The notes beneath the pieces were generated by a model that was not told where the DNA came from, did no database searches, and was given only the letters and a program-made list of their open reading frames with translations. A DNA stretch of 57,269 bases, the filler included, from Globobulimina sp. (lineage: Eukaryota): NCBI GenBank assembly GCA_003354225.1. It is 5 parts of 5 records of this genome, joined end to end, with 100 filler letters (N's around TTAATTAATTAA, not from the genome) between each part and the next. Parts side by side here need not be neighbours in the genome. Positions count along the whole stretch, not along the records: positions 46,307 to 57,269 come from PIVH01000017.1; 4 more parts are not named here. The stretch is one strand, 5' to 3'. The position numbers and the translations under genes are program-made. Of this stretch, positions 1-57,269 are shown one piece after another; position 1 is the stretch's first letter, and every line of letters begins with the position of its first letter.

Positions 1-555
1 TTTTAATGATTTTTTTGCCTTTGAAAAATATGCCATGATTATTTGCATATTCCAACAATGATCTGATCAGTGTTTCAGTTATTAATTTTTTCTTGACAGC
101 CTGAGGCGTCTGTCGTTTTTTCTCACCGCCCGGTATTTTTCATTTTTTTGTTAACATTTTCTCTTAGCATGCACCTAGCGGTCTGTTCTCTTAGCATGTA
201 AAATAATTTGATTTTTAATTTTAATAATTTTAATACTCGGTATTAATTTACGGTCGGTTAACTCTAAACAATTTTGTGCTTAAACAAATGTCCACTCACA
301 ATTCCAAAACAAATTCCAATTCCATCCATATATTAACATAAAAATGAATTTATTGATATACAGCTGAGATATTTCACTGGCAATAGGGATCGACGCGAGT
401 AAAGCTTCAAGATTGAGGCTTAATAAGTAAAAAATTAATTGTGATGCAACAGCGTCTAATTTATTAATTGTGATGATAACATGCAAGGATATATATAATA
501 AAAAGAAAAAACAATAAAAACAATGCATGTACAATTACACAAATCGGATGAAAAT

Positions 556-3500
556 CTATAATTTTGTACTGTCACTGTTAGGCACATCGAAATTTATATG
601 GTCAATATCAATATCATTATCATTATCAAAATTATCATAATCCTCTGTGATGATAAATTCATCATCGACATCATTGACATCATTCTTAACCACCACATCC
701 TTAAACTTTACCTGGTTTTTTGTCTTTTTTGTATCTTTAATACAATCATCATCATCATCCTCATAAATTGTTGGTGTTGTCGGTCTGTTATTTTTCATAA
801 TCAAATCACTGACGGTGCTGCTATTACTGTTATTATTGTAAGCCATCGACGTGTACGAAATACTGTGAATTGTTTCCATTTTTTGTTTTTGCGCATTCTC
901 AATTTCTTGTAAAAATTCTTCTTTACTCACATCTACGTCTTTTTTCGTGTCATTTCGAACATTAATTTTGAGATTGCTAATATTTACTTTTGGTGCTGTA
1001 TTATTAAAATTGGCTTTCATTATTTTCTTATGTTTCCCACCAAGTGGTCCTCTCCGTTTTTTAGCACCAAATTTCCCACCTTTTCTGGCACCACTTTTAG
1101 GACCACCACCACTCAGCTTTTTCTTTCTAGATCTCACAGAATTGGCTCTCGCAGAATTGTGTGTTATATGTGGAGTGGATTTTGTTTTTTTAAATAATTG
1201 GTCCATATTATCAACACCAGCCACAATATCATCATAATGATCATATTGATGTGTATTACTTGTTTCTTTCTCTTCTTTCTCTTCTTCTTCTTCTTCAACA
1301 ACATTGATATCATAGTCACGCGGTACAACATCACCTGAATCATCACTGCTATCTTTACTCGACGAGATCCCGCCACTCGCATGGTCATAAAATGAGGGTT
1401 TATCATTTAATTTATTTTTGGCAATCCTGTTTGTATTCCCTCTCTTACGCGCTATATAAATAATAGTTTGTTATTTTTTTACCGTTGTTGTGGATTTAAC
1501 TGTATACACTATACATGGAATGGATCTATATCGTAACGGTAAAAAAAATAAACACCACACACAGACCGAAACACAGAATGACATACCAGCCCGATGTATA
1601 GCATCATCTCTATCCAATGAATTCCTTTTTATAAATATGCCAAATCTCGTTTTTTTTCGTGCTAATTTGGGTACCGGTGTACTTGGATTAGATTTCGATA
1701 TACCGATACCGATTGATGGCAACTGCTGTAATGATCTCGACCGCTGATTCTTATGTTTTAACGTACTCGCTGCAGATATTGCATACACAGTGTCCATTTT
1801 TCCATGCGTACTTTTTGCATGCGGAACTTTTCGAGGAGTATTAATACTAATTTCATTCACGTTAATTGATTTTATGCCATCTTTGGTGAAAGACCTGCTC
1901 TGTGTACTTATGATGGACGACTGATGCATAAATGCATGCAATGCATTCGTATGATTCGAATGATTCGGTTCTTGTAAATGTGGCGATGAAGGTTTCTCTT
2001 TTTGGTTTTTCAATTTATTATGAAAATTAAAGTCAATTTGACGAATATATTTTTTCTGTTTTTTCATTGCGTTTTTCAAATTTGTCTCCATGTTTCTCCA
2101 ACGTTTTCGCCACGTCGTTGGATATTCGGTTTGTAAAATATTCACTATGTCCTGCACACATAATACATAAAACTCACTAAACGTATGACATTTCACTGTA
2201 TGCTTCCGTTTTGGCGAAAAAATGGAGCGTTCACCAATAACATCGCCTCTTTTTAATAATTGTGTCGAACCGTCATGATAATCAATAATAGATTCGCCAG
2301 TTCTTTGTATATATATTTCTTTCGCACGGTCGGATCGTTGAAATAAACAATAATTTTCATTGCATGAAATGGATCTCATTTTGAGTGAGATCTGCCCCAA
2401 TATTTGTAAATTTTTCTTAAACGATTTGAAAAAATCTAATTGCATTAAAATAGTTTGTGCTAAGTATGAATGAATATCATTTTGCAAATAGGGCGGCAAG
2501 GATTGTATTAATTCATTCTCATCAAATACATAATTATAGCCACAATGATATCGGATATGGGTCAATATCGCGCGCGATAATTCTCGCGGCAATTTCTTTT
2601 GGTCGCAAAATGCTTGCGCTTCTTCTAATTTTTGTATTTCAACAGATTTTATTCGATCTCCGTCAGTGATGAGAGAGGTTAATGTACCAATAAAATATGC
2701 AAAAAAGCAGGTTCCCACTAATACGCAAATGGAAACTAACCATTGCTCTGCTTTATTGCCAGGCGTCGCGACAATGTCACCATAGCCTGTGGTGAACAAA
2801 GTAACTACGGCCCAATACCATGAATACGAATATTTTGTAAATGTAGAATAGGAATCTATGACTGAGATATCAGTGGTGTCAAACTGCACCGATACCCACG
2901 AACCTGTACTATTGTGAATGGTGCTGTATCCAACAAAAAACCACGTACAGGCAGCCAAATGCGCAAATAATACCATTAAGGCAAACACTTTAAAAAATTT
3001 TAATACAATCAATACTTCGCGGATCACAAACTGCGACATGAATCCGTCAAAATATTTGATCATTTTAAATAAGCGCAGTATCTTAATTATCCGCACAAAT
3101 CGAAACACACGAAAGATTTTAACCACTTTTATGATATTTGTAGTATTCGATGTAGATACCATAAATTCAAAGGGTATGGAAGTTAATAAATCCACAATAA
3201 ACCAGCCAAACAAATACTTTTTGGCAATTTCCCATTCATCGATAATTAACCTCAATCTATCCCATTTATCAAAATATGCAGTTCGAAATGTTATAAATAT
3301 GTCAATAAGTAATAATAGATCGATGGTGAAGGATATTATGCCACTAAAATGGTGCATATCTAATACTACATTGAAAGCGAGCGAGACAGGAATTTCTATA
3401 CATGTGTATATGAGGGCTATGCAGATTGTTGCATTCCAAAAACATCGAAATGGTCCAAATGGATGTAATATTGGTATATAATAAGATATAGACGCTCTCC

Positions 3501-3732
3501 ATTTATTATGTGCATTGTTAGTATTATCATTACTGCCATCATTATCTTTTGATAATGAAGTTTTGCTATCATTTGCATTGTCATTTTTTGTACCATGTCC
3601 CTTCCGGACTAGTGTTGATTTAGTGTATGAACCATATTGATGATGTTGTGTACCCTCTTCTAAATCATCTAAATTTAATGTTGTTGTAGTCATATTTTGA
3701 AATTCAATGTTTATTTTATGTGACTTCGCCAT
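556..3732 (-). CDS. Cyclic-nucleotide-binding-domain (HCN/EAG-like) cation channel, multi-exon
   Basis: ORF 1471-3732: S4 'IFRVFRFVRIIKILRLFKM', pore 'YWAVVTLFTTGYGD', C-linker and CNBD ('LLKRGDVIGE'). Donor GTATGT at 1586; the frame of ORF 556-1224 stays open to about 1450 after a TATAG acceptor, so it is probably the last exon. Exact joins uncertain. Confidence 0.85.
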
Positions 3733-4351
3733 TCAAAAAAGTAGTGAGTTTTTTTAACTGTTTGTGCTACGTAAATAACAAGATTTATTGAAAACGTTTT
3801 ATGATAATTTAGGATAAATTTGATTTCTTCATTATTATATATAAAAAAAGAAAACAAATACAAACAAAAACAAAAAAAAAGATACATTGAAATACAAAAT
3901 AATAAAAATCATTCTTTGTTTTTTTTTTCTGGCTTTTATTTTTGGTTTGTCAACATTTCTTCATCCCTTTTTTGGAGTTTTTGTCATTTCAACAACCAAC
4001 AATTAATAATTTCTCTTTGTTTTTGTTTCTTTTTTAATTTGAACAAAAACAAGAAAAGCAAAATACAAACATGCATAAAACAAACAAATGGTATGGTATG
4101 GCGATAGGAAAAAGAAAATAATAAAAAAGGAAAAACATTTAAAAATGATTTAACTTTCCCATTTAAAAAGTGTTTCCAGTAAAAATATAAAAAAATATAC
4201 ATTTTTAATGAAAAAAGGAGGGTTTTATTTGTGGCAAAAGAGTGATTTATTAATTCAAAAAAACATAACAACAACAAAAATATTGCTCTTTTGCACATCA
4301 TCAATATTTGTAATTGTTGCTACAAATTTATTTATTTATTTATTTATTTAT

Positions 4352-7300
4352 TTAATATAATTGAGATAATCTAAGACCAGAAGCAATGGTATTTTTGTTT
4401 TGATTGTTATGGTCATTATCATTATCGTTTGAGTTATGAACATCAAATAAATCATTTGTATGTATATTATGAATATCATTATCGTTAATAATCGAATTTA
4501 AACTTTTCTGAATACCAATTTCTAAACTATTTTGAGGCTCTAATTCCTTTGGTAAGTTAATATTGTTTTTATTGTTTTTATTATTTTTATTCGATCTTTG
4601 CGGTGATACATTATATCCCAATGTTTTCAAATCAATACCAAATCCATTTGGTGATAAGATTTGTGACGGTGATTGCTTTGGGGATGGTGTTGATGAATAA
4701 TTTATTGGATATGGCTTCGTGATACGATTATAAGGATTGTTATCTATACGTGGTTTATTTGTGGGTGAAGACAATATGCCATCGGGTACGTGATACATTA
4801 ATGTATTGCTATTATTATCATTATCTCCATCTTGGTCTTCCTCTGCAGATGGCGAACATGACGGTGATGGCGATAATATTGATGGCTTTATTGCTTTTAC
4901 CATATTTAATAAAAATGCGTCATTCTCGTACGTATCATATAAACTTGAAAATGTATGTTTTTTATTTGCATTTTTGCGTAACTCACCTTTTGAATTATAT
5001 TTATGTTTTAATTGTTTAGGTACGAATGGCGCCGCTTTGGTGCTTAATGTCGATTTGACATTATCCTTTTCAACATTCTCTGATGTTTCTCTTTCATAAT
5101 TTGTCCATATTTTATTTGTATCAATGTGGAAATCATCGTTATCTTTGAATATTGAGTTATAATCAGATTTTTTATGCACCTTTTTTTTTCTATTTGTTCT
5201 GCGAATTCGATGTCTTTTCTTGTTATCATTGAATATTAACGGTATCACTAATTCTGCCTCGTTGTTAACAGAGGTAACCATCACTGCTTTGCCTTTGTTA
5301 TTATTTGCATATTTTGGTGATACCGATTTTGAATGTTTAGTGACCACTGGTTGGGTGTTAATAATTTTTACAGCTTGTAATTGTTTGGATGTTGCTGTGG
5401 TTGCTGCAGCTTTTGAGAATGGTGGTTTTGTGCTTCTGTTATTATTATATATGGTAATGCCAGGGGGCAACATTGGGTTATTATTAATTGTATTTGTTAA
5501 TCGAAGTGATGACAATGAAGTATTTGATGTGGTGGTCGATTGTGATGAGAGCGTATTTATTGTATCTGGTGAGTCGTTATGATTATATTCCTTTTTTCTA
5601 TTTGTTTTTGAACGCTTTTCAATCAATACAGGATCGCTCAAATTCCTAGGTCGGGTTTTTGCTGTTTTTCTGCTTTTTGTTGTTTTTGGTGGTGAAATAT
5701 GCATTGCTTTCATCATATTCATGTTTGTGCTTTGCTTTGCTTGCGTTGCTTGTTTGTGCTTGCTTGGTTTTGTTTGCGTGGCTAATAACTTATCGATAGC
5801 TGTTCTAATTTCTGGTGATTGTGATGTTGAGCCATTTGGATGGTGTGGTCTTGGTGGTTTCCGTGGTTTATGTCCGTTGATATTTCTTTTTGTACTTATT
5901 CCATTGTTGTTATTGTTGTGTGCCATTCCTTTTGCTCTCGACGCGTATGATATATTATTTTTATTTATTTTTTGAGTGGTTATGGTTGTTGACATCAAAA
6001 CTGTTCTTGTTTTTGTTTTTGATGAATGTGTTGGTGATGATTTATGCGATGCTTTGTATGGTTTCTTCTTTGTTACGCTCGGTGGTGTTATTACTACTTT
6101 TCGTTTATGTTTAGTATGTTCTTTCTCTTTCTCTCTAATACTCATTGTTTCCTTTTCTTTATTTGCTTTTTCTTTTACTTTTTCCTTATAATTATTTTGA
6201 ATTTCAATTGCAACACTTAATGAAGCGTCAGATTCTGAGCTATCTTCATTACATTCTCTACGTTCTTCTATTTCTTTAGTTTGTTTTGTTTGTTTTCTTC
6301 CATGTGCATTGTCAACGATTTTATCATTTTTCTCAGTTTTTGGTGAATTGTTTAGTGGCGGTTCATCTTCTCGCGGTTGTTGTTGTTGTTGTTCTTTTTT
6401 TGTTGTTTTACTTTTATTTTTCGGACACTGTGGTTTAACTGAAGGTGAATTAGAATTTTTTTTTCGTCGATTATTTTTTCGATTATTATTGATGTTAAGA
6501 TTTGGATTTATTTTATTATGATTTTCATCCATTGCATGTCCTTCATTTGTATTTGAATTTGTTTTTGTTTTCTTTTGTGAAATAATATTAAATTCAAAGA
6601 CAATATTTCGTGAAAATGTAATCAATCGTCTTTTAATATCATTATTCCAAATATTTAAACATTTTCTTTTAAATTTTCTGAATTTTTTAGTTTTTGGTAA
6701 AGTAGAAATAATAAAACCACATAGGATTACAATTATTGTCCATAATAAAATAGAAATAGCCACAACTAAATGATAAATTGGCCTAAAAATATTTAATTTT
6801 GCTGTTATAAATCCTTTAATCTTAATATAACATTGTTTAATTATAAAATTTTTAACTTTATCTGAAATTGGAATATGAAAACAATTTTGAAGGATTTTAT
6901 AAATTATATTTATTACAATCAACGTTATAAATGTTACAAATAATCGAAATGTATGTGAAATTATAAATTTTTTACCTTCTTCCAATGGCTTCAATGCAGA
7001 AATTGAATTAAATAAATTTATATCAATATTAACCTTTGTATTTGTTTTAAAATATAATTTATTACTTTTTTTAACGGAATTGTTTACTATCTCCATATGA
7101 CATGTTTTTATATATAAATTATTATAAATTGGTGGCGATTGAGACAAATCGTAATTAAATATTAATACAAAATCTTTAGATTCTTTGGGTTGTAATTGTA
7201 ACGGAAACATTTCACATCCAATCACACCAAAACCAACATTTTTATTCGACCATAAATTATAAATATTATTATCGTTCCCATCATCATTATATTGGACATA

Positions 7301-10300
7301 ATCCATTCCACTTTGTTGCAAATAATAATTCATTCCATATTCGCTCTCATTATAAAAATTATTATTATCATTATCATTGTTTTTAGTGTACATATATTCA
7401 TCCAATACAGTTTTGTCACAAATTATAAATCGTAGTAATTTCGTGACCAAATCAAACCAAAATGATAATGAATATATGTCATATTTTATATTTTCTTGAT
7501 TTGTTTTCTGTTTATTTAAATTTACTTTTTCTTTTTGGTGTTTTTCTGTATTAAACATATTCAAATCATAAATGCAGGCACTTTGTCGTGTAAATAATGT
7601 GTCATTTTCTAATAAATTCTCATTTGATAGATCAGATTCAATGAATGCCATTCCCTCCAATGTAATTGCAACATTTCCAAAGTTTGTTGCACGAAATTTC
7701 TTTTCGAGCATTAGATAATGTCCAGAATTAATTTTATCCATAAACAAATCGCGATGATTAGTGTCAACAAAATCGTATAAATTTGTTCTTGTTTGTACTA
7801 AGCCATAGTCCTTTGGATTAAATGTAATGTCTATCACATCTTCAACAATCTTATCTGTATCGATATCGATATCAATATCAATATCATTGTCAGAAGCAAC
7901 AAACCATAGCCTATAAATATCCAAAATATTAATGTACTGCGCAACAAATTGCCACAAATTAAAGGAAGGCGCCGGTGTATTATCACTATTATGCATATGA
8001 TAAATATAACCACCATTTTCATCTTTTATTCTGCGCTGAGTCGGTGTTGTTGCATGTTGCTTTTGTTGGTTATCATTTGTATTCAATAATTCATTAACCA
8101 TAAATTTATAATTCGCCTGGACAGGTTTTGGTACATATGCTCTGCCGATGATATTTAATGGATATATTATATCATTTATCAATGTCATCGCATCCGCATC
8201 AATATACACATCATCTTCCTCATCGTCGTCGTCCTCCTCATTGTCAGCATCAATTTTAAGCATTCCTTGTTGTCCAATGCCAGACACATTAAATGACTCA
8301 ATAGTGGTTATATTATTTCTTAGATATAACATTTGATGATAATATCTTGATTTTTTTGGTCGAAACAGAATCGGTCCTAAAATCCCCGTACTGTATGGTT
8401 TTAAAATTATTATATGATTGGCTCTAAATTTCTTATTAGTGGACGGGAAAAATATTGCCTCGTTTTGATTGATAGGCAGAATTAATGAAATTTGTACGGT
8501 TTCATTAAATAAGTTTTGTACTGAAATATTAAACATTTTTGAAGAGCCAACCATAACATTTCCAAAATTTATTGCTTTTTCATTGATCATAAATGACGGC
8601 ATAATCAATTCACCATAAACAATAAATGGTATTTTACCAAAGTTTTTGGAATAAAAATGTCCCACAGCTTGTACTTTGGTATTATTTTCAGACACAATTT
8701 TATCCCATAAAAATTTGCGATATTCATCGATAAATAGCTCCCGTAAATTAACACCTTTTGCATTGACATCAATCTCATGCATTTTGTGTACATTATCCAT
8801 TGCAGATTTAGCCCCAAACGTCAATAGTTTGAATGCTTTATATTTCGTCACTAAATTTTCCGGCACGTCCAATATCTCAAAATGTGAAAATAAATGAGTT
8901 TCACTGGAATTTATATAGATATAATTGCCATATTTGGTGTGTATGGTGTTTGGATTAAAGTATATTTTGGCCACAGGTTGGTTTGTTTTAGCGGGGATTG
9001 TAATTAATCCGCTTAAATGTTTAGGTTTGTTATGAATATTTTGATTTTGCGCAAATATTATCTCAAACATGCTATGCGTTAAATAGGTTTGCTTTGGTTC
9101 TAATCCAATATCTAAATCATAATAATTGTACATTGTAATGCTTTGTGATCGAATGGCTTTGCCAGGAAAGGAATGATCGAACCATATTGGTAATGGCTTA
9201 ACATTTAATGAACCAAAATGTACTTCGAATACGACCTTAACTCGCAATAAATAGGAAGAGATCGCAGTGGATATCCAATTGTCATTAAATTTCATCATAA
9301 ACCTGCCAGCGTTTAGATGCTCCGAATTATTTGCTGTCACATTCAAAAATGTATAAAAGACGTATTTTTTCTTTTTTCTCTTGGGATTGAATTTTGAGAG
9401 TATTTCTGGAGCAATGCCAATGGCTAAATACGCATATTCATATTTATTGATCACATCCACGGATTTTACAGTCATATCTGATCGCCGTTGGTACAGAAAA
9501 AAACTGATTAAATCATACGTATCCACGTCAAACAAGGCATCGTACGAATCTTTGAATATTTTATCTGTGGATATTAACTTATTGTATTGGTTTATCACTG
9601 GAATAAGTGTCAAATGAACGGGATTATCATTCCTTAGCTCCAATGTATTGATAATTTTGCCATTCACAGGAATTGCACCAAAATCAATCACAATTTGCAC
9701 TGGTCCTGGTTGTAAAACGTTGTTTTTTTTTGCCGCTAATAAATTGCTGATATTTTTATTTTTATAAATTTGGGATAATGACACTGATGGATTGAACCAA
9801 TTCGCTTTTTGATTGATCTCAATCCTTTTGCCCATATCATTGGTCATATTTGCATGGTAAAGATGTAATTGTCCATTGTACACTGTTATGGGTATTTGGA
9901 ATGATGTGATATTTGTGTTTAATATCAATTGAGTTTCATACATTGATCTATTTGATTTTGGATAATATTTTAATTTGCAAATTGTGCCATTTTCACCATC
10001 TAAAATGCGTTTACCTTTATAAAATTCAACAATCTCAAAATCAATCTGTCCGTAATTATTTATAATGGTCCCGTTCTTAACGCAGTTAAATACGCACAAT
10101 GACTCCAATTGGAGAGGGATTAAGAAATTATTTTGCATTCTCATCTCGCGAATCATCGGCACATATTTTATGTGCCTTGAACTGTTCCAATATGGTTTTG
10201 GATAAAACAGTGATTGCTGGAAGGAATAATTTAAATTTCCCAATAATATCCATCCATTTATGTAGCTATTCAATTTATTTTTATATTTATGTTTTTGTTT

Positions 10301-11814
10301 AGTATTTAACATTTTGAGATGTTCGTTATTGTCAATAAAATCATTCCTTATCTTATTTATAACTACTTCCTCCATGTTGTCATTTAATAATATAGAGCCA
10401 AGACGCGAAATATTCTCATTTTCATCTTCCATGCTTAGACTCTGTGCGCAGGCTTCTTCCCCATTGCATTGATTATTATTATTATTGTGATTAAGTTTAT
10501 TTTCCTCATATCGAATGGTCATATCATCAAACGATGGCAACGATGGTTCGTACATTGTGATCTGTAGACTACCATTGATTTTATGGTTGGTTTTAATTGG
10601 TTTATTATTCTTATTCTTATTGGGTATGGCCCGAAGTATCACAGCGCCTAAATCTACCATCATATTTGGCAAAATTAAGTAGGATTTATTGAAATTACGA
10701 TGGATTTTGATGTATTTCTCGTCAGCGACATTGTCCAATACCAACGTTAAATGCGTTATGATCAATGAATGTGAGGTTGGATTGCGAAATTTTATTTTTT
10801 TGCTCACGCTCATATTTGGACGAGTTAGAATATGAAAATCAATATTTGGCCAAAAGTATTTATCCCCCTCTTTTTTCTTCTTTTTCTTCTTTTTTTTGCC
10901 TTTATTATGGTCAACAATGGAGACTGTTTTATTCTTTTTACAAATACCAAACCGAATGGGAACAGATAATGTGTCATAATTTGTATTCACAATCAGGTTT
11001 GAAACCATTTGTATTTCCTCATTCATCACGCATTTATTGTTATGTTCATAGTCATAGTCATTGTCATTGTCATTGTCATATTCGTATGGTTTGATGTCGT
11101 TTATTTCATTTACGTCTTTGTGTTTGGGTGACGGTGATGGTGAGGACACGTATGATATTGAACTTATTATTGTTGATTCCTGATTTGCTTCAATTTCCAT
11201 CATTTTCTGGTTATGTTGTGGTATTAATCGTAATTATGCGCTTTTGCGTAGAATGAGAGAGGGATAAAGTCATAAAACAGTACCTGTGACAACAATAATC
11301 CATCAATTTGTGGGTGAATATTAATGTTTGTAATGATAAGTGTATCATTGAACGGATTGGTGATCTGTAATGAATTTGTGGTGCTGTTGAACGGGGATAA
11401 TTGCAATGGCTGAATGTTATATTTATTATGTATGCCAACGCCATATAAATATAAATATAATACACCGTTATCAGTATGAACAGATAAATGGGACCAAAAC
11501 CTGCCACTGATAATGGGTGTAAATGTCACAGATAGATTCATGTGAGAGAATGAATGTAAATGATAGTTATTTAATGATGGATTAATGACAAATTGTGAAT
11601 CGTTAATATGATTTTTACCAATTAAGATTGAATTATTTGTTGGATTTATTAACGAAACATTTAATGATTCACCACAAAATAATGACACATTACCAAATGA
11701 CAATGTTGATGAACATGAATTAAAATAAAAATGATCCAATTCGCCATGAATTAAAATGAATAAAAATGTATAAATAATCAGAAACATATTCTTATTCTGA
11801 AGCGCAGATTCCAT
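4352..11814 (-). CDS. TMEM131-like large type I membrane protein, 2 exons
   Basis: Exon 1 has a signal peptide and 'VTFTP...LSVHTDNG...GVGIHNKYNIQP'. Phase-0 intron 11283-11207 (CAG|GT..CAG|AAA). Exon 2 has 'LYLRNNIT', 'FRATNFGN', 'LQPKESKDFVLIF', TM segments and a long low-complexity tail. Confidence 0.75.
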
Positions 11815-11867
11815 GGTTTAACTTCACTAAAAAGTTTCAGTAAAAAACTCAATTTAATGATCGTTTA

Positions 11868-12170
11868 ATGGGTTGTCTTATTGAGTCAGAAACGGCAAGC
11901 GCTGGCGATAGAGTTGCGAGTTGCACCAAATCTCCAAAATCCACAAACGTCGGTATAAAAAGCGAAAATGAAGAGCTTATCCCAGCAGTTAGCATTACTT
12001 CAACAACACCAAGTCAACTGAGACAAGCATCTGAACTGAAATCACAAGTCACAGACTCAATGGAAATGGAAATGAAAATGAGTCAAATACGTCAATTAAA
12101 AGTAAAACTGAACCCAAATTTACCAGATTTACCGATTCAAATTCAATATTCAAAAAGCGAATATATAACA
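11868..12170 (+). CDS. Hypothetical protein with N-terminal MGC (possible dual acylation), truncated by contig end
   Basis: ORF starts MGCLIES, 53 bp from the divergent TMEM131-like start, and runs into the linker. Confidence 0.45.
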
Positions 12171-12270
12171 NNNNNNNNNNNNNNNNNNNNNNNNNNNNNN
12201 NNNNNNNNNNNNNNTTAATTAATTAANNNNNNNNNNNNNNNNNNNNNNNNNNNNNNNNNNNNNNNNNNNN
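12171..12270. other. Artificial contig linker
   Basis: N44-TTAATTAATTAA-N44, stops in all six frames. Confidence 0.97.
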
Positions 12271-13361
12271 GAATGTCTTTTTTTTAATGATTCATCACTT
12301 TCTGAATTGGATTGTTTTCGATATGTTTGGGTTAATAATGCTGCCAAACGATAAAAATTTGTGTATAATAATAAACATAAAATATTATTAAATGCAATTA
12401 TTCGCTTTGAATCATATCCATATACTTTATGCCATACATAATTAGCTTTATTTATATGCTTTTTATATTTATTCCATTTCAATTCGGCTTTAATACTCGT
12501 ATTTATCCATTGTCCCATCGAGAATTCAAACATATCATTTGTTAATATTTCAATTTTTAAATTTGCATATTTTGGAATGATAAACCAATCCGATATTTTA
12601 TAGTCGCCGAAATCAAAGTTTCCATTTTCCATATTTTCTGTTCCTGGTATTATCTCGTGATATTTATGTATATTTTGATATCTTTTGTGATAAAAATAGC
12701 GAATTCCCTGCGAATAGGTAGCATATTCATTATTATTTTGTTTACATTCAGTATTATTATTAAAATGAGTAACAAATTTATTGTGATTCTTTAATAGTTT
12801 ATGCATTTTACGTCGCTTATTTTTAATATTTTTAATATTTGCATGAGTTCTTAAACCAGAATGAATTAAATGAAATAAAATATTATGAATAATATCTAAA
12901 TATTGTAAAATAACAATTTGTTTTTCATCTTTAATGCCATCATACAATGATATTCTTTCCTGATTATATTTACTTAAATCGCCAGTATTTCGATAATTTC
13001 GTGCAAAAAATAAACAATTATCTGCATTACATTTATTATAATTATTTAAATATTTCTTATGGCTATCGATGTTATTAATAATATAATCATAATCATTTAG
13101 AAATGCATCAATATTTTCTGATTTATAATATTTGCAAATTAAAACATAAATGTTTGATTTATTCTCATTATTCTTCCAACCATTATAAATTGCAAATATT
13201 TCCTCCATTCTTTCATACACATTTGTTTTTTCTTCTTCTTTTTCAATAAATTCAATACATTTCTCCATATTTCCACCAAATTTAATAAAATGCTTATATG
13301 ATATCACATAACCAGTCGATAAAAAAAATTCGTATTCTTTCTTTTTATTACCCATTTTCAC
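12271..13361 (-). CDS. Hypothetical protein, probably the N-terminal part of an ART-like family member; 3' truncated
   Basis: Long ORF running into the gap, ending 'LLLYTNFYRL..TYRK'. Family link is inference. Confidence 0.5.
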
Positions 13362-13470
13362 GCAAAAACTGAAACTTTATGGATGATTTTTCAGAAGTTT
13401 TCTGACAAACTACAAAAACCATGCGTGATGTATGATTATTTCCAGTCTCGTCACATCAATTCATCCCAAT

Positions 13471-13780
13471 AATGTGAGGCGATTTGGCACTGCCGGAAAA
13501 GATGGAAATATACACACTTTTTATCATGGCACTGGGCAGAAACTAGCGTTTCCAAAATATGTGGATCGTTATGAAAACAAAGGAGGGATTCATCCAAAGC
13601 GGTAGCAATTAACTTTACAAACTCTAACAATGGACTGATTTTCGAATTTTCTTCCGGTGGTAAACAAGGATATACAAAATATTTTTGTATGAACTGGTTA
13701 TCTGATTATCCGGCTGAGAGTGAATGTTTCTTCATTCAATGTGAAGGATGGAGTGGAATAGGGCTTTCCGATAAGTACTG
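13471..13780 (+). pseudogene. Frameshifted ADP-ribosyltransferase-like fragment
   Basis: Manual translation: 'RRFGT...TFYHGTGQKLAFP' then a frame change near 13590 to 'SKAVAINF..NGLIFEF...WLSDYPAESECFF' (ExE). The S-T-S/T segment is missing. Confidence 0.55.
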
Positions 13781-14175
13781 ATTTTTTCAAAAACTTATCA
13801 AACGTTTCTCAAAAATGCAATCTGTTCGATAAGTATTTTCATTTTTTTTATATTACAAAATCTTAACAACACACACAAGAATGAGTAAGATGACTTATAT
13901 AAACAGATAGTACAAAAAACAAATAAACATTCACAAAAAATACCACATATATCCTTGCACAAAAAAAAAACAATAAAAAAATAAAAAAACGAAAAGTAAA
14001 GTCAATCTTGGTTGTTCTGAATAATTTCATTTTGATTCATCCTTTGTTGGCGCAATTAAATTATTATCCTCCTTATTATCATTCGTATCATCTATAATTT
14101 CCACAACTCCTTTTTGGTTTTATTTTTTTTTATTTATATCTAAGGAAGGCCCCCAATCATCGTGTAATATGTCCT

Positions 14176-14670
14176 TTAAAATTCCTGCAATATTCTATCC
14201 ACAGTGTCTTTGACAGCAATCATGTTTTCATTGACTTTTATCTGTGATTTGGTGTTCAAAAACGCATGAAATGAACGTATAAATTCCATGAAATTTAACG
14301 ATGCGTTCAATATAAATGAGTTATATCTATGTCGTTGGATTAATGTAAAACATTTGTTCCAATGTGTTTGCAAATTGTTTAAAATGTGGGGAGTGCAATG
14401 TCGTGCATTATATTGCATTAAATACGCCATCAATAACTGGATTAGTACATTATGCAATTTATTTAAAAATATAAATCTATAATCTTCAATGTGTTGCTTT
14501 TTTCGGTCTCTCGCAATGATAAAATCCACTTCGTTGCAATTATTAATCAACACAATTTTTTTATGTTTGCTTGCCATATATTTATCATTGAAATGGTCCA
14601 ATGTCGCAGTAATGGCCTGTTCTAAATTAATAACACTGCCATTATGCGGATAGGGCACACATTGACACAT
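14176..14670 (-). pseudogene. Possible vWA-like gene fragment
   Basis: 'INLEQAITATLDHF...KKIVLINN' resembles a vWA helix-strand; the rest is uninformative. Confidence 0.25.
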
Positions 14671-14949
14671 CCGTACGTATTAACTGTGCATATTCATAAA
14701 TGCTACGCTGCTGATTGCGTTTTCAAGGAAAAAGTATAATAAACTCTGCCGAAATAACTAAACATATTATAATTAGACAGATAATATCCATTAAAATAAC
14801 AACATAATATAATATCGATTTATTTGTTACCGTAGATTCCATTTTAAAGATCTAATGAGATTTCTATTTATAATTTATAATGGTTCTCCATAATTTTAAC
14901 AACAAAAATATAAACAAACCTGGATTTAATAATGCGCCATGCCGCCAAT

Positions 14950-15018
14950 ATCCCACGCCAGGATTTGAACCTGGATTCCCTGCGTAAAACAGTGCTCTAC
15001 CAATTGAGCTACGTGAGA
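14950..15018 (-). tRNA. tRNA-like gene or pseudogene with shortened anticodon arm
   Basis: Acceptor TCTCACG/CGTGGGA, D arm GCTC-AATTGGTA-GAGC, T arm CCAGG-TTCAAAT-CCTGG; anticodon arm only 13 nt (CTGTTTTACGCAG). Confidence 0.75.
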
Positions 15019-15048
15019 TTTGACAACAAAATGAATATGTTTTGTAGG

Positions 15049-15762
15049 TATATGGATATAAAAGCTAATACTGAGGTGTTCGATAAGATCAGTACAAAAC
15101 AAAAAAAACCTTTTCGAACAGCAAAAAAAATCAGTACTTATCGGAAAGCCCTAATGTTTTTGGAAAATATTATTGATGCACAGAGTGGAAATGAATATGG
15201 TTCGCTGATCAAAACATTGGACCAAATTGAAACTATGGTCGGTACTTGTTTTGACGATATTGGTCTTCCAAACAAACAACTAATCAGTGCTATATTCTCC
15301 AATCAGTTATCATCGAAACTACCCAAATATGAGTCTTTTCGCTCAAAAGATGCTTATTTTAACAGTATTTGTAACACATATTTTCAAAATACGATATATA
15401 TTCACATTGATTTTGAAAAATGTAAAGAATCTGCTGCGTGTATTATGGCATTTTTGTGTCATTCGAATCGTGAATGGATAAATACCGGGGTTTGTCAAAT
15501 ATTATTTCCTCATTTAGAAGAGCTTTGGGTGAGTAATATCGATCTAACTTGGTTTATTTTTGAAGACTTATTGAGATATTTCAAATCCATGGATGTATCA
15601 GATACGTCGCTGGAAAAAATAGAAATTGAAAACAAGGAAAACAGTAAATTATGCATAAAACAAGGAATAAAGCAATTCTCTGCGGCTTTGCAAGATTTAA
15701 AGATGGATATTATTCCATGTGCTCAGGCTGCAAAATATTGTTGTTGCTGTTGGAGCGAATAA
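15049..15762 (+). CDS. C-terminal exon or fragment of the same family as 23015-23901
   Basis: Follows a TTTTGTAG acceptor; 'LENIID..EYGSLIKTL' and 'EWIN..ILFPHLEEL' align loosely with the post-ExE region of 23015-23755. Confidence 0.45.
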   Translation, partial: YMDIKANTEVFDKISTKQKKPFRTAKKISTYRKALMFLENIIDAQSGNEYGSLIKTLDQIETMVGTCFDDIGLPNKQLISAIFSNQLSSKLPKYESFRSKDAYFNSICNTYFQNTIYIHIDFEKCKESAACIMAFLCHSNREWINTGVCQILFPHLEELWVSNIDLTWFIFEDLLRYFKSMDVSDTSLEKIEIENKENSKLCIKQGIKQFSAALQDLKMDIIPCAQAAKYCCCCWSE

Positions 15763-16226
15763 GCGCTTGGAAGCTGAATTAAAAATATTTTATCAATGGT
15801 TTTATGTATCTGATGTAGTGTGAATGAAATTGATTTTATGTATTTTTTTTTGGTGATATCAGAAATTGATACGAAACACGGTGTTTTTTTATTTTTTGTT
15901 GCGATTTGAATTTTTTAGAAACATTGAAACCTGTGAGGAATGGGTAGGTATTGATGGCAGAGATGTATTGTTATGATTGACATTATGTTGGTTGGGATTG
16001 GTATTGTTTTGAGTATCAAAAAATGGACTTTTTTTCATAATGTTATTGGTTTAATGATGAAGTGATTATATAATTCTCGATATTGATTTTTGAAATCAAA
16101 TCTCCAAACTTACTAGTAATAGCATTTAATTTCCATTCAAAATATGATAAAAAACCGCCAGCTGTGATTCAAAAGGAAAGAAAGCTACGTAGTCGTTTTG
16201 ATTCATTACGAAGCGGAACAGTATTT

Positions 16227-18209
16227 TTAAACTAAACTGTAAGGTTTGCACATTTTTTTGAAACACTCACTGTCATCATATTTGGATAATTCATATTTGG
16301 ATAATTCATAAACGATGTCATGAAATATGTCATCATCTGGAATAAGTTTGCACAATTTACAACAAAATTCTTTTTGTCCACGAAGCGGACAATATCCATA
16401 ACTTAAATCTGCAGATTTTTGCCATTTTTTGCAAACAATGCATTTGCGATGATCTAAGCAATAATACATTGTATCAAAGTTGGTACAATCAAATGAATAA
16501 TTTCTTGCTCCAAAAGCACATTTCTTGCAACCATTCTTATAACAATCCACGCAAAATATTCGTATTTGACGGTTATAAATATACCAAAAAGTGCCTTCTG
16601 CGTTGATTGCCGCATCAACATTGTAATGATAATATTTTTGATCCGCTGTTAACTCTTTCTCCGAATAAACAGATTGCCACAATGACTCATTGCTAAACTG
16701 ATGAAATTCGTATCCATTCAATATACTCAATTCTTTATCACAGAAACCGAAATTACAACATTGCACAACATATCCAATGGCATAACTTGCAATGATTGCA
16801 CTAATATTGATATCTGCTACAATCTGCATCGAGTACAACGTATCAACAAACATAGAAACCTCTTCCTTGACAATACAATATCTGCACAATATATCTTTAG
16901 CAGTACCACAACGAACACAAAAGCTCTTCTTGCAGCCACTACACGTGGTCATTTCTTGTGATCTGCATTCTTCCCCACGTTTGCCACAAATATCACAACG
17001 GGGATGTCTACCACACAAATTTAACTTAGCTCCATAGCAAATATTATAAGGATGTCCTCCATATCCATATCCTCCATATCCTCCATTTCCAAACGGTTCA
17101 AGCAATGAACAACTATCACAGTGCTCCAATCTATCACTGGCACAGCATACACTGCAAAATATTCTGTACGTTGAATTGTACAAAAATCTGACATTTCCAT
17201 CACAGTCTGACTCTGCACACCAATCATATGATATTTTCTTCTCAAAGACATCAATTTGGCGTAGAAAATACCATTGATCATCCAATATAATTTCCCCTTG
17301 ACACTCATCAATCGCATTACAACACATTATAATGTATCCAATGGCATATTGTGCGATTATATGAGCCACTCTGTTATCAATAATGCTGCTTAATATTGAT
17401 GACAACTCATTTGTTTCTTGCAATACTAAACATTTGCGACAGTCAATTGACTCAAACGATTTCCGTTGACGCATACAGACAGAACACGTGAAACGAGTCT
17501 TGCATATTGTACATTTATAATGGTAGTCCCACCAACCTGGAGAATAAAATGCGCGCGTTCCTAATACACCACACTCGATGCATTCTGGATGCCCTCCAAC
17601 TCTACAAATATTATTTTCCGATACATCGCAATCAATGATCTGACAATCTGGGCTTGCGCATGCCTTCAGTTCATGCATTGTACACAAGGTACAGAAAATC
17701 CTTGTGTTGACACCATATATGTCTCGAGTAACAATTTTATTGTCGATATAATTATCATATAATATGATATTATCAGTAATATGAGGGTAATAAAAAGATA
17801 TTCGAAGGCCCAAATGATCCATTCTTGCGTTTAAATCCAATGAGTTACTTATATTAATTTCAGTGCGACACCAACAGCATTTAACTGTGACACCAACAGC
17901 AAAATGTGAGATAGTGCATACCACTGAGGCAGTGGGGTTTGTTTCAGATAATTGTTGTAATAGTGGTGATGAAGAAATTGCACGATATATTTTATTGTAT
18001 TCTCTTTTTTCCAGGCAATTCTTACACACATAACCATTGGGGTTAGCTACTTTAATTAATGCACAAGAAATACAACACATTTTACCGCAATCCACGCATT
18101 CAGTTTTGTGCACGGGATTCAGTATCAGGGCGTCACAGGTGTCATGTCTATCGTCCTCATAATATGAATGATACGTTGTATCAGTGTTACTAACGATCTT
18201 CTTGAACAT
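16227..18209 (-). CDS. Cys-rich protein with three ~190-aa repeats, putative Zn-binding
   Basis: Repeated 'IxxY/FAI/VGxxxxCC..C..EI/L' and 'RIFCxxC' with many CxxC pairs. Likely start is MFKK at 18209. Confidence 0.7.
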   Translation of the reverse strand: MFKKIVSNTDTTYHSYYEDDRHDTCDALILNPVHKTECVDCGKMCCISCALIKVANPNGYVCKNCLEKREYNKIYRAISSSPLLQQLSETNPTASVVCTISHFAVGVTVKCCWCRTEINISNSLDLNARMDHLGLRISFYYPHITDNIILYDNYIDNKIVTRDIYGVNTRIFCTLCTMHELKACASPDCQIIDCDVSENNICRVGGHPECIECGVLGTRAFYSPGWWDYHYKCTICKTRFTCSVCMRQRKSFESIDCRKCLVLQETNELSSILSSIIDNRVAHIIAQYAIGYIIMCCNAIDECQGEIILDDQWYFLRQIDVFEKKISYDWCAESDCDGNVRFLYNSTYRIFCSVCCASDRLEHCDSCSLLEPFGNGGYGGYGYGGHPYNICYGAKLNLCGRHPRCDICGKRGEECRSQEMTTCSGCKKSFCVRCGTAKDILCRYCIVKEEVSMFVDTLYSMQIVADINISAIIASYAIGYVVQCCNFGFCDKELSILNGYEFHQFSNESLWQSVYSEKELTADQKYYHYNVDAAINAEGTFWYIYNRQIRIFCVDCYKNGCKKCAFGARNYSFDCTNFDTMYYCLDHRKCIVCKKWQKSADLSYGYCPLRGQKEFCCKLCKLIPDDDIFHDIVYELSKYELSKYDDSECFKKMCKPYSLV

Positions 18210-18788
18210 TGTCAATAAATGCAAAGAAAGTTGTATTTTTAAGAACTGTTTTTTATGTTTAGCTATATTGTAGTAGTGGGGGCACATTCAGCCAGGGAGT
18301 AAGTCTGGCTCCATACTCACCGATTGTTGGAACATCCCGGCGAGGTTGTTTATGGTATCAAATGAGATACCATTTACGAAATGGAATGATCGGTATTTGG
18401 CATATTGAGTTGAATTATAATGTACATTAAGATAGTTGGAGTTATTGGGATGCATTCTACCAATCTCCGCTAATTTGTCTGCAACATTATTGAACGGTTG
18501 TTGCTTCGGTTTAGTGTGTGATTTTACCTTCCATAGTATGCTCTCGCTTCTCTTTATATACTTCTGTGTGTTAATAAACAGGTTCGAGTGAGCTAGTTTT
18601 TGTATTTTACGTGGAGTGGTGATCAGTGGCACGAAGTTATATAGCGAGTCGGTGAATATTATTTTCCTTCGATTATTGGTGTCAATTCCACAATATTTTA
18701 TGAAGAAGTCTGATTTATGGATGGCAAAAAGCTCACCGAAGTGATTGGTTTGCGCACCAATTGGTTGAGCGAAGCAATTGATGGTGTT

Positions 18789-19951
18789 TAACGAAGGTGG
18801 TTTTTTTTGTTTTTTTTGTAGATTGTTTAATTTAATAATTCTTGTGCTTAACCATTGCCATTGTCAGCTACAAAAAACGTTAACTATGATTATGCAAAAA
18901 CGTTAACTATGAATTAAGCGGTGATGTCTCAGAAAATTAGCTATTTGGTATTTCTTAAGAAATACAAGCAATATCACAAAGAAGCAAAGCATTCCAGAAC
19001 TGTACCAGATAAATTATGGAAGGCATTAAGAGAGAAACACAATGTAAGTGGTGGTAAATGGAATCATCTTTACAGCGCTAAGGATTATCCCCAGGAATTT
19101 CATACTGAAGCAAATAATATGATATGTCGATGGCGCTTAGCAAGTCAAGAGAGAGCAAGTCAAGCAACAAAAATGTTTCTTGGACTGTTTACAAGAAAAG
19201 CAAACAAAAAGGTTTGTATATAAAACAAAGTTAACTTGCACTGCTATTGCAATATTTATTTACCACACAGAAAAGAAAAGCAATTGAAATGGATGAGGAT
19301 GAAAATGAAGCAAAAGAGAGAAATAAACCACGTGTGCGGTTAAATGATGATGATATCATTGTGTTAAATGACGGAGTTGCAAATATTGAAAATGCAAATA
19401 TTGAGAAGGTGATAAATATGGTGATGACACAGACAATATATCTGCGTTGCATCATGAACAATTGGTGGATTTGGTGCCATCATTAAAAGCACATAAAAAG
19501 AAGAATGAAAAAGAAAAAAAAGAAAAAGAAAAAAGTCAGGAAAGTGAAAAGAAGAAGAAAAAAAAGAAAAAGAAAAAGGAAAAACAGAAAAAAAAGAGAA
19601 AAAAGAAAGAAGCAAAAGCGTCAAACTGCCCAGGAAAGCATGGATTGGATAACCAAATTGTACCTCATCTTACTGAATTTTTTTGCGATGAATGTAATGA
19701 TAGGATGTATTTGTATATGTATGGATGTAGAGATTGTGATTATGATTTATGTGAAAAATGTTATGTTGGAGGCAAAAAATGAGACTTTATTATGATTTGA
19801 TTTCAGACTTGTTTGTTTTAGGTACATCACTAGTTGTTAGTCACCAAAAAGTTAGTCAAAAAAAAACCACCTGGAAATGGTGTCATGCAATAGGTAGGGA
19901 TACACTTTCAAATATGCACATATAGCGATGATGTAATATTGACATGCTCCC
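18789..19951 (+). mobile_element. 1163-bp insertion with asymmetric inverted repeats at a TT site (Helentron/Helitron2-like non-autonomous element, tentative)
   Basis: Flanked by TT (18787-88, 19952-53); removing it plus one TT restores RNase H in frame (ILDN-NTINCFAQPIG). IR AGGTGG-T8-G at 18795-18809 pairs with C-A9-CCACCT at 19857-19872. Confidence 0.6.
18921..19782 (+). CDS. Cargo gene (spliced and/or frameshifted) with K/E-rich tract and C-terminal ZZ-like zinc finger
   Basis: Three consecutive ORFs; probable intron AAG|GTTTGT..CACAG; ends 'CPGKHGL..CDEC..YGCRDCDYDLCEKC'. Confidence 0.5.
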
Positions 19952-22900
19952 TTATTGTCTAATATGAATATTCCTATTCCTGTCGTATTTGTACAAGGAT
20001 CATGTGATGAATCCGTCGCTATAATAAGGTCATGGGGTTTTAATTTGTGTTTATCATTGTGCCATTCTGTGATATTTCTGTTTCTGTTATGATATAAGGG
20101 CATCTTGCTAGGTATTGTGGTGTGTTTATTTCTCATTCTAGTCAGATTTAATTTGTTTTCATGCACACGGTATATATTGTACAGCCATCTGTGAGTCTCC
20201 GATATTAAATTGCGATATAAGGTGTATTTGGTGATATTTATGTTTATGATACTGTGCTTATAGACAAACTCATTGGTCTCAGTGTCATACACATTTGCTC
20301 CACAGAGCACTTTCCAGAATTGCGATTTTTGGACATTGACATTACGGCACATTTCAATTAAACGTTGCATATATAATTGGTTATGGATTTTATTGACAGC
20401 AGCACCATTTTGGGCAAAGGTGAAGCTTGCATGGAACCAGTATTCCTGTCTCAACTCATTCAATATTGGACACATCACTGCCAAGTGTAATTCCAGTGGT
20501 TTATTGATGTTATTATGGCAGAGATTGCAGTATGCTGTATGTTGATTAAAGTTATAAAATAAGGCTCGATATTGTTTAATCATTGGTGCTGTTACATAGT
20601 CAGCTAATTCCTCCATTTCATATATATTCATTGGTCGATAGTCGCTGGTAACATGGTTTAATACCTTTAATGGATGATATTTATTGAGTCTATCGAGGAT
20701 CCGTTGGTGCTGTGTTGTTATTATGATCGGTCTTAATTCATGTGGTCGGTCAACGATATCGAAAGGATCGGACATTTGGACTGTATTTTGTTTTATTTGA
20801 CTGGTTACTGGCAGCCAATCTCTTTTCAGTGCTGCATACTGTTTGTACAATTTGTGATGGTTAATATGGGACAACTGGGCCCATTTATGCATCAAGGATA
20901 CATTGGGAATATGTAACAACTTCCAATAAAACACCAATTTTAAAGTGACCCATCGTTCAAACGGCGTTGGGATACCAGCCCAAAGATATAGTTGTTCAGG
21001 GACAAAATCTGATATTCTGGTTTGTATACGAATCGCATTGAGTTGTTTCTGGTTTGCCTCTTCTAAGTTTATTTGGTCACTGTCCAGTACTTGGGCAAAA
21101 ATCTCTGTGTAAACCAAATAGAATGTTTTAAGGATACGGATTTTGTCATCGAGGGAGACAAAATCATGATTGAAATCCAACGTGGCCAAAATACGCGCTT
21201 TGTTGTCAAGTTTTTTTAGAAAGTGTTTGTTAGTGTGTACAGTGGAGACCAAATTGGCGTCATCATAGCTGCATAGCATGGCACCGAGGTAGCGCATAAA
21301 CGTCGAGCAGTGTAGCTTTGCTCCGTTTAGTCGTAACTTTAGATGCATAACCGATGGGCTATAGTCACGGTCATAGCGTATGTTATGCCACATTATTGGA
21401 AACGGCTTGTTTGTAATATCACCATAGAAGTTCACATGGTCCACAAACAGCTTTAGATGATATGTCGGGATCTCCTCTGTGTTATATGCGTTAATTTGAT
21501 TATCAATATTTATGGCCATTATTTGATTATTTATCGGTTTTTGTATTAGTATCATCGGAGCCGGCTTGTTATGGTGATCAGCATCAGATTGATGATATTC
21601 ATTGTTTATTAGGATGATGTCATTTATGTTATATGTATCAATATTATTTTTATTAATTGTAGCATCATTATATATCATTGTTTTACACTTTTTATGATTG
21701 AATTTGTAATTCCATCGTTCACTGTGAGCTTCACATATTTTTATCGATTTATGTAAATGCGAGATTTTATTTGCAGTCAGTATTATATCATCAGCGTAAA
21801 AAATGCACGCTATTTTTTCATCGGTGTCTGGAGAGTACGCACCATTGCCAGACGCTTGTAACTCAAAAATCATATCATTGAGGAACGCTGCATATAGCAC
21901 AGGGGACAGGACCGAGCCTTGTAAGACACCGTTATGCAGCATAAATTTATTAGATATAAACGGTATGTCCCGTATCGCAGCGTGTGAGTCATTGTAAATT
22001 GCTTTGATTATTTTACAAAGATGCACAGGAATATCGAAGTCATTGTGCAGTTTATAGATCAGCCCCTTCCGCCAGACAGTATCAAATGCTTTTCGTATAT
22101 CTAAGAGGGCGCAGTACAATGGAATGTTTCGCATCTTTGCTGTTTCAGCTATCAAGTTTAGTGCACCTATTTGTTCTGGTACCCCTCTTCTAGAGCGGTT
22201 GCCACCTTGTAAGATGTGCAGATTTGCTCTGAATTTGTGCTGTATGCACATTTCCCACAGTACCAACCTTTCATACGCTTTAAATATTATAGGTAGCAAC
22301 GTTATGGGTCGATACTGGTTTGGTGTGCAGCCGTTTGGTGTTTTTAATATCGGGATAATTGAACCCAAACGAAAGTAGAATGTGATACAAAAAGTGTTAT
22401 TCCAGACATTATAGAGTGTGCACAATATGTTATTTATCATTGGCTGGTTTGTTTTAAGGTGGACAGTTTTTATGCCATCGTATCCCGGCGCACTATTAGG
22501 ATTTGCCTGTTTTATTGCAAGTTCAATAGATTTAAATTTACTAATCTCAGGTTTAGGTATATCTTCACACCGCTTTTTCTCCTCACTTTCTTGTGCCGTG
22601 CTGCGATCTGGGAAGTATCCAGGGGTTTGTTGTTGGATCGCCATTATTACGTCATCGTCGCTATTGGTGTCACTATCCATGTCATTTTCGAGATTATACA
22701 GTTGGTCCAATATAGGCTGCGTCGGGGGAAGGTAATTGGGGTCAAAATGGGGAGTTAGAGTGTCATCAACCTCCTCTTCATCAAGAAACAGCATGTTATC
22801 GTTAGGTATTATGGGCGTTGGCTGTCTTGGCTTTGTGGCGTTGTCGTTGTGTTTTTGTATATTAGAGGTTTGTAGGTTTTACCAACATTTTAACTACAGA

Positions 22901-23014
22901 TCAGCAGTAATGAAAGAAAAATAATCGGATTTTGTCGGACCTATAAACATTGAAGCCTCGGAACATAAAAAAATCTGAAACCTAAAACCTCTGCGATAAT
23001 ACTTCATAGATATT

Positions 23015-23901
23015 TTACGTAAACAACAAAAATCGTTCTTTTATTATAAAAATATCACAACTTCCATATTGTGCATGATTCGCTTTTCCAATTTGTAATT
23101 TATATCCACATTTTAAAAATTTATCATTATATTTCTTTATTAATAATCTTAATGATGATAAACTATTATTCGATGCTGAAGCAATATAAATACGTTTCAA
23201 TGGCCAATATGATAATACCTTATAAATATCCAATAAAATTTCATCTGTGATCATTATTGATGGGCAATACCTATGATCATTATTTTTTGATGAATATTTA
23301 ATACACAAAATTGCTATTTCACTTATTTGAGGAACCAATTTATGGAAAACCTTGAAACGAATCCAATTATTTGAATGCATAAATAATGAGAATAACTTAA
23401 TATATCCATATTGGGGACCAAAAAAATTGGATGTATAAACTAACTCTTTTTTAAATAATCCAACATTAACAAATATGCGACCAAATGATTTTAAAATATG
23501 ATTAAAAATATGTATAATATATGGTGGAAGCGAGGATGTATTGGTTTCAATTGATTTGGATGATGATAATTTATAATTTATTAACTTTAATAATAAACTA
23601 TAATATGGATCACATAAATTATCAGCAGATACGTGACCACATAAACAAGTTTGTAATACTTTTATGGCTATAATATATTTGTCATAAATTATATTCGATA
23701 CTAAATCAATTAAACCAATTATTTCTAATGTCTGAAATCCAGAAATAAAAAGCATTTCTGCCTCACCTGGGAAATCTGAAAATGATCTGCAATCAAAATA
23801 ATTAATTGCATATTTATCATTTTTAATTGTTAATACAATCCCAATCCCATTCGTTGCATAATGTACAGCAATGCCTAAAGAAAGAGTGGTTGATGTCGGT
23901 G
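23015..23901 (-). CDS. ART-like (S-T-T and ExE motif) protein, 5' truncated by contig end
   Basis: Frame open upstream of 23755: 'PTSTTLSLGIAVHYA.NGIGIVLTI..YFDCRSFSDFPGEAEMLF'. Confidence 0.55.
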
Positions 23902-24001
23902 NNNNNNNNNNNNNNNNNNNNNNNNNNNNNNNNNNNNNNNNNNNNTTAATTAATTAANNNNNNNNNNNNNNNNNNNNNNNNNNNNNNNNNNNNNNNNNNN
24001 N
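23902..24001. other. Artificial contig linker
   Basis: N44-TTAATTAATTAA-N44. Confidence 0.97.
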
Positions 24002-25371
24002 TTTTGTGCCTCTGCTATTTCAGTCCTTAGTGTTTCTTCATCATTTTGTTTCGAAGTATTAACCACAACTTGCAATGGATTGCCATTGATATCAATTATT
24101 TCATTCTTGAAATGTTTTTCCGATGAGCCTTTGCGACGTAATAATGGACAACAAATATACATAAATGAATTTGGAGCAATAGCACAACAGCAATCTGATT
24201 GTTTGTATGTCGACATTATCAAAACCAAATCAACGGTGAAATCAAATCCAAAATGGCCAAGGTGACTAAATACAGTCGGCCACGGTGATACATTCAGCGG
24301 CAAAGTTGCAGTGAAATTTGTGTTTAATAAATGAATAATTAAATGATAGACTGTGTAAATACACGATGCACACAAAAATATGATAGCTATGATCATTGAC
24401 CGTTGCACTCTTTGCAACTTTTTCAGAGATATTGCATCAGATTGCTCACTGGATATTGCTTTGTTTATTTGTTCCACGCGTTGTATTGTCATAATATTTT
24501 CCGTATTCGTTAGCATCTTTATAACCGGCATGGAAGCTTTCCGCTCAATCTTCATATTCTTGTTATTCTCAATCTGATCATATACAAATTGTGAATCTTT
24601 GCGTTGGATCTCCTGTTTTATTCGTTTTCTGATATTGATTGATAATTGCTTTGATATCATTTGTTCTTCAAATGTTTTATCGTTTAAATGGTTTATGTGC
24701 GACAATGAGTTTTTGCCCAATTTGATGATCTTATTCAATCCAACAAAAAGAGACGTAATGGGAATGAAAACACCAACGCATACAGCAATAAATAAAATAT
24801 CTAAGAATAGATAATAATATGTGATGAAAATAGCATCGTTGAACATATATGCAAAACAATAACAGAATATGATCACAACCTATATCAGAAACAGATAACT
24901 TGTTTAAAATTATAACATAAAATTAGTGAAACAATTAACTGTATGAAGAAATAAAACGAATTTGGTCATTGTAGCAAACCATTTGGGAGCAGAATCCGGT
25001 TTTTCTGCTCGCGATTTGTATGCGGCATCAATACTTCGGTACGCTACGTTTAACAGAATGATGGAATTACAAATTATTATCCATGCAGTAAACAGTCGTA
25101 CTGTGGTTATGAGTTTTACATCATGTGGTCGATGATAATGACTGTGTTGTTCAAATGTAAGTAATATGGGTTAATATATGGTACATGGATACCTTATTAA
25201 TATGCATGAAAGAATCCAAACATTCATACAATAGATTGATCCTAAGCACCTATAAAATATTCTTGGACGATCAGAGATTGCAGAAATGCAAACTTGTTGC
25301 ATTGAGAATAAAAATAATATTCCCAATACAATGCAACCACCAATTGGATACTTCATCGGAATGAGTGACAT
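24002..25371 (-). CDS. Multi-pass (possibly 7TM/GPCR-like) membrane protein, multi-exon, 3' truncated
   Basis: Hydrophobic helices in 25171-25371, about 24950-25140 and 24002-24876; long loop before the last two helices and a CCC cluster after the last; intron AG|GTATCC..CACAG. Confidence 0.5.
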
Positions 25372-25488
25372 TATTCAGACAGAAAGATTGTAAAAACTGT
25401 AATTTTTGCAAAAAAAAACACAAAGCACTCCGTTGTATCTCCGCTCGAAATCCTAACAGAAAAATCAGTGATATTTCTATTTTGAATA

Positions 25489-26419
25489 ATGGACAGGTTC
25501 TTAATTAAAAACGGTGCAGAACAATCATGTAAAAAGAGGAAAAGATCAGAAGCATTTGAAGAACACAAAGATAATGAGTCAGAAAAAGTGAGTGTATCAA
25601 ATAAAAAAAGACGTGTTAATTATGCAGAATCAAGTGATGAATATTCGCTCACCGGCAGTGAAGAAGAGAGTGATTTTGATTTTGAAAATACCAACAATAG
25701 TAATCGCAGAGAAGATGCTGAGATTAAAATGTTAAGAAAACAGTTGCAAGCAATGACGGAGAAATGTACTAAATTAAAAAGTGAAAACAAAAAATTAAAG
25801 AAACAAATAACATCAACACCAGCAAAATCAAGCAAAAATAAAGGTATGTCAATCTACAATTTGTTGCTTATTTTTTCACCGAATATAATATCCAGGAAAA
25901 ACGGGAAAAGAAATTGCAAAAATGAAGAAAAAATATTTAAAAAAATGGGCAACTCGCTTACCAAAAATTGCAGGAATGAAAAAAACAAAATTTGTTGGAT
26001 GTTCAAAAGAAATTATAGTCGAAGAGGCTGGTTTTGATCGAGAAGATTTTGATGCATTATTTGGTGATAAAGGTGTTTTAATTCAACCGCGTCCTGACAA
26101 TAAACCAACGTCGACAGTGATAATTCGACGATTTTCCTCTTGGAGTTCAATTGAAGAAATGTTTAAAGATTATGGTTTGACTGAAAATATTACAGTTTCT
26201 ATGTATGTACAGCCTGCATTTCTGTTGTAGTGAGTGTGTATGTTGTATGTAATATGTATTGCTTTTATTAAAAGATGGAGAAATAGAAACTTTTCAAAAT
26301 CATGTTATTATGGAAATGGTGAGGCATCAATTGATTCATTGGATGTTTGTTACAATAAATCAAGAAAAGCGTTACAATTAAAATTTCAATGCGAAAGAGA
26401 TTATGGTGGTTGGTTTTGA
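25489..26419 (+). CDS. Hypothetical coiled-coil protein, about 3 exons
   Basis: Three consecutive ORFs with a GTATGT donor near 25843 and a CCAG acceptor near 25894; basic NLS-like KRKR. Confidence 0.55.
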
Positions 26420-26547
26420 TACAAAAATTAATAAAATTGCAATAAAATTATTAAATTAATAATTGAAGCTGTTATTTAATATATTTTTCTTGACCACATT
26501 CAAGCTGTACTTAGTTAAAGTTTTTTGCTACAAAAATCTCAACAACC

Positions 26548-29500
26548 ATGGCAGGTAAAATGCTTTTTGGAACAAATAAGCTGGGAAGACAGAAACGCAT
26601 ATTAAAATGCAATCCATCGACATTTGATGGTTGTGAGTGGATGCCCAACTTCAAAGGCTCACAACGAGGCTGCGTCTTAAAAGTATCCAATGACTATCTA
26701 ACCCGATTTGGTGTTAAAAAACGATCCCAAGTTGACGCCATAAACGGTATTGATCACAGCAACCACGGTTTTAAAAAAATATTAAAAATAATCAATGAGA
26801 ACCTCAAATCAGGGCAACAGTTCACAGTCACATTCATGACCTCCGATGTAACCGTCAAAACCGTAGAAATCTTTTTTCGCGGTGCCTTTTGTCCATCGGT
26901 TGAGTTTTGTGCAGAAGGCGATGGCACAAACTTTATCATCGAAAACATTCCCTACGACTCCAGCACAAAGAAACTGATTGAAAACGGCGAGCTAAAATGC
27001 GGCTGGCGAGTCACCAAAGTAAAGTCCTCCAAAGTGATTGGCAAAAAATATGAAGAGATCAGCAAAATGATACTCTCCGCCTCCAATGATATGCGCATTG
27101 ATTATTCAGTCGTGTTCGAAGAAGGCGATATGTCATGGTATAATTTCGAAGAACCTCCACCGGAGCCACTAAAGAAGAAACATGAACGAAAAGGATCGGG
27201 CCGATGGCTCAACACAAAGCGCAAAAACAAGACAAATAATCTGAAAAAAAAATCGGGCCGACATGCACGTGGAAGCAGCAAAGGCAGCACCAACAAGAAA
27301 AACGGACATAAGTACTCCTCGTCAATGTCGCTTGGTTTTGACATCGCATCCATTGACTTCGACGACCTGAAAGATGGAGATATGTCTGGAGCGGCATCGG
27401 ATGGTAATATGGGCGGAAAGTCGCGTTCGCCGAGCTTCTCTTCGCTGGCGTCTGTGACTGAGGACAAGTTATCCTTTGACACGTTTGAGCTGACCGACGA
27501 TAATGTCGTTGTTCCGGTGTCTCCGGCAAAGCGGCCGATGTTGCAAGTTATACACAGCGGTGGTCATGATTTGGTATTGAACCACGAGACTGTCGCTGCT
27601 GTGGTCAGTGACGGCAACAGTCCTTTTCCACCCACACCGACTACGGCAAAATCAAAGTCAAAGACTAAGAAAAGTGTCAATTTCAATGCTGCGGTCGGTG
27701 GCAGTGGCGGTGGCGGTGCAGTGACAGTGGCGAATATTCCTATTGTTACTATACCGGCCATCAAAGAAGTGGTGAATGTGAATGTAAGCTGCGATTTGTG
27801 TGGGAAACTGTTTGTGATTAAAGATAATGAATTGGAGTATCATAGTTTGTGTCAGATTGCTGTGGAGAATGAGGATGAAAAAGTTGAAAATGGGCAGGCG
27901 GAGATGAAATATAATGGATTATGTGTAACGTGCTTGAATATGGAATGTGTGGTGGAATTGAATAAATTCGACGCAATCACGTTAGCACCGCATGAGAGTG
28001 GACATTGTGTTTGCATTTGTTATGTCGACGTCAATATCCACAAATATCTAAAATGGATCATTGTCGATAAGGATAGGAAAGAAAAGAAAATCAAAGATAA
28101 AAATCTAAAAATCGGACTCAATTTTATAATATTAGCGATTAATAATATCAATGTCGAACACGAGTCGTTTGAGGTAATATTCGCAATGTATTATCAACAG
28201 AAAAAGTCGAAAAAAGTCAGATTAAAATTGCGCAAACATTTCACTGCCACGCATTTAAAGATTGTCACCGCATATCATACGCATACGGACCAATTGCTGG
28301 CACTGCAACGACAATCGCAGGAAAAGCAAAAAGCAGATCTGGCCAAAAAAGCGTTGCTAACCAGGAACACAAACAAAACCATGATCGATTCAGATCCCTC
28401 GGACGAAGACAGCGTATCAGAAGAAGAAGAATATACACATCGACCGAGCAGTACACGGTCCTCTAAACGCAGTAAATCGCGTCCCTCTAAACATCGACGT
28501 AAGAAATCCGCGAAAAATATACGTTTATCGCACACCTCGAACGATTACGAATTCTCCGATTATGGCGCTGCAGAGGAACACAAATCAGTGTCGCAACTGA
28601 TTGAAGAGCACGATGGTATGGTATTTATCCACGAAGCCGAGAAGTTGGAAGCTGATGGACAATGGGAACTGGCTGCGATTACCTACGAGAAAGGCGTGCA
28701 TCTCTTGGACGATTATCAGAAACTGCTGCAATTATCGACGCGCGAAAAGCGAGCCTATCGACAGGAATTGGCAGAGTATCGCAGGAAAATGCTGTTGGTA
28801 CAAAACAGATTGATACGCAAATCAAACACGCCTCGAAGCTCCAAACAGGACAAAGACAAAGAAAAGGAAAGAGAGCAAAAGGAGAAGGACAAAGAAAAGG
28901 AGAAAGAGGAAGGCGATGATGAGGAGGCGGGCAATAATAAGAAAAAAGAGAAAATCAATGATGCGGATAAAGCATTCCGCGACCGATTGATGGGTGACAT
29001 TATCACGGAAGCGCCCAATGTGTCGTTCAAAGATGTGACGGGTTTATTAAATGTGAAGTTAGCATTGTATGAATGTGTGATTTTGCCGCAAAAACGGCCG
29101 GAGCTGTTCACCGGTTTACGCAAACCTGCCGCGGGTTTGCTGCTGTTTGGGCCGCCCGGCAACGGCAAGACTATGATCGCAAAGTGTGTCGCCACTGAGT
29201 GTGATGCTACGTTTTTCAGTATCTCTGCCTCGTCGATTACGAGTAAGTACGTAGGCGAAGCTGAGAGGATAATGCGGACTCTGTTCAATATGGCGAGGGA
29301 GAAGCAGCCGAGCATTATCTTCATCGATGAGATTGACTCTTTGTTGACTGCGCGCGGCGGGAATAACGAAGCGGAGAGCAGTCGGAGGATAAAGACGGAG
29401 TTTTTGGTGCAGTTTGACGGCGTGAAAGCTACTGCGGATGGCAAGGATGCGCATGTGTTGATTATTGGTGCCACCAATTTGCCGGAACAATTGGATGAAG

Positions 29501-29925
29501 CGGTGCTGCGCCGCTTTGGCAAACGGATTCTTGTACCGGTACCGGATGAAGATGCGAGGTATGGAATATTGCGCAATCTGACCAGTCAACAAAAGAATAA
29601 CTTGAATGAGGAGAATTTTAAGAAAATAGTGCAACGCACGAATTTATATTCTGCCTCGGATTTGACGCAAGTTTGCAAAGATGCTTCGATGGGACCGCTG
29701 CGAGATTTGGGTACATCGATATTGGACATGGATAATATTGTTGAAGTGGGACCGATTGAATTGAAACATTTTGAAGCTGCACTGAAAAATGTACGTGCCA
29801 GTGTGAAACAGGAGTCGTTGATGCAATATCAAAAATGGAATAAGCAGTTTGGCTCGAAATTGACTTTTGAGCTATCGGCGCTGCCTACAAATATGCACGC
29901 TCATCCCATTCAACCTTTGGAATGA
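26548..29925 (+). CDS. Spastin-like microtubule-severing AAA ATPase with MIT and N-terminal PDZ-like segments
   Basis: Walker A 'GLLLFGPPGNGKT', 'ITSKYVGE', Walker B 'IIFIDEIDSLL', 'SRRIKTEFLVQFDG', 'LDEAVLRRF'; MIT-like 'EAEKLEADGQWELAAITYEKGV'. Confidence 0.85.
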   Translation: MAGKMLFGTNKLGRQKRILKCNPSTFDGCEWMPNFKGSQRGCVLKVSNDYLTRFGVKKRSQVDAINGIDHSNHGFKKILKIINENLKSGQQFTVTFMTSDVTVKTVEIFFRGAFCPSVEFCAEGDGTNFIIENIPYDSSTKKLIENGELKCGWRVTKVKSSKVIGKKYEEISKMILSASNDMRIDYSVVFEEGDMSWYNFEEPPPEPLKKKHERKGSGRWLNTKRKNKTNNLKKKSGRHARGSSKGSTNKKNGHKYSSSMSLGFDIASIDFDDLKDGDMSGAASDGNMGGKSRSPSFSSLASVTEDKLSFDTFELTDDNVVVPVSPAKRPMLQVIHSGGHDLVLNHETVAAVVSDGNSPFPPTPTTAKSKSKTKKSVNFNAAVGGSGGGGAVTVANIPIVTIPAIKEVVNVNVSCDLCGKLFVIKDNELEYHSLCQIAVENEDEKVENGQAEMKYNGLCVTCLNMECVVELNKFDAITLAPHESGHCVCICYVDVNIHKYLKWIIVDKDRKEKKIKDKNLKIGLNFIILAINNINVEHESFEVIFAMYYQQKKSKKVRLKLRKHFTATHLKIVTAYHTHTDQLLALQRQSQEKQKADLAKKALLTRNTNKTMIDSDPSDEDSVSEEEEYTHRPSSTRSSKRSKSRPSKHRRKKSAKNIRLSHTSNDYEFSDYGAAEEHKSVSQLIEEHDGMVFIHEAEKLEADGQWELAAITYEKGVHLLDDYQKLLQLSTREKRAYRQELAEYRRKMLLVQNRLIRKSNTPRSSKQDKDKEKEREQKEKDKEKEKEEGDDEEAGNNKKKEKINDADKAFRDRLMGDIITEAPNVSFKDVTGLLNVKLALYECVILPQKRPELFTGLRKPAAGLLLFGPPGNGKTMIAKCVATECDATFFSISASSITSKYVGEAERIMRTLFNMAREKQPSIIFIDEIDSLLTARGGNNEAESSRRIKTEFLVQFDGVKATADGKDAHVLIIGATNLPEQLDEAVLRRFGKRILVPVPDEDARYGILRNLTSQQKNNLNEENFKKIVQRTNLYSASDLTQVCKDASMGPLRDLGTSILDMDNIVEVGPIELKHFEAALKNVRASVKQESLMQYQKWNKQFGSKLTFELSALPTNMHAHPIQPLE

Positions 29926-30305
29926 GTGCTTTAATATTATGTGTTCTTTTGTTTTGTTTTGTTATCATTTGTTGAATATGAAATGTGTACGTTTAAGCTG
30001 TTTTTAATCTCACCAGGTTTTGTTTCGCACTGACTACCGGTAAGACACTAAGTTGCAATATTTTGTTAAAAATGTTGCTTTGTGTTGTACATATTTTAAA
30101 CTTTTGAATCGATCTGAATCTGAATGTCGTTGAAGGGTTTTGAAGAATTTTGGATTACTATGGTTTATTTATCGAAATTAAAGGTCGTAATATCTTATCT
30201 TAATATTTAAATTTAAAATTAAGCGATCAACAAGAATATCTGATATAATTATCACTGATATAAAAGTTGAGACAAATTAATTAATTCGATTCATTGAGAT
30301 ACAAA

Positions 30306-31118
30306 TTAGCTTGTTTTGGCTGCTCGCAGTGGATTCATAATTAATTGCTTACGAAAAGCAATCACTTTCTTAAATTCATCCTCATCATCAACTTGTTTTT
30401 TGGTTGGCCATGGCTCATTTTTATATAATTCAATAATATCTAATTTTTCACCACAGGCTTGCTTAAAAAAATTAATTTCTAATTTTATGCAATTGCAAAC
30501 AATTTGAACGGATAATTCTTTGTCGAGTTTGCCGCGATCATACAATTTATTCATCCATTTTTCATTTCGCAGCGCTGATTTATCACTCAAATTACCATCC
30601 ACCCAAAACTGATACAAATTGTTATTCTTCCCGTTCTCTTCATTTTTCTTTAATGTTTTTCCAATAAAAGGCCACAATTTTACGCACGCATAAAATACAA
30701 CAAATACATATTCGGGGCCATACTTATTGGTAACATATGATTCATACTCTAAATATTCATTTAATTCATCACAAATTACAATACCCTTTGGTTTCACATA
30801 ATATTTATTGCACAATGATTGGGCATAACTTTGCCATGATTTGCTTCTTGATTCACAATATTGTTGAATATCAAATTTATTTTGTTGTTTGGCTTGTTTT
30901 GCGGTACGTTTCCAAGTTTCTGATCCATGTTCTAAATACACAATATCTTGCACCATAAATTGTGCATAATTGTCCACAGGTAATGTCCCATTGGCAATTC
31001 CAGTCAGGAAGTTTGTATGTAATGCTTTTTGAGGGAGTTTACGTTGTAAACATTCTGCCCATATTTCAGCAGAAAAATATTGATCTCTTTCTTTCTCTTC
31101 TCGCTCGAAATTTAACAT
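30306..31118 (-). CDS. TenA/thiaminase II family protein
   Basis: 'FLTGIANGTL...QFMVQDIVYL', 'ACVKLWPFIG', 'YQFWV', 'LEINFF'. Confidence 0.8.
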   Translation of the reverse strand: MLNFEREEKERDQYFSAEIWAECLQRKLPQKALHTNFLTGIANGTLPVDNYAQFMVQDIVYLEHGSETWKRTAKQAKQQNKFDIQQYCESRSKSWQSYAQSLCNKYYVKPKGIVICDELNEYLEYESYVTNKYGPEYVFVVFYACVKLWPFIGKTLKKNEENGKNNNLYQFWVDGNLSDKSALRNEKWMNKLYDRGKLDKELSVQIVCNCIKLEINFFKQACGEKLDIIELYKNEPWPTKKQVDDEDEFKKVIAFRKQLIMNPLRAAKTS

Positions 31119-31607
31119 TTTATTCTCTTGATTTGATGATTGTCACAGAAGTAGATCACAGGAGTGAAAAGAGTAAATGTAAAGTGTAAATGTAAAGTAA
31201 CTTCAGTAAAAAGCTGCAACTTATTTGAATATTTATACGAATGGTGATACTAAATCTTATTGTCGTCAACAATTTCATTACTTTATCATAATGAACCCTG
31301 TCCAGATTCAGATAATTATAATATTGCGAAAGCATTGCTACTCACAAAGTACGAACAAGATAAGTTCAATGGATTTTATTTTATATATGGTTTTCAGATA
31401 GCAAACGTATAGCATTTGAATTGTCGATAAAAATTGAATTGTTTGCAAATGAAATTGATATTATAACGACGTTACTTTTGTGATTGAACTTTAAGAATGG
31501 TGCATAACTAAGCAACTAAGAATTCATCTAACCACTTTTGTATACAAATAGTATACTCAGAAGCAAACGTGACTGACGTATAATATAAACGTGTCATCAT
31601 TCACCAC

Positions 31608-32621
31608 ATGTACATTATTCCCGAAACAAAAGATTTAAATAATGCGGCAATTGAGAAAAATGCATTGTCCGCAGGCGAATCTCAACGTTTTAAATCAATC
31701 ATCGACTCATCAATAGACAGTTTAAACATAGCTCAACTTTTACATAAACAGAACTTTACGCATTATACCAATTATATTGGCAATATAGATAATAATAGAG
31801 ATTACAATGATGCACAAATGATTGATAATAAGTTTGAAGAAATAATGGATTTATTCCGGCAAACAAGCAACGAATTGGATAAAAAGCAATGTTGGAATAC
31901 ACTGAAATTATTTATAACAAACAAATTTGAAATAAAAAAAGAAAGACAAGAATTATTAAAACTGATTTGTGATATTATTCAACGAAAAAAAGAAATTGAA
32001 AATGAAATAATAAATGAAAGAAAAGAATTTACAAAACAAGAAAATATGATGATAAAAGATATTAATATTTTACAGAAACGATTTAATATTTTAGATCATC
32101 AAAGTAATGAGGATTTGCATTATGAAAAAGCAATATGTTCATCACAACGATCATCATTAAATACATTATATAATAATAAAATAGATTTAATTGAAAATGA
32201 GAAGAATTTATTATGCGCGGATTTGAACAATGAAGAAATAGTCCATAAGCATTGTATAAATTATTTGGATCATCATAATAAATCTGTTATTCATTCAATA
32301 CAAAAAACAAAGAAAATGCAGTTTGATAATGTGGAATGTGCAGATAAAATGATATCGGAATTACGTGCATCATTTAATAATATAACCAATCAATATAATG
32401 AAATAAATGAGAAAGTCATTTCATTCCAAAACAAGAAACGTGACAAGGAATTAAATATAAAATTATTGGATCAAAAACAGAAACAACTACAAATTGAGAA
32501 AACAAAAGAAATCACATCGCATGTCTTTCAAAAAATTGTTGCAAAATTTAATAAAAAAAAACCTAAAAAAGTTGCAAAAAAGAAAAAAACAAAGAAAGGG
32601 AAAAAGAAGAAGAAAAAGTGA
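31608..32621 (+). CDS. Coiled-coil protein resembling dynein regulatory complex protein 10 (IQCD)
   Basis: 'ESQRFKSIIDSSIDSL' N-terminus, long coiled coil, degenerate IQ-like end and KKGKKKKK tail. Confidence 0.45.
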   Translation: MYIIPETKDLNNAAIEKNALSAGESQRFKSIIDSSIDSLNIAQLLHKQNFTHYTNYIGNIDNNRDYNDAQMIDNKFEEIMDLFRQTSNELDKKQCWNTLKLFITNKFEIKKERQELLKLICDIIQRKKEIENEIINERKEFTKQENMMIKDINILQKRFNILDHQSNEDLHYEKAICSSQRSSLNTLYNNKIDLIENEKNLLCADLNNEEIVHKHCINYLDHHNKSVIHSIQKTKKMQFDNVECADKMISELRASFNNITNQYNEINEKVISFQNKKRDKELNIKLLDQKQKQLQIEKTKEITSHVFQKIVAKFNKKKPKKVAKKKKTKKGKKKKKK

Positions 32622-32697
32622 TTTTAATTAATTTTAACTTTACTTGAAAGGTTTTTACAGAAACGTTTTTCTGTTTCTTGCATTTTCTTAATCAACA

Positions 32698-33582
32698 ATG
32701 GCTCAGCAGCCAGGCACAGAGGAGAAGAAAGACAATGATATGAAAGAAGAAAATAATTTATTTAAATTAAAACAACAGTTTGATGTAACGTTAGTAAAAT
32801 TTGAGTATGATAATAAGGAAGATTCAAAATGTATACGTCTTACATTCGTTGATAAAGGATCAGAAAATAAATTTCAAACTTATGAGAAAATATATACTGT
32901 CAGAGATTGCATTCAAATTAAAAAAGAAATTGGTTTTGGTGGAATGCAGGTGCATGATTTTATTAATTTGGTGATGGATGCTTTATCATCACAAGATAAA
33001 TCATATTCTGTTGAATTTCAAGTTGAACATTCAAAAGTGTTAACATTAAATGTGGCACACAGTCCCAGCAAATATATGAATATTAAATTTGCATTAACTA
33101 TTCCTGCCAAACAAATGAATCAAAATGATTTATTAAAATTACGTTTAAAAGACGCTGAGAATAAAATCAAACAACTTACACAAAAATTAAATATTTATCA
33201 AACAAAATGGAAACAGGTTGCAGTACAAAATCCAATATCGACCACAGATTCAACCACTTATAATGCGGATAATTATTTAGTATCAATTACATTGCCACAG
33301 AAAGCAGGAAGATATTTATGTCAATTTTCATTTTCTGCACAAGCTACAAAACATTGGACTCATTGGTGGTTTAAACAGGGAAATACAATTATAGCAAATA
33401 AAAATCTTGCAGGAACGCATAATTTGAATGGTGGATATAAGACTGTATCTCAAATGGCTGTGGTAACTTTAAATGGAGGTGAAAATGAACAAGAACGGAT
33501 GATAAGAGTATACGCAACTGGAGATGTATCATATCCAGTAATATTTAATAATTGTGTACTTGTATGCGAAGAATTGGATTAG
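32698..33582 (+). CDS. Hypothetical protein (head domain, coiled coil, beta-rich C-terminal domain)
   Basis: Intact 294-aa ORF. Confidence 0.65.
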   Translation: MAQQPGTEEKKDNDMKEENNLFKLKQQFDVTLVKFEYDNKEDSKCIRLTFVDKGSENKFQTYEKIYTVRDCIQIKKEIGFGGMQVHDFINLVMDALSSQDKSYSVEFQVEHSKVLTLNVAHSPSKYMNIKFALTIPAKQMNQNDLLKLRLKDAENKIKQLTQKLNIYQTKWKQVAVQNPISTTDSTTYNADNYLVSITLPQKAGRYLCQFSFSAQATKHWTHWWFKQGNTIIANKNLAGTHNLNGGYKTVSQMAVVTLNGGENEQERMIRVYATGDVSYPVIFNNCVLVCEELD

Positions 33583-33614
33583 TGTGATGTTAATCTGTGT
33601 CGATGTTTAAGGTT

Positions 33615-34358
33615 CTAACGAAGTTTTAATTGCTTTATATTGTCGTCAATAACATGTTTAAACGCCTGTATTGTGTCATTATTTTCGATGATGACATACG
33701 ATTTAATATGTTTTGAATTTTCAAGAATTGATATTTTTTCTTTATTTCCCATTTGACTTTCAATTCTATTCATTGCCTGTTGTTGTTTCAAATTATTTCT
33801 TTGCATTAATCTTAAACAAGCAATGTCTTTTGAAGCTGTTGTCATCCATATTTCATCAAATATAGCCAATGTATGCCATTTTGCTTCCAATAGCACAGCT
33901 GCTTCGATAAAAAGCAGATTGTTAACGTTTTGGTTTTTATTCCGTTTGAATTGAGTGGCAATGTCAACAATTTGTTTCCCGATTATTGGCCACATGATGT
34001 TATTTAAATCATTCATCTTATTTTTATCTGAAAAAACTATCGGACCCAATATTTTACGATCTATTTCTCGTTTTATATTTGAATCTTGTTTGTTTTCATC
34101 TTTATTATTATTTAATTCCTTTATTTTTAACACTTTATCACCAAATGTCTTCACAATCGCATCAATCACAGATTCATTTGTCAGTATTTGATGTCCAAGT
34201 TTATCTGCATTGACTACCTCAAAATTATATTCTTCCTTCAATGTCAAACACAATGATGATTTCCCAGAAGCAATACCACCGCAAACACCAATCACTGTCT
34301 TGTTTATTGTACTATGAGTAATAGTGCCAAGTAAATTATCAAGTGTTTCCAGAGCCAT
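33615..34358 (-). CDS. Dephospho-CoA kinase
   Basis: 'VIGVCGGIASGKS', 'ADKLGH', 'IDRKILGPIVF', 'EAAVLLE', 'RIESQM'. Confidence 0.92.
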   Translation of the reverse strand: MALETLDNLLGTITHSTINKTVIGVCGGIASGKSSLCLTLKEEYNFEVVNADKLGHQILTNESVIDAIVKTFGDKVLKIKELNNNKDENKQDSNIKREIDRKILGPIVFSDKNKMNDLNNIMWPIIGKQIVDIATQFKRNKNQNVNNLLFIEAAVLLEAKWHTLAIFDEIWMTTASKDIACLRLMQRNNLKQQQAMNRIESQMGNKEKISILENSKHIKSYVIIENNDTIQAFKHVIDDNIKQLKLR

Positions 34359-34420
34359 TCTTAAATCTTCAGTAATATTTTTTAAGTTGGTTCGATTCTC
34401 TTTTATTTTACAATCAAACC

Positions 34421-35079
34421 ATGTTACAAATAGCTATATTGAATGTTAAAGGCATGACATGTGCAACGTGCGCAGGTGCAATTGAAAAATTATTACGTCC
34501 ACTCAACGGAATCAATGAAGCCTCAGTCTCATTATTAATGAACCAGGCAGTCGTTGAGTTTGATGAAAATGTTATTAAAATCGAAGATATTATTGAAGAA
34601 ATTGAAGATGTTGGATTTGACGCAAATCTTTCTTCTGTTTCAAAAAAACGAGACAAAACAAACAAGAAAACAATCACTCAAAAACATAATCGCAACAGAA
34701 AAACGTGGTGATTTGGTCATCGAATGTTGACGGAACAAATAACGAACAATATAATCAACGTTTTTTTTATAATATTACCAATTCTTTACCAGGAATTATG
34801 AAGATTATATTTAATAAATCCGATAGTTATAATTTATTGATATATTTTGATAAAACTATTGTTTTACCAATGACTATTACTCATTTATTACAATCAAAAA
34901 ATATTAAAATATCCGATATTTCATTATCGAAAGCATACCCAAACGAATTAAATGACGAAAAAAAAGAAAAAGATAAATTAATAATGAGCGAATTAAAGCA
35001 AATTACATTTCAAATATCCAATAATTTGCATGTTGATGCAGTTGATTTTACTGCAACAATAAAAACGAAATTTAATGAC
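34421..35079 (+). CDS. HMA-domain protein, probably the N-terminus of a Cu-transporting P1B ATPase; truncated
   Basis: 'VKGMTCATC...IEDVGFDA'; continues in another frame into the gap. Confidence 0.7.
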
Positions 35080-35179
35080 NNNNNNNNNNNNNNNNNNNNN
35101 NNNNNNNNNNNNNNNNNNNNNNNTTAATTAATTAANNNNNNNNNNNNNNNNNNNNNNNNNNNNNNNNNNNNNNNNNNNN
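35080..35179. other. Artificial contig linker
   Basis: N44-TTAATTAATTAA-N44. Confidence 0.97.
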
Positions 35180-35233
35180 TTTTAATTAAAAATCTAATTA
35201 ATACATTTTTGATGTACTTTGAAACATTAAAGT

Positions 35234-35281
35234 GACAAACAACGATAAACAACGCGCGACAAACAACGCGACAAACAACGC
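35234..35281 (+). repeat. Short tandem repeat, about 4 copies of AAACAACG
   Basis: gacaaacaacg ataaacaacg cgcgacaaacaacg cgacaaacaacg. Confidence 0.6.
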
Positions 35282-35319
35282 CATAATACTGTGATCGTTG
35301 AAACTAATTAATCCATTAT

Positions 35320-37021
35320 TTATTGATGAAAATCACACATTTCGTTATTTGGTGTGTTCATCCATTGCAAAAATATTCCATCCAATAAATCAACCACAAA
35401 ACATTTCTCATTACTTTCTTGTTTAAACTCATATGCTATGATCGTCAATAATTTCCCTAACCAATTTTTGCCATTCCCGCCACCATCGGCCCATAAATTA
35501 TCACTTTGAGCTTCAACATGCTCAATAAAATAAGTGGGTACATCATTAGTTAAATATTCTTCCATCAAATATCGATTTTGTAAGAATTTCTGTTTCAACG
35601 CATGATATGCAATTTGCAGCTTAATAGCATCCCAATGTTGCCTCAATGGAAAATATCCAGACTCACTCAACCACCATCTCTTTCTTTTACCGCTTCCTTT
35701 TTGTATTAATGTGCCACCAAACGACTCATATAATTTCCTCATTTTATTACTTCGAATATGTAACTTTCCAGATCCACATTTACCACATTCAAAGGGTGTT
35801 AATTGACGCATAAATAAATAATCCCAGACATTGACTGCTTTACTACATTGGAAGACATGTTCTACGGATTTAAACGTAACATTACCGCTTGGCTTTACCA
35901 TCAATGTCGTAACTTGCGATGGCGTGCTGTTTGCTACATAAATCTTTGTGGCAGTATCAATGGTCACATCACTATAAAATAAGCAGGAAAACTGTGCTCC
36001 AAACACTTCTTTCTTCGATGAATGAAACAGCACCACATTCATATCAATGCCATTGCTATTAATCCATGGCACTTTAACTGTTGCTACAGGCAACGTCTTT
36101 GGTCGTTGTATAAAATGCTTGTTATCCTGTTTGTAATCATCATATTTTGTATCATCTCTACTTTTGTTCATTTTTGTGGCAAAACTTAAATCATCATACA
36201 ACGATCTATTCCAATCTTTTGAGCTGCAATGTTTCGTGTAATCAAAGAAAATGTTCTTGTTTCTTCTCAATAACTCAACAACAATTTTGCAAATATTTTT
36301 AACATCGTCGATTCCCGAATGGTGCTTTCCAGTATGTTTAATGCTTAATGCTTGCAACATTGCCATCATTCCACATTTACGTTCTGTTGCCAGCATTCTT
36401 TGAAACACTTCTTTCACATTGATCCATGCTGCAAATAACATCGCAGGTTTACAGAACCCAAACGATGATACTTTGCATTGTTTTGCCCACATAATGTTTA
36501 AATCCTTTATATTTTGTTTATATAATATTTAAATCAGTTAAAATGAAAAAATATTAATATTTATAAAAGCAACAAACCCAATCACCACAAGTTACGATGC
36601 ATGTTCTTGGTGTTGGATCATCTCCATTTGGTAATAAATCATTATCATAGCACCATTTATTCCATTTATCCAATGCTTGTTCAATATATATGCCGTTATC
36701 AACAGTTTTCTGTTCAATTCCAGTTAATTCGGTGCAAAATGGTGTTAATATGGGATTATGTGTTGGTTTTATATATTCATGAAAATAATTTTTTTCTTCG
36801 TCGTATATTGTTTTAGTTTCAATATCAATTACAATGGCTGGCCATTCAATAATTTCAAGTGGTTTAAATTTTTTCTTATCTCTATCACACGTGGCTTCAA
36901 AATCTAACACCACCAATTTTTCGAAATGGAATTTTTTCTTTGTATCTGTTGCATTCTTTTTTATCGCTATTTCTAACACCGATATACAATCACTAATACT
37001 GTGAGTCAGTAACCCACTCAT
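35320..37021 (-). CDS. ERI1-family DEDDh 3'-5' exonuclease fused to a NADAR domain, 2 exons
   Basis: 'VLDFEATC', 'EIIEWP', 'LTPFCTELTGI'; intron 36577-36505 rebuilds 'CGDWDL'; 'HHSGIDD'; then 'SVEHVFQCSKA', 'KQKFLQN', 'DNLWADG..GKNWLGKLL'. Confidence 0.85.
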
Positions 37022-37096
37022 TTGTGATGCGAGCGGTGACTTGAAATGGTTGGATTATGTAATGTTTTTTAGCTAAACGTTGACAGTGCTTCAAAA

Positions 37097-37621
37097 ATGC
37101 CACTTCGTTTAGGGATACCGTTTGCGATTATTTATGTGAATTGGAAAGCAGGTGATTGGATTTATGAGCAAATAAGGTTAAAATGGTATGGATATCATCG
37201 AAGTATGAATAATATATCGTATCGATGGTTTGGTGCAGATGACACCGATATACCGCCACCGAGAAAATATGATTTCAATCAACAACATATCGATCATGGA
37301 AAATTTATATTATACGAAGCATATTTAAATTTACAAAAGAAAGAGCATGTTAAAAAATTTACATCGCCAGATCCTGAATTTGATAAAATACCAAAAATGA
37401 TTACCAATAATGATATTACATTGAAAGAATCGTTGATTTCAGGCAACAGAGAAAAAGATAGATATATTTTTGATAATATTACTGAATTACCACGTTATTA
37501 TCGTAGATGGAGAGATAGAACAAAACCAGAAAGAGATCAGGGCGCAAGGGATTTGGCACGAGAAGGTGTTATTGTGTATGGTGCGCCATATTGGAATGGT
37601 ATCAAATCAACAGACTTATAA
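37097..37621 (+). CDS. Hypothetical protein
   Basis: Intact 174-aa ORF, divergent from the ERI1-NADAR gene. Confidence 0.6.
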   Translation: MPLRLGIPFAIIYVNWKAGDWIYEQIRLKWYGYHRSMNNISYRWFGADDTDIPPPRKYDFNQQHIDHGKFILYEAYLNLQKKEHVKKFTSPDPEFDKIPKMITNNDITLKESLISGNREKDRYIFDNITELPRYYRRWRDRTKPERDQGARDLAREGVIVYGAPYWNGIKSTDL

Positions 37622-37917
37622 AAGCAAGAAATATAACATTTTTTATCCTTGCACAAGCAATAAATTCTTTTGAACAAAAATCTATTTTGTTTCATGTCAA
37701 TTATTTGTTCCTATCGGCGACAACGATCTATTAGCTTTTTGCAGATTGGAATTTTGACAAAAATCATTTTCTAGTAACTACTTTACTAGTTAATACGTAC
37801 TACATTATCCATGGGAAATTTTAATCCATAAGGACCAACAAACAGATAATCCACAGCAGCGACAGGAGCCACAGACCCAACCACACATACAAGCAATTAG
37901 CAACGCAACAACAACAT

Positions 37918-39833
37918 ATGAATTATTCCCCAAATAACAATAATGCAGCTGTATCAATATGGTGTTGGCAGGATGATGATGGTGAATATAAACCATATCC
38001 ATTGAATATTTCACAAAAAATACATACATTGAATGTAGGTGGGATGTGCATGCTGATAATATCAAACATCCAGTATGAAATTAAAAGAGTGTCTGCTGAT
38101 GCTGCGGTCCAAACAAATATGAACGATGGACTTATTCGATTGGTTATTCTTCAAACTAATAACATTTCAAATACTAATTCTTCGAACTATCATTGGTATT
38201 GGCAATATAATAAATCCTATAAACCATTCAATGCGAATGACTCGAAGAAATTGGATAAATTAAGTGTTGGCGCTTCATATGCAATGTATATACGAGGCAC
38301 TAAATATGAAATTAGGAAAACATCCAACGATTCTGGCAAACAGACAAATACAAAGACTAACACTCAACGCAATATTTTTCGAAAAATAAAATCCAATGAT
38401 AATCAGTTATGTGCATTATATTATATTTATATGTAAGTTATGTTACAAAATTGCATGACACAGAACTGACAGAAGTACTAGTGATGATTATAAAAATGAG
38501 GCACAATGCGAGAATGTGTGGTGTTGGGATAATAATGGATCATATAAACCATATACAAAAGCTATATCACAAAAAGTAGACAAACTACAAATTGGACAGA
38601 GCTACACCACGAAATTTGGGAATGATAGTTATGAAATTACCAAAATAAGCAACACAAAGTGTCAACAAAAGAATATGAGGACACAATTTGCAAGAAATGT
38701 TACGCTCCAATCAGCACAAAATGATCAGGATACGGAAGATGATAAAGAGGAAAAGCAAGAGTTAATTGATTTTATTGATTTGTTGTTTAAAATAAATATT
38801 TGACAACACACAGAGTGGAAAGGTGGTATTGGAAAAACGATAATGGTGAATTCAAACAATGTGGGTATAATATATCAAAAACAATATGTGGATTGGCTGT
38901 GGGTGATATGAAAAAGATAAAAATCCAAAATAAATGGTATGAATTTAAGAAAACAGGCATTGATAAATGTGCTCAAACCAACAGTAAAACTGGTAAAATA
39001 AGAGAGGTTCGCGTGGCAGTCTATGGGTGGTATTATAAGGCTTCTGATGGTACGTTTATGTCATATACAGATGAAGTGAATAAACAGTTGGATTCCGCGT
39101 CAATTGGAGATACTGTCACATTCTCTGTAAATAAAAATAAATATTGTGTGACAAAAAAATCAAAGAACAGCGCTGAACAAAATAATATATCGAGTAACAA
39201 GAAACGAACCATTCTTCGACAATTGGCGCTGAATAAAGATGCTGGAAATCGGAATATTGTTCCTAAGGACAAAGTGGATGAATTATTCCATGCATCGGTA
39301 GCAAAATCCCATAACATCACAGAAGTGCAAGATTTAACCAAAAATAGTCAAAATTCAGTTATTTATGAAAAAATATTACAAGAAAAATGTAAGCATGGAC
39401 GTAAAAGAGAAAAGGTTGAAATGTATCTATGGCACGGAACTAAGGACTTAAGTAATTTAAAATTGATAATAAAAAATGGTTTTGATAGATCCTTCAATAA
39501 GGCAGCGGCATATGGCAAGGTGTGTTGATCCAATATATTATATAAAATTGTATAAAAGAGATACAATAAAAGGGGACTTATTTTGCGAAGGAGGCTAATT
39601 ATTCAGTATCGGGCGGGTATTGCGGTAAGGATTCATCGAATGTGCATCATATATTGTTATGTAAAGTAATTGTGGGCGATTATACTGTCGGGAGCAGTTC
39701 GACAAAATCAATTCCAACAAAGGCAGATGGCACAGAATATGAGACATTGGTGAATAGCAAAACAAATCCGACAATATTTGTGGTTTGGAGAGATTATCAT
39801 GCTGTTCCTTGTTATTTGGTGAAATATAAATAA
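37918..39833 (+). CDS. PARP-family mono-ADP-ribosyltransferase with five WWE domains, multi-exon
   Basis: Five 'WxW....YKPY...Q.N..T...R' units; 'YLWHGT', 'YGK|GTYFA' across intron 39520-39572, 'LCKVIVGDY', 'PTIFVV', 'PCYLVKY'. No catalytic Glu. Confidence 0.88.
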
Positions 39834-40102
39834 TAGTCTAATTATGTTTATCATTTTTGTAAATTCACATCGAAAGTTTTTTTTTATCCTTATTTCAATG
39901 TCACCTGCTCAACATTAGTATAATTAACAACATTTAATACCATCTACGACTATTCAATCCAACAATGATTGTTTACTTGTCGTTGAAACAAATAATTTTG
40001 AACCAAATCGCTGTCCTAATTCGTAAAGTTTAGCGATATATACACACATTTTAAAAAGCACAATCAAAAATAAAAATAATCTAAAAAGCAATCTGATAAA
40101 AG

Positions 40103-41826
40103 CAATGACGATCCCGAACGATTACTACGCCGTTTAAATTACCTCCAACAAGCTTTAGAACAGGTGATCTTATATTAAACCTCACGCAAATTCGCATACA
40201 AACCACAACGGCAACATATAACAAACCAAACAGATAAAATCATATCAACACAATTCCAACTTTCAATACGTAATAAAACATTTTAACATTGAATTAAGCG
40301 AATCAGAACAAGAAGAAATGCGTCAATTATCCCATTTATTCGATGATAGTAAATTCCAATCCGCGCATAACAAAAACAAAGGAAACGAGAAATCAGGTTT
40401 TACCACACAACGAAGTGAGACTTTATTCACTGGCGCCGCTGAAGAACAATACGGCAATTTCTACGGCTCTGACAACGACATTGACGACGAGAAAACGCCT
40501 CGAAATAATGCCGCCCTCTCTGCGCCACAATGGATACATTATAAAGGCTTTGCCCATTGGTTAAAAAAACAGTCCTTCATCAAATTTAAAAAAAGAAACG
40601 ACATTGAAAAATATAGAAAGATATGGAACACCGTGTTGGGATTAAATTTAATTAACCAATGGGATAAAGGCAAAATAAAACCGATGAATATCATTGGAGT
40701 TTAGTGTGCTTTTCATGTTTTTTATATGTGCTTTACTTTGACTTTAACCGTATGATAACACACAATATACACATAGCGATATGGTACGATTCAGCCATAC
40801 ATAGCCGTCCATAAATGCGGCAGCAAAGAAATCGTCAAAGCTTCGTTATTACGCTTATCGATTACACAGAACCGGATATTTAAATTTAACGTCGACACCG
40901 CCAATATGGACACCACTGCGGCCACCAAAAGCAGAGCGCGGAGGAGCATCGATATGGACGTCGACAATGAGAACGAGGACGAATATAACGGCGGATATAC
41001 ACTATCGGCGAACGAGTTAATTCAAGGACGCAATTTGTTTGATTTAGTAAGCAACAAAGACGTGTTACGTATCGTAGCCACTATGCTATGGGACACCAAT
41101 TTGGCCAACAATGTGTTAGAAGAGTTATTGCATAATCCGCGCTTTTCTATGTACGGCATCCATGCGGATAAGATCGCCGATACCATCGCAAAAGAGATGC
41201 GTTTAAATTATAGCTATGACAACGAAGAAACACCGGTGACGCCGCCCAATAATATGAATGTGAATGCGACTGCCACTGAGAGCGTGGAGCAGTTTGCCTT
41301 GCCGTCGCCGCAAAGAGCTGTGTCGTTACAGAAACAAAAGGAAATCAATCAAAATGTGAATTATAGCAAAGGGCCATCTGTTGCTGGCGGCGGAGGCGGA
41401 CAAGTATACAGTCCGCAGTTTGAAGACAATAACGATAATAATGATAATAGTTATAAACCTAATAATGCTCCAAATGCCTTTTCATTTCAGCGACCAAATA
41501 CTAATAATGATAATAATAAAAAAAATACTAAAAAAACAGCCAGCGACCATGCCCGCTATGAGCAGCAGAAGTATATGCAATCTGTGCCGGAGCAGGAGCC
41601 GACGCCCAGCCCTGATCCGCATGACTCGGCCGATGCCAATGAGCATAAACCACATCACAAAGCACATTCGGCTTCGGTGGTTTTTCATGATAATATTCGC
41701 GATTCGGAGATTAATGACTATGGCGCACATAATAATGAGTATGATTCACATGATGCCTATGGCGATGATGATGAATCCGTGTCCAATTCTGCTGAAATGC
41801 CCCAACAGTATGTACAGTACACGTGA
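40103..41826 (+). CDS. Hypothetical multi-exon protein
   Basis: Co-oriented ORFs 40318-40704 and 40906-41826 with GT-AG-bounded AT-rich gaps; start uncertain. Confidence 0.5.
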
Positions 41827-42285
41827 TACATTGATACATTATAAAAATGCATTGAATCATACATTTTTTGTATATAAAAAACATATAAATTAACATTTAC
41901 AGTCGTTGAGAGAGACAGAGATATTTGAAAGGAGTGTGACCACAAAATATTTGAAACATTTTCAATTATTCTGATCGCTTTGTTTTGTGTGTTTTTGATT
42001 GTTGAAAACGTTTTTCTTTTGCTTTTATTTATTTTCTTCTCTTTTATATTTATTTTTTTTGTTATATTTTGTTTGGACTCTATTATATTTCTTCAGTTAT
42101 GTAATGCGATTTTGTTGATGTTCGTGATATTATTTCGGATTTTGTTTGCATATTAAAATGACTGTAAATGCTAATTTCTTCCTTTTTATGAGAGATCAAA
42201 AAAATAATCAACAAAAAGTATGAGCGAATAAACAAATGTTTGATTATGTTCCTTTTTTTTTTCTTTTCATCACGATGAAATTTTT

Positions 42286-43374
42286 TTGTCTCTCAAAAGG
42301 CAGATTTGTAACAATTTCTGTTTGATTCAATCATCTCAATGCTCTCTAAACATAATATCTGAAACGTTTTTGTTTTATGTGTTCAGTCCTGAAACAAACG
42401 CTAACATTGGCTTTGGTAGACAGCAAGAATCAACCTTTGATGATGCCTCCTCTCCATCCAATAACAGTCAAAATAGCGTTGAATCCTTTTTAATGACAAA
42501 TAAAAATGCATTACCTAGCAACGAAGATAAACGACCATCCACCGATTTGACAATGTTTGATAAAAACATTTCAACGGAGTTTACTGCCGCTGGGCTTTAT
42601 GAAAATGCTGATACAAAGGACGAAGAAATGAAAGCAGGGCTTAAAAGGAAAAAGTCAGTGCTGGAAAGAACCTCGTTTTTAAAACGCGATTTTACAAATA
42701 TGAAAGAGACGCAGCAATGGAATAAAGTCACGAAACATTTAAATGTCATATTTAACAGCACAGTGTCCAGCGCATTAAAAGAGTATGCGATCGAGGAAGA
42801 GTTTGACTTCCAAGCGATTTTGGATGATATCGAAGATTATCCGCAAGAGCCGGACGATTCCAATATTATGGAATATATGCAACAGGAATTTAGTTGGAAT
42901 AAGAGAGAGTGTGATAAATTTTTTAGAACCTTAAAAAGAATATTGATGGATAGGAAGGCCTCGCGAAGGACCAGTTCTTTAGTGCAAATATTAGGATTTA
43001 ACCTAACGGATTCGAGCCGTGATCCAAATGCTAATCAGTTGCAAAGTGGTGATATGGATAAATCAGAGAATGAGAGTACAAGTTCTAATAAGATGTATAT
43101 CAACGATTTTAATGAGAAATGGTCGGATGGAGTGGTGCAAAAATTGCAGAAATATTGTGTCGAGGAAGAGTATGATATAGAAGCCATTGCAGAGGATTTA
43201 GAAACTTTTGAAGAAGAAAACTCAATGATTGTTGACGAAATTGCAAAACAGTATGATTGGGATGATCATACTTCGAAAGTGTTTGTCGATGATTTACGCA
43301 GATTAATATCAACGGATCCACAACAGGCAAAAATACAGCTGAGTTTGGTAGAGGATGAATATGAGAGTGATTGA
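42286..43374 (+). CDS. Hypothetical protein with a duplicated ~58-aa acidic helical domain
   Basis: 'LKEYAIEEEFDFQAILDDIE..SNI..W..F..LKRI' versus 'LQKYCVEEEYDIEAIAEDLE..SMI..W..F..LRRL'. Start uncertain. Confidence 0.65.
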   Translation: MSLKRQICNNFCLIQSSQCSLNIISETFLFYVFSPETNANIGFGRQQESTFDDASSPSNNSQNSVESFLMTNKNALPSNEDKRPSTDLTMFDKNISTEFTAAGLYENADTKDEEMKAGLKRKKSVLERTSFLKRDFTNMKETQQWNKVTKHLNVIFNSTVSSALKEYAIEEEFDFQAILDDIEDYPQEPDDSNIMEYMQQEFSWNKRECDKFFRTLKRILMDRKASRRTSSLVQILGFNLTDSSRDPNANQLQSGDMDKSENESTSSNKMYINDFNEKWSDGVVQKLQKYCVEEEYDIEAIAEDLETFEEENSMIVDEIAKQYDWDDHTSKVFVDDLRRLISTDPQQAKIQLSLVEDEYESD

Positions 43375-43675
43375 ACTGAAGCCATGTGTGTTTTGTGAAT
43401 TGTATGAAATTGAAAATTAATCAATCTAAATTTTTTGTTCAGTCTGTGTAAATTTGTGTATACCAAATCTATATTCACGATCGATGCTGTTATAATATTT
43501 TACCAACATTCAACTGTGAGATAAGATAACGTTTCTGTGATTTATTAATATAAAAGTGTGAGGTAAAAACTGTTTACACCAAAACAACACCATCCCTTCG
43601 TATTTAATTGTATTTGTAACAACAAACTGTCAATAAAAGGCACACAATCAACATAGTGAACATAATTAACACACA

Positions 43676-45371
43676 ATGAGTGCACGAACAAAGAAGCAGA
43701 AGAAGAAGAGTCGTAAAAGACGTCGAGAAGAGGCAATGGATGTCGATGTCGATGTGAGTGTAATAGATCAATTAAAAGGATTAGGATTTACCCAACAACA
43801 AATCAATGATGTTTTCAAAGACATCGATGATGCGGACCGTGCTGCTCAATTTGATACGGCATTGGAATTATTATTAGCAAACAACGAACAAAACAACAAT
43901 AACAACAACAACAATAATCTGAACCCACCACCATCGCCCCCAAACAAACGACGCCGAATCGACGATATCATTGATCTGGATCCGGATGATATGGATGCAA
44001 ATAATACCTCTGAGGAAGAGAAAAAATCGCAAAATGACTCGAGCTCAAAAAAAACGAATCTCGAAATGAAAGAGGAAGCATTTAATAAACAGAAACAAGA
44101 AATGGAAAAACACGAAAATGAATTCAAAGCTTGGGAAGCACAACAAATTACATTATCTAAATCGTTAAACGAACTCCGTGATAATATAAACAATTTATAC
44201 TCCAAAAGACCTGTCATCACAGAAAAGGAAGACGACGTCGCAAAATTGAAAGGCATCATCGACTATGCTTATAATGCTATGAAACAACACTTAGATTTTT
44301 GTAACAAACGAGTGGACGATGAATTTGTGAGGAAAGAAAGCAAAAAACAAAAATTAGATAACGAACGCTTTTCGTTTGAACAGAGTTTAAATGAATTTGA
44401 ATCGCACAAATACGCCTTACAATTAATGCAAAATCAAGTTAAATCGGGTACCAATGTGATGAGTTTGGTGGAGCGCAATTTATTCATTGTCGCCTCCGCC
44501 ATCAATGGCAATCAAGAAAACGTCGATAATGACCATTTTAAACAGTTAAACCGAAAAATCAAAGCAGTGCAAAACAATTCCAATTCAAAGGAAGAAAAAA
44601 ACGACGAAAAGATAGAGTTTGAGTGCGGCATTTGTTTCATGGGTCAGCTTCTCTCCATTTTAGTGTTTATTCAATGTGCAATGTATAAAATATATACAGG
44701 TTACAGTGAGTTATCGGACATATTGATATTTGACGAATGTTACCATTATTATTGCATGGAGTGTCTCGGCGGATGGTTGACGGCAAAATTGCAGGATAGA
44801 AATGTGAAAAATATCACCTGTCCTTTCGAGAAATGTTCGCATAAATTGCGACATCAAGAAATCAGTTATATTTTAAGCAAGGAAGAGTTCAAGAAGTTTG
44901 ATGAATATTTGCTGGATAAAACCTTGCAATCGGCCAAAGATTGCAGGTTTTGCCCGGGTGTGGATTGTGGAACAGCCATGTTTGGCTATCAAGACTCGCC
45001 AATGTTAACCTGCCCGAAATGTAAAAAGCAGTTTTGTTTTAATTGTGGTACCGAAGAATGGCATAAAGGCGTAACTTGTTCGTGATTATATTGATATATT
45101 TGTGTATTATGCAGTGTATACAGTGCAAATTGTTTGTGTTTGTACATAGGCGAAGCGTTTAGGAAATGGAAGGAAGAGAATGGAAAAGTGGATGTGAAAT
45201 TTGATGAGTGGGTCAAGGGCCAAAATGCGAAGCAATGCTCGCAGTGTAACTCTATGATTGAGAAGAATGGGGGTTGTGATCACATGACTTGCCAGAATTG
45301 TAAGTATGAATTCCATTGGGTCACAGGCGAGAAATGGAAGGGATATCAACATCCATATAATGTGCCGCAGA

Positions 45372-45408
<37 letters not shown>

Positions 45409-45866
45409 GGGTCGCGGACGCGGACGGATAAGGGCGAGAGCAAGAGGTAGGAGAAGACGTTAAATCTATTATATATTATATACTGTATTGTATATTATGT
45501 CTATTTTAATTGTCTCTTTTCTCTCTGCTTCATTCGGTTGGTTATATTTAAATTGATTTTTTTTTTGACGCAAAAGATGCAATTTTACAAAATATGCGAC
45601 CGCTACCTAATAACAACAATAATAATAATAATAATGTTAATTTAAATCTACAACAATTCGAATTGCAACAACTTCATCAGCAACAAATGCAAAATAATCA
45701 ACAACAAATTCATCGTCAACAATTGCAACAAGCATTACAACAACAACAAAATTGGGTTTTTAATCCAGAAATTCCTTTTACTTTCAATCAACGTTTTCCA
45801 CCTCGGCCTCAGCCACAACCACCACACAATCCGCAACCATTTAATATGTTTTTTAATTTTAGATAA
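43676..45866 (+). CDS. RBR (RING1-IBR-RING2) E3 ubiquitin ligase with UBA-like N-terminus, GR repeat and Q/N-rich tail
   Basis: 'QLKGLGF..ALELLL', 'CGICF..CYHYYC..C', IBR 'FCPGVDC..CPKC..FCFNC..WH..TC', RING2 'IEKNGGCDHMTC'. Phase-1 intron 45447-45576 joins ORF 45594-45866. Confidence 0.85.
45372..45427 (+). repeat. (GAGGAC)n coding hexamer repeat encoding Gly-Arg
   Basis: Direct reading, about 9 GR dipeptides. Confidence 0.9.
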
Positions 45867-46206
45867 ATTTTGTTTTTTTTATGCCTTTTATCATACTATT
45901 TTTAAATGTTTTAACACTTTTATAGATCTAGAATAACCTCTTCCTTTTTCATAGAGCAATTAAATCATCGATTTAAATGACAAACGAATTTATTTCGATA
46001 CTTTATTGCAAAAAACCTTAATTTACTTTATTACGGATTTCGAATTGATTTACCATTTTTTTTTGTATCAAAAGTTGCAAAAGTAAAAATATGATGAAAT
46101 GTTAAAATGTATGGAAATCATGAAAAACTGTCAAAATTATAATAGATGCAAATAAGTGACTAACTTTTTTTTTTTTTTTTAATGGCACAAAAAGTTTTTC
46201 GTTCTT

Positions 46207-46306
46207 NNNNNNNNNNNNNNNNNNNNNNNNNNNNNNNNNNNNNNNNNNNNTTAATTAATTAANNNNNNNNNNNNNNNNNNNNNNNNNNNNNNNNNNNNNN
46301 NNNNNN
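46207..46306. other. Artificial contig linker
   Basis: N44-TTAATTAATTAA-N44. Confidence 0.97.
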
Positions 46307-47223
46307 TATAATATATTACCACCCAATAAGTCACTATGTGTAAACACAAAATCAAACATAAAATTAAATGCAATTTTATTCGACTTATTTGCTAAATGTT
46401 GTTCCACCATTTTTTTTGTGCCATCCGCTTGTTGTTTAATAATAAAATCAAATAATTTATCCACATTATTGTTATTTTTATTCGAGGGCAAAAACGATTG
46501 CATAATATCCATTTGTTTGGGTATATTGAGCCAATTTAGCTGTTGATATTGTTTTTGTTTATCAGAGTTGTCTTTGAATTCGATATTGGATGCAATATTA
46601 TACCATTTATCCATTGTTGGCCATAATAAAGACTGCGAGCTTTCATTTTTTAATAATAATGGCTGTGTACTATGCATTTCAGCCAATGTGGCACAGACTT
46701 TCTTGCAATGTTTCCGTTCATGTAATTGCAGAGTAAGTGCGTTATCATACCATTGTTCAATGCGGCCATTACCAAATATGCCATATAATTTTGGGCCGAA
46801 TGCTAAGTTTCCTAATTCATAAAATAATTTCTCTTCGCGATCTCTGTCAATCAAAACTTCGGTGTTTTCTCCGTAAACACGAACTAATAATTTCTTGCAT
46901 GCTTTTTGTGCATCATTTGCTTTGTTGTCGTCATTGCTTTTCATCTCAATATTTTTGGGCGTCATTAAATACAATAAATTGGTAATTCCACCTTTAATTA
47001 CAGACAATGAATAGTTCGATTTGGAGACATCTGTATCATTGTTATATTGTTCATTGTTTAAAGGGAATAAATGATTTGCCACATAATGTATATCTTTTAT
47101 TAATTGATGTTTATCTTTATAATCTATTTTGAATTTCGTTTGTTGCGCAAGGTCACTTAAGTCATTTACAACTGGTGGTATTTCATTTGTTTTCGACTCT
47201 TCACAATCTGTCTTCTGTGCCAT
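46307..47223 (-). CDS. Choline/ethanolamine kinase, 3' truncated
   Basis: 'GGITNLLY', 'LVRVYGENTEVLIDRDRE', 'GPKLYGIFGNGRIE', Brenner motif 'HSDLLGGNIL'. Confidence 0.9.
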
Positions 47224-47273
47224 TAGAATCTGGCGTTACCAATCAAAAACTCAAAGTTAGTCAGAGCGGTGTA

Positions 47274-49407
47274 ATGGCGTCGTGCCAGTGGACAAGTTTT
47301 ATATCAACACGCACACAAAATATCTTTCGTAACTTCTTTTCATGGCTTGGAGAGAAAATATATGTACATTACTGTTGGTTCATTGCAAGTGGCTTATTAT
47401 TAACGCTCATTTGTGGTGCTATTGGAGGCAGCTATTTCTTACTTGTGTGCCCAGATACGAACTGCATTGAAAATCGTTCGTACCATTTATGGATACCACG
47501 CAATGCCAAAGTATGGGATGAATATAGCACAATTATTGATCAATTTGGGTCATACCCATCAATCTTAGCGTTGCTATTAACAACAACGAAAAACGGTGAT
47601 TCTATCCTAACGCCATCAAACATGGACACAGCATATGATATATTGCATCATGTCAATGACATCACACTCGACTACGATGCAGATAAATATCAATTTGATT
47701 ATGATTCGCTGTGCTTACGCTCATATCCAACCGCTCCATTTTGCACATCTGCATACGAGAATTTCTTTGGGTTTATCTTTGGAGCAAACGCGATGTTGTG
47801 GGACAATGAAAGCACCATAGAACAATTTGTCAATGTTCCCACAGCTCCGATTGAATTTTTTTTGGGCGGATTTGAGTATGGCGACCTTGATAAGGACTAT
47901 ATTGTTGGTGCGAAAGCATTGCGTTTAGCGTATGCTTTGGAAGGGAGTACCAATGAGACAGTGCGTGAGATAGTATATGGATTTATGGGGAAATGGTTGG
48001 ATTATTGGCACGAACATGTGGATGATTATGCAGATGATATACAAATTGTATACTATGCAGATAGATCCTTTGATGATGAAATATCGCGTGTGGTCATAGG
48101 GGATTTGCCAATATTTGTAGCGGCTTTGTTTACGATGGGGATCTATTTAATGTTTACATTGGGTAAATTAACTTGTGTGGCAGCGAGACCCTGGTTGGCT
48201 TTGACCTGCATAGCTACTATGATTTGTGCGTTAATTGTTGGTTTCAGCATATCGCTGGTTATAGGCACTACATTCAATACGGTTGTGATGGTGGTGCCAT
48301 TTGTATGTCAATCTATTAACATTTTGACATTTTAAACTGTATATTGGACCACATATTTGTCAATAAATTATAAGGTATTGCTCGGAGGTATGGATATAAT
48401 GCATATTTAAATTACATTTGTTTATGAATATAAATATATTAATATTGTTTAGTTGGCGTGGACGATATGATTATTTTAGTGGATGCTTACAGTAAAACTA
48501 AAATGCCGGATGATGATATATTGAATGCACACAAACGTTTAGGAAACGCATTGGCTTCGAGCGGATTATCAATCTCATTGACTTCAATCTGTTCATCCAT
48601 GGCTTTTTTTGTCGGCTCTGGTATGTTATTCCCGCAGTGATATTTGTGCAAATCTAGAATATATTCGACAGCAACGGACATTCCCGGCATTAGCTCGATG
48701 ATGGTCTATGCGGCATGGTCCTTTGTAGCAAATTATGTGTTACAGTTTTTGTTATTTGTGCCGTTAATGGTGATGGACGAGAACCGGATGAGGAAAAGAA
48801 AAAATTGTTGTTGTCCCTGTGTGTGTATTCATGCTGAAGTCGCGGATAATAATGAGAGCAAAAAATGGAATGACTGGTGCAACGTCGAACAATTAGTCCA
48901 ATATACATTGGTACCATTGATGCGGAAGAGAGTATTTCGAATTGCAATTATATTATTTTTCTGTACGACATTTATTAGCTCAATATACGTGGCCCAGTTT
49001 CTGAACACAGCCTCTGATGTTTCTAAAATAGTCCCGGACGATTCCTACGTATTAGATTATTTGGAGAAAGCACAAACTATTTTTACCGGTACTCATGTGG
49101 GTGAGTTACAAATCATTATCCAAAATCAAGATTTTTCTGACAAACAAGTAAGAGACGCTATTGTGTCTATGATGGCTGCATTGGAGGCAGAGCCTGACGC
49201 GTTGGGAACGACTACGAATTGGTTGGGAGATTTTGAAGCTTGGTTACAAATTAATGGTGAAAATGTCGATGATTTAGGATCTAGTGAGTTTTATGCGCAC
49301 TTAACGCACTTTGCAAATGATTCAATAAATGCTGTCTGGCATTCAGAAATAGTGTATGATGATGTTACTAATCCGACGCTGATCAAATCCACACGATTTG
49401 AACTAAA
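47274..49407 (+). CDS. Patched/NPC1-like sterol-sensing-domain protein, multi-exon, interrupted by the retrotransposon
   Basis: 'RSFDDEISR', 'RPWLAL', 'GVDDMIILV', 'SGLSISLTS', 'IPGISS', 'PDDSYVLDY'; donor AAA|GTACGT at 49408. Confidence 0.85.
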
Positions 49408-49451
49408 GTACGTCCAACATTGCTTGTCAAATATATATTATATTCATTATG

Positions 49452-49634
49452 ATTATAATTTAACTAACAAAAGGTGCAAGAAGTACAGTAAAATAATATT
49501 AATTTAATTTAGTTTATAATGGGTCAGTTACAGCAGTTTTAGAACAAACGGGAAAACAATATAATATTATAAAATAATATTAATTGAAACAGATGGAATA
49601 GAATTGAATACAAAGAAAACTATTTCATTAATCC
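49452..49634 (-). repeat. Split direct repeat B2
   Basis: 183 bp matching 49782-49965 with one indel and one substitution. Confidence 0.95.
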
Positions 49635-49653
49635 TTTGGGTGTGGAGGGTGGG

Positions 49654-49781
49654 AGTAAAAGGATTGACGAAGGAGAGTGAAGTAAAGTGACTAAAGATAA
49701 AATAATGTAAGATAATAGAAACACTTTCTAAAGTTAAGAATCATAACACTGCGTTTTATATGTAAACAAATAAAACTCCGA
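49654..49781 (-). repeat. Split direct repeat A2
   Basis: 49654-49751 identical to 57172-57269 (98 bp); the remainder is presumed to match beyond the window. Confidence 0.9.
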
Positions 49782-49965
49782 ATTATAATTTAACTAACAA
49801 AAGGTGCAAGAAGTACAGTAAAATAATATTAATTTAATTTAGTTTATAATGGGTCAGTTACAGCAGTTTTTAGAACAAACGGGAAAACAATATAATATTA
49901 TAAAATAATATTAATTGAAACAGATGGAATAGAATTGAATACAAAGAAATCTATTTCATTAATCC
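49782..49965 (-). repeat. Split direct repeat B1
   Basis: Copy of 49452-49634. Confidence 0.95.
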
Positions 49966-50066
49966 CCATTTGCCCGCGTGTAACGGCTCAAACTTTTAAT
50001 GGCGCCTCGAATGTAAGAAAGTTTGTGGAGGCAAATCATTGATTGGTAGTGAGTGTAGCAATTTAT

Positions 50067-51428
50067 TTATTGGGTGCGCTGTTTAAGTCGGCGATTTTTT
50101 ATCTGTTGAAAGCAGAATTTCCTGTCTTCCATTTTGGCCCAAGGGTCAAACACTACACTGGATTGGAGGAACTGTCGGTTTCGGGAGTTGGGATCTTGGG
50201 ATGGTCCATGGATGATGTCTCGAACCATTTTACTGAGACAGATTGCATCCGGCCGGATATATGTCATACTAATATCGGGCAACTTGGAATCGCTCCATCC
50301 AACATATTTCAAAATGAGGCCATGAGCTATGCCGACCTGAGAGGCTCGTGTTGTACCACCAATTCGAGCACTGTAAGATGAATAACGTTTGGTTTCAAGG
50401 ATATAGGTCGGGTTTGCCGCGACAACTTCTTTTATGATCGTAGAGAGGGCAGTGGTGTTAACCACTTTGCCATTGGACCAAATAAAGACATTATTTTCAG
50501 ACGAGAGTCGGAGATTATGTCTGCGAATACTCTCACTCCTACCGAGGGAGGAAAGCAATTTCTTGCGACGCTGTAAGTATACCTGAAGCAATCGCAATGG
50601 GTTGAGAAGTTTGCAGGGACAGGATTTGTTAAACCGCAGTGTTTGGGTACAATATGAGCTGCCTACATACAGGAGCTTGGAATCTTGGAGCGATTTCATG
50701 GATTTGTGAGAAACAATTTGGATTCGGACATAATGTGTTGATGGTTTGGACGGATTTGGTTTAAAAAAGGCAATATGTTTAAATTTGACGCCTTTTTTTG
50801 TTTGGGAATAAGGAGACCGCAGCAATTCGCATGGTCTGGACATCGTAAAAAAGTAAAGTTGAATAATAAGGACTTTCAACAAGATATCGAATGAAATGGT
50901 ATCATATCTATTGATAACACAGTCGGATTTCAAGGTATAACGAATCAAATGGTCCAATTTTAATGGTAATCGAGAGTCAGAGCGTTTGTCATAACGTTTC
51001 ATTGCGGCGGACTTAAAACGTAAATATTCATTATTTGTATTAAAGTAAGGATCAATGTCCGCGGCTTCATGTAACCATAGGATCATTGATTGAGCCTGGC
51101 GAACACAGTTTGTATTGCCAGCTTGTTGGATGCGATCAGCGATCCAAAAAAGGGCCAACGAAGCATTAGTAGGTAGCGCAAAAGGGCTCTCTTTTAGCGT
51201 GACACAGTAAAATACCCAGTTTCTCAAATGTGAGATATATTGGATCTTAGTTCCCATACATTTGTCTAAATTATTTGTCTCGACAATAAACTCCGCAGTC
51301 TTTGGTCTTTTCTTTGCGAGATAGTGAGTTTCCGCAAAGCGTTTTCTGTACCACTCTGAATTAAAGAAAAGCAAAAACACACAGTCAGTAAATGGCACTT
51401 TTAAACGCAAACAGAATAAAACAGTCAT
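50067..51428 (-). CDS. Tyrosine recombinase
   Basis: 'MSRPCELL', 'SHKS', 'YSSYSARIGGTT', 'VGWSD', 'MTYIR'. Confidence 0.9.
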   Translation of the reverse strand: MTVLFCLRLKVPFTDCVFLLFFNSEWYRKRFAETHYLAKKRPKTAEFIVETNNLDKCMGTKIQYISHLRNWVFYCVTLKESPFALPTNASLALFWIADRIQQAGNTNCVRQAQSMILWLHEAADIDPYFNTNNEYLRFKSAAMKRYDKRSDSRLPLKLDHLIRYTLKSDCVINRYDTISFDILLKVLIIQLYFFTMSRPCELLRSPYSQTKKGVKFKHIAFFKPNPSKPSTHYVRIQIVSHKSMKSLQDSKLLYVGSSYCTQTLRFNKSCPCKLLNPLRLLQVYLQRRKKLLSSLGRSESIRRHNLRLSSENNVFIWSNGKVVNTTALSTIIKEVVAANPTYILETKRYSSYSARIGGTTRASQVGIAHGLILKYVGWSDSKLPDISMTYIRPDAICLSKMVRDIIHGPSQDPNSRNRQFLQSSVVFDPWAKMEDRKFCFQQIKNRRLKQRTQ

Positions 51429-53317
51429 AATGTAAAGTTTGCTGCGTAATTGGGATAACCCCTTCGTGCCCTTTCTTTAATAGGTAAACACAGAAAGGCA
51501 ATGAAGTCCTGATATTCCTGACAGTCATAGTCAAGATCTGCCAAAGGATTTTTTGTGGCATTAATTTGTTTATTTAAGAATTTAAAATTGGAGAAATAGC
51601 ATGTTTCGGTTTTCTCCTGAACCATGGAAAGATTATATGCATTTACAATGGACCAGAAATCATGGAATTTTAATCTGGACAAAGCATCGGATAATCCATT
51701 GGAAGATGAGGATACCCAATCAATCCATACTAAGAACTTAAATTCAAGCATTAAATGGCACAATTCATAGACGAATAACATCAAATTATACGAAGAAGAC
51801 CATTTTCGGCGGAAAGCATAATAACAAGACTCATTGTCTATGAATAAATGGATGGTTTTGCCAGTCAAATAATGGCGAAATGTATATAACGCTGATAACA
51901 TCACATGAGCCTCTTTCTGAGTGATATGCCAATTGGCTGTATGGTCCTCATTAAAGGAATAAAAAGACCAATAACCACCCACTACAAAGCCACCATGCGT
52001 AGAACAGGCATCTGTTGAGGCGGAAATGGACATTGTTTGAGTCATTAAAATCTCGGACATTGGAACTTGTAGTATTTGATCAGCGTAAAAATACCAATAA
52101 CGCAAATCATTCAAAATGGACAATGGCAATATAAAATAATCACTTTTGGAATATATGCCAGATCGGATATTGGCATGAATGAAATGTAACAAATTCCAGC
52201 ACAGTGCTTTTGTTGGTTGGCGTAATTGTGCCCAATGCATTATAGTGCCACAAATGGACTCAAGTGCAGCACCGGTAATAACTCGATATTGCAATGTATA
52301 GAGGATCAGCTGCTTGAAATTACGGTATTTAATTGGAGGAATTCCAATCATTTTATTACATAAATCAAAGGAGACTCCATATATAACAGCTGATTGACAA
52401 GTTCTTATAAAACCTGATTCTTTGAGCGAAACCTGAACATTAAGTTCTTTCATCAACGCATCAAATCTGGTTTCCATTTCGACACAGTCGGCTTCTTTGA
52501 ATGCAGCTAAAACAAAGTCGTCAATGTGAACCAATGTCTTTCCTCTCCATTCTTTGTCATATATTTTATTATCTAATATCCAAACTAAAATCTGTGCAAA
52601 ATATTGGGAGTTTGCAGGGGCTGATGCTACACCATAAGGCTGCTTACGATCACGCCAAACTAAACCAAACAATGAATAACAAATGTAATCACTATCTTCT
52701 TCACAAAGTCCGATTTGGCGAAAGAAATCCGACAGATCACGAATTGCAAAAAAATTGCAATCAATCAAAGTGCGAACATATTTTTTTAAGTTTGGCAGGG
52801 AAGGAATCTTGCATTTTATCGGGCGAATCAAGTCATTGATGGACGAGGTCGATTGTGTTTTAAACGATCCATTTCGGATCACACGGAACTTAGTATATTT
52901 GCCCTGACCGTCTTTCTTCGGAGTGCAGAAAATCATAATCATATAACGAGGGTTTCCAAAGAATGGCTCAATTTGTCCGTTCTCTGCCTCAGCAATCATT
53001 TTATCTAAAATCGCGATTGCTTCTTGCGGTGTATTGGCAATATTGGATATTTTCGTGGATAAATGTTTATGGATTACATGTGTTTCACGCTGACGTTTAG
53101 ATTGAAAGTGCGTTTCTAACCACAAGGGGAATCCAACGGTAATCCATTTAATGTCGGATTTCGCTTTCCGTTTCCCTTGAAGATATTTAGTAAATGCCGG
53201 AATGTTAAACTGGTTTTTAAAACGAGAGGGTTCATTATGTAGTTGTGTTAACCTATCGAGTCTAGGCTGGAGTTTCGCCGCGAAGCTCTGATCGAATTCT
53301 AAGAATGTAAAAAACAC
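51425..53317 (-). CDS. DIRS/Ngaro-type reverse transcriptase-RNase H
   Basis: 'KFRVI', 'SINDLI', 'DLSDFFRQI', 'PYGVASAP', 'HIDDF', 'STDACS', 'HITQKEA', 'FIDN', 'NGLSDALSR'. Confidence 0.93.
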   Translation of the reverse strand: MFFTFLEFDQSFAAKLQPRLDRLTQLHNEPSRFKNQFNIPAFTKYLQGKRKAKSDIKWITVGFPLWLETHFQSKRQRETHVIHKHLSTKISNIANTPQEAIAILDKMIAEAENGQIEPFFGNPRYMIMIFCTPKKDGQGKYTKFRVIRNGSFKTQSTSSINDLIRPIKCKIPSLPNLKKYVRTLIDCNFFAIRDLSDFFRQIGLCEEDSDYICYSLFGLVWRDRKQPYGVASAPANSQYFAQILVWILDNKIYDKEWRGKTLVHIDDFVLAAFKEADCVEMETRFDALMKELNVQVSLKESGFIRTCQSAVIYGVSFDLCNKMIGIPPIKYRNFKQLILYTLQYRVITGAALESICGTIMHWAQLRQPTKALCWNLLHFIHANIRSGIYSKSDYFILPLSILNDLRYWYFYADQILQVPMSEILMTQTMSISASTDACSTHGGFVVGGYWSFYSFNEDHTANWHITQKEAHVMLSALYTFRHYLTGKTIHLFIDNESCYYAFRRKWSSSYNLMLFVYELCHLMLEFKFLVWIDWVSSSSNGLSDALSRLKFHDFWSIVNAYNLSMVQEKTETCYFSNFKFLNKQINATKNPLADLDYDCQEYQDFIAFLCLPIKERARRGYPNYAANFTL

Positions 53318-53502
53318 ACTTCAGTGAAATGTAAAGGTCGGGTAATGGGTACTGGTTGGTAGTGAGTCGACGTACTGCGTAGCAAGGTAGACTGGTATGT
53401 AGTAGGTAGATGAAATGAGATTACTTACTATAGGCATAATACTCACACATATACATAAATATATAGATGGATATGAATACAAATCAGTAACACAGAAAGT
53501 CA

Positions 53503-54567
53503 TTAAAAACGAATAGAATCAAATTTGGCGATGAATTTCTTATAAATATTTGGTTGAGACTTGGCTGTCGAGCACGTTTTGAACGTATGATTTTGGTCCG
53601 GGTGAAAGGCACATTTGTGCTTAAATCGTGCGTCCGGCGATGGTTCGCATTGATTGCGAGGATTTTTGCAATCACCAAAGGCAAATTTGAACATGCAAAT
53701 ATCACTGGGACATGTGGCACCATATTCAGACATGCAATCCCATGTCACATTGCGTAATAAGGTCATATTATCAGATGATTGATAGTATGAAGGCGGACGA
53801 TTAGCGAATGATGGCCGACGAGTTTGGTTTCGTTGTCGGTCATGATGTGATTTACGAAGTGGTTTATCATCGCTTTCATGATCTTGTTCACGACGATTAC
53901 CAGTATGACGCCGACCTTTTTTATAAGCATTGTTGTGATGATTGGTATTGTCGGTTGGCGGTTGTCTGTGATTTGTGGATATGCGATTTCTGCCATCAAT
54001 GAAAATGTTGAATTTGCGATCATTTTCAAACTCATTCAAATTAAATTGGTCAAATGTCGATAATAAAAATTGCACAACGCTTTTCTGTGTGGTATCACTG
54101 AACGATTGAATAACAGAGTTATTGTCCATTAAAAAACAAATTGGCACATTACTGGCCATGTAATCGTTCAATACGTCAATAATGGTGGACCAAAACGTGA
54201 TGACTTTGCTATACGGATTCCGGACAAATGGGGCAATTTTGCTACGGAACATTTGGATGTTGGCCTTAACCATTTGGACCCAACCAATGAGTAAACGGGT
54301 AAATGATCTCGAATAAGGGACCGTATTTAATGCAGCGAGGACAAAATCCATCGCATCACTCCATGCATTAAGGATAAAATAGAGCGATAGCTTCGATTTA
54401 AAGGCAGAGTATATCTCTTTGGACGTGGAGCTAATATCAGATAAGTTATAGGTGTCGGACATGTATTTGAGTGTAGAATGCAACAACTTAGGGATTATAA
54501 TCTCATCCGTTGCAAATCCGGTAAAAAACTGAATAATTTCATTTCTTGTTTTTATTTTCTTTTTCAA
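53503..54567 (-). CDS. Gag-like protein with C-terminal Cys/His knuckles
   Basis: Position before RT; 'CMFKFAFGDC......C........HKC..H...H....C'. Confidence 0.7.
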   Translation of the reverse strand: MKKKIKTRNEIIQFFTGFATDEIIIPKLLHSTLKYMSDTYNLSDISSTSKEIYSAFKSKLSLYFILNAWSDAMDFVLAALNTVPYSRSFTRLLIGWVQMVKANIQMFRSKIAPFVRNPYSKVITFWSTIIDVLNDYMASNVPICFLMDNNSVIQSFSDTTQKSVVQFLLSTFDQFNLNEFENDRKFNIFIDGRNRISTNHRQPPTDNTNHHNNAYKKGRRHTGNRREQDHESDDKPLRKSHHDRQRNQTRRPSFANRPPSYYQSSDNMTLLRNVTWDCMSEYGATCPSDICMFKFAFGDCKNPRNQCEPSPDARFKHKCAFHPDQNHTFKTCSTAKSQPNIYKKFIAKFDSIRF

Positions 54568-55039
54568 TGCAGAATTGACTAATTATTTAAATATATGTGT
54601 GTTTGAATGATAATCAGCAATTATACAACATTTTGTATAGGAACATTCGCTTCCTTTCAAGCCCAGAATGTTTTTAAAGTATCACATAAAACTGCGGCCG
54701 TTGCAGTACGTCGTTCAAAAAGTATTTTGAGTCACAATAAACACGGATAAACGTATACAAACTACGGGTACAATACAAACTACGCAGAGAATAACCGAAG
54801 GCACTAGAAAACACCGTACTTTTTAGGACCTAAAAAAGATCCAAGAATGAGAAAGGCTGTATCATTCTATGCTGTACAGAGACCCAGCTGCAGTACCGTG
54901 CATTTCCTGAAAAGCCAACCAAACCCACCTCCGAGAAAAGTTTTAGTAAAAAGTTTTGGAGAGACGTGTCAACAAATTAAGGTGCCAGAATAGGAGGAAT
55001 ATTTTAATTATGCAAACACGACAATTAAAATAACACATA

Positions 55040-56140
55040 TTAAATGGATAGACCTTCAACTTTATTGACCAACTCCTTATTAGAGGCGGTATCGGCTCGC
55101 TTGTTGCCATTCATCTTCCTCTGCATAATCTCCATAACAATTTGTTGATGCGTTCGTGTTTCTTCTTTGGCCACAGTTTGCGCCAAAAATATTGCTGCTT
55201 CCTTATCAACGGTGCGATCAACAGTGAGTGCCGAGATAGCGTGCGATTGCAAAGTAATAAGCTTCTTCTTCGGACTTTCATGCTGCGAAAACATATAACG
55301 ATTATCGGATTTTTTCAAATTATGCGCCATCCGATCAATTTTGGCATTCATATTATCGGCCATTTTATCAATTTTATCATCAAATAATGCCCTCTGGGCT
55401 TGCAATAATTTGTCGGTATCTTCGTCATTGTGTTTCTCATCAAAATGTGAATACGGATTGTCGGAAACGTCGGATTTCACACTGTGTAGTGGCGAAGGCG
55501 GGGAATTGGAGAGTACTGAACGGCGGAACTCTTTCTGTCGTTTCTTGCCATGGCTGTTTCGTTCATGATTACCGGCGAAGAGGGCCATTTTGGATGCTTT
55601 TCTTTTGATCACTTTGCGGAAAGACCGGATTTGATCATAAATGACGCGATTTTTAAAATACGGACTGTTCCATTTCTTCAATTGGTTACCTTTGGAATCT
55701 ACGTATTTGTCATTGCGTAAATAAGTGATACGTTCTAATAATTTGGGTACCAACCATCGCCACCAAAATTCTTTGATTTCCTCTCTTTTGTATTGATGTT
55801 TATAAAATACCACATAAATAAGGTCAACAACGGACCGTTTGTCATCGGACTTTGATGAGTCAATAAATAAACGATTGTAATGCATTGAATATAACATATT
55901 GAGGGATACGCCGGTCATCACAATATTATCCAACAAGGCGATGAAACCAAACCGACGCTCTTCATTGTAACACTGCAACGTTTCTGTTACAGATTTACCC
56001 GCATTGACCATTTCATCCATGTTATCTAATAAATTGGCGAAGAAAATGCGTGATGATTCATACAAATTTATCAAATTATCGGTCGGCTTCGGTTCATCGA
56101 GAGTTTTCTGGCGGGACCGCAAAAAATTGAGTACAGTCAA
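55040..56140 (-). CDS. Retrotransposon ORF2, unknown function
   Basis: 366-codon ORF inside the A1-B1 interval; TTG start only at its 5' end. Confidence 0.7.
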   Translation of the reverse strand: MTVLNFLRSRQKTLDEPKPTDNLINLYESSRIFFANLLDNMDEMVNAGKSVTETLQCYNEERRFGFIALLDNIVMTGVSLNMLYSMHYNRLFIDSSKSDDKRSVVDLIYVVFYKHQYKREEIKEFWWRWLVPKLLERITYLRNDKYVDSKGNQLKKWNSPYFKNRVIYDQIRSFRKVIKRKASKMALFAGNHERNSHGKKRQKEFRRSVLSNSPPSPLHSVKSDVSDNPYSHFDEKHNDEDTDKLLQAQRALFDDKIDKMADNMNAKIDRMAHNLKKSDNRYMFSQHESPKKKLITLQSHAISALTVDRTVDKEAAIFLAQTVAKEETRTHQQIVMEIMQRKMNGNKRADTASNKELVNKVEGLSI

Positions 56141-57129
56141 TGCATCGGTTCGGATTCCAAGACCGCATCAAAGGAATACTCGGATTTCGGCGGTACATAT
56201 ACTGCAAATGGGTCAACACTTAAATCCATTGGTTGCCGAGCCGGGGATTCATTAATGATATACCGCGAATTCTCTGTAGTGTAAAATGGTGGTTGGTGCG
56301 TATTGGTATTTGTATTCTGGGTTTGCATAATTTCTTGGGTTTGCAAGGTTTCATGGGTTTGCACAGTGCGAACCGTTTGTATGTTATCACGTCGATGGTT
56401 CGTTTCTGGATTTGTCTCCGGCGATTTTGGTGTGTCACCCTCTCGTTCTTTTTTGTCGGATTCCTTGGTATCCGCAGCATCACTGTCGTCAGAGATGTCT
56501 ATTATTGAGGAATTTGATTGTTGGGATTGGGAGCCAGTAACTCCAAAGGCAGGATGTTGAGAGAGGGTAAACGCTGCATCGATAGTTACTTCGTCAGCAG
56601 ATTCTTCATTCGCGTTATTTGTGTTACTGTTGCTGGGTTTTTGTGTTTGTTTATCAGTTTCCAAGAGAGGAGATGTGAATAAATCATATTGTAATATCAA
56701 TCTCTTATAATTCACCCAATCCCTTGAATTTCGAAATGTAGCCACCTTATCCACCGCCACCTGTTTACAAAATGCGGATATTAATTCTTTGACGGGACGG
56801 GATTGGTTATCAGGTCTTGCCATCGCTGCGTCATGCTTCACTTTCAAACGATTTAATATTGCATTGTATGACGAAGATTGTGTTGGCATGACATAAACAA
56901 ATTTATTCGATTTAATATAGGATAGCATCGCTTCATAATCCTCTTTAAAATATTTGAGCGGGGCCGCCTTTGGATCCTTTAATGGTTGTTTCATTAACGA
57001 AGGAGTCAGGAAGAATAGCTTAGGATCCTTCTGTACCGTCTTCGCAAATGCGTCGAATGCTTTGATGGTCATTGTCAATGCCATTGGATAATTTGCTGCA
57101 GGTAATTTGCTACGGATAGAGCCAATCAA
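56137..57129 (-). CDS. Retrotransposon ORF1, unknown function
   Basis: 330-codon ORF directly after A1; first ATG at MALTM. Confidence 0.7.
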   Translation of the reverse strand: MIGSIRSKLPAANYPMALTMTIKAFDAFAKTVQKDPKLFFLTPSLMKQPLKDPKAAPLKYFKEDYEAMLSYIKSNKFVYVMPTQSSSYNAILNRLKVKHDAAMARPDNQSRPVKELISAFCKQVAVDKVATFRNSRDWVNYKRLILQYDLFTSPLLETDKQTQKPSNSNTNNANEESADEVTIDAAFTLSQHPAFGVTGSQSQQSNSSIIDISDDSDAADTKESDKKEREGDTPKSPETNPETNHRRDNIQTVRTVQTHETLQTQEIMQTQNTNTNTHQPPFYTTENSRYIINESPARQPMDLSVDPFAVYVPPKSEYSFDAVLESEPMH

Positions 57130-57171
57130 TGATGCTGTTGTTCGAGTTGAGTCAAGGCGTTGCCGCCAGAA

Positions 57172-57269
57172 AGTAAAAGGATTGACGAAGGAGAGTGAAG
57201 TAAAGTGACTAAAGATAAAATAATGTAAGATAATAGAAACACTTTCTAAAGTTAAGAATCATAACACTG
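57172..57269 (-). repeat. Split direct repeat A1 (partial)
   Basis: Identical to 49654-49751. Confidence 0.93.

Follow-up and report, generated by a model that had tools for sequence, protein, structure and literature searches.

Tyrosine-recombinase (YR) retrotransposons are among the least understood retroelements, and this extends to the expression of their RT and YR proteins. Splicing is known from other retroelements: retroviruses have one major 5' splice site and several 3' splice sites, and their unspliced RNA is the genome. Ogre of legumes, copia of Drosophila, and BARE of barley are LTR retrotransposons that are spliced, and Penelope elements retain introns. Ngaro elements, which belong to the DIRS order, are defined in the available parts of PMC8547959 and PMC13465315 by split direct repeats in the arrangement A1-[ORFs]-B1A2B2, by the gene order Gag-like, RT/RNase H, YR, and by having no methyltransferase, protease, or DDE integrase. 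The transcript of DIRS-1 from Dictyostelium was spliced when an artificial intron was inserted, and the available parts of the same report describe no natural intron (PMC7192593).

Identity and architecture of the element

The window analysed here (a 57,269-nt stretch of joined Globobulimina sp. sequence, GCA_003354225.1) comes from an AT-rich, short-intron eukaryote and carries a young Ngaro-type tyrosine-recombinase retrotransposon on its minus strand (Table 1). The split direct repeats follow the order A1-[ORFs]-B1-A2-B2 by which Ngaro elements are recognized, B1 and B2 are 99-100% identical, and the 5' terminal sequence is common to the related locus L001. Translation reproduced the five minus-strand frames of the original prediction, ORF1, ORF2, Gag, RT/RNase H, and YR. 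ORF2, RT, and YR each lie in the -1 frame relative to the preceding one, and two pairs of successive frames overlap. Pfam searches of the five ORFs detected no methyltransferase family at E values up to 0.1 and no protease for polyprotein processing.

Table 1. Coordinates of the element and of its observed and proposed features
Feature	Position	Strand	Details
Whole element	beyond 57269 down to 49452	minus	
Terminal repeat A1, 5' end of element	57172-57269	minus	98/98 identical to A2; cut by window end
ORF1, N-terminal part of U	56137-57084	minus	ATG 57084-57082; stop 56139-56137
Zone of -1 shift, ORF1 to ORF2	56155-56167	minus	read as frameshift of this copy
ORF2, C-terminal part of U, up to proposed 5' splice site	55054-56167	minus	
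Proposed intron 1	54579-55053	minus	475 nt; phase-1 donor G/GTCTAT at 55053, acceptor TTAG/ ending at 54579
Conserved non-coding block in intron 1	54840-54906	minus	second short conserved piece to about 54807
Gag-like ORF, acceptor to stop	53503-54578	minus	stop 53505-53503
Spacer after Gag, ending in RT acceptor	53299-53502	minus	T-rich tract, then CTTAG/ at 53299
RT/RNase H ORF, acceptor to stop	51425-53298	minus	stop 51427-51425
Spacer after RT stop, ending in YR acceptor	51356-51424	minus	CTGAC at -33, T-rich tract, TTCAG/ at 51356
Tyrosine recombinase ORF	50067-51355	minus	profile of 40 family members
3' repeat block	49452-49965	minus	B1 49782-49965, A2 49654-49751, B2 49452-49634

The Gag-like ORF has homologous ORFs in L001, L002, and L009, and a C-x(1-2)-C-x4-H-x4-C zinc knuckle closes the protein in distant relatives. 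The RT ORF matches Pfam RT_RNaseH with 26.2 bits (cut-off 24.8) and RVT_1 below the cut-off of that family (E=1.8e-4). It has 29 homologues, most with PF00078, and conservation N-terminal of the RT domain sets in at the acceptor. For YR, the single sequence returned no Pfam or PDB match; the profile of 40 family members matches the PDB integrase 3nkh (E=2.2e-8) and Cre (about 1e-4). PF00589 is matched by 17 of these 40 members, and R173, K217, W353, and Y365 are invariant in the family, with R330 nearly so.

ORF1 and ORF2 together correspond to one upstream protein, here called U. They form a single continuous ORF in L001 (784 codons) and L009 (761 codons), and ORF1 belongs to no Pfam family. 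The first ~190 residues of ORF1 align with the start of the L001 ORF and ORF2 aligns with its residues 394-784, both at 39% identity, and homology to L001 in the ORF2 frame starts at about 56155. These alignments indicate that the break between ORF1 and ORF2 is a -1 frameshift in this copy and not an intron. No slippery heptamer is visible in the ORF1/ORF2 overlap on inspection of the sequence. A 56-nt intron had been proposed at this junction; we rejected it because the ORF is continuous in the relatives and the L001 protein aligns through it. Because of the frameshift, this copy may itself fail to express the fusion proteins considered below.

Candidate splice sites in related loci

The original prediction joined the five frames by four phase-matched introns into one polyprotein. 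All four GT..AG pairs are present (56163/56108 in phase 0; 55053/54579, 53510/53299, and 51459/51356 in phase 1). As predicted, no ATG stands at the 5' end of ORF2, Gag, or RT (the first Met of ORF2 is ~48 codons in), and the branch-like motifs are present, with CTGAC at 33 nt before the YR acceptor and CTGAT at 39 nt before that of Gag; the likeness to a host intron also holds, with ACTGAT about 30 nt before the AG of one of them. The caveat that GTs occur by chance was equally apt: with the donor within the last 30 codons and the acceptor within the first 45, the four junctions have 8, 10, 13, and 5 frame-compatible GT..AG pairs, so in a single sequence such pairs are no better than chance. 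Conservation across nine related loci separates the sites. The donor at the end of U and the three acceptors before Gag, RT, and YR exist at conserved position and phase across lineages; the ORF1>2 pair and the donors at the ends of Gag and RT are not conserved.

The proposed ORF2>Gag intron (55053-54579) is well supported by this comparison. All four lineages showing the region have a phase-1 GT after the C-terminal motif [DE][LV][LV]x[EK][LV][EQ] of ORF2, which is conserved in L001, L009, and L004. The donors read G/GTCTAT in the window, G/GTTTAT in L001, A/GTTAAT in L009, and G/GTAAGT in L004. U homology stops at the GT, and the unrelated codons that follow before the stop number 3, 3, 0, and 24 in the same order (stop at 55042-55040 in the window). 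The window and L001 have a phase-1 GT in common in only 3 of 393 aligned U columns, the U-end donor among them, and the baseline is 0.0377 phase-1 GT per codon (8372 codons). At the other end, 2 nt and 9 codons separate the A-G boundary of the Gag acceptor from a conserved TR motif in the window, L001, and L002. The intron contains a non-coding block that is nearly invariant among these three loci, while the flanking proteins are 39-56% identical. Two hairpins are predicted within the block, without covariation, and an Rfam scan of positions 49300-57269 gave no match. In run X1, depth peaks in the bin 54672-54932.

The predicted acceptors before Gag, RT, and YR are supported by a shared boundary. 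With boundary columns picked by eye, conserved coding begins at a G-initial codon preceded by A at 22 of 22 ORF starts (6 Gag, 8 RT, and 8 YR); as a control, an A-G boundary occurs in all sequences at 0 of 1102 interior alignment columns. The encoded residue varies (V/D/E, E/D/G/V, and E/A, all from G-initial codons). The RT acceptor is kept in phase and position in eight loci, and so is the YR A-G boundary in eight, even at 24-26% YR identity. In the MAFFT alignment the residues at the RT boundary share a column in only four of the five sequences that reach the RT start, and those at the YR boundary agree only to about one column. Of the 22 acceptors, 20 have a pyrimidine at position -3 and none has G there. 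T-rich tracts lie upstream of most RT and YR acceptors, and the Gag acceptors have no pyrimidine tract. All three acceptors are in phase 1, which taken alone is weaker evidence than it appears because AG occurs within these ORFs most often in phase 1.

Start codons are mostly distant from these boundaries. The first ATG follows the acceptor by 89-124 codons in six of eight RT ORFs, by 23-116 codons in seven of eight YR ORFs, and by 17-130 codons in Gag across loci (39 codons for Gag and 100 for RT in the window copy); in RT of L006 and L007 and in YR of L005 an ATG stands 1-2 codons past the boundary. Upstream of each acceptor the open frame reaches only 0 to about 40 codons. The spacers between the ORFs are non-coding and vary in length (62-645 nt); with every frame closed by stops, neither frameshifting nor readthrough can bridge them.

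Proposed expression and its alternatives

At a probability of roughly 55%, we propose that Gag, RT/RNase H, and YR, having no start codons of their own, are expressed by cis-splicing from the conserved U-end donor, with the unspliced RNA as the template. The phase-1 donor at 55053, four codons ahead of the U stop, would be joined to the phase-1 acceptors before Gag (54579), RT (53299), and YR (51356), so that one donor and three alternative acceptors would yield U-Gag, U-RT/RH, and U-YR fusion proteins. Sharing a donor would require the equal phase of all three acceptors. Unspliced RNA would encode U alone and double as the template for reverse transcription, and introns would persist in genomic copies for that reason. 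The conserved intron-1 block may mark or regulate this unspliced RNA. That splicing takes place, and which donor feeds the RT and YR acceptors, we infer from the conserved sites; the version with one donor and three acceptors is favoured because it fits the nearest relatives best. Against the proposal, introns starting from one shared donor would be about 1.75 kb long for RT and 3.7 kb for YR, whereas the definable host introns span just 31 to about 145 nt. RT and YR would also each carry 700 extra N-terminal residues, an unusual fusion that counts against it as well. Host splice sites are equally degenerate (donors GTTCGT, GTTTGT, GTTAAT, GTTTAG, GTATGT, and GTAAGT), and no pyrimidine tract precedes some of the host acceptors, which are of the ACACAG type.

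Short introns would suit the short-intron host, and the GT..AG pairs of matching phase would allow serial splicing of three introns (475, 212, and 104 nt) into a U-Gag-RT/RH-YR polyprotein, with partial splicing setting the product ratios. A phase-1 GT lies within the last five sense codons of Gag in five of seven loci. In five of eight loci the fifth codon ahead of the RT stop reads xGT (L009, L004, L005, L006, and L008, encoding C, R, G, R, and R), a coincidence of roughly 6e-5 to 2e-3 by arithmetic from the 0.0377 baseline; stops follow these GTs closely, as at the U end. This pattern looks like a genuine RT-end donor and argues that RT>YR splicing of the serial kind occurs to some extent, at the least, in those five relatives. 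The donors of the window itself, at 53510 (2 codons before the Gag stop) and 51459 (11 codons before the RT stop), are not conserved, however. L001, the closest intact relative and a complete unit since all its ORFs are open and its contig ends overlap, lacks any phase-1 GT within the final 30 codons of both Gag and RT. The RT-end donor codon GGT is GGC in L001, and the Arg codon holding the Gag-end donor is Lys (AAA) in L001 and L002. In three of the five loci with a Gag-end GT, that GT simply belongs to the TGT encoding the final cysteine of the zinc knuckle. Past the supposed donors, the Gag and RT tails keep their protein sequence all the way to stops whose positions are themselves conserved, and L006 and L008 differ there by synonymous changes. 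A polyprotein would also have no encoded protease to process it, and for three introns to agree in phase would be a chance event of about 1 in 9. Serial splicing into a polyprotein is, in our judgement, quite unlikely. Its four-intron form, as originally predicted, is not supported: L001 has neither downstream donor, and the ORF1>2 segment is coding and continuous in L001 and L009. What survives is splicing as an expression strategy, carried by the U-end donor and the acceptors, and the original remark that equal phases permit any in-frame joining suits the data better than a fixed serial polyprotein does.

A little less improbable, though still unlikely, is expression without splicing, by separate translation through internal promoters or subgenomic RNAs, non-AUG or downstream-AUG initiation, reinitiation, or frameshifting, with the conservation of the GT and the A-G boundaries reflecting something else. 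The -1 frame order with its overlapping pairs would suit such a layout, as would the ATGs just past the boundary in L005, L006, and L007, and the conserved ORF2-Gag block could be an internal promoter. Published Ngaro and DIRS descriptions, in their available parts, give overlapping or frameshifted ORFs and leave introns unmentioned. An ATG also overlaps the RT stop in the window (ATGA), but this overlap is missing in L001 and L002, and the RT frame of L001 has four stops between Gag and RT. Starting at the first ATG would cost 20-120 conserved codons in most loci. Expression of this kind would leave unexplained why the A-G boundary is constant while its residue varies and why U homology ends at a phase-1 GT in four lineages. 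Trans-splicing occurs in some groups of marine protists, and the three acceptor-like sites of one phase with no nearby ATG could instead accept a spliced leader from the host, which would bring in the start codon always in the same phase. We regard this as very improbable, given the conserved cis donor at the U end and the ordinary cis introns of host genes in the window. The Rfam scan, covering 49300-57269 only, gave no sign of a spliced-leader gene, and a leader bringing ATG plus one base is an ad hoc assumption.

Comparison with known systems

Cis-splicing from the U-end donor, if true, would make this a lineage dependent on host splicing, with an independent retrovirus-like route to several proteins from one genomic RNA. 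It would also bear on annotation, since pipelines that rely on ORFs would overlook the actual proteins. Our extension to a Ngaro-like clade, comprising this genome and metagenome contigs, in which all replication proteins arise through retrovirus-like alternative splicing and an intron-1 element marks the unspliced RNA as the one to be packaged or reverse-transcribed, is tentative and may well be wrong.

The element shares with Ngaro the split direct repeats, the gene order, and the lack of methyltransferase, protease, and DDE integrase. It differs in having upstream an additional ORF of ~700 residues that belongs to no known family, in Gag, RT, and YR without start codons, and in its conserved splice-site-like signals and non-coding block; its ORFs are split by non-coding spacers of about 70-660 nt, whereas Ngaro ORFs abut or overlap. 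DIRS-1 is likewise a YR retrotransposon, but in its available description it has inverted terminal repeats with an internal complementary region, overlapping ORFs, and a methyltransferase domain. Ogre, copia, BARE, and Penelope resemble the proposed system as retroelements that keep functional introns, with splicing setting the product ratio; they are of another order, contain a single intron where this element would have three acceptors, and lack a phase-locked set of junctions. The retroviral likeness lies in a donor upstream of the structural genes, acceptors directly before downstream genes, introns kept in the genomic copy, and a conserved element between donor and gag, in the place of the retroviral packaging signal. 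In contrast to retroviruses, the proposed donor lies inside a coding exon, all junctions have to be in frame and would thus produce fusion proteins, RT would need splicing rather than frameshifting or readthrough, and integration is by a tyrosine recombinase.

Element architecture and genomic setting

The five ORFs of the element are bounded by split direct repeats in the order A1-[ORFs]-B1-A2-B2 (see table), which is given as the defining feature of Ngaro elements in two studies (PMC8547959, PMC13465315). Pfam searches of the element ORFs recovered RT_RNaseH above the cut-off and RVT_1 weakly, and found no methyltransferase, protease, or integrase. The fifth ORF had no match when searched alone as a single sequence. 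Of 287 representative-library homologues, 40 family members were combined into a profile, which matched solved tyrosine recombinases (integrase 3nkh, E = 2.2e-8; Cre, ~1e-4). PF00589 is matched by 17 of these 40, and the catalytic residues (R, K, R, W, and Y) vary little or not at all across the family. These results clearly identify the fifth ORF as a tyrosine recombinase (YR); its AlphaFold model, based on a six-sequence alignment, has a pLDDT of 40.7, too low for use in a fold search. There is no second copy of the element within the window, and no Rfam family matches 49300-57269 at E up to 1.

The neighbouring host genes are ordinary eukaryotic genes in an AT-rich genome and encode an ion channel, an AAA ATPase, an RBR ligase, and a sterol-sensing-domain protein. 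The Patched/NPC1-like sterol-sensing-domain gene (47133-49507, plus strand) continues into repeat B2 at 49452, so the element may lie within the gene or at its end; its second flank is beyond the window. An unrelated second retroelement with a 1008-codon ORF (19855-22878, minus strand; RVT_1, E = 1.3e-27) is probably a non-LTR retrotransposon. Short N runs, read as X in translation, break several host ORFs (~12170-12220, 23900-23955, 24830-24880, 35080-35130, and 46255-46300).

Host introns are very short (31 to ~145 nt), mostly ~31-80 nt with a single one of ~145 nt. Donor sites among them are degenerate and frequently read GTT..., and a pyrimidine tract is missing from some acceptors, which are of the ACACAG type. 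The weak donors of the element, raised as a caveat in the original prediction, are therefore no argument against splicing, because the host donors are equally degenerate.

Features of the element and of host introns (window positions unless a contig is named)
Feature	Position	Strand	Remark
ORF1 frame	57258-56137	minus	
ORF2 frame	56167-55040	minus	
Gag-like frame	54582-53503	minus	
RT/RNase H frame	53320-51425	minus	
Fifth frame (YR)	51476-50067	minus	
Repeat A1	57172-57269		cut by window end; identical to A2
Repeat A2	49654-49751		identical to A1
Repeat B1	49782-49965		99-100% identity to B2
Repeat B2	49452-49634		99-100% identity to B1
Candidate ORF2>Gag intron	55053-54579	minus	
Conserved block in this intron	54906-54840 plus short piece, to 54807	minus	
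Conserved block in relatives	L001 2670-2775; L002 1-100		contig coordinates
Host introns	36554-36528; 38436-38459; 38760-38815; 40700-40780; 45078-45149; 48621-48671		

Candidate splice sites in related elements

The original prediction linked the five ORFs by four phase-matched introns into one ORF1-ORF2-Gag-RT/RH-YR polyprotein. All four GT..AG pairs are present at the predicted sites and in the predicted phases. In the window alone, the four junctions offer 8, 10, 13, and 5 frame-compatible GT..AG pairs, respectively, within generous but reasonable search windows, and such pairs in a single sequence mean little. The conclusions on splicing rest wholly on comparing ten sequences, the window and nine related loci (L001, L002, L004, L009, and others) of about six lineages, which were found by scanning metagenome contigs and have RTs 35-77% identical to that of the window. 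The scans of viral_contigs and genome_contigs gave no relatives. Searches found no fused, longer RT homologues (1106-3155 aa) and no ORF2 homologues (204-650 aa), and the protein atlas held no usable ORF2 match. The key comparator is L001, which has an RT 72% identical to that of the window, every ORF open, and the same ORF order; its contig ends share a 119-nt overlap, which makes it a complete 8014-nt unit.

In each of the four lineages where the region can be seen (window, L001, L009, and L004), the upstream protein (U, comprising ORF1 and ORF2) ends in a conserved C-terminal motif, and a phase-1 GT comes next; the donor of L004 is a textbook G|GTAAGT. Homology stops exactly at this GT, and the codons between it and the stop (3, 3, 0, and 24, respectively) are unrelated. 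Phase-1 GTs have a baseline of 0.0377 per codon, and just 3 of the 393 U columns aligned between the window and L001 have one in both. On the other side of the intron, the distance from the A|G of the Gag acceptor to a conserved TR..IQFFTGFAT motif is equal in the window, L001, and L002. The predicted ORF2>Gag splice sites are thereby borne out by conservation, and the case that this intron is real is well supported for a purely comparative test. A donor near the start of U or in the 5' leader was rejected, as the first ~32 codons of U in L001 contain no GT.

Conservation also supports putative acceptors before RT and YR. At the 22 ORF starts examined (6 Gag, 8 RT, and 8 YR; boundary columns chosen by eye and only partly recovered by MAFFT), the first conserved codon begins with G and is preceded by A. 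The residue at this codon varies (V/D/E; E/D/G/V; E/A) and the codon is always G-initial, which suggests that the constraint acts at the nucleotide level and not on the protein. As a control, A|G was shared by all sequences at 0 of 1102 well-occupied interior columns of three protein alignments, to be read with phase 1 being the most frequent AG phase within these ORFs. At position -3, 20 of the 22 acceptors have a pyrimidine and none has G, most RT and YR acceptors follow a T-rich tract, and a CTRA-like motif lies ~27-33 nt upstream in the window and its nearest relatives, L001 and L002. Gag acceptors have no pyrimidine tract, as is also the case for host introns with ACACAG-type acceptors. 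The open frames begin merely 0 to ~40 codons upstream of the acceptor sites, the first in-frame ATG is mostly deep within conserved sequence, and the spacers, which are of unequal length, contain stops in every frame. The predicted lack of an ATG near the 5' ends of ORF2, Gag, and RT is confirmed in the window.

The proposed 56-nt intron between ORF1 and ORF2 is refuted by the same comparison. ORF1 and ORF2 form a single ORF of 784 codons in L001, and L009 has a 761-codon ORF at the same place. The L001 protein aligns to the ORF2 frame from ~56155 across the proposed intron, including a short N.L..RQK.L stretch across the proposed acceptor. The frame must change within ~12 nt (56167-56155), an interval that no intron fits. 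Programmed -1 frameshifting was rejected, since the sequence has no slippery heptamer. We read the break as a -1 frameshift of this copy, either a mutation or an assembly error. The copy is otherwise young, with identical terminal repeats, yet carries this break where relatives have one ORF. A perfectly matching contig of sequencing run X1 stops exactly at 56155.

Possible routes to Gag, RT, and YR

A fixed serial polyprotein is not supported, as the donors it places at the ends of Gag and RT are not conserved. In L001, the last 30 codons of Gag and the last 30 of RT are both free of phase-1 GTs, the RT-end donor codon is GGT in the window and GGC in L001, and the Gag-end donor of the window falls within an Arg codon where L001 and L002 encode Lys. 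Protein conservation of both Gag and RT reaches the conserved stop positions. Five Gag-end GTs fall in the last five sense codons, and in three cases the GT belongs to the TGT codon for the final zinc-knuckle cysteine. A finding at the RT end argues in the opposite direction: L009 (TGT), L004 (CGT), L005 (GGT), L006 (CGT), and L008 (CGT) carry xGT as the fifth codon ahead of the RT stop, encoding C, R, G, R, and R, and the window, L001, and L002 have none at that position. By our own arithmetic, the chance of this sharing is ~6e-5 to 2e-3, and an RT-end donor may therefore be real in those lineages. A mixed scheme, in which some lineages use extra donors, may thus apply.

For the window, L001, and L002, the simplest fit would be a single U-end donor that alternative splicing joins to any of three equal-phase acceptors, with unspliced RNA serving as the template. 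Such a scheme would account for the equal phases and absent start codons, and likewise for the conserved Gag and RT stops and the introns kept in genomic copies. Its weak points are the implied introns of ~1.75 kb and 3.7 kb, against 31 to ~145 nt in the host, and the large U fusion on each enzyme. Among 15 of the 34 joints that contigs of runs X1-X3 form on the element, none matches a proposed intron, and no intron-less copy was seen there. The original prediction thus stands in part: conservation bears out its ORF2>Gag intron along with its acceptors for RT and YR.

Frameshifting or readthrough from Gag into RT was ruled out, as L001 has four stops in the RT frame. In the window, the RT frame is also open for 65 codons upstream of RT (53321-53518, minus strand), a stretch that overlaps the Gag stop and is parted from RT by a single TGA; this arrangement resembles frameshifting or readthrough and is not conserved. 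Reinitiation at an RT/YR ATGA overlap was likewise rejected, given that L001 and L002 have no such overlap. In a fungal survey, YR ORFs are described as in frame with RT or frameshifted relative to it. The accessible portions of the literature gave no mention of Ngaro or DIRS elements that have natural introns or are spliced, and the founding Ngaro work may contain an earlier mention.

A conserved block within the candidate ORF2>Gag intron

A non-coding block of ~70-100 nt in the candidate ORF2>Gag intron is near-invariant in the window, L001, and L002, and the flanking proteins are only 39-56% identical in the same three-element comparison. Two hairpins are predicted in the block, with no covariation, and it matched no Rfam family. 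The reading that it copies or complements the terminal repeats was rejected, as the block matches nowhere else in the window in either orientation, these repeats included. It falls in the deepest coverage bin of run X1. The position of the block, between the candidate donor and Gag, is reminiscent of a retroviral packaging signal.
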